A stretch of DNA of 64,000 nucleotides, from NCBI GenBank assembly GCA_964035545.1, contig OZ037769.1, positions 12,430,633-12,494,632 of the forward strand, in the 5' to 3' direction. This DNA comes from Bugula neritina (lineage: Eukaryota > Animalia > Bryozoa). Every line of letters begins with the position of its first letter. Position 1 is the stretch's first letter. Position numbers and translations under genes: made by a program. Positions 1 to 64,000 of the stretch are shown here, one piece after another. The notes beneath the pieces were generated by a model. The model had not been told where the DNA came from. It was given only the letters and a program-made list of their open reading frames with translations, and did no database searches.

Positions 1-289
1 GAGCATGAAAGGAAAAGTAGTATTTCCATATATTCAGTTATATTTATGATTCGAATGGGAGATAACACTCTTAGAAGCTTTACGCCAAAGCTCTTTAACT
101 AAACATAAAGATTTACACTATATTTTAGCTACTTTAAAAAATAGAATCTTAATTGTAGGCACTTTTTAAGATTTCCTTCAAGTTTTAGAAAATCTCAAAA
201 GTAACTTAAAATTGTATATACACATTAATTAACTGTAAACAGCTGTAGCATATTACATAACTTACTGAGTTGTTTGCTCGATTTGTTAG

Positions 290-3200
290 AAAGCAGTGCT
301 TAGATCCATAACACCAGAGTATGGGCCAGCATCAGGGGGTACAGAAGTAACTATTACAGGAAGTTACATCATAGCCCATAGCACAGTAACGATGACCAGC
401 ACAACACACTCAGCAAAAGTTTATACAAGGAAAGCAACTCCAAAGAAGTGAGCTATTTTTAAATAAATAACTTTATAATCTTCAGCATAATTCACATCAA
501 AATAATTTTTACCTTTGAGGAAGTTTATAACCAACTTGAGTACACCAATGGGTTTTGTTGTAGCCGAGTGGTGCCTGGCATGCTTAAAAAACCACCAAAA
601 TGAGTGTTTTGCTTGATCTCAAAGCTCTCAAAATTCTATATTTTGTCACTCTTTTCAGGAGTAATAAAGATGGATTAGAACAAATAGTGTTTGTAACTCC
701 AGTCTCCCAAGGAACTGAGGACAAGTTTATCATTCGGCTTGCTGGTGGAGTGCTAGAGACTTCAACTCTCCTGACGTTCAGTTACAGACCTGATCCAGTT
801 GTGACATTTGTGAGATCTAGGAATATAAATGTTGAGTAGGTTATGCAAAGACTGTGCCAACTTTTAGACTATTGGCATATCTTTACATATCTGAATAGGC
901 CTGAAGCACTATAAATGGTAAAATTATCATAAAATGCAAACAAATAGATTTCAATAACAGCTTGTAGCCTAACTACTGCTACCAACTTTCTAGAGTAGTA
1001 TGTATAATTGGTTGTTATTTCTTTGATAAAGTAGGACAATTATATTATACGTAGGTACCTTTAGTATCCACAAACCAATAGCCTGTTACTTGACAGTGAC
1101 TGCCTTGCATTTTCTAGAGGTGGACTAGAAGTGAAAGTGGTGGGAGACAACTTCAACTCAGTAGCTCATATCCGTCTGCTCACACACCTACATTGCCTGA
1201 CCACTGGAAAATATTACAAGACTGTTTCTTCAGTGAGTAATCTTAATTGAAAATACAGTCTTTACATTATACTTTGCTTACTAATCAGAGAGAGTTAATC
1301 ATTAAACAGCTGCCTAGTTTATGGGATCAGTTTAAATGGTGGGGTGAAATATCGAATCACTTTCTGAGATTACAGTTTGATATTTTATAATTTTTCTAAA
1401 GACTGCTCAGTGACTCAACAGTCAATGCTGAGATATATTTGGCTCATCGCAAACCAAAAAAGACAATGTATAAGTATATCATTATCAAGTAAATAAACAG
1501 TTGCAGCTGTCTAAGTACAGAACTTTTTTTATAGCAAATGAGATTTGTAGTGCAGCACCAACAATGGCACCAACAGCACCACCATAAGACAAAACTGTAA
1601 AACTTTTACCCCGCCCCCACTATAATTCCTATATAAGCAAGTGCGATAACCATTACACCCCAGAAGCTACTGGGGAAACTCAACACTACAGACACCAATT
1701 CTTTAATCTAGTACTGTAAAAAATCAAAGTGTACTAGTTAGTTTGATGTGTTATTAGCTAGATCTCAATGTGTGCAAATATTGTTTTCACCACACTGACA
1801 TTTTTGCACTGAACTTATCTTTTTATTGAACAGAGCTGTCAGGGGAATGAGACATTTCTTATTTGTATTACCCCAAAACTCACTGAGGAGTTGCTGAGAA
1901 TAGAATGTGTCAGGACTCAACGTCTGCGAAGAAGAACCAACACTGTGCTACGAACTGATTACAGTGAGATATACGCTGTCTTGGGTCTACAATTTGATGG
2001 GCTACAAGATTACCAGCGCTTAAATACATCATTCAAGACAAGAATATTTTCAAACCCAGCAATAAAAATGCTGACAAAAGCTGAAAGAAGTTTGACTGAA
2101 GATGAAATATTGCTGGAAATATTTGGTTACGGTCTGATAGATTGCTGCCGGGCTGACGATTACTCGGTCACGGTTGGTAATGAAGAATGTGTTATTGAGA
2201 AGTTGACCAATTCTAGAATATTCTGCAAGTTACCAGAAAGTTTTCACTCTGCTGAACACAACTCCAATTTCTCCCTCACCGTAAGTAGTTGACATCACCA
2301 GCTTGACTGTTACGTTTTTTATATCTCATTTACTAAAAACCATTTAATTTTTTTAATTCTGGAACATACTGAATGATTTTATCTTTAATACAAAAACCTG
2401 TAATTGCTTAAGAATAGTTGTTCAAGAAAAACTTGTAAAATAAATGCCACTTCCTGCTTGCAAGCAGACGGGCTAACCAATTACACCACAGGAAGGGGGA
2501 GGAGCTGCTGGGTAAACGCAACACTACAAGCAACTAACGAAAATTCAATAAACTTTTACAGCCCGATGAGACTTGAGAATAAATCCTAAGATCTTAAAAA
2601 ATTATTGAATATTATTCAACAGCTTGCTTTTTCAGTGTTCATTATTTTGCAGATTTTTCTAGGCGAAAACACAACTCTTTACTCTGATGTAATAACTAAG
2701 CAGAAGGTTGGAAGCATTTGGGAGGACAAAGAGTTGGTGACAACCTTAACTGTTTCAATCACAGTCACTATTGCGGTGACAATTATCATAACCATTGCAG
2801 TCATATGTGTTTACCACAACCGATCTTTTACAGAGAAAGTATTTGAAGCAGTAGAAGGTATGTAAAGGCTTTATGCAGAAGTTTTTTCGAGATGTTTTAA
2901 TTGTTTGTATTCTAAAAGTGAACTTTGGAAATTGTACAGTTGACTCTGTCTCAGTTAAAGTAGTTAATGTTACCTCATTCATAGGAACTTCTGAGCATCA
3001 AAAGGTTTCTAATATGTGGGTCATCAGTAATAACAGTAATATGCAACTGTTAACAAAGTATACTGAGTGAATAGCCAAAACCCTAAAAAAGTTCAAGAAA
3101 AAAAGCTAAACTGCACGAGTACATTTTCATGTGCTATGCGCAAATATATGACTTTGCTTAGGATTTTACCTAATAGTTTGATATTATGGTTATCTAACTT

Positions 3201-4449
3201 GAAACAATTAGTGCATTTTGCTTGTTACCACTTGTCCAAGTAGATAGTTGCATTATCATGAAAAGTTAATTTTCTTTCATAAAGCAACTTAATTAAGAGT
3301 CAAACTACCCAAATACTAAACTAAAAATTACATGCTCACACTAAGCAAAGTTCAATATTTTGGCAACCAGCAGCAAATTTTTTAGAAATTTGTTATCAAC
3401 GCAAAAATTATGCTAAAACTAATAATTTACAAAAAAGCTTGCTCTGAACATTAGATGTGCTATATATAAAGCTATAAAACTTATCTTTTCACTATGCTAT
3501 AGACAAATTGTCATAATTATATACCAAAATGCTCAAGCTGCCATAAACTTTTCTAGATTTGATTGATTAGGATAGAAATGTTACATGTACTTTTACAGCA
3601 TGTTTCATGATGCAAATATTTATTGGTTTTTCAGATAAGCAAGTATACCAAATTAAAGAAAAGCACAGAAGTGATAACCTTCCTCCGACAAGCAGCCATT
3701 TTCCTGCACATTTAGCTGGTCTAACTGTGAAAGTTAATCACCAGCAGGACCCAATAATTACCAGACACCAGGATCTTCTCTCAAGACCTCAGACTTTACC
3801 TCCACGTTCTAGACAGCCTGTTCAGCGCAGCCATAGACATAGTTACTACCCAGGAATAGACAGCATACAATATGTTGATGTAGATGATATACAGTATGTA
3901 GACACAGGGGAAAATATCCAGTACATGGATCCATTACATGATTTACAGTACCATAATACGGCTGATAATGCAAACTATGTGTATGCGGATACAGTTGGGG
4001 ATATACAGTACACAGATACACTTGGGGATTTACAGTATGCAGATACTGCAACAGATATACAATACATAGACAGAGTAGGAGATATACAGTATGTCAGCAC
4101 AACAGACGATATACAGTATTTAGATACAGCAGAAGGTGCATACTATATATGCACAACCGAGGATGGTAGACGTTATGTAGATACAGTAGATGGTAATCCA
4201 TATGTGGATACAACATTTAATAGAAACACTCTCAACACAATAGATGATATTCAGTATACAGGCAATATTGGGGATATACAGTATGCACACACAATGGGGA
4301 ATATACAGTATCTAGGAGCGCAAAGAAATGGGCTTTATAAATATGCAAAGAATACTGGAAGAAGTCTGCATGAATATGAGACTGACTTGTCTGATTACGA
4401 TGAAGAGTTGATGTGTTTGAATTCCATGAGTTGTGTAGAACACATTTAA
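290..4449 (+). CDS. 3' part of a single-pass receptor: plexin/MET-like IPT(TIG) domains, TM helix, Tyr-repeat cytoplasmic tail (5' end outside window)
   Basis: In-frame GT-AG exons 290-447, 659-835, 1118-1232, 1834-2280, 2653-2857, 3635-4449. IPT motifs: SITPEYGPASGGTEVTITGS, FSYRPDPVV, GGLEVKVVGDNFNSV, VTVGNEECVIEKLTNSRIFCKLP. Hydrophobic LVTTLTVSITVTIAVTIIITIAVICVY. No kinase or GAP motifs before the stop at 4449. Confidence 0.8.
3865..4317 (+). repeat. Coding 27-bp (9-aa) degenerate tandem repeat, consensus D-I-Q-Y-x-D-T-x-G, about 16 units
   Basis: GATATACAGTA recurs at ~27-nt spacing. Units include IQYVDVDD, IQYVDTGEN, IQYMDPLHD, IQYTDTLGD, LQYADTATD, IQYIDRVGD, IQYVSTTDD, IQYLDTAEG. 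Confidence 0.9.
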
Positions 4450-5303
4450 AACAGCTAATGTCTACTGTATATATAAGAATCATATGCAATGTTTGTAGCA
4501 GGTTTTATCACTTACAATGAATGACTCAAAGTGACTTTATTAAAGATTTGTTTTTAGCATGATTTACTAATTATCTTAGTTGTATGACCAAGTTGTTTAC
4601 TTTCAGTGTTTGCAGCTAATATTTTACTCATATTGGTAAACTCTGTGAAGATACATACTTGACATATTTTTTCTCATGCTTAAAAACTTTCATATGTTGT
4701 ACTTAGAATCTGCAGACTATTATAGTTAGTAAGATTCAGCCTCCTTTGCAGCTATGGCTTCAAAATCCTCTGCCATTATAATATAATTTAGAAAACTATG
4801 TGTACTGTGTGATAAATAATAAGTGGTTGGTAATTAGCTTCCAAAACCTGGTTCTGTAGTTTCTTGTAGACTATATTGAGGATAGTAATGTCACAGGAGG
4901 GAAATAAAATTAGCATAATTAATTGGTTGAAATTAAGTTAAACACTATTTTCAAGGCAAAACAATTTATGATTTTCCTATGACTTTTATTTCAGAATACT
5001 GTAAGCATCTCTTAGCAGACCTCATTATTAATAGTTGTTTCTAAAAAATACATATAATTTAATTAACTGCAGACACATCCAAGACTTTATTTTGTTGTTA
5101 GCTATGGGACATGCTGCAACATTTGGTATGGTCAATTAACAAATGTAATTTTAGCTGTACTTACGACTATTATATATACATTGCATATACTAATGATCTT
5201 CCATTACAAGTTATTTGCTTCATTCAAATGTTGCGCAGAAGCACGATTTACTACATTCAATATCACTATGTCCATCTATGACGCTATGTGCAACATTTTC
5301 AAG

Positions 5304-8300
5304 TCACTGTGTAGCAAGGCTTTGAAGTTTCTGCTTGATAACCGTTGCGGATTTCCACGGTACAACCTGAGCGTTTACTTCAGACATCCTTGACTTGAGC
5401 ATCTGCTCTAGAGGAAATGTAGCCCGTGGGAACACGTAGTCATTGTCAGCTAGTCTGAGGGATGGGCAGAAGTCGTTCTCTCCATCTCCTGTATAGCAGA
5501 CAGTGGAGTATGGAGTGCCAGCTTTTCTCATTGTTTCAATATGGTCTTCGATCACAGCTCCTGAAAGTAAACAAACATTCTTTGCTAAGACTGACATTGC
5601 AACAGTTAAACAAACATAATTTCTGCTAAAAGCCTATAAGTTTCAGTTGGAACCATTCATTGCAACTGGCTATCTATGATTTTCATGTTTGCAGCATATA
5701 GATGTTACTGGAATAAAGTCCCATTCACACTACAGCAAATGCTCCATCCACACTATAGCTAATGCCCTGTTCACTCTACACCTCATGTTTTCTTCACACT
5801 ATAGCTAATAGTCTCAATCTCATTATAGCTAACAATTTGTTCACACACAAGAGAGCTGGTAATTTGCTACTTGCTAGTCACAGCTATTATATAACATAGT
5901 GAGATACTTTACATGGGAACACACTTTTCAACAGGTGCACTAAATGCTTACTTTGCGCTCTAGTGTGAACTGTACATAAGAGCTATAAGAGCACTGACAA
6001 ATTATTTTGTAAGTGTTTGATTTGGCAGTGTAAGACATTCAGGAGTCATATGAAGTTTTCATATAGGTAGTAGTGAGCTTAGCTTATGTATTCTTAACCA
6101 CAAAAGTTGCTCAGCCTGTGGCTCTTTTGGTATGTTCTCATAGGCCATTTATAAACCTCAGAGGTTCAACATTCCTGTCATGTTGCTGTTAAATTTTCTG
6201 ATAGCTTTATCACTGTGTTTCCGTACGGATTACATCGAAGAAAAACCATACTTTCCTATGCAATCCATAAGAAGTTATCTTATCTTTTCAGTTGTGCCAG
6301 ATGAATTAAAATGCAAAATAATATGGCCAACTCTGAGTCAGTGTTCATACCCAATGACAATTTAATTACTGCTTCTGCCCCTTATTTTTGCTAGATTAAA
6401 TTCATTAAATACACAAACTTTGAGTCAATTTATTTTAAATTAAAAAAGCACAAACCAATGAAAGCATAAAGTATTTGGTGATCAGTAAACTAAAGCTTGG
6501 GAGTAATTTAAATTTTTAAAATGAAAATAGCTGTTAATTTCTTTTTATAGCTTGGAAATGCTTTGGCTTACAGAAAAGTTTTATAGATTTAAGATGATTA
6601 AATTATTTTAAATAATAGCAGCTAAGATAAATGAAATAATTTAGATTGTTATGAGATGAAAGACACTTTAGCGTAGGTTATAACTTATAATTATTGTTTA
6701 CAATCATGTAATGGGGTCGACAGCCTACGGTCGAAACTGAACTGTGACAGTTGCGTTCAGAAATCAGACAGTTGTGACGTCACAGTGTTCAACGCTTAGC
6801 CTCGAAAACGCGTTCACAGTTGAGTTTCGACTGTAGTCTGTCAGCCACATTACTATGTAACTAGCCACCATAATCGCCGATCTCTGCCTCCACCACAAAA
6901 GGTGCCATTCGATTTCATCTAAAGACTCATTTCCATCATTCGCATAATGCGAAGAAAATTTTTCTTAGAAGGAGCAATTCGAATGAATTCCGTCTGCGGT
7001 TTTGTTTCGATGCAACTATTTCCATAGGGTGAATGAAAAATCCATTTGTATAATGCAAACATGGGACCGTAGTTTATATTATAATTTGCAAAATGGTATA
7101 AAACCACAAACTACCTAGCTAATTAGCCTATGCTTGATAAACAGCACTAACTGGATAGCGCAGTAGTGATTGTAGGTATTGACATATGCAGGTGCAAATG
7201 AGGGATTAAATTTGCAAAATAGTTTAGAGAAAGAACAGTCTAAAAAAAAAAGTTAAAACCCTTTCTCCATAGTTTAGTAGCAGTTCTTATTGTGTGTATA
7301 TTATAGATATGTATACATAGAGGGAGTTACTCAAAGTTTCAAATTCATAATTGAAACATCAGATATGGGTAGAGAGCCTATCTTTATGCTTGCAGTAACT
7401 TGAAAACATGATAATCTTTGGTTATCATATAGGGTAGATAAACCAGTAGGTTAGAATAGTGTTTATCACAGCTTTCTTATGCAATATACCTCTGACTTAG
7501 CTATTGTCTAATATTTTCTAGAAGATTTGATAACATGACTTAAGAATATTGAAACAAGAAGAAATGAGGCATGCACACATGTCATGCAGTGATAGGAGAT
7601 ACTAAGTAAGAGATAAGATTGCGCTGGAATAGATTCTGCAGCTATGCCATGATGCAACAGCTATTTCTACCTTCTTTTTTAAAGATTTTATAATTTTTTC
7701 AACAGATCATCAATATTATACCAGGAGATTTCGAAATTCTCTAAAACAGTGTATTAGTGCCAATATTTTCAGTGAAAACTTGCTATGAATTTCCCCCATG
7801 TTACTCATAGTGACTCGATATGCTTATTTAGTTCAACTTATAAATTATTATAACTAGGCCAGTGCTAATTCGCCAGCCATTAGAACATTGCATCTCCTAA
7901 TTTGCCTTATGTACTTTTAAAATTAATTTGATTTAACACTGTATACAGTATAGAAACAATAGGTAGTCTTAGAAAATATATAGGCATGTGATGAAATAAA
8001 AAACGTTGTCACTGGTGAGGTTTTCAATTTTCCTCAGTTTTCAGAGTGCAGTAAATATTAATCCAACTTTTAGCTACAGTTATAAGTTCACCCAGTTTAG
8101 TGAAGGAACTAGATTTATAAGCATATTAAAATTTGTTCTGCTTCAAACTTTAAATTTGAATCTTTTAGCAGGAATTAGTGCCATGAAATTATTAAGAAGC
8201 TGAATTTGTGTAAACTTTTTATGCTCGACTTTTGGGCTGTTTCTTTTTATGGCACCATCTTTTGTTTCAAAATTCAACCTTGAAGAAGGTCGACTGAGGA

Positions 8301-9000
8301 TAATAATATTATTATAAATAGCACAAAGACATATCACACTACCCACTAGTGTGACTAGCTGTATAATCATAACCAGTCTATGCACACCCAGGTCATACTC
8401 TATGGATTTGGAATAAATCGAACTGATATAAGTGAAGACTAACACCAAATTACCAAAACCAATGATCTGTTTATACTAACACTAAGTCTAACAGTAGCCT
8501 AAGAGTCACTATGACTATAAAATCTCAGTAGTCTTACCTTTACAGAGGTTCGCAGGACACAGACTACAGGTAGTTTGGTGATGAAACTGATGCAGAATTA
8601 ACTTTCCTCCCTCCTCAAACTCGGCCGGATTAGAATAGATTTTCTTCACATTTAACTTCCTGTCACGAAAAAACCACTCAATAAATAGCGCGTTGGCATC
8701 GGATAGTATTACTACATCAAAACAGTCTTGCTGTAAGTAGCTCATCAACTCCTCCATCCCTTCTGCAAAGTCTAGAGATAATATTGTGTTCTTTATTGCT
8801 GACTCATTGATGCCGAGTGTATGAATCCAGGAAAAGAGAGCCGAGCAGCAAGCATTCCAGTCCTTTTCTACATCCCATTTGTCCATCACTTCTTTTGGAA
8901 CTTCTGGTGAAATCAACTCCTTAATAATCCCAGTGATTGAGTCTTCACTAACCACCGTATGATCAAAGTCAAACACCACCAATATCTTTTTCTCTACCAT
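5304..9000 (-). CDS. PHOSPHO2: PHOSPHO1/PHOSPHO2-family HAD phosphatase (pyridoxal phosphate / phosphoethanolamine phosphatase-like)
   Basis: Exons 9000-8538 and 5560-5304 join in frame (CPANLCKG|AVIED). Motifs: HAD I VVFDFDHTV, ILSDAN, SNPA, YTGDGENDFCP, VFPR, VVPW. Confidence 0.9.
5721..5850. repeat. Degenerate ~23-bp minisatellite (ccattcacactatagctaatgc-like), 4-5 units
   Basis: ttcacactacagcaaat, tccacactatagctaat and ttcacactatagctaat recur at ~23-nt spacing in the phosphatase intron. Confidence 0.55.
6708..6853. mobile_element. MITE-like imperfect inverted repeat (~40-bp arms)
   Basis: gtaatggggtcgacagcctacggtcgaaactgaactgtga matches the reverse complement of tcacagttgagtttcgactgtagtctgtcagccacattac. 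Central palindrome tgtgacgtcaca. Confidence 0.55.
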
Positions 9001-10848
9001 CTTGTCAGCTGTACTTCTTACTAAAGTGCTTTCTACTGGCAGTCCTTCCTATACTCTGCTGTACATTAAAATGTATCAACAGCTAGCAGTTAAGAATATG
9101 TGCTTTATACAATATCTACCTACTGTTGTGTATTGTTTAGTATGGTACACCTATTCAAGCATTACTCTTTTCAATTATAACAAGTTCTACTTAATAAGAA
9201 AGTTATAATAACATAACGACAATAGTTTCTTAACCAAGAGGAGGCCACAGGCTAAATACTAATAATGTAAAAGAAGCACTTTGTTTGGAAGAACCTTACA
9301 AGCTGCTTTCCTATTTGACGAATTACTAAGTCTATGAAGTACTATTATGTTATGCAACAATTACAATAGCATGATTGAGTTTAATTACTAACTTGGAAAT
9401 ATTCCCATTACTTTATGGCATATTGTGTAAGCTGTGAATCTACATGTTACTTGTAAGTTAATTTGTGAAAGCCAAGTAAATTCTTTAATTATTTGCAACT
9501 CAAAGGTGTTCAGACTGAATAAACAGAAAACAGGGTGGATGATAGTTTTAGACTGAGAGAAGAAAATAATAAAAGTTAACAGTATGGAAAATTTTAAACA
9601 GATTTTCATGCATATGTTTATGTTTATACACAAATTATAGATATATCAAAACAAGTAATATTTTGTTGCTTAAACAGCCAAAAAATATGTGTTTGTTGTC
9701 AACACTCAACAAATTAACCTAATACCATAATTCTTATTAATTAAATTTTGATTAAAAATTAGTACGTGTGATAGTTTTTGAACTGTAAGTTCTATATAAA
9801 TCATATATAGCATGAATAAAAAAGTTAAACCAACTGCTTCATTTTCATTTAATAAATATAATGAATAGCTTTTATGGTGAAAACTCATTTTGTAAAGTAA
9901 AATGTAGAAAAACTAGTGTGAGAATGTTTAGTCTTCTCTGCAATTTATTTTGGATCTATGAATATAAGCCTAGTGTTTAAATGAAATCTTACCTCTGTTT
10001 ATAGATGGAAATGATGCATGACTTTTCAAAAAAGATTGTTCAAGTTTTTTTATAACTTATATTTTAAAAAGGTGATGCAATAATTTGAAAGTTTTGAAAC
10101 TCACATAAAAGTATTCACAGTGTATCATTTTTAATATTTCTCACATTGCGTCAAGAAATTGATTAGCTTTACAATAATAGTGATTTAGGGACAGAAAAAA
10201 TAATAGTATAATAATTGTTGGGTTAGTATTATTGTTTTTAATTCAAAAATCCATGTTGTTTTCCAATCCAACAGTTTTCTCCACAAGTATATGAAGTTGT
10301 TGTTTATTAAATAAAAGTTGCGACTTACTTGTCACCTTCCAAGTTGCAGCCCACAAAAATTTCAACACGCATCATCTAATTAGCTATTCAAGTTATAAAG
10401 GTAATTTTCTAGTTGAAGCTTGGCGCAAAGTTTTTATTTCATCACATTATTGTTGTCCTGAATTTCTAGAACTATACAAGTGTTATAGTGCTGACAAAAA
10501 AGATAATCGAAGGGTTGTTATTAATAATATACATTTTACCATTCAACCAAATTTAATCGGGTGTTTTTCAATTTATTTCCTTCACAATTGTAACCTTTAG
10601 TTAAACTAAATTAAATTAAATCAATTTTAGAGATAAATTGATCGAATGCCATGCTAGAAGCTGTGTCTCAATATTTTAATTTGTTGTTATTTACAATGGT
10701 CAATGGCTGCAATTTTCTTCTATACAGGTCATCAACAGTTGTAGATATTTTATTAAGCTTTTAGCTGGCACCAGACACAAATTAGCCACCAATGATCAAG
10801 CTGTAGTCCATGTGTTGAAACATGGCCGTCTGCTGTTATGTTTACAGT

Positions 10849-10956
10849 TGTTATATCAGAATTTCAACTTGGTTATAGTTGTGCTCTCTCTATAATCTAT
10901 ATACATGTAATAGCAAGAGAAGACGACTATAACAAAGTTGAAATTCTGATATAACA
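10849..10956. mobile_element. MITE-like hairpin (~33-bp arms)
   Basis: tgttatatcagaatttcaacttggttatagt ... actataacaaagttgaaattctgatataaca. Confidence 0.55.
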
Positions 10957-11336
10957 CAGAATGCTATTATTTTGTGATGCAGAATCTTTTATAGATTGCT
11001 TTCATTTCTTTAAATTAATGGAGCAACTGCTTTATAAATAAAAACCACAGTATTTTAAAAATTTTAATAATATATTTGCAGTAAATGAAACCTTCAAATA
11101 TAGGGTGCAGCAAGCTAGAATAAAATAAAATTGAAGATTAATATATTATAAGGAAACCACCATAAGGTAATCTAACCATCTAATATAATTGTTTTCATTG
11201 TATATAGTTTACAACATGCATGCCTCAAAGCACCAGGTTTAAAGGAACAATTTACTTATCTACGTAGTTTAGATATAGTTTAGCAGTGTGTTGCAACAAA
11301 AAACATCATATTATCCAAATAATATTACACATTATT

Positions 11337-13248
<1,912 letters not shown>

Positions 13249-13307
13249 GGTTACTGTTGAGTGTGCAGAATCCTTGGATAATGAATATTCTGATAGTGTG
13301 TGTCTCC

Positions 13308-13314
13308 TTTTATA
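13308..13314 (-). promoter_or_regulatory. TATA box of the ependymin-related gene
   Basis: TATAAAAGG on the minus strand ~60 bp upstream of the ATG at 13248, with an Inr-like TCAGAAT downstream. Confidence 0.5.
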
Positions 13315-13500
13315 TTGAAGAGGGCTTCAACTGACAAGGGCTGGTATTATTTCCATGATTGCATCATTGCATTACATTCTCGCAGTAGATGGCTAGTTTG
13401 AATGTCACGTGGTACTTTCTCTGGCTGTAGATTACCTCACTCTTCTGTTTGTTGCAAAATATAGCTTCACATCATAAGATCTCTAGCTGTCACTAAATTA

Positions 13501-13802
<302 letters not shown>

Positions 13803-14878
13803 GCTTGAATTTACACATCGTTTGAATATCCTTTAGTAGAAGCATAAGTTTCTTCTATTGTGAAGGTGTAGGCAATGTTCTATGCTGGCGAGGGGACAAT
13901 TCTCAAAACAGCTGCTGTGCACAGATTGATCGATTATTATTTTCTAAAGTAGTATGATTAATAAATAAGGCATATAATTTTTGTATTTTCATTGACCATT
14001 AAAAAGTTTTGAGCTGCTCATTAAATCTGCCTGGCATAAAGTGAATGTATGTTCAACAGGGAATTCAATCCCATGATACAATGTATATGATAATATTTTA
14101 TATTAATAATATTTTGATAAAAATTCAACTTCCCTATATTGTAAATAAATATTCAACATGTGACAGTTATAGATTGCATCATTATATCTGACACTCACAA
14201 GAACTGCAACCGGTAATTTCATCGTTATAAATATCCAGACAGTAAATTCCACATTATGAGGCCATATTATGTTGACATAAGACTTACTGATGATAAGATA
14301 GCCATCTCACTAAAACTCAGTAAATTAGTCATATGATGAAATCAAAATGAACTGGCTGTGTGATAAAAATACTTGCACAACATATTTTTATCAATTTTTC
14401 TAGTGCACTGACCAGGAACATTTTCATTATTTGTATGTATAATGCTTTTCACAAAATTTTATTTGAATTTACTGTATAGAGAATTCCAGATCAACTTGCT
14501 CATCTGCACTCAAAAGATTATTTTAAAGTTATCATAGCTGTGCAATATTTTTCTCCACTTATAGCTATCTATAATAATACGATAGAATATTTATGGGATT
14601 TCTTTGTAGTTTTACCGCACCTTATTGCATTCATATTTAATATGTACCATCAGGCAACATGGCTACTTTCTGTGACAATTTGTAGAAATAAGTTTATTGA
14701 TTGCATTTAGATTTCTGAAGCAAACCTCGTTAATTTATTCATGTATTGTAAACAAGACATCAAACAAAGCTACATATTATGGTGTAGTTTACAACTGCAC
14801 TATAATCATTATTTAATAGCTAGCCTATATTTAAGCAAGTCAGCTTTTAAATCTTGCACGTTTAGAATTAAAATATTG

Positions 14879-14940
14879 CTAAACATGTTTTGAAATGGCA
14901 GCATGGCTATAGTCATGCTGCCATTTCAAAACATTTTTAG
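14879..14940. repeat. Near-perfect 62-bp palindrome
   Basis: ctaaacatgttttgaaatggcagcatggcta|tagtcatgctgccatttcaaaacatttttag. Confidence 0.85.
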
Positions 14941-16512
14941 AAGAATATATTCTTATGAAACTTGGGCGTATATTTGGAGCTGGTAAACCAGAACTACTTT
15001 TGATTGCCGTCTGCTTTACATCCTAAACAGCCATGATACCCTAGCTTTAGTTGATGCCATAACTTTTCTCTCAAATTTGTTGCAAATTATTGTTGAAGCT
15101 CTATCTGAGAGATTAGCTTGCGTTTCCAGTTTCTACCTCTAAAAATTATAGAAGTTATACACGTGCATGCAAAGTGCACATACCATATTCATATAATACA
15201 AGTGTTTAAAAAGAACCAAGTCAGTAAGTCTACACATGCAAGATAATTCATAGATTTTTATGTTGAAAGATGCTATTTTTTCCTTTCTTCATGTTCATTT
15301 TGATATCGTGAGATTTCTCTCGAAGATAATTTCAATACGGTTCACTTCAATATTTAATTGTTTGAAAATAGTAGACTTTTTTGGGCAAGCATTAATACAT
15401 GCTTGGATTATAGTCAATGAACTTAAAAAAGTCTGTTTTGTATTGTCTGCTGTGAGAATATAAAGCTGGAATAATCAACATTGAGCTGTGCTGGATTTAG
15501 TTAAATCTTATAGCCGAGTAAAACTGTCATAATATGTTTATTACCAGCATAGCATTTCCTGTTATTGATTTTTTATCATAGTGATTTCAGAGGCTAAGCC
15601 TAAAAATTATCACAGATTTTAAAATGATAGAATTCATCAAAGTTTAAAGTTTATCTGAATTTGAGAATATAGATCATAGTTAAGACCCGAATTATTTAAG
15701 TTTTATAAAAAAAAACCTCAGTGTTTCGATGATTTTATTTGTAATTGTTCTAATATACCCTTAAATAATTCTTGCATGCTTTACTTCAAGCATTATTTTT
15801 CTACTATTTTACTGTTGACTAAATTTATTTATTCATTATAATATATTATAGTGCAATGCATTTTAATTTTTATAATATAAAATGGAATGATGTAAGATTT
15901 AAAATCCATGGTTGTGAAAACTCGAGATCAAACAGAACACACATTTTTGGCTGAGTAGATACTCTAGCTACTGTGATATAGTATATTTGCAATAAATTGA
16001 TTATAATTTAGTTATTATATAATTAGTTTTATGTGTATTACATTTAGGGAAAACTATGTCAATAGAAACTTACAGCAAATACATAATAAGTTCCTGCAGT
16101 AACCATGTCAAACATAAAGAAATAATTTGGCACAAAAATGAATTGAGTCATGTTTTTGTAACACTAAAAATGTGTGGTAATATGTAAAAAAAGCTAGTAA
16201 TTTGGCATAGCTATAAGTTTGACTTCCTTGTCTTAGTTGCAGGTTAAATGCAGTAAATTAGACATTAACTTATAGCTTGGAGCATGTTTTCATTGTTTGA
16301 ATAATTTTCTATATGAATAGCCGCACAGAAAAGTTATACTATTTGAAAACCACACTCCTGCTGTTTTATTGTTTAATGACTAAATGTAATAGCAATTGGA
16401 AAAATAGTTTGTGTTCAAATTATTTTGGTTTCTAAATTCATGACATCATCGAAAGTTATAGAAATTTGGTAGAACTAGAAAGTATAATTGGCTTGATATG
16501 CACTAGATTCAT

Positions 16513-16667
16513 TATGTATATGTATATATGTATATATGTATATGTGTATATGTGTATATGTGTATATGTGTATATGTGTATATGTGTATATGTGTATATG
16601 TGTATTTATGCGTGTGTGCGTGTGTGCGTGTGTGCGTGTGTGCGTGTGTGCGTGTGTGCGTGTGTGC
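16513..16667. repeat. Compound microsatellite (TATATGTG)n then (GTGTGTGC)n
   Basis: Direct inspection. Confidence 0.9.
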
Positions 16668-19600
16668 ATTATAATGTTTGTGTGGGTAAACATGTATATG
16701 TGTATGCGTTTTGCTAAAATCTCATTCTACCAGATTTGGTTTTTCTGAACTAACAATTTATTGTTGTATATGTTCTTAAAAAATACTGAAAAATAATTGT
16801 TTTTAAGATCTGGGCAAAATATTTTTCTCAGGTTTTTTTGAAACTTGGATAATAATTGAGCTGAAATGAAAATAATCTATTGAAAAAATGTGTGCTTCAC
16901 AAATGAAAAATTGTGCCATTTATATTTTATATTTTATGTTTACTGCTACGTGAGATACTAATAATCAAAAAGATGCTTTGATTCGTGGCATATTGATGTC
17001 TTTTAAAACATACTCCAATCCTATTTACAAGTTGGCATTATGTTCTTAATTTGTGAGAAAATTTTTCTGTATTGAGACAAACATGTTTTTGTCAGCATAA
17101 GTTTCTAATTTTCTAAGCTTATATATTTAGTTGAAGATAAACTTTTTAGCAACATTGCATTATACATACATTGGTGCAACAAGTTTTCTGAACATCTAAT
17201 AAATGTTCTGTCCAAATGTTGATTTCTAAAACTTAGCAAACATTTTTATAACATATTATAGCCACGGATATTAGGTGAAAACATTGGGACGCAACCTTTT
17301 CACAGTGTATGCAAATGTTTTTGTTAGCTTGGATATACTGTAAAGATATAATAGCCATCTCTTAGCTCACTCCTGCTACCCCAGGCTTTATGGTTGTAAA
17401 AGCTTGGGTTTATGGATTGCCTGCTACTATACCTCATCCACGCTTGTCTGTGTGGCTTTTAAATGGCTTGCAGTTTATTGGGCAATAGAATTTTGTTATG
17501 TAGCCAACTGACAGATGTACTGGATTTACTTGCAGCTTTTGTGAACAGCCACTCTCAGATCTTTATTGTAAATGGCCGTGAAGGTTACATAAAATATAGT
17601 GTGTGTCAGCAGGAAAGCAAAGGTTTCACGGTATACAAGAAAGAACCAGTGAACCACTTCATGCAACAAAGTGGCACACTTACTCAATAGTGAAACCTCA
17701 CAGTACTCTACAGAGTGAAACGCTACAGATACACTACAGCATACATGATAGAATAACTCCCAGGGAGAAACCAATAAAACTCTACTATAATATAAATACC
17801 CTGTAAATATACAATTACATATAACTAAACCTGTTAAATCATAATTATTTCTTGAAAAATAAAATCAATATTATATAGCTGTATTTCTACAAATACAAAG
17901 TGCCATTTAATAAACCATATGAATGCCCATTGATTAGTCTTGCAACTTGAGAGATTAAATTGCATTCTCAAGATTTCACTGCCAATCAAGAACATGTTTT
18001 AATGCAATCATTTTATGCCAGAGCATTGACATGGGATAATAATCAGCAAAATAATTGACTATTTCGTGCAAAACATGCCAAATAAGGTTGGGTGCACTGA
18101 ACACCCGGAACAAATCATTGATTGATCAAATGAACTTAGTCTATTTATGTCCAGCTTCAGAGCTATATACAGCAAGTATCAATGCTTCATAATGAAGTTA
18201 TTAAATATTTCCTAATTATTATATTACTCTGCAGTTTACAGCTATACATAATAATAATATAATTATTTTTGCTTGGCAGCAAAGGATTGATGCTGTTGAA
18301 TGGATATCATTACCAGTGGCTGGCATGTCAGTTGTGAACACTATGCTGTGTATATAAGGTAGGATAATCTATAAATGATTTAAACTTGTATGTAAGTTTA
18401 TTCTTTGTAAACAGTTTTATACTTACTGTATATATTAACAGTAGAAGTGCATATATATCATGTAACTATAATATGCTCGTGTTGACGATTCTCCTTTTTA
18501 TAACTAGCATGAAGTGTTTAAAAACACATCTAATTTACTGTTTATTTATTTATGCGCAGTTTTCAAATATAAAGCATATATGTAAATTACCATTAGCGAT
18601 TTCACACAAAGCTTTTTATAGGCCTTGATTCTTTGAAAGCTTTTTACAGTTTCTTTTCTGAAAGTTTGTTAAACGACAATATAATAATATCACAGGGTTG
18701 CAATAAATAATTAGTTTTATTTTGCAATACTGTTAGATAGTCGAGTAGCTGAGAGAGGTTCAATCCAGTACATACATAAAATATTAGCTATTCAACTAAA
18801 AGCTTTTTTTTATAGCTTTTTTTCTGAAAGCAACATCTGAGTGAAGAATGATAAATGGATACTATTTTCACACCCATTATGATTAATTTATTGCCAGCCC
18901 CAGTTTGATCCTTAAATAAACTGGAGATAGCTATATATATAAGGACTCTGTACTGTGTGTGCGTGTGCACAACATTTCCTGCATGGTCGGAAAAACGCAA
19001 TTCTAAAAGCTCCAAATTTCCCTGTCACCTCCGGGGTCATTAACCTTAAGTATTTTAACCTGAATTCGAAGAGAGTATGATTTAAATAATATGAAATAAT
19101 TAAGTAATTACTTGTCTATTCTTTTGTTCTATTTCTAACGGCTATTCACTATAATGATTATGTCCAGTGTTATATCTACATTCACTTCTTACATAATATA
19201 ATCAATCACTATACATCCAGTTATCAATAACTCTAAGATAAACTACATAAGACGCTACCACGTGGGAATTGCCTTACATTCTAACTTAGGTCATATGTTG
19301 CAGCGACTTCTAGTATGAACTGTCATCCTTCAAACTACAACTTCGATCATTACATTTCACCAAGGTCATGTGACCTGATTTATAAGTGAGGTATGTGACC
19401 TAGCTTTGCAAAAACTAAGTAAATTTAGATGATTGCCTGCATGTATTCTTCTACTGAAGATCATGCCTAATTAACTTTCAATCTAATGTTTTATGGTTGT
19501 GCAATATTTCTAATTAATATATAACAGCTAGCAATTCATTCGCTACTTTCTATATAGCTCTTGGAAGCTGTAACATCTTTTATATTCTTAGCAAGTTGAA

Positions 19601-20106
19601 ATTTAGAAAGGCTTGCAAAGGTTGATATCAACTCTTGTGAAAGTTTGTATACTCTATAATATGATGAGTTTAATATATTTTGATTAGAGTACTATGTTTA
19701 ATATAATATCATGTAAAATTTCTCATGTATATTACATTATGTATAGGTAATATACTATGTGTAATATTTTATGTATCATATATTTTGTGTATAATATAAT
19801 TATTATGAATAAAATCCTATATGCAGTATATATTATGTATAATTTATTATATGTAATACATTATGTATAATATAATTATAATAATATTATACATTATAAT
19901 AACATTGTGTATAATATATACTGTTATTCATGTTAAGTTGCCACATCATTAAGAATAACTATTGCATGTTACAAGTAGCTAATTACAAAGATGTGAGGTT
20001 GAAGTGCATGTATCATAATTCCCACAAGCCAATTTCACTTCTACATAGATTAACAGTTTGTTAAATATCACTTTACTGCTTATCAATTTTCATACTTTAG
20101 ATTTTT

Positions 20107-21868
20107 ATGTTTGTAGAAAAACACTTCCAAGAGTTAATTGAACTGATGACAATGGGTAGTCTAATTAACGGCTCCAACTGCAGTACCAGTGCAAGCGTAG
20201 AACCTATTTTAGACCCCACTGCTAAAGGTGTATTCTCAACTATCTACACGTTGGCCTGTGTACTAGGTGTTGCAGGAAATATCTCTTCTCTCATAGTTTT
20301 TGCCGTTGGTCGAAGATGCAATACGGATATAAGCGGCTTTCTCATCAACCTAGCCGTGGCCGACCTTGCCATGACTTTAATATGTATTCCATTTTCATTT
20401 ACAAACGCAATGCTCCAAGAGTGGATATTCCCTGAAGCTATGTGCCCCATACTTCTTTTTACTCAACTCTTATCCGTTACAGTGAGTGTCTACACTAACA
20501 CAGCTATTAGTATTGACAGATTCGTAGCAATTACCTATCCTATGAAATTAATGTCACGCAGCAGAAAATACGTTCGCTGGGCTATACTCGTCATATGGCT
20601 TGTTTCTATCGCCCTTTGCTCAGTCCAACTTATTGTAGCCAAAGTTAAAGTTGGACCAAACTGTGAAATGGTCTGTAACGAAGTTTGGAGTGATGATGAC
20701 GTGAACAAATCAGCAAAATTACGTCAAATTTACACTATTATTATTCTTGTAATAACCTACATTATACCAGTTGGATTTATTGCCATTATGTATGGGTTGG
20801 TCTGCACTCAGTTGTGGAAAAGAACAACGCCTGGTGCAAGTGACCAAGTGAGAGACTCTCGGTTACTAAAAACAAAGAAAATGGTAATAACTTTTTATAA
20901 GTTATCTATCTTTTCTCATAATGATAGATTATAATTTTTATTTTTATTTTAACTTTATCAGTATACCTATATGATACGGTGTACACGGTTGTTTTAGGTG
21001 GTGAAAATGCTGATAACTATGACCATCCTGTTTACCATCTCCTGGATGCCAGTGCATCTATTCTTTCTCATAGTTGATTTTCGAAAGAAAGATGCAGGCG
21101 TTCCCGATGTAAAGAAACTTACCATTTTATACATGACAGCCAACTGGTTAGCAATGTCCAACAGTTTCCAGAACCCTATTATCTATGGATTTCTCAATAA
21201 TAACTTCAGGGTGAGTGAAAGTGCTTTTTTGCTGTGCTTTAGAATTTTGCCTTTACCATTTGTTTTTAGCAAAAATTTGCAATTCAAAATGATTAATTAG
21301 GTACTTAGCTTGAAAATGTATTTCTTTACAGTTATTGATATGCATGCAGCATTGCCTGTGTCTGGTACTATTCAATGCATTGCCAGTTTTTGATTACTTT
21401 TATTTAAGCAAGAGTTTTCCCTTAAACCAAATTTAAAAATATTTTTCTTTTCCTGAATGCTTTAAACAAAATAGTGGTTGTTGCCAGGTTATTAAAACAG
21501 TCAAGTCTCGAATTGTTTTAAAATCTGTTTCTACTTTTGCTAAATTTACCCATTTTAGTGGCTAGTATTTTAAAACCAGAACCTAAAACCACATAAAACT
21601 GCTTCTAGCAAGTCACTTTATAGATCAACAAAGTCTGCTAATTACACTTCATTCTATTCTTACTTCTGATACTGGCTTCATCTGTTTGCAAAAAATTGCA
21701 ATTGAAACCCCTCTTGGCCTACCAGTGGGACATCATTCATTACTTATTAGCCATACAAGATGTTAATTACTGTTCATTAACAACACGATTTTATCTAACC
21801 ACATGTTTTTACACATGTAGTGTAACATTAAGCTAAACTACTATTTTTTCTATCATAATATATTATTT

Positions 21869-21909
<41 letters not shown>

Positions 21910-23155
21910 CTTTTATTTAAATTTGTAAGTTGCATTCAAAATAAGTGCATCAAGGTCTATCTATATTTAATTTTGCCAGCAAATTATCTTTTATATTAAT
22001 TATATGGCCGCGGGCAAAGAGAATAATTAGCTAATTACTATTACAGTGATATCACTAATTACTTTTACTACTAAGCTAAAAATATACAACCAGTCCACTT
22101 GTTATTATAGTTGTATTTATGTAACACTGTCGGCCTACGTTCATTTTTACCCAATGACTAATAAGGGTTTGCAGAGACCAATTATATTTAAAGCATGTCC
22201 ACAGTTTTTATTAATGACATAGTTGTATAATACAGTGTCAGTTGACGGAGGTGGTGGCTTCAGCTTCAATACTATCACAAAGCATATGTAAATTGAAATA
22301 TTATTAAATGAGATGCAAGAATCATTGAATTACATTTATAATACAGTGTCTTTAAAAGGAAATGTTACAACACTTTTCATGAAAGCTAGATGTCAAAGGG
22401 CATGCAATTTTTGTTGACAAATTTTAGTACAAAGTTTTTCAAAAAGATGGATACTAAACATTCTTGTACCCAGTATTTGAAAATATTCAGTATGGAGCCA
22501 GGAAATAAATAAATGACTGCATGCCTATAGTGTGTTCTAGGTAATGAAGGTTTGCTTAGAGGCTGTTCTCCAGATATTTGCTGTAGATTTCACTTTTACC
22601 TTATCTATTTGCTGTAGATATCATCTTTACCTATGTTTTGCTTTTGACAGTCTGACTTGGCAGAGCTGCTCATAAAATGCTGCCCATCACTCTCCAAGAT
22701 TGAATGCATTAAGAGAGCAGCTTCAGCCAATCAGCCGCTCTCAAGACTGTCAACAAAGGCATCGTTGCTCACTGAGAGAGCCGACAGCAGGGGGGAAATG
22801 TATCGCCATAGAAATCGGTCTATCAGCTTGGCATCTCGGACAGGACTAGCTGTGAGTGTAAAACTCTTCTTCATTTGCTACTGGTATATGCAAACTAGAT
22901 AAAAGGGGCATTATTACTGATGAAAGACTGAAAAAGTAGCCAAGTTTAGGATTACATGATTTTTAAATTACAATTGCAGTATTGCTACAGTTTACCACTC
23001 AAATACCTTTTTTCAAACTGTAGAAGAAATCGACTGACCGAGCATACTCAGAAGACACACATAATGATGAGATTAGCACAATGTTACTACAGGAGATACC
23101 ATCAGAAAATTCCAGAGAATCAAATGCTGCTGCTGCTATTGATGGGGATGACTAG
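20107..23155 (+). CDS. Rhodopsin-class neuropeptide GPCR (RYamide/luqin/leucokinin/GPR83-like group)
   Basis: In-frame exons 20107-20883, 20998-21210, 22651-22851, 23024-23155. Motifs GN (TM1), NLAVADL, CIPFSF, WIFPEAMCP, IDRF, LWKRTTPG, FTISWMP, WLAMSNSFQNPIIYGFLNNNFR. The start could instead be 20146 or 20152. Confidence 0.9.
21875..21907. repeat. (TA)n microsatellite
   Basis: TA run in a GPCR intron. Confidence 0.9.
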
Positions 23156-23338
23156 ATGACCACCACATAACTTTTTGTGCACACAGCCAATAGAGAGCCA
23201 GATGCTGCTGCTGCTTTTGATGGGGCTGATTTGACCATCACATAACTTCTAGCTTGATTTGCTAGGTTAACAGAAGATATTTGGGCTTAATTTGTTGTTT
23301 CTGCACTAAGCTAAACTTGTTCTAGTCAGCATTTCATA

Positions 23339-23341
<3 letters not shown>

Positions 23342-23386
<45 letters not shown>
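23342..23386. repeat. (TA)n microsatellite
   Basis: TA run in the GPCR 3' region. Confidence 0.9.
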
Positions 23387-23391
<5 letters not shown>

Positions 23392-23880
23392 AAGTGTTCA
23401 GTATATTGTGTTAAATTAGTATCTCATTGTGTGAACTACTCCTTTCTATGTTTTACAATTCATTCTCAATAGTGAATTATCATCATTTTAATTTCTAAAG
23501 AGCATTAATAATAAATTATTGTAAAGTGGTCTAGCTAATTTCTAGGCATTTCAAATTTAAAGTAAATTAAATTTCTATTTCATTCAAATTCTTGAGTTGC
23601 GTTGCACATTTCCAAGAAAACATAGCTTTTAAGGTTTATAGCCATATATATATATGCAGCTAGAGCCAACTCTTCAACGTGTTTTATGTTTATATATATT
23701 TTTGTTATAATGATAATAATAATAGTATATAATGAAACATACCAGAATTTTCTACACTATTGAAGCCATGATTACATAAGTTTTGATCTCACGACAGAAG
23801 GTTTACTAAATGTATATTTTGTATTGCTAGATCATGTCTGTAAATTCATGTTGTGATACCGAGCCCTGTAGAAACCATAG

Positions 23881-23932
23881 CAACATAATAAAGTTGAAAA
23901 TACTAGTATTTTCAACTTTAGTTATTATGTTG
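23881..23932. repeat. Palindrome with a 32-bp perfect core
   Basis: taaagttgaaaatactagtattttcaacttta flanked by caacataa / ttatgttg. Confidence 0.85.
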
Positions 23933-24241
23933 TGACAAAATAAATTTCTTTATGCCTTGTAAGATGTGGCACAGTAATTGCTACTTTATCACCATGTTTA
24001 TTAGCGAGTTGTCTTTTCCAATATAGGTATAATAAATAACTATACATTATTATACATGATAACATGAACAGTTATTATTGGACACTAATCTTTATTACAA
24101 ATAAATAAATCTTTGAGCATCATATTAGCATTAATAATGTTACACGCAAAATATATTTATAAGAATATATATATTTATAAGAAAATTTGCCAACGAAATT
24201 GTCTACAACTCTGCGAGTAGTTTGCTTTAGTTGTCCAACTT

Positions 24242-27200
24242 TTAAGGTATTTTTGAAGACTCCATGTCCAGAAAAGTCTCCGCTAGAATAAAAAGGTAAA
24301 CAAATTCGAATTACATTAAACTGCAAATGCTTATATATCAACTTATATTAAAAACATAATAACAGTATGTGCCAGGTACATTGCAATATATTCCGCTTCT
24401 ATAATAATAATAATAATAATGCAGTAGATAGTATAGCTTACCAATCATGCTGAAGTATTTGCTAGTAGAGTAAGACTTTGCAGGCGACCTCTTTCTCTCA
24501 CTAAGCATGTTTCTGCCAAAATGTGACTTGCTCTAAAAACACCGAAACATCACATTTAAGCGTTGCCTATATATGTCGAATGTAGTACAGTTGTTGTACC
24601 CATGTTTAAAGAGAACATTGTGGTAAAATTTCCGTATCAGCATTCAAACATGCCTTGAAAACATGCTAAATAAAAAAATGGACAACCACATGACTGGTAC
24701 CCAATAAAAACAAAAATTATTCCCACTCAAACAATTATTTTGTTGGTAAATTATGTCCACCTGGTAGTAAATTACAATTTTAAATATGCTAGAAAAAATA
24801 CTGAGTGGACAACTCATAAATCTATTGAAAAAACAACTACACCCAAATGCCTGGCTGCTATATTAATAGAACTTGTTTTTTTAAATTTACCTTTGCCATG
24901 TTGCCTTTAATTCCTTTCACATGATCCCAGAACTTGCCACATACCACACTATCTGCACTTTTGCATCTTGATACATTTGAAGCAGTTTTAAATGAGTTGC
25001 AACTGGGCACCAAACCAAATTTTTCTGGTTTCCACCAGTCCGAGAGCTCAGACCTTGAAAACACTTCCGGACTTTTTGAGTCCGCACATTTTGTGAAAGC
25101 ATTTCCAACTTTGGGTGTATTTATGTTAGTACACTGACATTTGGTTAGGGTACTCATGTTAGTACCAGTGAAACAAAAGTTACTATTCCCACTGCAATGT
25201 GATTTACTGCGAACTAGCTTTGACTGAAAGCCTCTAGTCATCCTAGTGTTTGACGATAAATTCTTGGTAGCTATTGGCGTTACGCTGTTGATGTTTGAGA
25301 TGGTAGCAGTAGCACATTGCTTATTAGAAATCAGTGAAGCGGGAAGTGTAGGAGGCCCCCAATTATTCAAACTTGTGAGAGTGACTGGGCTACCAGCTGA
25401 AGCAGTCTCTAAAAGCCGCTCACACTGTGTTATAGTCGGGGTAACTGTATGTACCTCACCAATCTCATCAGCTGTTTGTAAACTATCACTATGCCATTTT
25501 ATCTCACATTTTTGTAAAACCCTTTCAGTGTCTAATATACTGGTCGACAATCCGTCAGGAATAACACCACTAGCAGCTGTAGATTCACTTGATTTGTCAA
25601 TGTTTACTATCACGCTGCCGGCAGCAAACTGATGCCCAGTTCGCTGTGCATCTAGTGAACGCCTGCTTTTTGTGTCTTTCCTTCCTGAATTCAATCTTAA
25701 TAAATTTACGTAATTACCAGCAACAGTTTCTTGGGCTAGCATACAATCTGTTTCAGTAGGCTCAAAATTGTGTGTTTCTTTTAGGTTAAACTCTAAGCAA
25801 TGCAATGCAGCCTCATCGGTTTCAAATTCCTCTGCCCATAATACAGGAGTTTTCATTTCTTTACTAATGGGTCTCCATAATTTGGTTGTTAATGCATTCT
25901 CTAGATTTAGCCAAGACTGATCATTTGTTTTAGTAAACAACCAGTCTAGTAGTTCATTTTTATTAGTAGTTGAAGCCAGCATTAGATTGGTAGGTTTACA
26001 TTCGCCGGAGTTACTCAGCACTATGGTGTCAGGCAGTTTGTGACAGCCCTCAGTGTCACGTTTATCATGTGATGAAATCTCAGCAACTGCCACGCTGTCT
26101 TTTTGAAGTTTTAATTCAAACTTTCTTTTAGAAACAAGATTGCTATGCCTGTCAGGAAGCGAGCTCACAATCAGTTTAGATGTACCAGACAACACCTCAG
26201 TAGTGTTAGAAGCATATATTTGAGAAGCCAATACTGATTGGGTATTCACTAGATCAGGTTTAACTGAAGCATGGGCAGATGAATCCTCGAGACAAGTCCC
26301 TGCTACATCACTTTGGTCTACTTGCAATGTCAGAATAGGTTTGGCAGAATGTTTTTTTGGCACGACTTCATTTTGGGTATCAGACAGCCTATACGGTGAG
26401 CTCACAAGAAAGACACTGGCATTACTATGTACGTCGGCTATGTTGTTATTTGGAGATGATGAATTTACATGGCACTTCTCTTCTGTGTACTCACTGCTTT
26501 TTGGTATAATCCTCTTTAGCGATACAGCAGACGTCTACAGTGAATTTATAAACTTGTGTAACAATGAAGCTGACAAGTTTACAGTTTGAAAGCGTTTACA
26601 TGATTGAATTATTTTCACTGTATTAACAAACCCAGGAAGCCCATGCTTGGTTTTCGGTCTACCCCAAGGTTCAACACATAAAACAATATTAAATGTATAT
26701 ATTAAAGTCAACAAAGATGTTGGAAACCATAGGCAGCATATTTTTCTGTGTAAACTCGCCGATTGTAAATTTGGTAAATATGCATATATTTTACACAAGT
26801 GTTTATGGTAAAAAGTAGACAACTCTCAAATAAATGATGCATAATTAATATACTACTAATAATTACCTGGCATTTCTGGGATGAGGCATGTTCAATAGAT
26901 TTCATTCTGGAACACCTTTCCTTAGCATGCATCTCCTGGAATATTAGATCTGAAGTCCAGTTAGAACACTGATGTCTATTATTAGAACCTTTAGGACTAC
27001 CAATAGAATACTTGTGTTTATTGGTAGAACCATGCTCTTTACCAATTTGGTCTCTGTAATCGGCTGCATTATGAGATGAGCTGAACTCCGCTTTTACTGC
27101 AAGTTATCAAAAGTAAAGAAGTGGTAAGTAAAATGTGCATTACTAAAAGGGAATACAACTCTTAGTCATGAATAATAACTACGAAAACGATTGAAAACGA

Positions 27201-29109
27201 TCCTGTAGCTTGAAAGAATTTGACAATGCACTGCAAGTAATAATGAAGAGCACTTTTACATGTATATTATTTAATACTATCGTGAAATATATACATGTAT
27301 AATACAAGTTTATGAAAGTTATGTGATGGCTTAGAGTAGACATGAGTACAAACACCCAGCAACAGAGCACCCACCTTGCTGAGGTGACTGACATGAGAGA
27401 TACTCCTTCAGTCTCATGTGAGCCGTGATAACACTGTGTATTCTACTCTTACAGCTGCCTTTAGGTTCACCGTTGTCAGCAGGCACACTTGACTTTATAT
27501 TCTTTCTACAGCTGCCACCTTTTCCTAAATTATTTAAAGCATGTGTAGTGTGCTATATAATACCACTTTACAAATAATTGAAGTATTAAATGCACATTGT
27601 ATCGACAGTTAGAAACACATGTTTGTAAACAAACTCCGGTGTTACATGGCGATGTAAGAATCACAGTACTACATTATGCAATACATGCATGTGCTATATA
27701 AATAAATGTACACAAATCTAACATATGAAAGTCACATGTGCTTCATTTTGGTACAATATTATACTATCAAGCCTAAGAGTTGTCTTCTTACATAGGTGAT
27801 AGCTGATATGAAATGCATATCAGTGTCTAGATTGTTTGTATACAAGCTGCGAATAAACTCCAGTAGCCTACTAATACTTGTAGATAAAATAATACATACC
27901 TACATTTGGTTTGGCTTCATATTTGTTCTTCAAACTTTTAGATTTGTATGGACTATCAATTTTAATTTTCTGCTTTGTTATTTTCTTTTGGCGCTTTTTT
28001 TCAGACTTCTTATTTTTTGAGACATGCAAAATTCTGTTTTCGGTCCTATTAGTGTTTTGCGTTGACCTTGATCTTGCATGACACTTATTGGAAGTTCTGG
28101 TTCGGCTAGAGAACTTTTGTGTAGAAGCCAAACTGTTGCTAGCCAAGTGTACCTTGACATATGAAACACAAAAATTTAAACACTATGAGGTAAGTTGATG
28201 CACAAAACACCCACAATTCAACATATAAAGGCAAGGACTCAGTTATTGCGCTGAGCAACAAGCACGCATACTATTACTAATTATGTCACGACTTTTTAAA
28301 TTTAAAAATTCAATTAATAGAAATATAAAATAAATGCAAAAATTTAAGCAGCAACTAAAGATATAAAAAAATTGATTTATATATCACAAAGTATGCAATA
28401 GTTGACAAATTAAGTTTATTTAGTAATACTTGAAGCAATAGGTAAGATGCCAAATACAAAGTAGATAAAAAACTTCAGTGAAAAAAAACCTTGAAACTTA
28501 TAACAGATAAGGACTTGTAGCAAACCAATAGTAATCATTAATTGATAATTATCATCCAACTACATATGTATATGAAACACTTAGTGTAGTGGTTTGAAGG
28601 AAATTACTACACTCTCAAATGTCACTAACTGTCTTTGGGTAGATATTATGTAAAGAAAATGCAAAAGTAATTTGAAATTGTCTAGGCTTATATATTTATA
28701 GTGTTAGTCAAAATAACAATCAGAAAAGATTGGACTTTTGATTTTTCAACAAAAATATAGCATTGCTGTGATAATGGACAGGTTCATTTACTTTTAAGCA
28801 GTTGAGTGCCATTACTTGATATAATTAATTAGATTATTTATTCACCTTGTCGTCAACCAAATGACGAGAAGCTCTACTGGTTGGACAACATGAATGAGCA
28901 TTACGTCGTCTGACTTTACTTTGTAACATTGATGATGTGTTTTGGCGAGTTGATATCACACGAGAAACTTTAGCAGTGGCCCGTAGGTCTGGTGGTTTGC
29001 TTCTAGCATTGTGAGCAAGCACTGGCGTAGAACCAGTTTGGCCTCTATAATAGGGAGATGCCCGGAACTCCTGGAGCACGTTTCTCTTTTCATTGTCATT
29101 CCGCGTCAT
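24242..29109 (-). CDS. Uncharacterised ~865-aa Ser/Thr/Lys-rich, largely low-complexity protein
   Basis: Phase-compatible exons 29109-28846, 28152-27900, 27524-27453, 27096-26867, 26534-24891, 24532-24442, 24282-24242, including a 1.6-kb open exon. No domain recognised. The start and last exon are uncertain. Confidence 0.65.
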
Positions 29110-30132
29110 TATCTGCATTAGCAGAGATAAGTTAGTATGGTGCTTCAAAAGTTTTCTATAATTAATAAACATCATTTATTAATCTTCATTTTCTTTTAAA
29201 AAGTGGCAGGGCTGGTAATGTTAGCCCTTGCGCTACTTAGACGCAAAAATTTGACATGCTTGAACAGCTTTATAATCACAGTTTTTACATGGTGGAAACA
29301 CTAAACATTGATATAAAAGTTGAATATTATTGTATTGATCAAGTGGCCTAAACGCAAATCAAACTATATTGACCCCAGATAACTTCAGTTATTGATTGCT
29401 TTAAGTGAGGCTTGACTAAAATTTTTCTTCTTGAATACCATAATGTTTACTGCAATTAGCTAAATTCTGTGAACTGTTTTAGGTGCCACCACTATAGCTT
29501 CTGTCAGCCTGTAGGCTACTGCTGCTATTAATAACAGTAAATAATAGTTCTTTCAATACGTCATTAGTAGTTGCACTTAATCTTATACTTACAGCGAAAA
29601 TGCTACTCTACTTCTAGTAATTAGGCTACTAAATTAATATTATTACAACTGTTTGTAATTATTATATTACCATCATCATTATGATTAGTATTTTATTTAT
29701 TATAATAAATATAATAACATTACTATGGTAAACTAATAGTAATTATAATCATAATCATAATGATAATCATGATAATGGTAATCACAATGATCAAATTTGA
29801 CGATATTTAATTTCATTTTTAATAATTATCCAGATATTTCTTGAACAGCAAAACTAATCTAAAATATTTAACAGTGGTAGTTATAGGGACTAGTTTTGCA
29901 ACCAGCTAAAAGTAAAAATAATTAGACTTGAAACTTTTTTTATACAACTATGGGAACAAACTAAATTGAATCATGCATGTTATAAATTAAAGCGAAGCGG
30001 ATGAAACCTAATTAGATTCTGCTAGTTTATAAGCCTATGTTTATAGTCTTTTAAGTTTCGTTTTATTTCCAGAGTCCGTATTTGTTTTTACGAGCATCAC
30101 AATAAAGTTTCGTTTTAATGCTATCGCATGCC

Positions 30133-30170
30133 ATTGGCTCATCCAATAATGTTGCACCGTCTAGGCCAAT
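30133..30170. promoter_or_regulatory. Cluster of three CCAAT/ATTGG boxes between divergent genes (possible bidirectional promoter)
   Basis: attgg 30133, ccaat 30143 and ccaat 30166 in a GC-richer patch between the ATG at 29109 (-) and the ORF at 30742 (+). Confidence 0.4.
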
Positions 30171-30741
30171 GGAAATGTACGTTTTCAATATTACAATATA
30201 TAGGACTTCTATATGTTTTATGTATTGTTATTAATATATTTTCTACCTATCTCCACTGGTTTGATTTTAAGATGTTTAGCCTAATAGCAACAGCAAAACT
30301 TCACTAGCCTATCAACATAATTTAATTTGATGATATTTTTATTAGGTAGCGAACTTGTTCCAATAACTCATAGATCAATTGTACAATGCAATCACCTTTA
30401 TTCATGGTTCAACTATTTAAAAGTTGCGGTGAAATAAATATAAAAATAGCTTGTCATCATTGGAAGAGTTAAATATTAATGTAAACAAGTTGAATAACAT
30501 TCATATGATTGTTATTAGGGTTTACAAAAAAGCAGAGCTTTGATATAAGCAGTACCCTACAAATTTATTGGACATTTTATGCTATATTTTTTTTTATAAA
30601 AGATATATGAGAAGCATAACTTCACATGAATATAACATTGTGTATATCAAACTATATTGTTAAATTGCTAAAATATAAGTTGATGATAACAAATCTCAGC
30701 ATTGTTATTTAAATTCCAAAAAAATATTTTAAATTGCAAAT

Positions 30742-31710
30742 TTGAATGAGAATATTTCGAAGTTTAGCATCTGTCAGGGCACAGACAGAACGATAATGCC
30801 ACAATACCAAAACATTTCCGACATGAATAGCCTCCTGCCCTCCAGCATAAAACAAATTGTGATGACTGATGCTGCACATGATGCTGAAGAATTTGACAAA
30901 CTAAGGAGAGATATGGAGAGGGAACTTAATTGGGATATCCAAAGTTCTCCTAATGACAATGGTGGGTTTACTTTAAAATTCTGTGGCAAAAACAATAGCC
31001 CAAAATCGAGAAAAAAATCAGTCAAAGTTGATATAATACCAATCCATGAAGAGGATAAAGAGAGTAGTCAAGATGAAAGTGTTAACAAGCAGATACTACC
31101 AGTGATGGAAGATACTCCAGTGATGGCTGCAAACAGGTCGCGTAGCAAAAGTGCCCCTATGACATCATCCATTGCCAATCGCAGTAAGAGTGTGGCCAAT
31201 TCATCTTCTCCTAACAAAGCTAAAAGTGTTGCCATCGTTGCACCACCAGCATATCCGAGTAAGAACGTGACCATATCTCCGTCTTCTACTCGCTCTAAAC
31301 ACTCTCCTTCCAAGATGTCGACAAAACCAGAGCACAGCGTCTCCAGACAGTCAACCCTATCACCGGATGCTGTCCGTGCTCCATCGCGCCAAGTTTCTAC
31401 CCTCAGTCATAGAACACAGCTTGGCGATGAGGACATACCAGTTGAACAAGTCAGCAAGCTGCACGTTGGTGCTTCCAGAACTTCGACTAAACCAGCCCGG
31501 TCACAGTCTCGAGCTAGGGCAAGTCCATCTCGTAAAAGTCAAGCGCAACCTTCACCAGAAGAGGAGCCTTCAGAACCATCCAACCAGGCCATGCTGGTTG
31601 CCGTGGTGGAAGGAGATGGCGGCAACATAATTGATCTGGCAGGGCAAATAGAAGACCTATGTGAAGAGGCAGGCATTATCGTCCGACTTAATACAGCTAC
31701 ACTCATTTAA
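30742..31710 (+). CDS. Uncharacterised single-coding-exon Ser/Arg/Lys-rich protein (~280-320 aa)
   Basis: 969-bp ORF, GC-richer than its flanks. First ATG at 30796 (30742 is TTG). AATAAA at ~31773. Confidence 0.7.
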   Translation: MNENISKFSICQGTDRTIMPQYQNISDMNSLLPSSIKQIVMTDAAHDAEEFDKLRRDMERELNWDIQSSPNDNGGFTLKFCGKNNSPKSRKKSVKVDIIPIHEEDKESSQDESVNKQILPVMEDTPVMAANRSRSKSAPMTSSIANRSKSVANSSSPNKAKSVAIVAPPAYPSKNVTISPSSTRSKHSPSKMSTKPEHSVSRQSTLSPDAVRAPSRQVSTLSHRTQLGDEDIPVEQVSKLHVGASRTSTKPARSQSRARASPSRKSQAQPSPEEEPSEPSNQAMLVAVVEGDGGNIIDLAGQIEDLCEEAGIIVRLNTATLI

Positions 31711-32245
31711 AGTTATTTCGTTTGTTGTAGACTGGCAGCCTTTTTCAAATTTGTTTAAAACATTGTGAAGATAATAAAAACTCTATAGAAAAATTGACAA
31801 CTGACATAACCATTTCATCTTGTGTTTTAGCATCCTCAAGTATCAATTTTATAAAACATGCTTTTGTTGAGCAGGAAATACCTGGTGGTACAGTATGCAT
31901 TCATTCTTTATTAGAGCTGCACTGCTAATAGGGCTTTATTTTAATATAATTTATTCATAATAAAATGCAAAACAGCAGGAGAATAAAAAACAATATAAAT
32001 ACCAAATTTATGGCCTTTAAGTTAAGGAGTTGAAGACTGGTATGCTAAATCTATTCATCAAACACACATAATAATAGCATGAGCACATCGAGATTAGCCA
32101 AACTTCACCACATAAAGCTCAATACATTTTGTGATTTAAGAAATCAGTTGATTTTTCATTACATCTACAGCATATCTACAATATAGCAGACTGATGCTGT
32201 AGTTGTGTACGTTCTGAAGAAGGTAAGGGTAACAGTTTGACATAC

Positions 32246-35200
32246 TTAATCGCTGTCGCTATCCAACGCTGCCCTTCTTCTATCAAACTAAAAAATAAAA
32301 CAATTTTAATTTAAAGAAGATAACATTTCATAGCCTAAAAAGTAACCTAATTATAAGAAATAGAAATAAAACCCAAAATACAATGCATATGGTCAACTAA
32401 TACTGCTCTAATAAATATGGCTGTAGCACAACTATCTCAAGGTCACCATTTCAGCAGCATTTATAGATTTCTTAAAACTTACTGAGTTTAAAAGTGAGAC
32501 ATTCTCTACACAACAAATATATTCTACAATGTGGGAAAGTAATCAGCCCCAGGAAGGTATCTAGTAAGCATTAGTCACCCTTGAATAACGTATTTAAACT
32601 ACTTGTCCAGTGACAACATACTGATAGTCATTAATTAGTCATACAGGGTTCTAACATACTGATAGTCACCCAAGTAATAGTAATACTCGCACAATGTTCC
32701 AAGAGTGCCAAACCACACGCCATATGCATGTTTAATTCAATCATTAAAATGTTGCACTTTGTAGGCTAATCAACAGTTGGCCATGGTGTAAATCAAATAA
32801 AAAATGGCTGCACAATTATGCAACATCCCCCAGCAAGTAACACCTTTCCAAGCAATAGAGGCAGTAAGTTTTTAATGTAATGCCAAGTCAAGTAATGCAA
32901 TTGGGAAATAGCCCACAGTCTAATAATATTCAAGACAAACTGCTGTGTGTGGTCACAGTAGCAAGCCTACATGAATCAAAACATGCTTCTACTAAATAAT
33001 TATAATGCTTTATTTTATTTGCTTGGTTCACTATCCACTTACTACCTGGCATATTCAAAAAGTACATAATAAAATTTATAGGAGAATATGTAACTTCAAT
33101 CAAAAAGGTTGAACCACATTACTACTAGTATTTCAGTAGATAGTTTCCCCCGTGAAAATAAACCACTTCATAACGCCCTAAACACCCTCGCCCATGATAG
33201 GCATGTAATAACAAATACTTATGTCACTTCATCCTTATAAATATACCTTAAAATCCCTACAGTTCCCATCAAACACCAGCTTGCTTTAGCTACCAAACTT
33301 TCACGAAATTCAACCACCCATTTAAGGAATAGTGTTTCATACTGTACATTACACTGCAAAACTCCAACAATCTCCCAATCAATTGTTTCCTAGCTGTGCT
33401 TCCCACTGCATACATGTGACTGAAAAAAACCAGTTGGTTTCACCCCAACTTACTTTGACTGAAGAAGACTTCTGTGTTTGTCCACTGATTTGTCCAAGAA
33501 GTGATTTCAGCTGTTCCTCATTCAGCTAAACAGAAATCAAACAATTTTACACATATGTGCAGCTGGAATCGCTATATTCTATTACTTACCAAATTTATAG
33601 AAAAACTCTATCTTTATTCATATATACAGTGCTCCCTCCATATCTCACAGTTCCAGTTCTCACGAAACCCCAAAGGTCACGAAAAGGGTTTGGACCCCTG
33701 TTTTGTGACCTATGTATGTGTGAATAGAGACAAAATGGCTAAATTTACTAGATTCGTGAGTTAAATATGGTATTCTAGTATGTCACGAATCGTGGTCTTG
33801 GGAGCCGCAGCTCAGTGAGATACGGAGGCGCACTGCATCTCTTTATTCCTAAAGTAAACAGAAATAAATGGGTCACTTACTACCTGCATCCATGTATACA
33901 AGACTACAAGAAATGGCTGGACACTTTGTACTGACAAAACAAGAAAGTTAAGGAAGAAATTATGTCATTAAACAAAATATGGCAACATAACAGTGTCCCT
34001 GTTATTATTACTGTACATATTGGAAGAGCCAGTTATATATGACGATTATATGAAAACTAACTTGGGAGAAAAACACAAAAGAACTGTAAAACCTGAATTT
34101 CACAATGATTCTGGAAAACTCAGCCTGACTGTTTATAGTGTCCTGTAGCTAGGTCTAATTGTAATAAAATAGCAATGTAAATGTCAGTTTCCTACAAAAA
34201 TTGATACCAGCCAAGAATTCAGTGCACTGCAACACTGAGATCTACAATTAGTTTACCTTCTCTTGTATTTGACCGGTTCTTGCCATCTGAGCTAGCATAA
34301 GTTCCACTTTCTGGGCTTTCTCGGGTTTAGTTAAAGCTATTGTGTTCACTAGAAAGAGCAAAGTAAACTAGCATTAAATGCAATAAAACTTTTGAAACTG
34401 AATGCTAATTATTCATATGGAGAGCAACATCTCTTTTCTTTATAAATACAACACAAAATATTTCAGTTGGTCATTAATTGAAATTATGTGTAAATAAAGT
34501 GCTTAAACTTTCGAATTTCTTATAATTGTTGTTAGGATTTGTCTTCTTTTAAGGACAAAATTTCTGCAGTTATTAATAAAAACTATATAAATATAGCACA
34601 TAGTTATTATAATGGAAACTTGTAATTTGGTAATCAAAAGATTTGTGAACTATTCAAGACAGACAACTTCTCAAAGAAAACATGGAAGGGAAAACAAAGA
34701 AGGGAAAACATAGAAGAAGAGAAGGGGAGGGAGAGAGAGAGGGGGAGATAGAGGGAGAGAGAGGGAGAGAGAGGGGAGAGAGGGGGAGAGAGGGGGAGAG
34801 AGGGGGAGAGAGGGGGAGAGAGGGAGAGAGAGGGAGAGAGGGGGGGAGAGAGGGGGAGGGAGATAGAGACTTACATCTGGCTCGTGCTTCCTGAGTAAGT
34901 ACTTGAGACAAGATGCTATTCTTCATTTCCTGTTGCTGTCTCTGCATCTCTTCTTGCTGCTGCCTTCCCTCTCCAGCTCCCTTTAAAAAGGAATTCATGT
35001 CTGTGTAGAGCATTAATCAGAGACTAGCAGACTATATCAGATATACTGTAGCAATTTGCTGTAAAACCACTTACCTCTTATGCTAAACCACATTGTCTTA
35101 ATTTTACTTTAGTACCACACTAGAGTTCTGGAAACAATTCACAGATATGTACAGCAAAAAGTGGTATACAAAGTTAAACGTGATGGCAACTGGTTACAAA

Positions 35201-35606
35201 TATTAGCAAAGTTCTCTTTTCACAGAAAATCACAACAAACATTTCGAAAAGCATTGCGAAAAGCATGCCAACTTTTGAAATTATTGTTTTCACCATGCAG
35301 CTACCCTAACATTGAAACACCTCAAAGTTAAATATGAGAATTCCCAAGAAGAATCTAATTTTTTGGAATCACTAGAATACAATATATAGGGACTCTGATA
35401 TATCCTTTATCTACAAAACAATGAAATGATCAGCTAAACTTTAGATGTCATTACAACTCATCGGAAATTAGAAACCTATAATTTAAATTATCAATGCCAA
35501 TTCTACACTACTTAAAAGATTGTCTAAATGACTTTAAACTCACCTGTCCTGCTTGAGATTGCAGTTCACGCATTCTTTGGGCTCGTATAGCTTCTAAGTC
35601 GTCCAT
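32246..35606 (-). CDS. PDCD5: Programmed cell death protein 5
   Basis: Exons 35606-35544, 34980-34875, 34348-34257, 33525-33454, 32287-32246 give MDDLEAIRAQRMRELQ...MKNSILSQVLTQEARARLNTIALTKPEKAQKVELMLAQMARTGQIQEKLNEEQLKSLL...VKFDRRRAALDSDSD*. Confidence 0.95.
33627..33835. mobile_element. pogo/Tigger-like MITE in PDCD5 intron 3
   Basis: TIRs cagtgctccctccatatctcac / gtgagatacggaggcgcactg. TA on the left flank, CA on the right. Confidence 0.6.
34711..34869. repeat. Polypurine (GA/GGGGGA) tract
   Basis: ~160 bp of almost only G/A, abutting the PDCD5 exon 2 donor. Confidence 0.9.
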
Positions 35607-37069
35607 GTTTGTGAAGCACTGAGGTGAATTTCACATTAGGTTGTAGCAATAATATGCAAAATCTGGGTTTAAACCTACAACATAAATCTTCTTACTACAA
35701 ATAAATTCTACACAAAGTATGTAAGGTAAAGATGTTAAGAATAAATATGAAATGAAGAACACATTTTCTATACATGAAAATAGCATCAGTATAACATTCA
35801 ATTTTAATAGATTTATATTCATCAATGTTATTACATGGCCGAACATCGGCTATATAACTGAATAAATAGAACACAACTACATTATGTGATAGATGTCACA
35901 CTTGAAAGTTTCCGGAGCTAGCAAGAAATCATTTTTACAACCATACTAATCGGTGTTATCATAATAATTCCATCAATCAAGTGCTAATATGACTTAATGT
36001 ATTCCATTGTAGCTCTCAGTGTAAGCATCACTACAGGCTTTTACAAGCAAAACTTTTAAAGGCATCAAAGAGTATTTAATTTTATATATTAAACATTAAT
36101 TTGCTGTAAAAATTAAGGCCAATCAGTCGTTAGCTAGGCATATCTTGTTAGTTGTTTCAACACAAATAAAAACACATAAAAATAACAGAAGTATTTGGGG
36201 CCTACAGTGTCTTGGCACAGCAAATATTTTAGTGCCTGAGTAAGAGTTCAGTTTTATTTATATCAATATTATTATTAGTACTACAACTAGTATATTTTAT
36301 TATTCCATTTGGGCATTTAGATTTACTTATCAATATACTGAGACTTGTGATATTATTATACTGAATATAGTCATGCCTCGTTGTGATAATCATAGCCATA
36401 ATGATAATGATGATAATGATAATGAATTATATTAGTTAATGTTATAACCATAAAAAGATAATGATATTGAATTTGATAATAATTGTATTTATCAATGAAC
36501 AATAGACAGTATGACTACCAATATTAATATCAATAATATCAATTACATCAATTTCAATATCAATTAATATTAAAATTATAATCATAATGATATTGATAAT
36601 CTAAAAGTATAACTACAAGTACATTATAAATCATTAGACATTATGATTATCATTATCATTATAAAATTATCATTATGCCTATACTAATATTTATAGTTAA
36701 TGTTATAATATTAATAATAATTTAAATTATAATAAGTATAACTAAAAACTATTACTAACCTAAAGTAAATATTAAAAATAAAATAATGGACTTTGAGTAA
36801 ATAAGTAATTTTTATTCAATATCTTTCTCAAGTCTAAATGTAGCAATTAGTAAAAATGCCAAAGCCTATGTTGAATATTTCTGAAAGAATTATAATTTAC
36901 AGTTTTATAATAGAACTAGAAGAAAATAAAGTTAAAAATTTTTGTGTCAATGGTCATGGTGATCCTTCGTTGTTCAAAGGAAATATTCGGATGTCAAGTT
37001 GAAAAATGTTACAAGTGGAAGCGACACAGTAACAGCATCTTATTCCGAACAAATAAAGCCAGTTTAAGG

Positions 37070-37496
37070 CAGTGTGGTATATTAAGAGTGTTGACTTTAA
37101 ACCATGAAAAATCATTATGTCGCTAATGGTACCGCGAGTTTATATAAGTTATAAAGGAAAAATTTTGCCACTTTTGTGATTTTATTTTTTTTTTTATATT
37201 ATGTGTCCATTTTTTTTAGTTTTGTTTATTGGTAAAGTTTTTAAACATATTTTCAATACATGTAAAATTTTAAAAATAATTAAAACTTAATCATGCACGT
37301 AAATACAAAGCTATAAAGTTTAAGCTTCGCTGTGATTACAATGTGAATATGAATTGAATAATGCTTGCAATAACCATTTTACACAAAATACGTTACAGTT
37401 GCTATAAATGTAAGACTAGTAAATTGGATGCAAATAGGCACGGTAATACTATTTGATTTATGCTATTTTTGAAATTTGTAGTAAATATTCGGCATG

Positions 37497-37570
<74 letters not shown>

Positions 37571-38486
37571 AATATATTATATATTGTTATATTATATATA
37601 TATATTATATAAGTATAATAATATTATATAAGTATAATAATATTATATATAATATATATATTATAATAATATATTATATAATATAATAATATTATATATA
37701 ATATATATATTATAATAATATATTATATAATATAATAATATAATATATTATTATATTATATATTATATTATATATATATTATATATATATAATATCATAT
37801 AATATATATTATTATATTATATTATTTATAATATATATATATATTATAATAATATATTATATATTAATATATATTATATTATATTATATATATATAATAT
37901 ATTATACAAGTATAATAATATTATATATAATATATATATATATATATTATAATAATATATATATTATAATAATATATTATATATTATTATATTATATATT
38001 ATATTATATATATTATATGTATAATATCATATATAATATATTATTATATTATAATATTATATTATATATTATATTATATATATATTATATATATATAATA
38101 ATATCATATATAATATATAAAATATATTATTATATTATATATTATATATATAATAATATCATATATAATATATTATTATATTATAATATTATATATTATA
38201 TTATATATATATTATATATATATATAATAATATCATATATAATATATAAAATATATTATTATATTTTATATTATATATATAATAATATCATATATAATAT
38301 ATTATTATATTATATATTAAATTATATACATTATATATATAATGATATTATATATAATATATATATATATATATACATATAATAATATTATATATTATAT
38401 ATTCATATATATATATATATATAATAATATATATATATATAATAATATATATATATATAATAATATATATATATAATAATATATAT

Positions 38487-38540
<54 letters not shown>

Positions 38541-38977
38541 GCCAAATATTTACTACAAAATTCAAAAATAGCATAAATTAAGTAGTATTACCGTGCCTAT
38601 TTGCATCCAATTAACTAGTCTTACATTTATAGCAACTGTAGCGTATTTTGTGTATAATGGTTATTGCAAGCATTATTCAATTCATATTCACATTGTAATC
38701 ACAGCGAAGCTTTAACTTTATAGCTTTGTATTTATGTGCATGATTGAGTTTTAATTTTTCTTTTAATTTTATGTGCATTAAAAATGTGTTTAAAAACTTT
38801 ACCAATAAACAAAATTAAAAAAAATGTACACATAAAATAGAAAAAAAATAAAATAACAAAAGTGGCAAAATTTTTCCAATATAACTTATATAAACTCGCG
38901 GTACCAATCTCGGCATAATGGCGCCCATATGATTCCGTAAGATTTGCTAATGGCAACACTCTTAATATACCACACTG
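37070..38977. mobile_element. Non-autonomous hAT-like foldback DNA transposon: ~430-bp inverted arms, ~1-kb AT-only core, 8-bp TSD
   Basis: Termini cagtgtggtatattaagagtgttg / caacactcttaatataccacactg. GTTTAAGG is directly repeated at 37062-37069 and 38978-38985. Arms 37127-37498 and 38536-38905 are reverse complements with scattered mismatches. Confidence 0.85.
37499..38535. repeat. AT-only low-complexity core
   Basis: TA/TAA/ATT satellite with almost no G or C. Confidence 0.9.
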
Positions 38978-40560
38978 GTTTAAGGTTGCTTAAAGAGTTT
39001 TACGAACAGGGTTAGGAGGATTCACTGTTACTTATGGGTGCATCCTAATTTCAAGAGAAAATAACTTACAAGTGACAGTGTGTGCTGAGGTTTTTTTATC
39101 ATGTAGGCATTACTCACCAGCAAGTCAAGTTTTAAATGAGTTTATAGTCCCCAACGTGAGATTATCCGTACTCGATGCTTGCTACATGCTACCGTTTTAA
39201 GTTCTACTCGAGCATGTTAGCACAAACAATATAGTTACAGACCGTTAGTTATTACACACATAAACAACATAACATACCACAATATTTAAAATGTATATGT
39301 GTATTATAATGTAAACAAATGAACAGCCTTGAGAATTGGTTGCCTGTTCATGCTATAAAAATCCTACTATTCTACTATTATTTTAGTCATTAACTGTCTA
39401 ATTATCTTCATAGTACATATATTGCAACTAACAAGCTATCATTAGTTTCAAAATAAAGATTGTTATAATAGCATTTGTTTCAAGTCCAATTATTATTATT
39501 TTCATCAAGACATATAGAGCACATTTTAAAGTTTGTGTCACAGTACATGAGGCTGCTTTTCAGGTAAGGATAACTTCCATGTGCATGCACGGAACTATTT
39601 ATATAACTAATGTGACTGCTTTCAGACACCAGAGTTCAAGAGACTATATATAATGTATAGCTGCAAGCATATTGTTCCAGTCTCAAATCAAGCAAAGTAG
39701 AGCAAGTTTTAATCATATATCATATTAGACTGGTCTGTAAATAGCATAAATACAGCTCTATTTTGTGCCATATCCAGGTGCAATATTTACCTGCAATTTT
39801 TCACTAACACTTTTGCATTGATATCTTATAAATAAAGAGTATATTGCGTATATTATAACATCACAATAATTTATTACAAAACGTTGATTATATTACACAT
39901 TGCACGTGTTAATGTAAAATATTCCTATATTCTGTGTAGAAGTTGACATGGAGATGCTCGCTAATTATGTATAACGGTGCACAAAATATACTAAAATATT
40001 ATATAAAAGGACCATATATAATAATAATAATAATAATGGAGACTACTATAATATAAGAAAGTGCAAAAACACAAAGTAATGTTATTATAAAATGTGGTAA
40101 ATAAAAATAGCGATATAAATATAGCAATTTTCTTATTTTCATGTTTGATGCTGTTTTAATATATAAAATGGAAATAAATATAAGTTAACAGTTGCTTGAA
40201 TATTAAAACCTCTATTTTGCATAATTATCACCAGAGTGCATATATTAATTAAAATAAATAAAGAAGACAACTACAAACACATGATCACATTAGTGATATT
40301 ACGCTGGATTATCACAATAAAAGAGTATTATAAGGAAAAGCAACTTCTCTAAAATGCAACTTGAAACTTTAGTGACAAAGCAGCAAAAAGCTGTCACGTC
40401 ACAATATTGCTGCTGCTATAACAATAGAACATTATAATCAATATAAGTTAATATTACAGTAATACAGGTGCTCATGTCTAATTTGCAACCAACAAACTTA
40501 AGATCAGCTGCATGATATAACAATGAATAAATTGACCAACATTTTCCTAAAAATTATCAT

Positions 40561-43500
40561 TTAAACTTTAGTGACCGGGCCCCAGTTTCTACCTGTGATT
40601 AGCTTCCCTATGGCTTCCTGCTCTTTTTTAAACTTTTTCATTCGCTCTTCTAAAAATAAAAATCAAATGAGTGTTCAATGAAACTAAATACTAATATATA
40701 CCCCATAGTAATCTTTTACTATAGGTACTTATAGTAGAGTTTGGTAAGGAACATGGCAATATAATGTTGGCATTAAAAATCCATAAATTAAACTTTAAAA
40801 TAACAAGTAAATAAATTGATTCCATTTTATCAGGAAAAAAGAGAAGAGGTTTTATTAATCCCAAAGATAAAAAGATATACAATTTGCAATATTCAGGTAC
40901 AGAAAGGAAGCGAAAAGGCACAAATCACAATTAGTAATAAACTATGAGCTAACTAGATACAAGCAAATTAATAGGTGTGTAGGGAGTCAAGCAAATCACA
41001 GCATTTTTACATCTAATGATCAAACTATAGGGTAGCAATTTTATAATTTGTGCAAATACACATAATCTAATAATTTGGAAATTATGTTTTATCATGTGAC
41101 CAACAAGATGGCAGGTAAATTATTTTCCATGTAGAGAATTAGGCGTGTATGCCAACTGTACTGTAAGCTACTAGTTTCACTATACTTATAAGATAGTAGT
41201 GTTAAATTTATTTCTTTGTATTGGAATATATCACACTACCTAACATCTATCAGTTGCTACTGACAACTCAACGAACATAAAATCACACAATCACACACTC
41301 GGAAGGTCTTTTAAGCAAGAAAGCTTCAATCATTAGTGAAAATACCTGTTTTTTATTCTTTTATGTTTGCCTTTTCATGTGTTTCCTTTAAATCAAAATT
41401 TAAAAAATTGTAAATTTGATAAAGCATCTGCCGAAGTTAAAAGGTTTCATAAAAATTAGAACTTAAATAAAATTAATATGTGAGTAGAGTAGATAACCCT
41501 AAGAAATGTTTAGCTCCAGCAGAAATTGCTTTACAATGAATCACATTGACTACTTAGCTTGGAGATAAAAATAGGTACACAATACCATCTACTCTGCCAG
41601 CTTACATAAGCTTGTTGCCATGATGTTAGAACAGTATTCACTATTGAACTTAGGATTTGAAAACTCCTAATCAATTGTAAAAAAAACTATTCAAGTACCT
41701 ATGCAGCAACCCGTAAAGAATTGATTAACTTTTACTGTAGTGTGATTTGCCTAGAAACATGGCTAAAAACTCTCTTATGACACATGACTAATTAGCCAGG
41801 CAAGGCCAGTGTACATGCTATAGGCTTTTATAGCTGAATTATGGTAATTTTGCACGTAAAAATGAAATTATTTATTTTTTACGGATTTAGTTATTGTTAC
41901 GCAAAAAAAATATCCAAAGACTAAAACATTTAGCTTAAGCACATTTTCTGGCACACTACAAACAACTTGTTCAATTATTAGTAGATTTTAAACAATGTAG
42001 TCGTTCGTAAAGGTTTGTAATAGTCCAACAACTTACCTACATAAACATTCTCTCCCCATTCAGATTTAGTCACTGGGATTTGATCCTTGACCTGATTTGA
42101 AGACTCTGTTTTTGTCATAGACTTGGTTCCAGCAACAGCTTGAGTTCTGCTCTTCATCTTCACCCACTTTCCGCAGACCTTTATATAGTCACACCCATCA
42201 TTGGGCGGAGCTCCGGCCAGGTTATCATCAAATGTTGGAATTATCGTTCTTTTAACAGAAACCGTTCTTTTAACCACTTTCTTAGTGACTGTTTTCTTCT
42301 TTCCCTCTGGGCTGTGAGAAGACGTAGAAAGGGGTGTGGCTAGAGATGGAAGTGGAGATAGGCTGGTCACAGGTACAGCCGATTGATCTGCTTTTAGAGA
42401 TGCAGACGGCACTTTGGCATCAGAACTCGAATCTGCACCGTTCTTATGATCCACTGGTACGTCAGAAGTAAAAGATCGTCTGCGCTCTTTGACAGTCAAC
42501 ATGGAGTCTGACCATTCAGCTCTGCTGGCTGGTAGATCGTCTTGAGAAGAACAACCAGAGAGGTCAACAACATCTGGTGGAGTTGGAGCAACCTTCTACA
42601 ATAATTATTATATCCCCTTTAGTAAAAATAGAAATGAGCAGTTGTGGTCTAGGGGTTAGAGCACTAGCCTAGTAAACACGGAGTCATAAGTTCGAACCCC
42701 AGTAAAAGGCCATTGGTGATGTTAGGAAAAGCATCCAGTCATAATTGCTCCTGTGCCACATCTGAATAAGTTCTTAGCCCACTTAATAAGATCCTTTCCA
42801 TCAGGGGTTCTCACAGAGATAGTGACTATAAACTTGTCTGAGTTATTATTAGTAAAAAAAGACTTTGCAGTATGTTGTAAGAACAAGTATTTTCTCATCA
42901 ATAGGAACCAAATTTTATTGCTAGCTTTACATCCCAAGAATGAAAACAGTGTGCAATACTACAGAAATAACACTTAAGACGCGAACAGCACGCTCTGCAT
43001 ATTATTACACTGAAGTTGCACAGTCACAATAGAAAAAGGTGCAGGCCCTAAACACAGACACAACTTCACAACATACATCGTATGCACAGATTTACCAGAT
43101 CAGACAACTACTATGACCTTGACACATATATATATACAAAGAACAGTCATGGTTACCTGAGCAGTCATACTGCTACACAACGGGCTGTTGCTTTGCTCTG
43201 TCATAAAAATTGAAACCGGCAACAGAAGAGAAGCAAAGCCTACAGTTGGATGCCGTACAGTGGCATAGCGCAATGTCATTGAATGAGGAAAGCGTTGAGA
43301 GTGTGATATAAATTTGTGTTTTTCAATGACATCGGGAATGTACTTTTGGTTAGTAAATGTTCTATTATGTCCGATTCCATAATTATTTGAGTTCAATGAA
43401 ACATAGCCACTCTCAGGTGATGCTTTTAAGATGTTCGATTCATTATAAGTCATGGAAGTAATAAATGGACTAGAAATAGCAGAAACGTTATCTGATAAAG

Positions 43501-46500
43501 TATTAGAAGTGATATTTGCAGCACTAGTGACATGGTGTATTGGTCTCAAATGGGAACTAGTAATTCCAGTAAGAACTTTTCTATATTTACAACTATTAGT
43601 AAAGTTAGTGTTGCTTGGAACATTGTTAGTATATCTGGCAACAGTGTTAATACCATGGATAGTGGTTGAGTTAGCATCATGGTTAGTGGTTGAGTTAGCA
43701 CCACGGTTAGTGGTTGAGTTAATACCATGGTTAGCGGTTGAGCTAGTGTTAGTACCATGGTAGGCGGTTGTGTTAGCACCATATTTAGTGGTTATGCTTG
43801 CATCATGGTTAGTTGTTATGTTAGCACCATGATAAGCGGTTGTACTAACACCATGGTTAGTTGTGTTAGCTGGTAAAGTAGCTGATCTAATAGCACTTGC
43901 ATTAGATCCAACTAGAGCATTGGAAGATGTAGCTGTGGTGTGGTCGTCATGAGAGAAATGCTGTCGTTTTATGCTAGTAACAGTAGAGTTGCTGACAGGG
44001 TGCTTAATGTAAGGGTAGACAACCCTGCTACTTGCCTTCCGTCTCCTGGCAGGTTTAACGGGAGTTATGTTACTTCCAAACTGCTGAAACTGTTTCTCCC
44101 TCACGAAACCTGGCTGTATGTCAACACCATCATGCATATCTTGAGTGTTGTTTTTCTGCTGTGACTTCATTGTAGGTGGTGAGGTGCAAGATTCGTCAAT
44201 GCTTTTAGAAGCTGAAGGCGGTTTTGGTGATACAGAGTCAAGTTTTAGTTCAACAACCGATGCGTGACGTTGTTGGCCTGAATTCTTAAAAATGATATGG
44301 TATGAAAATTTACTATCAAAATAGCTCCGGTAATTTTAAGTACATACGTTTTTAAATTTTACTTAACAAAAGACAATATAATTGCAGATATAGAATAATT
44401 AACTTTACATTTTTAAAGCAGCTCTCTTTTACAAGTTCTAAATGATTGTCACCAGCAACTAATCTGTTTGAAAAGTTAACATGTTGGAATAAATTATCAA
44501 ACTCAAAGCGTAACAGTTACTGTGTTTAATAAATGGTGCTAGCTATGAATATAATCTTAGACACCATGAAATATGACAGTCAATGCAGGTGACAAAATCA
44601 TTAAAAATGTAATTCAATTAAGTGGTTTGACAATGAAAAATTTTACAAATGGTACTTTTCTAGTGAGCAACCAAAAATAAGAAAGCTTCTTATAGTACAA
44701 CTTTTATCATAAATCTTCACAAAAAATACTACCCTCAACACTGAAATATTATCACTTCATCACCTGCATGTTAAAATTGATCAACTTTCAAATGGTAGTA
44801 AAATCTTTTTTTTAGAAAGTCAGCATGATGAGTTATTCACAGCTAATCAAGAAATTAAAACAGTTACCTTCCTGGCAGAATAAAAGAACGCAAGTGATTC
44901 TCTGAGCATGCTCAAAGATACACAATAATCTGATACACTCTTGATGCCAGCTGCTGCTTCTATTATTAACCTGGTGATCATTTACCTGAGCTTTAACACC
45001 TGAAGTGCTGGTTTGAGGTGACGATGAGATTTCTGCTGTGGTTGTTGGCTTTACCTTGACTGTATTTTCTACTTCACCACCTCTTGGATATCGATAGTTT
45101 TCTACAAGAAAACAGATGTTGACAAGAAACTGTTGAACACATTTGGCGCCTATAGCATTAGTTCCAAGATATAACCACTCTTCAAGGTTATTTTGCTACA
45201 GTATATAGGTTTAGTTTGCTTGTTATATTGTTTGGTGTGTAAAAGACAATAACTGGGAGAAATTTGGCAAACATATTTTGCTTTGAGAAAAATTGTTCTG
45301 AACATAATTATGTCCAACTGAATCTGGTAGAGTTGGATATTCTATAAGTGAAATACTTGCATATTACTTACAAGACACTTGAGTTCTAACAAACTATTAC
45401 TAATATTATTTTGCAAGCAATCATACATATATTGCAAGATCACTTTCTATAAAATATAACATACCAATAACGGAAGTCTCGCACCAAGCTGGTGACGTCA
45501 ACAAAGCATATTGGACATATTTATATCAATTATTAACTACCCTAATCCGAAAGGTAAAATATCTCAGCTGAAAATATCTTTCCCTCACCTTTCTTCATTG
45601 CAGATCTGAGACTGGACTTGGGCGTTCTCTCTGTCGGCATATTTTGATCAGTGAGTTTTTCGACAGAGTTGGTATTGCTGGGGGACATTCTAGCTAGTGG
45701 TACTGTACTAACTGTATCATAGTCTTTATCACTAGGTAACTCTACATTGGTGGGATGGGAGGGTGGAGTGTGACCTTTATCTAGTTGAGTGATGCCTGTG
45801 TTACTGCCCCTACTATCACCTGCTGACACAAGTATTGGCTTAGCAGCAGAAGTTGTCTTCTCAACTTCTCTTTGTGGCAGGGGAGAAATGCAGACGTCTG
45901 ATTTATCAGTTGGTGAGTTGGTTTGCACAGGTGACACGGCCTCTCTTTTACCTTGATTTACTGCTGGCTTAGCATCTGGACCCTGGAAACCCAAAAAACA
46001 GTTTCAATACAAACTTGGCAATATCTATTGCCTTTCCAAGCAGAAGCATTTCATCATTGTTCGAAATAAAGATATTGTAAAAACTGCACAAAGTAAAATG
46101 GTAAAGGTAGGTACTGTGAACAGAAGATGGGATTAATGTGAAATTATAATATAGTAAAAGACTGTGTCACTTTGTGCAACCCTGTATCTATATTACATAA
46201 CAATACAACAAAAATCTATACTTTCTATATGCAGGTGAATGTGCTTTCATAATAGAAGTGAAGGAGGAGCATATGCTTATTCTGAGCTTTTCCTCAATAT
46301 ACAGACTATACTTACATTTGCTAGGCTATAAAGGCTCCTTCTACGTACTCTGCTATCCCCTTTGTGATTTCTAGTAGAGATCTTGCTTCTGTTGTCTCCA
46401 TCTACAGCATAGAACTATTAGTATACATCTTAACTCAACATTATACTACACTCTGCTACTACATATACTACACACTACATTACTACACACTACTACTACA

Positions 46501-49500
46501 TATACTAAACACTACTACTACATAATATATTACACACAAAAAGTACACACTACTATATATGTACTACACATCACCACTACTACATATATTACACGTTACT
46601 ACCACATACACTACAAACTACTACCACATGTACTACACACTACTACCACATGTACTACACACTACTACAACATGTACTACACACTACTTCAACATGTACT
46701 ACACACTACTACCACATATACTACACACTACTACCACATGTACTACACACTACTTCAACATGTACTACACACTACTACCACATATACTACACACTACTAC
46801 CACATGTACTACACACTACTGCCACATATACTACACACTACCACTAAACCAGAAGCACATACCATCCACAGACTCTACTATCAACTGAGCTGTAGATTTG
46901 GCCTCTCCTGTCCCATTCTTAGCCATCACAGTAAACTCGGCATCGTGATCAGCTGTGACATTGCATATTGTCAGCATGTAGTCACGGTTACCAAACTTTT
47001 CTATAAACATACAATAATAAAGTAATATAAGGTATTACATGCAACAGCTACTTTTAGTTATTATTTTGTAATAATGGAATGAGTTTTATAAAATGTATTG
47101 ATTTTTCAAACAAATTTTGAGCAAATGATTTCTTCCGAATGATTAAGATATATGTCTATAATGTGTGAATACACTCATGCGCACACACACACACAAACAC
47201 ACACACACATTACTCTTTTTTACCCGCACAAAATCAGGCATGGAAGAAGTGGGTAACTGATTGCTCATTATTTTCTGTTGACAGTGTAAATTGATTTTGT
47301 ATTATTATTGCAAAACATTTAAAATAATAATAATCAAAACCTAATGGTGAGACATAGATCATATTTGTATCCATAAGTTTATTGAGCTACCTATTTTGTA
47401 TGATGCTGAGGAATCGATTCTATGGCCGTCTTTGTACCACATGACTCTAGGTGGTGGAAGCGCCCTGACTTTGCAGCGAAACTTGACAGTGTCCCCTTCT
47501 GCAGCCTCTATGTCGTACAGCTCTTTGAGAAAGAGAGGTGCCTTCTGCTCCAGTTGATCCGACTCTAACAAAGCACCCACATGCAGTGTGAAATATAACA
47601 TTTGATATAAAATGAGTTCCATGTAAGAGCCTTATTATAAAACATGGAAGCAGCCTAAGCAGAAGCTGAGCCATCAATAAACATTCAGGTATGTTTAAAG
47701 CTCCTATATCTCTAAGAGAATCTGAGGTTTGAAAATCATCACGCTGGCAACTTATTATTTGAGAGATTTAGCTTGTAGCTTGAGAGCAACTATGACCAAA
47801 TGCTCTCTTTGGCATCAGCAAAGATTCTATGTTTAAAGCTGTGAGAATTTGAGGCTTATAAGTGAGCTAAAAATCACAACTTGGTTTTCTGTTTGTATCT
47901 TAAAGGCATTTACAGCCAAATGCTCTTTCTGGCATCACCAATAACGCTACCAAGATTTGAACCCGTGATGACCTAGCACTTACTAGGTCGTTGCTCTAAC
48001 CACAAGACCACAGCTGCTCACTTTGTACAACTAATGGAGAAAAGATAACTCCCACGTGAAACCTACGCACACAATTATTATGAAAATACTAAAAACTCTG
48101 GTGCAATAAAGACCCAAAAATGAGTTTAGTTGCCATGTGACCAGTGGTCCAGAAGTGTAGCTGAGACATCCCACTATATATGAGTGGTTGGTTACTGGCT
48201 CAGATTCTTCGACCTACAAGAGCCACAATGAGACAGGAAGTAAAAACTACCTTCGACTGTGAGTTCAAAGAGCCAATGGCTGCTGGACACATCGTTCTTG
48301 GCGATGCAGATATACTGGCCAGCGTCGGCAACCGATGTGAAGAATATTTCTAGAGTGTGTTTATCTTCATCTGACGTCATCTCGTATTTCTCTCCCGGTT
48401 CCAGTGAATCTGTCTCATCATCAGTGTCCTTGAACCAGAAGATGTCTGAAGAGAAAGTACAGGTTATATACTTTAGTACAGACACGTACAGCGTATACCA
48501 CAATGTGCAGTATGTATTACATGCACAGGATGCACAGTATATACTACAATATGTGGTGTGTTACATTTACAATGCATGCTGTGGTATAATAGCAACTGTT
48601 GAATATGTAATTTCAAAAAAACATACTTCACAGATGAACAGTTTGCAAATGGACAGGATTTGAAGCCTGTCTTTCCGAAATAACACTTTTGAAAGTCATC
48701 GATTAAATACTACATATATACAGTGTGTACTGCAATTATAAGGTGTAATGTAATAAACATATAAAACAAAGTGATTGTATTTATGCAAACAAGTCCATTC
48801 AAAACTGACGCTAATGTGAGGGACGTATTCGTACCGTAAGGTTGGTCACTGGAGACGGTGCAAGTAAACTTGGCTACATCACCACTGGTTACAGTAGCCG
48901 ACTTGGGTTTAGTCGTGAACCTTAAGGTGGCTCCATCTTGGCCCATCTCAGAGTAGGCTTTCTTCTGAGTTGATGAATTCAAATGATCTCTTTCTGCAAA
49001 CAAATAGAATATATAATGGTTGTTTCTGTGTGACAGGAATTGAGAGTAAAATTAGCTAATATTGTAGTAAACTGTGGGTTTTGAATGCAACTAGTGCCTA
49101 CATGCTCTAGAGAAAATAAGCCAAGTATCTGAATACGAATGAAGATAACTTTATTAGCATCAAATACAGCTTATGTGGTCCTACTACCAGTGAGCTCCAG
49201 TAGTAGTCTGAACTACACTGGAACTCGCTGGCTTTTATATACAAGCGAGACAAAGACATTCCTTTGTTGCCGAGATCGGGGTTCCGAAATGCCGAATATC
49301 GGCATTTCGGGACTCCGAAATGCCGAAACGTCGATTTTCGGCATATCGGCATTTCGGAAGACCGAAATGCCGATCTCAGCAACAAAGGACACACACAAAA
49401 GAAAGCAACATTAGTAAAAGAAAAGCACTATTAGTAAAAGAGATATTACATAACTTCAGAATGCGTATTTCAGTAAAATTACATTATGCTGAAAGCTTAA

Positions 49501-52500
49501 CAGTAATCACCATACTTAGGCATTAGCAAGCTAGCTTACTTAACTATAATTACAGCATTAAGAACGATACGCAACAGTATTTATAGTATACTGATGCACG
49601 CAGTTATTTCAGAACAATAGAGGATGAGAATCCATTACATTCTCCCCCCATCGAAAAGCATCCCCTTTTCGATAACAGAACAATGATTTCACACAAAACA
49701 AAAAAAACAAAAAAATAAAACACAAAAGTAGAAAAATATGCGATTAACAGAAAGTATTATGATTAGTCACACGTATCACAATAATATAAACAATAGTAGT
49801 ACCCGTAATATATACAGTCCGGGTGGCCAATGCTGGCGGCTCCCAATTGTCCGGTTCAGTTATTTGAGGTGGTGCACCAGGCTTTCTATCCCTTCTGTAC
49901 AACGGTCAAGGGTACCGGACCAGGCCTGGATTGCACTATCTAGGACGCACTCTCGGTAAGGAAGTGCCATACTCTGCCCGTGACGGGGCAATTGTGAGTG
50001 GGTCGGCTGGGTCTTCTCTTCTATCTGGCTGCCTGGTGCTCCAGGCTCTTTGCCCAGTCTTGCCAGCGCTACCCGTAGAGGCTGGGTGGTGGCTGCGGTA
50101 GCGCCATCTCCAATCAGCTGGGCGGGTAGTAGGGTCGTGGCCTCATCTTCTTCTTCTGGAGGGGGGTCCAAGTCAGTCATAGGTATGGGGTATCGCCACC
50201 TACCTCGGCCAACATTACCCGAAAGAGCTGGGTACCTGTTGTCCAGGTGACTGTGCTGGTCTGGGGGTAGTTGCTTTTGGAGAAGTCCGGTACTGCCAGG
50301 GCTGTTCTGCGACTGAGGCTCGGAGTTTTTACCCGTACTGGGTGTACCACTCCTCTGTGGGGACATCTCCATGTGTCCCACGTGGTAGTCCGCCAGATAT
50401 CTGGGGGGCCTTCTCGCCCTCTGACTCCTTTCCTGCTGTATAGGCGCTGCTGGTGCCAGTGGCTCCTCAGCTACCGCTGAAGGGGGGTCCCCGCCTTCAC
50501 CCGTAACACGGGTGGGGGTGTCCTCCCCCTGGAGGGGTGGTGGTCCTAGGGCTTGCTGTCGTTCTTGTTCCCGCTCCTCTCTCTGTTGTCGCTCCAGTTG
50601 CTCCAACAGGGCGGTTTGCTCCTGGTCCGCCTCTCTGGGGAACACAATTTCTACCTCTCGAGGGCGGGTGGCCTGTCCTCGACGGCTGGGCTGGCGGTGG
50701 GGCTCTAGGAGGGGTGGGGCTTGACCCACCGCGTCTGGGCTGGCCTGGTACGGCTTCAGGCGCTGCTCGCTCTGGACTGAGACCTGCCCAGAGCGCTCCA
50801 CACGGTACGTGTGGTTCGGCAGCACCTCCACCACGCAGTAGGGACCGACGAACTTGGGCTGAAGCTTAGCCGACTGTCCGCGTCGCCTACGATAGCTCAC
50901 CATCCAGACCCAGTCTCCCACCTGGTACAACGGGGGCTCTTCCGAGTCCTCTGTGCGGGTCTGCCACTGCTGGGTACGCAGTGCATCATGAGCTTTGCCC
51001 ATGATGTCTATCAGACCCTCCACATATTCGTGTACCGGTGACTCGGGGGCAGGAACATGGTATGTCAGGTGTTCCGGAACCCGCGTCTCTCGGCCTAGCA
51101 TCAGGAAGTTTGGGGTCTCCTGCGTGGCGGAGTGTGGTGTGCTGCGGTAAGCCCGCATGATTTGCGGCAGCACCACGTCCCATTCTTCTTGACCTCGACC
51201 AAGGAGCAGGCTCCTGAGGGCGTCACCCAACATCCTGTTGTTCCGCTCGACGACTCCGTTCCCTTGCGGGTGATATGGGGTGGTCCGACTCTGGTTCACC
51301 CCCCATATCCGGCAGAGGTCTCCCATGAGCTGGGACTGGAACTGGGCACCCTGGTCCGTATGTATCTGCTCGGGTAAACCGAGGTAACAGAACACATGTT
51401 GGTCCAGGGTCCGGGCCACCGTGGGGGCTGTTGCATCTGGAATAGCCAGAGCATCTGCCCACCGGGTAAAGTGGTCCGTGAGCACCAGTATCCAGGTGTT
51501 CCCTCTGGCGGATAACGGCATAGGCCCGACGAGGTCCACCGCCACTACTTGCCACGGTCGACCAGCGTATAGCCGGCGTCGACCAGTGGTTTCCGTGGGG
51601 CGGCCATGCTTGCTAGCTTGGCAGACCTCGCATTGCCGTACCCGCAGTCGTACGTCCCAAGTCATTCCGGGCCAATACCAACGCAGCCGCAGACACCTGA
51701 TGACCCGACTGACTCCAGAGTGAGCCTGCTTATGGGTGTCCCAGATCAGTTCCCGTCGGAGGGCGCGTGGACAGACGACGCGGTCCCTCTCCTGCTGACG
51801 GTTGTCTGCTGCTAACGTTATCATCAGGAGGCCATCAGGACTGACCTTGAGGGTGTCCCAGCGACGACAGAGGAGTTGGAACTCAACGTCTCCCTGCCGC
51901 TGCTGTTCCTCGCTAGGTCGTCGGCCCTCCTTCTTGGCCCGGAAGATGTCCGCTACCGCGCCGGGTAGCGTCTCCTGGAGTCGGCACAGCTCCTTGACGT
52001 TCTGGTACAGAGTGGGGTTGGCGTGAAGCGCCTGGACGTCGTCTGAGTGGGTTTCGGTTCGAAGATGGCCGTGCTCCCACCGATAGACGGCGCCCTCCCC
52101 TAACTCTGTTTCCACGTCAAGGCGAGCGGGTCCCCCGTCCCGCTGTTCAATGTGCAGGCATTGCTTACAGTCCTCTACCGGCCGGCGGCTCATGCTGTCG
52201 GCGTTCCCGTGCTTCCGGCCAGCACGGTGCTCTATCCGGTAAGAGAACTCGGCAAGAATCTTTAGCCAACGAGCCACCTGGCTCGAGGGCTCTGCACGTT
52301 TACACAGCCATATCAGTGATGCATGGTCTGTTCGCAAACGGAACGTTCTCCCATACAGATATGGCCGAAAGTGCTTGACCGCCTTGACTACTGCTAGGAG
52401 TTCCTTCCTAGTGGTGCAGTAGTTCTTCTCGGCGGCCGCGAGAGTCTTGCTGTAGTAAGCCACGACCACCTCACTTCCACCCTGGACTTGAGACAGGACA

Positions 52501-55500
52501 GCTCCCACGCTGTGGTCGCTGGCATCGGTGTCCAGGATGTACTCTTGGGCTGGATCAGGATACGCCAGAATTGGCGCCTCCATTAGCCGCTGCTTGAGGT
52601 GGTCGAATGCCTGCTGCTCCTCCTGTGTCCACTGCCACCGGACCCCCTTTGCGGTCAGCCGATTCAACGGCTGAGCCACTCCTGCGAAGCCAGGTATGTA
52701 CTGCCGGTAGTACCCTACTAGGCCCAGGAACGCGCGCAACTCAGGGAGGTCACGGGGGACAGTCCACTCCTTCACAGCCTGTACCTTCTCCGGGTCGGTA
52801 GCGACCCCATCACGGCCAACCACATGGCCCAGGTACGTGACTTCCGGCTGCAGAAGTGCACACTTGGAGGGCTTCAGCTTCAGTCCAGCTGCCCGGAGAC
52901 GGTCAAAGACCTCCCGCAGACGACTGACATGAGTCGAGAAGTCTGGGGAGATGACAATGACGTCGTCCAGATAGATGAGGAGGGTCTTCCAGTGTAACCC
53001 ACTGAGGACCTGCTCCATGAGCCGTTGGAAAGTTGCCGGAGCGGACGTTAATCCAAATGGCAGTACTTTCCACTTCCAGAGCCCGTCGCGGGTGATGAAT
53101 GCTGCTTTGTCCTGGGCATCAGGACTGAGGGGTACTTGCCAGTACCCGCTAAGCAGATCCAAAGTACTGAAGTACTTGCTACCCGCGAGAGCATCCAGAG
53201 ACTCATCTATCCGTGGGAGAGGGTAGGCGTCCTGGATGGTAACGCTGTTGAGTCTGCGGTAGTCCATGCAGAATCTCCAGCTACCATCCTTCTTCTTGAC
53301 AAGGACTACTGGAGAGCTCCACGCACCGTGGGCAGGCTCAATCAGATCCCGGTCGAGAAGATCCTGTACCTGTCGGCTCACCTCCTTCTCCTTCTCCGGG
53401 CCTAGACGCCGGGTAGGCTGCCTGATGGGAGTGGTGCCGGCTGCCAGGGGTATCTCGTGGGAGATGACCTTGGTCAGCCCCATGTCTCCATCGCCACGAC
53501 TGAAGACATCACTGTACTCCGCAAGTAGTTGAGCCAGTACTTGGCGTTCAGTACTACTTGTACAGTTTCCGCACGCTCCATCGTATAGGTCAGCCATATG
53601 CTCCGGGACTGCTCCTCGTCTGGTGTGAGGGGGGTTCCCCTGGGTGTCGGCCACTGTCTCCAGTGCCGGACCCACATCCGCTTCCTGGATGGAGTGGTAC
53701 TTCCCCACCAGCGCTCCAGCCGATAATCGGACAGGTTCCGTGAAGGGGTTGATGCACTGCACGAGGAGCTCCTGCCGACAATCTAGCCGATTCAGGCTGT
53801 TTGCTAGTCGGATCGCTCCGTGCGTTCCCTCAACCACCCCCAGGCCGGCGATCCCCTTGCAGTTGACTCTGCAGCGAAGAGTCGCCTGGGATCTCCCCGG
53901 AACCGTGCAGTCCCGCACTACCTGGACTCCGCCCACCAAGGGCCTTCCGAACTTGTCGACGCAGACAAGCTCCTTCCCAGCCATCACCACCACTGACTTC
54001 TGGAAATCCATGTGACACTGGTGTTTCTCCAGAAACGGCATTCCCAGGATGGCGTCCTCCTTCAGCTGGCTGACTATGAACGTCTCGTGAATTGCTTGAT
54101 CACGGACGCGTTCAGGTAGTGAAATGACGCCGTAGAAAGGAATGCATGATCCGTCCGCCAACGTACCATGCGCACCTTCATACGGCTCGAGGCTCGCCCG
54201 CTCTCGTGCACCAAGAGTGTCAAAGAGACGCCTACTCAGCAGGTTGGTAGTGCACCCAGTATCCAGTAGGAATGTGGCAGCTTTACCCGAAATCTTTCCG
54301 GGCAGGAAGTAGCTGCTTCCATACGGCTGGGTGCTCCTGGAGCGGTCAGTCTCTGGGGGAGACACAACTTGGGTCCGCACAGCGGGCCTCCTCTTCGTCT
54401 TAGAGACAACGGGGGTTTTCTGAGGTCGGGAGGGTAGCTTGGGGTACTCTTGCGAGTAAGCTGAATCCTCCTCCACAACCTCCTCGGGCAACCCCGCGAA
54501 CCGGTTCTGGAGTGGCCAGGCCGGAGGATCGGGTAGACCTTGCGGTCTCCGAGATCTCTGTGGCCTCTGCCACTCGGTATCGGTAGACCCTGTGGAGGTC
54601 TCTTCTTCTCCTCTCCGAGTCCTATCCCGGATGGGATTGGCGTGAGGCCCACGGTTGGCGGAAGTTACCGTGAGCCTTGGGTGTTTAAAGGCCCTTGGCC
54701 TCTAGGGCAGTGCCTCCTCATGTGCCCTTGCGCCCCGCACCCCCAACAGGTTAGCAGAGATGGGCGGACAGGGTTGTCCCGTGATCGGGGAGCCCGCCTA
54801 TCCGCCTGTTCGCTCTGCAACTTCGTCACCGTAGCCTGCAGGCCTTTCATCATGTCCATTAACATGGTGAGCTGCGTCTGCTCGGGTGATTTAGTTGCAG
54901 CTGCTGCTACCTGTGGAGTTGGAAGTGGGGTGGTCTCCTCACGCTCCTCGACCACTTGGCGGGCTGTATAGCTCGGTCGCCTAGGCTCTTCCACCTGGAA
55001 GTAAGCCTTCCCCATTTCCAGCGCCTCCTCTATACTGTTGACCTTGGCGGCCAGCCAGTATCGCTGCAGGTCCGGGTGATTCACGCTCCGGAAGAACGCG
55101 TTGTAAACGAGGCGCTTCCGGTCATTGCCAGTGGCGTGACCGAAAGCAGCCTGAGCCAGGCGCTCTACCTCGTTTGCGTGGTCTTCCAGGGGAGTCCTTC
55201 GGTCCCTCCTCATGATCTGCAAACGATCAGCTGCTTCTTCGGCTGTTAGGCCGAACCGGGCTCTGAGAGCCCGCATGATGTGCTCTTCATCAGGCCCAAG
55301 AGCGAAGCTCTTGGCCCGGCCTGTCAGACAGGCCCGAAGTTGGAGGATGCGCACCCGTACTGGCCATTCAGCGATGGTGGCCACATCCTGGAACTCCCTG
55401 ATGAATTGCTCTACGTCTCCTTCTCCTCCGAAATTCGGGGGCTGGAGGCGATACCTCTCACCAGGTGTTGCCTGTCCTTGCCCCCGCAATCCCTGGAGGG

Positions 55501-57321
55501 CTGTGACCAGCGCCTCAACAGTGAGGGCTGGTGGTGTTGCTGCCTCAGGGGCTGTGTCCCCTGGGGCCATTGCGTGCCGCTCGGCAACTAGTTATTCGAA
55601 AATCCCACCGCTGCCATCAATGTAGTAAACTGTGGGTTTTGAATGCAACTAGTGCCTACATGCTCTAGAGAAAATAAGCCAAGTATCTGAATACGAATGA
55701 AGATAACTTTATTAGCATCAAATACAGCTTATGTGGTCCTACTACCAGCGAGCTCCAGTAGTAGTCTGAACTACACTGGAACTCGCTGGCTTTTATATAC
55801 AAGCGAGACAAAGACATTCCTTTGTTGCCGAGATCGGGGTTCCGAAATGCCGAATATCGGCATTTCGGGACTCCGAAATGCCGAAACGTCGATTTTCGGC
55901 ATATCGGCATTTCGGAAGACCGAAATGCCGATCTCAGCAACAAAGGACACACACAAAAGAAAGCAACATTAGTAAAAGAAAAGCACTATTAGTAAAAGAG
56001 ATATTACATAACTTCAGAATGCGTATTTCAGTAAAATTACATTATGCTGAAAGCTTAACAGTAATCACCATACTTAGGCATTAGCAAGCTAGCTTACTTA
56101 ACTATAATTACAGCATTAAGAACGATACGCAACAGTATTTATAGTATACTGATGCACGCAGTTATTTCAGAACAATAGAGGATGAGAATCCATTACAATA
56201 TATTACTATCTCCCTAGTTAGAAACACCCTCCGATTCAATTATTTATTGTTTTATTATACTATCTTAATTGGTGCATTATTAGAGAAATGTTAACAGTTT
56301 AGGTTTTTTAGTTTTTTTTATAGATTTTAGTTTGGGGCGGAGGAGGTTGAAATTCTAGGGGAACATAATTTATTTTCAAACATCTAGATCATAGACTTTT
56401 TCCAATTTCTCAATTACTGCAACTACTTGTAGTTTGTGGAGCCAAACTGAACCAAAATATTCTCGTTAATATAAAATAAACTGTGTGTTACATCTGCTCA
56501 CTTCAACTCGAATTCAACTTTTAAATAGTTTTAATATAAATACAAAGAGAAAAGAATACTAAGTAATTATTTGTAAACACTTTGGGATTATCTTCACAGG
56601 TTTTTAAGTTATTCTACTCATTGGCTATTTAGAGAATTTATGTAAACCAAGTATTATCCAGTTGGTTATTCCTATGACTATACTGTGCAATCACTAAGCC
56701 TAGGGCCACACGGTGCGTATTTTCGCATGCGAAAATTGAAACCACAAGTAGCGAAGGCGTCCACTGTAGCGTCAGTGATGCGTGATAAATAACGCTTTCA
56801 TTTTTAAATCGCACTCGCTTTCAATAAAACGCAATTTACTGGAATTTAGCACTAAAGTAACGAAATTGGGCTCGCTTAATCACTACCAGCCAATTAGGTG
56901 ACGACGACAGAGACGATTCGCACTTGCGTTGAAAATGCAGAGCGACAAGTGCGAACGTTTTCTCAACGCGCACAGTGGACACCTTTGCTACTTGTGATTT
57001 CAATTTTCGCATGCGAAAATACGCACAGTGTGGCCCTAGGCTTACTGTAATGATGACCTGTTACATAACATTAGTTTTCAACCAAGTGTTTGTCAGTGGT
57101 CATATGCATATATTACTATCAATGGAAATATTCAACTACTAGTCATATACTTACATATACTATTATCAGTAAAAGAATATTCTCACCTGTTCTCATCATC
57201 TGCTGTTTATCTGCTCTCGGAGTTAGGCTCAGTTCGTCTTCAGAGAAATTCTCTTCACTGGTTGAAGTCAGCGTCAGCTCAGATTCATCAAAAGAGTTTT
57301 CTCTGAATGAATAGAACTCTT
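40561..57321 (-). CDS. Multi-exon intracellular-type protein with two Ig I-set domains (titin/MLCK/palladin-like) and a long low-complexity tail
   Basis: In-frame exons 57321-57187, 48993-48835, 48445-48251, 47564-47391, 47000-46863, 46401-46316, 45982-45589, 45101-(~45000 or 44868), 44277-43157, 42595-42037, 40649-40561. I-set motifs RFTTKPKS..GDVAKFTC..WFKD..DAGQYICIAKN and APLFLKEL..EGDTVKFRCKV..PPPRVMWYKDG..DAEFTVMAKN. Confidence 0.75.
42636..42843 (+). mobile_element. tRNA-derived SINE, copy 1
   Basis: A box tggtctaggggttag, B box gttcgaaccc, body attggtgatgttaggaaaagcatccagtcataattgctcctgtgccaca. Aligns with 61445-61645. Confidence 0.75.
43640..43870 (-). repeat. Coding 24-bp (8-aa, NHGANSTT-like) tandem repeat, ~9 units
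   Basis: TTNHGVSTTAYHGANITTNHDASITTKYGANTTAYHG...NHGINSTTNRGANSTTNHDANSTT. Confidence 0.8.
46443..46845. repeat. Intronic ~22-bp minisatellite (catgtactacacactactacca)n
   Basis: Direct inspection. Accounts for the three overlapping T/H/Y ORFs. Confidence 0.9.
47908..48019 (-). mobile_element. tRNA-derived SINE, partial copy 2
   Basis: Minus strand gagcagctgtggtcttgtggttagagc...ggttcaaatc...attggtgatgccagaaagagcattt matches the other two copies. Confidence 0.65.
49063..49639 (-). repeat. 3' LTR
   Basis: Matches 55621-56197 except one visible difference (ccagTgagc vs ccagCgagc). Contains minus-strand TATATAAAAG and a downstream AATAAA. Confidence 0.95.
49640..49649 (-). other. Polypurine tract
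   Basis: GGGGGGAGAA directly before the 3' LTR on the minus strand. Confidence 0.85.
49860..54689 (-). CDS. pol: Pol polyprotein (protease, RT, RNase H, integrase), reached by -1 frameshift from gag
   Basis: FLLDTG; YWQV..LPFGL..IYLDD; LDTDASD..ELLAV..RTDH; HKQAHSG..CEVC; VDLVGP..HTDQG..NGVVE; PKFVGPY. The frame is open from the TTTAAAC heptamer to 49860. Confidence 0.95.
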   Translation of the reverse strand, partial: FKHPRLTVTSANRGPHANPIRDRTRRGEEETSTGSTDTEWQRPQRSRRPQGLPDPPAWPLQNRFAGLPEEVVEEDSAYSQEYPKLPSRPQKTPVVSKTKRRPAVRTQVVSPPETDRSRSTQPYGSSYFLPGKISGKAATFLLDTGCTTNLLSRRLFDTLGARERASLEPYEGAHGTLADGSCIPFYGVISLPERVRDQAIHETFIVSQLKEDAILGMPFLEKHQCHMDFQKSVVVMAGKELVCVDKFGRPLVGGVQVVRDCTVPGRSQATLRCRVNCKGIAGLGVVEGTHGAIRLANSLNRLDCRQELLVQCINPFTEPVRLSAGALVGKYHSIQEADVGPALETVADTQGNPPHTRRGAVPEHMADLYDGACGNCTSSTERQVLAQLLAEYSDVFSRGDGDMGLTKVISHEIPLAAGTTPIRQPTRRLGPEKEKEVSRQVQDLLDRDLIEPAHGAWSSPVVLVKKKDGSWRFCMDYRRLNSVTIQDAYPLPRIDESLDALAGSKYFSTLDLLSGYWQVPLSPDAQDKAAFITRDGLWKWKVLPFGLTSAPATFQRLMEQVLSGLHWKTLLIYLDDVIVISPDFSTHVSRLREVFDRLRAAGLKLKPSKCALLQPEVTYLGHVVGRDGVATDPEKVQAVKEWTVPRDLPELRAFLGLVGYYRQYIPGFAGVAQPLNRLTAKGVRWQWTQEEQQAFDHLKQRLMEAPILAYPDPAQEYILDTDASDHSVGAVLSQVQGGSEVVVAYYSKTLAAAEKNYCTTRKELLAVVKAVKHFRPYLYGRTFRLRTDHASLIWLCKRAEPSSQVARWLKILAEFSYRIEHRAGRKHGNADSMSRRPVEDCKQCLHIEQRDGGPARLDVETELGEGAVYRWEHGHLRTETHSDDVQALHANPTLYQNVKELCRLQETLPGAVADIFRAKKEGRRPSEEQQRQGDVEFQLLCRRWDTLKVSPDGLLMITLAADNRQQERDRVVCPRALRRELIWDTHKQAHSGVSRVIRCLRLRWYWPGMTWDVRLRVRQCEVCQASKHGRPTETTGRRRLYAGRPWQVVAVDLVGPMPLSARGNTWILVLTDHFTRWADALAIPDATAPTVARTLDQHVFCYLGLPEQIHTDQGAQFQSQLMGDLCRIWGVNQSRTTPYHPQGNGVVERNNRMLGDALRSLLLGRGQEEWDVVLPQIMRAYRSTPHSATQETPNFLMLGRETRVPEHLTYHVPAPESPVHEYVEGLIDIMGKAHDALRTQQWQTRTEDSEEPPLYQVGDWVWMVSYRRRRGQSAKLQPKFVGPYCVVEVLPNHTYRVERSGQVSVQSEQRLKPYQASPDAVGQAPPLLEPHRQPSRRGQATRPREVEIVFPREADQEQTALLEQLERQQREEREQERQQALGPPPLQGEDTPTRVTGEGGDPPSAVAEEPLAPAAPIQQERSQRARRPPRYLADYHVGHMEMSPQRSGTPSTGKNSEPQSQNSPGSTGLLQKQLPPDQHSHLDNRYPALSGNVGRGRWRYPIPMTDLDPPPEEEDEATTLLPAQLIGDGATAATTQPLRVALARLGKEPGAPGSQIEEKTQPTHSQLPRHGQSMALPYRECVLDSAIQAWSGTLDRCTEGIESLVHHLK
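54613..54689 (-). other. -1 programmed ribosomal frameshift signal (U UUA AAC plus downstream stem / pseudoknot)
   Basis: Heptamer 54689-54683 is in X XXY YYZ register in gag. A 6-nt spacer is followed by the stem GGCUCACGGU/ACCGUGGGCC. Pol is in the -1 frame. Confidence 0.85.
54665..55570 (-). CDS. gag: Gag (capsid-like region plus CCHC zinc knuckle)
   Basis: 301-aa ORF after the PBS. PNFGGEGDVEQFIREF, LRACLTGRA, CWGCGAQGHMRRHC. Confidence 0.92.
   Translation of the reverse strand: MAPGDTAPEAATPPALTVEALVTALQGLRGQGQATPGERYRLQPPNFGGEGDVEQFIREFQDVATIAEWPVRVRILQLRACLTGRAKSFALGPDEEHIMRALRARFGLTAEEAADRLQIMRRDRRTPLEDHANEVERLAQAAFGHATGNDRKRLVYNAFFRSVNHPDLQRYWLAAKVNSIEEALEMGKAYFQVEEPRRPSYTARQVVEEREETTPLPTPQVAAAATKSPEQTQLTMLMDMMKGLQATVTKLQSEQADRRAPRSRDNPVRPSLLTCWGCGAQGHMRRHCPRGQGPLNTQGSR
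55601..55619 (-). other. Primer-binding site for tRNA-Leu
   Basis: TGATGGCAGCGGTGGGATT, 1 nt inside the 5' LTR. Complementary to the tRNA-Leu 3' end (..AATCCCACCGCTGCCACCA) with one mismatch. Confidence 0.8.
55621..56197 (-). repeat. 5' LTR
   Basis: See the 3' LTR; adjacent to the PBS. Confidence 0.95.
56697..57042. mobile_element. MITE with ~75-bp TIRs and TA flanks
   Basis: ta|agcctagggccacacggtgcgtattttcgcatgcgaaaattgaaa ... tttcaattttcgcatgcgaaaatacgcacagtgtggccctaggct|ta. Confidence 0.85.
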
Positions 57322-57347
57322 CTATCAGTAATATTGACAGTAGAAGC

Positions 57348-57476
57348 GTTAGTTTCAGTTAGTGTATCAGTATATTAGTTTCAGTATTAGTATTAGTATT
57401 ACTGTTAGTATCAGTATTAGTATCAGTATTAGTATCAGTAATACTGCTAGTATTAGTATCAGTATTAGTATTAGTA
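57348..57476. repeat. (TATTAG/TATCAG)n hexamer repeat
   Basis: Direct inspection. Confidence 0.85.
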
Positions 57477-57960
57477 ATGTCAAAAGTACTAAAATGTAAC
57501 ACATACACAGTTGTGTTTTCACACACCAATTAAATTTTTGTATTACCAACAAAGAAGTTTCTGTAAGCAATTGCCGTGACTCAGATTTTTTACCATACAA
57601 GTCCGCAGAGAATACCTCCTTAACTGACACCACAGTATACAGTAGCATGTGCTACTACTGATGGCTAGCTATTAATCTATTGTGTTTATAATTATAATGT
57701 TATAGCAGTAACCCAGTCTACCCCAAACTTTGAGAAAGTATGCATGGCTATAAGAAGACATTAGCTATGTAACACACAACATTTACAAGAATATTAACTC
57801 AAGTGTCGCTATGGCGACCTTCTAAGATGTAAAGAATTTCATCTAGAAGAAGTTATAATAGACTCAGCATATAGCCCTATATGCGCAGTTACAAACAATA
57901 TAGATTATATACATAATATAATACATAATATGATGCTTGCGTGCAAATCACATGCCCTAC

Positions 57961-60631
57961 TTATGCAAATCTAGATTCAGAAGCTTGCGAGGTAGGTGCA
58001 GTAACGGAGAAATTGAGAAAAGCTTGTGTTCTAGATTAGAAATGTAGCAAAAGATGTTATATTCTCACAAAAGTTCAACCTGCAACCCAAACCAAAATTT
58101 GTAAAGAAAGTTAAAGAACTTAGACTATCTAAATTTCTCCACTACTGCTACCAGTTGATGTGAAGCTTGTTGCTTTGTTTTTAGCCACTATAGCTTTATT
58201 AGTCCAATAATGCTGTTTAATTTAAAAAAATATTGCAGATATTTGCATCTATTACAAGGCCTGCTCAGACGAACAAATAAACAGCAGAGTTATACCTGAT
58301 ATTCTCCATAGCCTCTGGTATGTGCATTATGCTGATAGATTCCTCAGATGTAGAGCTAGCATTGAATAGGCTGCTTTTACCACTGAGACTAAGGCTATCA
58401 AATGCCTTTCCTCTGAATATCCAGTTTCCACTCATACCACTTCAACAAAATAGGTTTGTATATTAACAGACATGAGAAAAGTAAGATAAATGAATAAAAA
58501 TAGATACCAAAGAACTTATAAATGTTGATAAGTAAAAATATCTCAAGAGCTAGAGAATCAAAATGTTAGAACAGTGCTTAGGGCAGACACAGCATTTTTA
58601 TTCTAGCAAAAAGAGCATATAAACAGAGTTGTCCTCTCATAAGTACAGTTTGACAATATTGTGAGATTATATAATATATTGCGAGTAAATTCAACCAGAG
58701 TTATCACCACATGTAAGAGAAAGAATACGCAAGGCAAGGGTTAGACAGATAGTTTATATGCACAGGAAACATGCTGAGCGAAAAATAGAGCGAGCCAGAA
58801 CTTATGCACAATCAGTTTAACAACTGTACCAGACAGATGTTAAGATTCTATTGCTTCTATCCAATTACAATGAGTTATTTATTAGTGGCACTCCAGACAG
58901 TTAAATACACTTTTTAAACAATTTTATACCTGAGATTTTGTAGCAACACATAAAAGATGAAATTTCTTTACTCATATGAAACTGATTCAGGAAAAATTTT
59001 TGTTTTTATGCTGTGTTTTTCCAAATTTGTTCTGATATTTATTTTCATAATAGTAACATTATAGTAACACAAGCTAGGAGTCATCAGCCCATGTAAAGAA
59101 TGTATAGCCAATATTAAAAACTGGATTTAGAGTTACCTCCTCCTGCATTACTCTATACATCTTATACCAAACACTTTGCTGTCAAGCAGCTGTTGTCTGT
59201 ATGCTGCCAGGCAGCATCCTTTTAACTAGTGATTTTGAAATGTAACTTTAAAGAATATTATTTCATAGCCAAACATATTTTCTCCTGACCTATAATATGA
59301 TTTGAACAGACATCATATTCATAATGCTTGTAACTACAACCCTGATAGCTGTTACTACTCAACTTGGCAAGTTACAAACATTAGACAAGGAGCTGCATTT
59401 GGTAGCAGATTGCATAGCCTAGCTAGAGCCGACTCCATATAAAGTGTAGCTATATTAACAGTTAGTTAGTAGCTAATTATCTAATATATTAACACACAGC
59501 GGAGTTGTCACCACATGTATATGTAATAGCCCTTTTATAGTAACATACAAGGAGATGAGCTAGCTTCCTTTATGCAGTATTAATATATACTTTAAATATC
59601 TTAGCTATCATCTGCAGACTGTTTGAAGGTCGTATGCTCAAACAAGTTTGTTTTATAGTAAATGTTCAAGCCAGTTCAGTGATTAAGCTCTCTATAGCAG
59701 AAGCTAAGAATAGCATGCAATGAAAGTCATAAAACAAACTTGTTTGAGTATACAACTTTTAAACAATTAATAGCTAAGTTATATAAGACTATTCTATTAC
59801 TGCATAAATTAAGTATGTCGGGGATTCTCTGAGAAACAAGAAAACCCATAGCAGCAGCAGAGAGCCATACCTGGGTTTCACAGGTCTTTAACAAATAAAT
59901 ATCATAATAAGCTTATAGTATGCAGACTCACACAGTTTGTTAATATAGAATATGCAGTAACCTTATAACTGTGCTGAATGTTTTGCTATGAGAAATTTAC
60001 TTAAATAATTAGAAGTTTAGAGGCGTAAACAAACTATATTAGTAATTATATATAACATAAAGTAGTGCAGCCAATATAGAGTAGTGCAGTCAATATAAAG
60101 TAGTACAGTCAATATAAAGTAGTACAGCCAATATAAAGTAGTGCAGCCAATATATAGTAGTGCAGTCAATATAGAGTAGTGCAGTCAATATAGAGTAGTG
60201 CAGTTAATATAGAGTAGTGCAGTCAATATATAGTAGTGCAGCTATAAACAGTACTAACCATCAGTAACAACCACAACATCATCAATAAAGTGATATGACA
60301 GTTCCTAATTGTGATGTAACAGTTATTAGTAACTTATGAGCTATTAGTAATATAAGTAGCAGTATAGTTAGTAATTTACTACAAACTAGTAGTACCAATA
60401 GCTCAATGAAATATATAGCAATAGATTTAACTTTTTACAACTATTAACAACTATTAACAATGTTAATAACTATTAGCTGTTAGTAACTATAATTAACAGC
60501 AATAGTCACCTGGCCACTGAGTCGGAGTCCCATGGTCCACTCTGTTCAGACATTGCATCATCCTCCTGACTTGTAGCTCGAGTTATTCCGTCCAATGAAA
60601 GCAGGTCCGGGTCCAAGTCTGCTGGACAGTT

Positions 60632-60679
<48 letters not shown>

Positions 60680-63600
60680 CAAATGCATTGTAATATACAC
60701 AGTCGTAGGCATATATACTAAACCACAACTTAATATGTGAACCCACCAGTATTTACAAACTTGAAGGCATTTTATTACTATTCTGCATTATAAAATCTGA
60801 ACAAAAGCTCTACTAAAAAAAATTACTTTTCATTTCATTTAAACAAACTTTTACAAAATTGCAAATAATATTTGGCGAACTTTATCCTAGTATATCTATT
60901 CTAGTAAACATATCAGTTACCATTTCTGTTAACATCGAATGACGGAAGTTTATAGCTGACGTCATATCCAGAGCTGTACATGGAATCTGAGGTGTCCACT
61001 GGGTCAGCATGAGATACTTCTTCATCTAAAACCTGCTGCCAGAATTCATTTTAAATTATAGCATAAATGTTAAAATTTTCATAACAATTCGCCAGGTAAA
61101 AAGTATTTAAATACTTTAACTCAGGTGAATTCTACTGAAAAATTTTGGTTTCTAAATTAGGCAAAAATTAAGTTTTATTATGTATGTTTTAAGTTAATTT
61201 TAAATTTACATGCAGTTTCTATTTGAGAAATTTAAACAATGAAAACATGGAAGCAGTTGCTGCATTACCTCTGCTAGTATACACTCAGCCACTACATTAC
61301 AGTCAACTTCTCCGTCATCTGTTATGACCTCAGGCTACAATTCAACAGACATAGAAGAAAGGGGCAACTGTTAGTACAAAATATACTTTAGAGAAAGACA
61401 GCTGCAGAGTTGGTTTATAATCAGCTGTGTCAACTACATATAAGGAGCAGCTATGGTCTAGGGGTTACAGCGCTGGTTTAGCAAGCCCGAAGCCATGAGT
61501 TTGATCCTTAGTAAAGGCTATTGGTGATGCTAGGAAAAGCATCCAGTCATAATTACTCCTGTGCCACACAAGAATAAGTCCTAAGCCTGCTTAAAAAAGT
61601 CCTTTCCATTAGAGTTAGAGGTGGTGACTATAAACTTGTGTGAGTGCTTGAGGGAGTTGTGGCATATTCAACAAACTATGAAGTTGTGTTCTCTCTCCTA
61701 CATTCAGCTAATTTCACATTAACATATGGCTGCAGGTTTTCCATTACTAGCAGTATAATAATATGTCAATAACTTGATTAGTTGTAAGCATTCAGACAAA
61801 ATAAATACTAAACTGTTGCTAAAACAAATTTGCTGCTGTTTTCATACTTCAGCTAGATAGTACATGTAAATTGAAAGATGGTAACAGCTACAGCTACTGA
61901 AATTGGATATAATTTTTAGATTCACTTTTTTTCAAGAAGCATGAGTATGATATAAAATAAATCAATGATTAAATTTTGACATTATAATTACTACTGATAC
62001 AGTATGCTTACTATGCACACATAACTACAGCTTAAGAAACCTAATAGCGGACTTTGAAAACTTGAGCCCGGACACATTAAATATAGCTGATATTTTACGT
62101 TATGGCCTACCGTACGGTAAGTGTGAATGAGGGGTAAGAAACACACATATTTACAGACGAGCAGTTAAATAATCAACTTGTATAATATAGGCCTAGATCA
62201 TAACTAATACTCACTGGTAACGGGTGGCCTATAGACTCTTTTACAATGGAGCACACAATGGAAGGAACTTGGCTATGTTTTACTAGCTTCTCTTTGCTTA
62301 TAGAACTTTGATCTACAAAGAATGTAATATATTTTTTTTGCAAAGTTTGTATGCAAAAAAACTATAATTTTCCGCTTAACAATAAATAAAAGAAATCTAT
62401 ATGTTACTAACAATGATGCAATACCTTCACATTTGTAGCTTAAGTGATGCAAATATCTCAAAATAAGTAATTCTTCTAATAATAGTAAAATGACAATGAT
62501 ATATGTAGCAGTTACTCATGAAAAAACTTACTATTATATACGACACTTACTATTGTATATTATACTTACATAATTGTATATAACACTTACTGTCAACTGC
62601 TAGGTACAGAGATTGCTGTAAGTTAACTATCATGGCTGCCACTGCTGCCTTCTGAGTAGTCAGCGTCTCTTCAGCTGAGAAAATGATCAAAAAATTAAAA
62701 TAATAATAATATGCTGACTCAAATACAATATGCATCAAAGCTATCATTATAAAAAGTTGTGTTAAGCCCATATGCTTATGTAAATGTATGAAGAGATAAA
62801 GTAACAGGCATAATATTAGTATAATGATAATAAAGCCAAGCTGCTAGCATTGGTCTACATCTTATTACAGCTAGTGAAAACCTATACAATATCTATATGT
62901 TTACTTTTACCTGACTTGGAATTTTGCATGTACAGTTTATTCTCTAATGTAATATACCATCACAAAACAATAAATTACTCTCACATAATATAGGCCTACT
63001 ACAAAAATATGTTACTGTACATTATAGTATAATACCAGAGCAAATATTATATTACTACAATATATGTTACATAGTTACAATATCATATACTATTACATAA
63101 TATTTTAGTATTGCAAATGTAAAATATATTTCAGTTTAAATTTCCTATAGTTTCATGGTAACAACCTTAGTGAAGGAAATGGTGTTGTAGCATTAAATAA
63201 CCTATGAACTTGCTTCCTTCTACTTCAACAAAAATGAGTCAGTTAATTGTGATTAGCAATTCCTCCCCATCCAGTAATACAAGAGTGTGGGGGCGGGTAC
63301 CTGGTGCCCGCTAAGCAAGTCTGTTGCTCGCACTAGATGAATCTTTAACTTATTCTTACTCACTCTGTGAATCTGTCACCTCTCCAACCAAACCCTCTTT
63401 GAGCTGGCCCGTGAGCATGCTCAGTTCTACTAGGAATCTTTTCACTTCCTCTTCTTTAAGATCATCGAATGTGAGTTCGGCTGTAGTCAAAAATACCAGA
63501 GTTGTGTTAGAGTACCAGATTCCATCATTTAGATATAGAATTAAAGATGTTCGTATTTACACTTTCAGTGGCTATATTTGGTAGTCAAATCAGTTCCCTA

Positions 63601-63919
63601 GGTTACCTTTACATATACTGTCAATACTACAGCTAGTCTCACCACGCCCGTACATAAGTAAATAATGTATTGGATACTAAACATCTGCGTTTATCTAGTA
63701 CCTGATATGATATATACTAGTAATACTATGCAGTGTGGAGCATATATAAGTTTAAAGTCTGGGGATAAATGCACTTTTAAACTAACACATCAAAGTTTTA
63801 CCCTGTAGTCACAGTCTATGTGCTGCAACTAGCTGCTACATACAGACCTTGTTTGTTAACCACATCTGTAGAGGATGAGAAAGCTTCAGTGTTATCCGAG
63901 AATGAAACCATTTCTTCTG
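57961..63919 (-). CDS. Block of acidic small coding exons: upstream part of the Ig gene, or the 3' end of a separate gene/isoform (5' end outside window)
   Basis: Phase-compatible exons 63919-63848, 63480-63364, 62674-62591, 62282-62215, 61334-61269, 61032-60921, 60621-60510, 58439-58296, and a possible terminal exon 58030-57961. No domain recognised. Confidence 0.5.
59569..59808. mobile_element. Old, degenerate MITE-like inverted repeat
   Basis: tttatgcagta / tactgcataaa, cttagcta / tagctaag, ctcaaacaagtttgttttat / ataaaacaaacttgtttgag. Confidence 0.55.
60057..60243. repeat. 19-bp minisatellite (atatagagtagtgcagtca)n, ~10 units
   Basis: Direct inspection. Confidence 0.9.
60630..60677. repeat. 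(TA)n microsatellite
   Basis: TA run just upstream of a minus-strand splice acceptor. Confidence 0.9.
61445..61645 (+). mobile_element. tRNA-derived SINE, copy 3
   Basis: Aligns end to end with 42636-42843 (gagcag..tggtctaggggtta..aggaaaagcatccagtcataatt..gtgactataaacttgt.tgagt). Confidence 0.75.
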
Positions 63920-64000
63920 CTGTAAATAAATTTTAAAATAAAATAAATTTTAAGTTTATAAGTTTAAAAGTTTTATAAATTCAATGCACACCGGAAATAA

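Follow-up and report, generated by a model that had tools for sequence, protein, structure and literature searches.

The 64,000-nucleotide stretch of Bugula neritina DNA analysed here (the window) contains the 3' part of a single-copy gene of about 13 kb that is predicted to encode a type I membrane receptor without a cytoplasmic enzyme [Table 1]. Six of its exons lie in the window; by reading of the sequence and a script check all are AG/GT-bounded, their phases are compatible and they hold no internal stops. The putative start is a signal-peptide exon some 8.7 kb 5' of the window (signal-peptide-like start at L002:1267, where L002 denotes coordinates in the stretch upstream of the window), and two EGF exons in that stretch are likewise GT-AG with consistent phases. 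The exon that precedes the first exon of the window lies outside it, is Cys-rich and EGF/PSI-like, and has a GTAAGA donor in phase 0. By hand reading, the donor of the second window exon is GTAGGT, with its GT at 836-837. Downstream, the next gene is convergent and represented by a Put_Phosphatase exon on the minus strand (5307-5597).

Table 1. Features of the receptor gene within the window.
Feature	Position	Strand	Remarks
Exon, N-terminal half of IPT/TIG domain 1	290-447	+	Phase 0 in; AG acceptor, GT donor; Pfam TIG match
Exon, C-terminal half of IPT 1, N-terminal residues of IPT 2	659-835	+	AG acceptor; expected phase open
Exon, start of IPT 2	1118-1232	+	Phase fits; AG/GT bounded; G-G-x-x-V-x-V-x-G-x-N-F motif
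Exon, remainder of IPT 2 and IPT 3	1834-2280	+	Pfam TIG; Atlas IPT/TIG clusters
Exon, juxtamembrane stalk, TM helix and basic stop-transfer residues	2653-2857	+	TM at about 2734-2814; one base left at donor
Last exon, 815 bases	3635-4449	+	Linker, 27-base array, acidic end, stop
Pro/Arg/His-rich basic linker, ~74 residues	3635-3858	+	Disordered side of charge-hydropathy plot
Array of 17 diverged 27-base units	3859-4350	+	9-residue consensus E-D-I-Q-Y-V-D-T-V
Acidic C-terminal segment with two further Tyr	4351-4449	+	Ends V-E-H-I; stop 4447-4449
Candidate poly(A) signals	ATTAAA 4539, AATAAA 4903	+	Pattern scan

The predicted ectodomain combines a weak LamG-like signal, laminin-type EGF modules and three IPT/TIG domains, all domain calls having been made exon by exon, which reduces sensitivity. 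Two of the IPT/TIG domains exceed the Pfam cut-off, one on exon 290-447 (E 3.8e-6, 27.3 bits against a cut-off of 20.9) and one on exon 1834-2280 (E 9.9e-5, 22.7 bits), the latter exon also falling among IPT/TIG clusters in an Atlas feature search (0.94). The third, spread over the end of exon 2, exon 3 and the start of exon 4, is assigned from its motif only; exons 659-835 and 1118-1232 gave no Pfam match by themselves, and the IPT assignment of the latter is by motif. The single TM helix stands out by its hydropathy (2.67 for the best Kyte-Doolittle window of 19 residues) and is followed by basic residues. IPT/TIG domains and one TM helix had been proposed in the original prediction, and both are borne out. 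Its description of the ectodomain as plexin-type holds for the IPT stalk, which is common to plexins and MET, and fails for the head: Sema had no match (E<=1) in any window exon or in 10 exon-sized frames taken from upstream, PSI (PF01437) none in the same 10 frames, and Laminin N-terminal (PF00055) none on the upstream exons. A genome-wide six-frame search with PF00055 returned 20 places, this locus not among them.

What the upstream exons do contain is an EGF_laminin module at L002:8479-8733 (E 3.2e-5, 24.4 bits against a cut-off of 21), the only identity recovered for the head by exon-wise Pfam, PDB and genome-wide Laminin_N searches. Laminin_G_3 at L002:4501-4731 stays under the cut-off (E 0.24, 12 bits). 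Compared with an usherin-type head, the laminin EGF part is thus present, LN is not found and LamG is represented only by that sub-cut-off signal. An 8-Cys module directly before IPT 1 (L002:9421-9566) has zero Pfam matches and could be EGF-laminin-like or PSI-like. We note an LN-like motif seen by eye in the exon at L002:6471-6695, as a lead only. In common with plexins and MET/RON, the gene would thus encode tandem IPT/TIG domains before a single TM helix in a type I arrangement, with a Cys-rich module directly before the first IPT; it differs from them in that Sema and PSI are undetected, the Plexin GAP and kinase are absent, and a laminin-type EGF head is found instead.

Behind the TM exon, whose GT donor lies at 2858, the last exon opens at a strong acceptor (pyrimidine tract and CAG at 3632-3634) in a frame that fits the phase-1 donor; a second in-frame acceptor is found 36 bases 5' of it, at 3598/3599. 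Splicing of position 2857 to 3635, expression of the product and a cytoplasmic location of the tail are predicted from this arrangement. The tail would span about 290 residues and has no catalytic domain. The original count of some 16 tandem tyrosine motifs after a Pro/Arg/His-rich linker was close, register analysis giving 17 units, mostly exactly 27 bases apart, with one unit-length gap at 4216-4242 where the Tyr is lost; Tandem Repeats Finder reports period 27 at 3988-4133 only, where the copies are best kept. The sequence [IL]-Q-Y is found in 12 of the 17 units and Y-x-D-T in seven; conserved are the Tyr, the preceding [IL]-Q and the following D-T, the remainder having drifted. Altogether the tail holds 25 Tyr. 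The array is acidic (29 acidic against 7 basic residues, net charge about -22) and falls on the disordered side of a charge-hydropathy plot, with an IPT control on the folded side; from its composition, the tail is probably disordered. The V-E-H-I terminus might be a PDZ-type ligand.

The reading frame of the tail and the position of its tyrosines are under selection. Within the array the coding frame is free of stops; the two remaining plus-strand frames have 9 and 12, the five other frames between 3 and 12 each, and none of 5000 Markov shuffles reached 270 codons (longest 156). When neutral decay of a 17-unit array was simulated to the 31% divergence seen here, the frame stayed open in 75 of 20000 runs (0.4%), and 6.5 Tyr were kept on average, never more than 14, compared with the 17 observed. 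Positions 1 and 2 of the Tyr codon are invariant in the 17 units, position 3 varying synonymously between TAT and TAC. Tyr is the best-kept residue (17 of 18 registers), above Thr and Asp, in within-array statistics whose unit register is partly anchored on Tyr. That the frame was kept open against strong odds argues that something is translated from it.

The units were built by tandem 27-base duplication and are old. Their mutual identity of 54-58% stands above that of random intron 27-mers (29%, 99th percentile 52%), and, since they are only this much alike, we regard the array as a fossil rather than as a live minisatellite. The idea that copy number could tune signalling finds no support: noncoding 27-base arrays of the same genome are 94-97% alike, and the sole sequencing run covering the locus, a DNA run that is probably the assembly's own source, is identical over positions 200-5000 and holds a single form, with no alternative allele or copy-number form of the array. 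On this evidence the array seems to be fixed and not dynamic. Separately, 27-base AT-rich (TAT-rich) minisatellites are common in the genome and some translate into tail-like units; one unit at C9:10256512 is 18/27 like the tail consensus, in a search biased to find such likeness.

No close relative of the receptor was recovered. A phmmer search of the tail against 1.84 billion representatives gave 13 matches and no true relative; the 13 were set aside as unrelated periodic proteins aligned to the repeat part only. Searches of the tail against Pfam, PDB and the Atlas found nothing, the 270-residue query giving no Pfam match at E<=1 (kinase and Plexin GAP included) and none in PDB. Within the genome the tail, exon 1834-2280, exon 290-447 and the head exon L002:6471-6695, searched separately, each match only themselves; weak genomic matches to the tail were rejected as paralogues, since they are noncoding minisatellites, close to perfect, in which several frames are open. 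A full-text literature search found neither a described family of this design nor bryozoan receptors of such kind. The original proposal of a lineage-restricted receptor with a repeat-built tail is supported.

The catalytically empty tail was likewise predicted correctly: the window and the 30 kb upstream of it gave no tblastn match to five kinase exons of a MET-type gene of the same genome, and neither a kinase nor a GAP domain was detected over that range. It had further been suggested that the receptor swapped its enzyme domain for the array. This part is not upheld; an ancestral enzyme is unsupported because there is no remnant, no close enzyme-bearing paralogue, and a likeness to MET-type genes confined to the generic IPT motif. 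One of these genes lies 4.2 Mb away on the same chromosome, in a cluster at C5:16.62-16.72 Mb, where Pfam places EGF_laminin, IPT/TIG and TM in the same order as here, followed by the Tyr kinase that the tail-array gene is without. Searched by tblastn against four MET-type kinase loci, the exons together matched them only at the generic IPT motif, with a best E of 1e-4 against a 120-kb database; descent from these kinases is thus unsupported. Two cluster members end in V-Y-V-N-T-G, and the unit of the tail has Y-V-D-T-G, a five-residue likeness that is a lead only.

At about even confidence, we read this anatomy as that of a non-catalytic tyrosine-phosphorylated receptor with a 17-unit multivalent docking tail. 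After ligand-driven clustering, an associated tyrosine kinase, which could be Src-type or belong to the MET-type kinases of the genome with their common EGF_laminin-IPT-TM order, would place phosphate on many of the tail's 17 to 25 tyrosines, and the phosphorylated tail could then recruit SH2/PTB proteins at high valency. Both the phosphorylation and the binding partners are projected from the tyrosine motifs. As the original prediction had it, an ITIM (IQYVDV), a YxxP (YMDP) and a YxN (YHN) unit are present in the array, once each; its SH2-docking design stands for these three of the 17 units, which fit classical motifs, and not for the dominant [IL]-Q-Y-x-D-T, which to our knowledge fits no SH2 class. 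The ITIM pattern [IVLS]-x-Y-x-x-[LVI], a weak one in a Tyr-rich tail, is matched by IQYVDV in the array and by SYYPGI before it; the residue at +3 in the other 16 units is Thr, Pro, Arg, Asn, Ala or Lys. With one YxxP among 25 Tyr, the serial YxxP arrangement of p130Cas is not seen. The first unit reads Y-V-D-V and three others Y-V-D-T, beside the bidentate Y-V-x-V type of MET/RON, itself a very short motif.

Several observations count against phosphotyrosine docking. Y-x-D-T, the core of the dominant unit, does not belong to the classical SH2 or PTB motifs; CK2-type T-x-x-D sites are present, and Ser/Thr phosphorylation or acidic/Tyr stickiness could be the selected property; and TAT-rich 27-base minisatellites are frequent in the genome. 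The tail may thus be selected for something else, be it CK2-type phosphorylation of Thr, multivalent 'sticker' contacts in a condensate or cortical scaffold, or a basic or cytoskeletal partner. Consistent with this are 10 [ST]-x-x-[DE] sites in the tail, several at the same unit position, the strong net charge and predicted disorder of the array and a core unit outside the classical SH2 classes. We nevertheless consider such a role unlikely, in that Tyr is kept better than Thr or Asp and strong negative charge disfavours self-association.

A wrong 3' gene model, in which the receptor stops two to three residues past 2857 by read-through or uses another exon, and the open reading frame 3607-4449 is unexpressed or belongs to another transcript, seems to us decidedly unlikely. 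It could draw on the read-through stop at 2863-2865, the frame's own ATG at 3607 and a one in three chance of frame compatibility. Set against these are the maintenance of the tail frame, the strong acceptor with its pyrimidine tract and in-frame companion, a 777-base gap that shows no evident upstream exon or promoter for a stand-alone gene, the convergent orientation of the next gene, and the hydrophobic stretch, of no evident use, with which a stand-alone product would start.

A more specific scheme, to which we give a slim chance, would be a kinase-less co-receptor, paired through its EGF_laminin-IPT ectodomain with the MET-type kinases, whose 17 docking Tyr would derive from their Y-V-N-T-G. 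Repeat expansion would here have led to an ErbB3-like division of labour, [IL]-Q-pY-x-D-T would be a new SH2/PTB motif, and the whole would be the extreme of a bryozoan habit of tails with in-frame repeats.

It is very improbable that the array is a minisatellite in neutral decay, tolerated in a terminal exon and devoid of function. The abundance of 27-base AT-rich minisatellites, some encoding tail-like units, would speak for this; yet conservation in the tail is position-specific, its frame is open despite 31% divergence, and the noncoding arrays are homogeneous and open in several frames whereas the tail array is diverged and open in one. Scarcely credible is a beta-solenoid or amyloid-like stack with two units per rung and a RHIM-reminiscent I-Q-x core, serving signalling by templated assembly: the regular nine-residue spacing, the alternation of hydrophobic and polar residues and the few short strands that AF2 draws at 150-183 would suit it, but high acidity and charge-hydropathy position favour disorder, a PDB sequence search found no similar repeat fold, and AF2 gave the tail no confident fold (pLDDT 33.8, pTM 0.18), which is weak evidence either way. 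A true IPT exon folded as a single sequence also failed (39.6), so that single-sequence folding is uninformative for the tail.

Like ITIM/ITAM receptors, nephrin, LAT and the p130Cas substrate domain, the last with some 15 YxxP motifs in series, the proposed docking receptor would rely on a tail or domain that lacks an enzyme and carries short linear Tyr motifs. It differs from these multi-Tyr scaffolds in its 17 strictly tandem nonapeptides on a large IPT receptor and in having [IL]-Q-Y-x-D-T in place of YxxP, ITIM or YDxV; it is not homologous to them in sequence. CagA, with its EPIYA segments, and Chlamydia Tarp, with its repeats, likewise gained copies of a Tyr phosphorylation motif by tandem duplication, and how strongly they signal is set by valency. 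Both are proteins that bacteria secrete, and their arrays are recent and variable, whereas the present array is old, diverged and part of a putative animal receptor.

Enzyme-less animal receptors usually carry one to few tyrosine motifs. Seventeen selected copies of a nonapeptide on a large IPT receptor would, if confirmed, rank among the most multivalent receptor tails described, and [IL]-Q-Y-x-D-T would be a recognition motif outside the known SH2 classes. From the sequence of one genome, we infer that tandem duplication can build valency that is later frozen by selection, which may point to an unstudied route by which the signalling output of bryozoan surface receptors evolves.

The last exon of the putative receptor gene encodes 270 residues past the junction codon, namely a Pro/Arg/His-rich linker of 74 residues, 164 repeat residues and an acidic end of 32 residues. 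Seventeen of the 25 tyrosines in this tail lie in units at 3859-4350, mostly exactly 27 bases apart (consensus GAA GAT ATA CAG TAT GTA GAT ACA GTA, E-D-I-Q-Y-V-D-T-V), in agreement with the original prediction of about 16 tandem tyrosine motifs in a 27-bp array. [IL]-Q-Y occurs in 12/17 units and Y-x-D-T in 7/17. TRF detects no more than five or six of the copies, those that are best kept; the units share 54-58% identity with one another, whereas random 27-mers from introns share 29%. Tandem duplication clearly gave rise to the array, but long ago, and the proposed tuning of signalling by copy number is unlikely for the present array since its units are too diverged for ready slippage.

The best-supported reading of the sequence, to which we give about an even chance from expression through to docking, is that of a receptor without catalytic function, with a disordered acidic tail that would offer 17 selected tyrosine units to a tyrosine kinase, the units then engaging SH2 or PTB proteins. 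Counting against this reading are the few fits to classical motifs (only the anticipated IQYVDV, which is ITIM-like, YMDP and YHN, all present), a dominant [IL]-Q-Y-x-D-T that to our knowledge fits no motif class, and CK2-type T-x-x-D sites in several units. Beside these points stands the rival that the array consists of acidic "stickers" acting without phosphotyrosine.

Another rival is that the 3' gene model is wrong, as without splicing after the transmembrane exon the predicted protein would stop at 2863-2865. The joining of this exon to the tail exon is favoured by the phase fit and by both acceptors, a strong one at 3634 and an in-frame one at 3598. All six receptor exons in the window have AG/GT bounds, agreeing phases and no internal stops, as read and as checked by script; for the second, whose donor GTAGGT at 836 was read by hand, the script's end at 832 keeps the same phase. 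Cys-rich exons in the stretch upstream (L002:8532-8700 and 9421-9566) join the first in phase, and 8.7 kb upstream of the window, at L002:1267, is a signal-peptide-like start. The 3' end is bounded by the convergent last exon of a PHOSPHO-type phosphatase (5307-5597, minus strand; Pfam Put_Phosphatase, 2.3e-20). Among sequencing runs, none of RNA contained the stretch; the one DNA run (n=1) was identical to the window over 200-5000, with a single form seen.

The receptor introns hold short pieces at 1643-1692 and 2452-2530 with a word depth of about 2000-2700 versus 145 in the flanks, the loose ends of which read like a tRNA-derived SINE of GGATTCGAACC-type. Elsewhere in the window (G000:C5:12430633-12494632, in a eukaryotic genome of 216 Mb and 34% GC) are a very AT-rich block (36001-40000, GC 0.21) and, on the minus strand, a GC-rich island (49860-55570, 0.51-0.58 versus 0.34 around it). 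The latter is a Ty3/gypsy-type LTR retroelement of composition foreign to the host genome, with two open frames, a gag-like one of 301 aa and a pol frame of 1543 aa that includes protease, RT, RNase H, integrase and a Tf2-type SH3 domain.

Receptor exons, noncoding 27-base arrays elsewhere in the genome (in stretches L008 and L011) and tRNA gene
Feature	Location	Strand	Basis or description
Receptor exons	window 290-447, 659-835, 1118-1232, 1834-2280, 2653-2857, 3635-4449	+	sequence reading and script
Noncoding minisatellite	G000:C9:10256512-10256673 (L008:1487-1649)		6 copies of 27 bases, 97% matches
Noncoding minisatellite	G000:C3:21177856-21178359 (L011:1504-2068)		20.8 copies of 27 bases, 94% matches
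tRNA gene	window 12218-12288	-	Rfam RF00005, 40.6 bits

That the array forms a beta-solenoid sits poorly with charge-hydropathy, which places linker, array and C-terminal end on the disordered side and an IPT exon on the folded side; single-sequence AF2 (pLDDT 33.8, pTM 0.18) is uninformative on the tail because a true IPT exon used as control also scored low (39.6). Against the rival of a neutral, decayed repeat, none of 5000 Markov shuffles of the exon reached 270 open codons (maximum 156). In a repeat-aware null, 17 copies of the consensus unit, mutated to the 31% divergence seen in the array, kept an open frame in 75/20000 runs and a mean of 6.5 tyrosines (maximum 14) versus 17 observed; 4/17 of the observed registers had, however, been placed with the aid of the tyrosine itself. 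The other five frames contain 3 to 12 stops, and positions 1-2 of the tyrosine codon are invariant, with TAT and TAC alternating. Noncoding 27-base arrays weakly matching the tail are, unlike its own array, homogeneous (94-97%) and can be read through in several frames, one of which resembles the tail unit in each case (L-D-S-I-Q-Y-T-D-S on C9, V-I-Q-Y-S-D-L-V-S on C3). Near-perfect noncoding minisatellites of this period are abundant in the genome and could be raw material for coding repeats.

Of the plexin-type ectodomain originally predicted, only the IPT stalk stood. Pfam TIG exceeds its cut-off on the first (E 3.8e-6) and fourth (E 9.9e-5) exons, in agreement with the Atlas feature search, and a motif between them suggests a third IPT. 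Exon-by-exon Pfam searches (exons were never joined for search or fold) matched neither Sema, PSI nor Laminin_N upstream; they returned EGF_laminin on one exon (3.2e-5) and a sub-threshold Laminin_G_3 on another (0.24), and none of the 20 places listed by a six-frame genome search with PF00055 is at the receptor locus. An usherin-type head is thus confirmed only in its laminin EGF part. The transmembrane exon (hydropathy 2.67 over a 19-residue window) is followed by H-N-R and more basic residues; as the predicted signal peptide is N-terminal and the Cys-rich modules are extracellular, the tail is expected to lie in the cytoplasm.

The same genome encodes, 4.2 Mb downstream, a gene with EGF_laminin, TIG and tyrosine kinase matches in Pfam and a transmembrane exon. 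It is one of five MET-type kinase genes in a tandem cluster (C5:16.62-16.72 Mb; G000:C5:16622627-16720825) recognised by terminal exons that are 88-91% identical to one another; the EGF_laminin-IPT-TM order was seen in the one cluster locus examined in full. Although this module order is common to the receptor, recent ancestry is not demonstrable from sequence, as the receptor exons match the cluster locus, and likewise one kinase locus at C5:17.43-17.46 Mb and two at C3:23.65-23.71 Mb, only in the generic IPT motif, and no remnant of the kinase exons is found in the window or 30 kb upstream. No enzyme domain was found in the tail, in line with the prediction that it is catalytically empty; the proposed swap of an enzyme domain is not shown. 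The cluster C-termini differ (V-Y-V-N-T-G-N-K-S-T in 2/5, cut short in 2/5, reading on in 1/5), and the five-residue likeness of V-Y-V-N-T-G in two genes to the tail unit Y-V-D-T-G may be a lead, no more.

The tail has no match in Pfam, PDB or Atlas, and phmmer against 1.84 billion representatives returned only unrelated periodic proteins aligned to its repeat part. Separate searches for paralogues in this genome with the tail and three ectodomain exons retrieved each only itself, and full-text literature searches found no described family with such an architecture. In design the receptor belongs with enzyme-free tyrosine-motif receptors and serial-tyrosine scaffolds.
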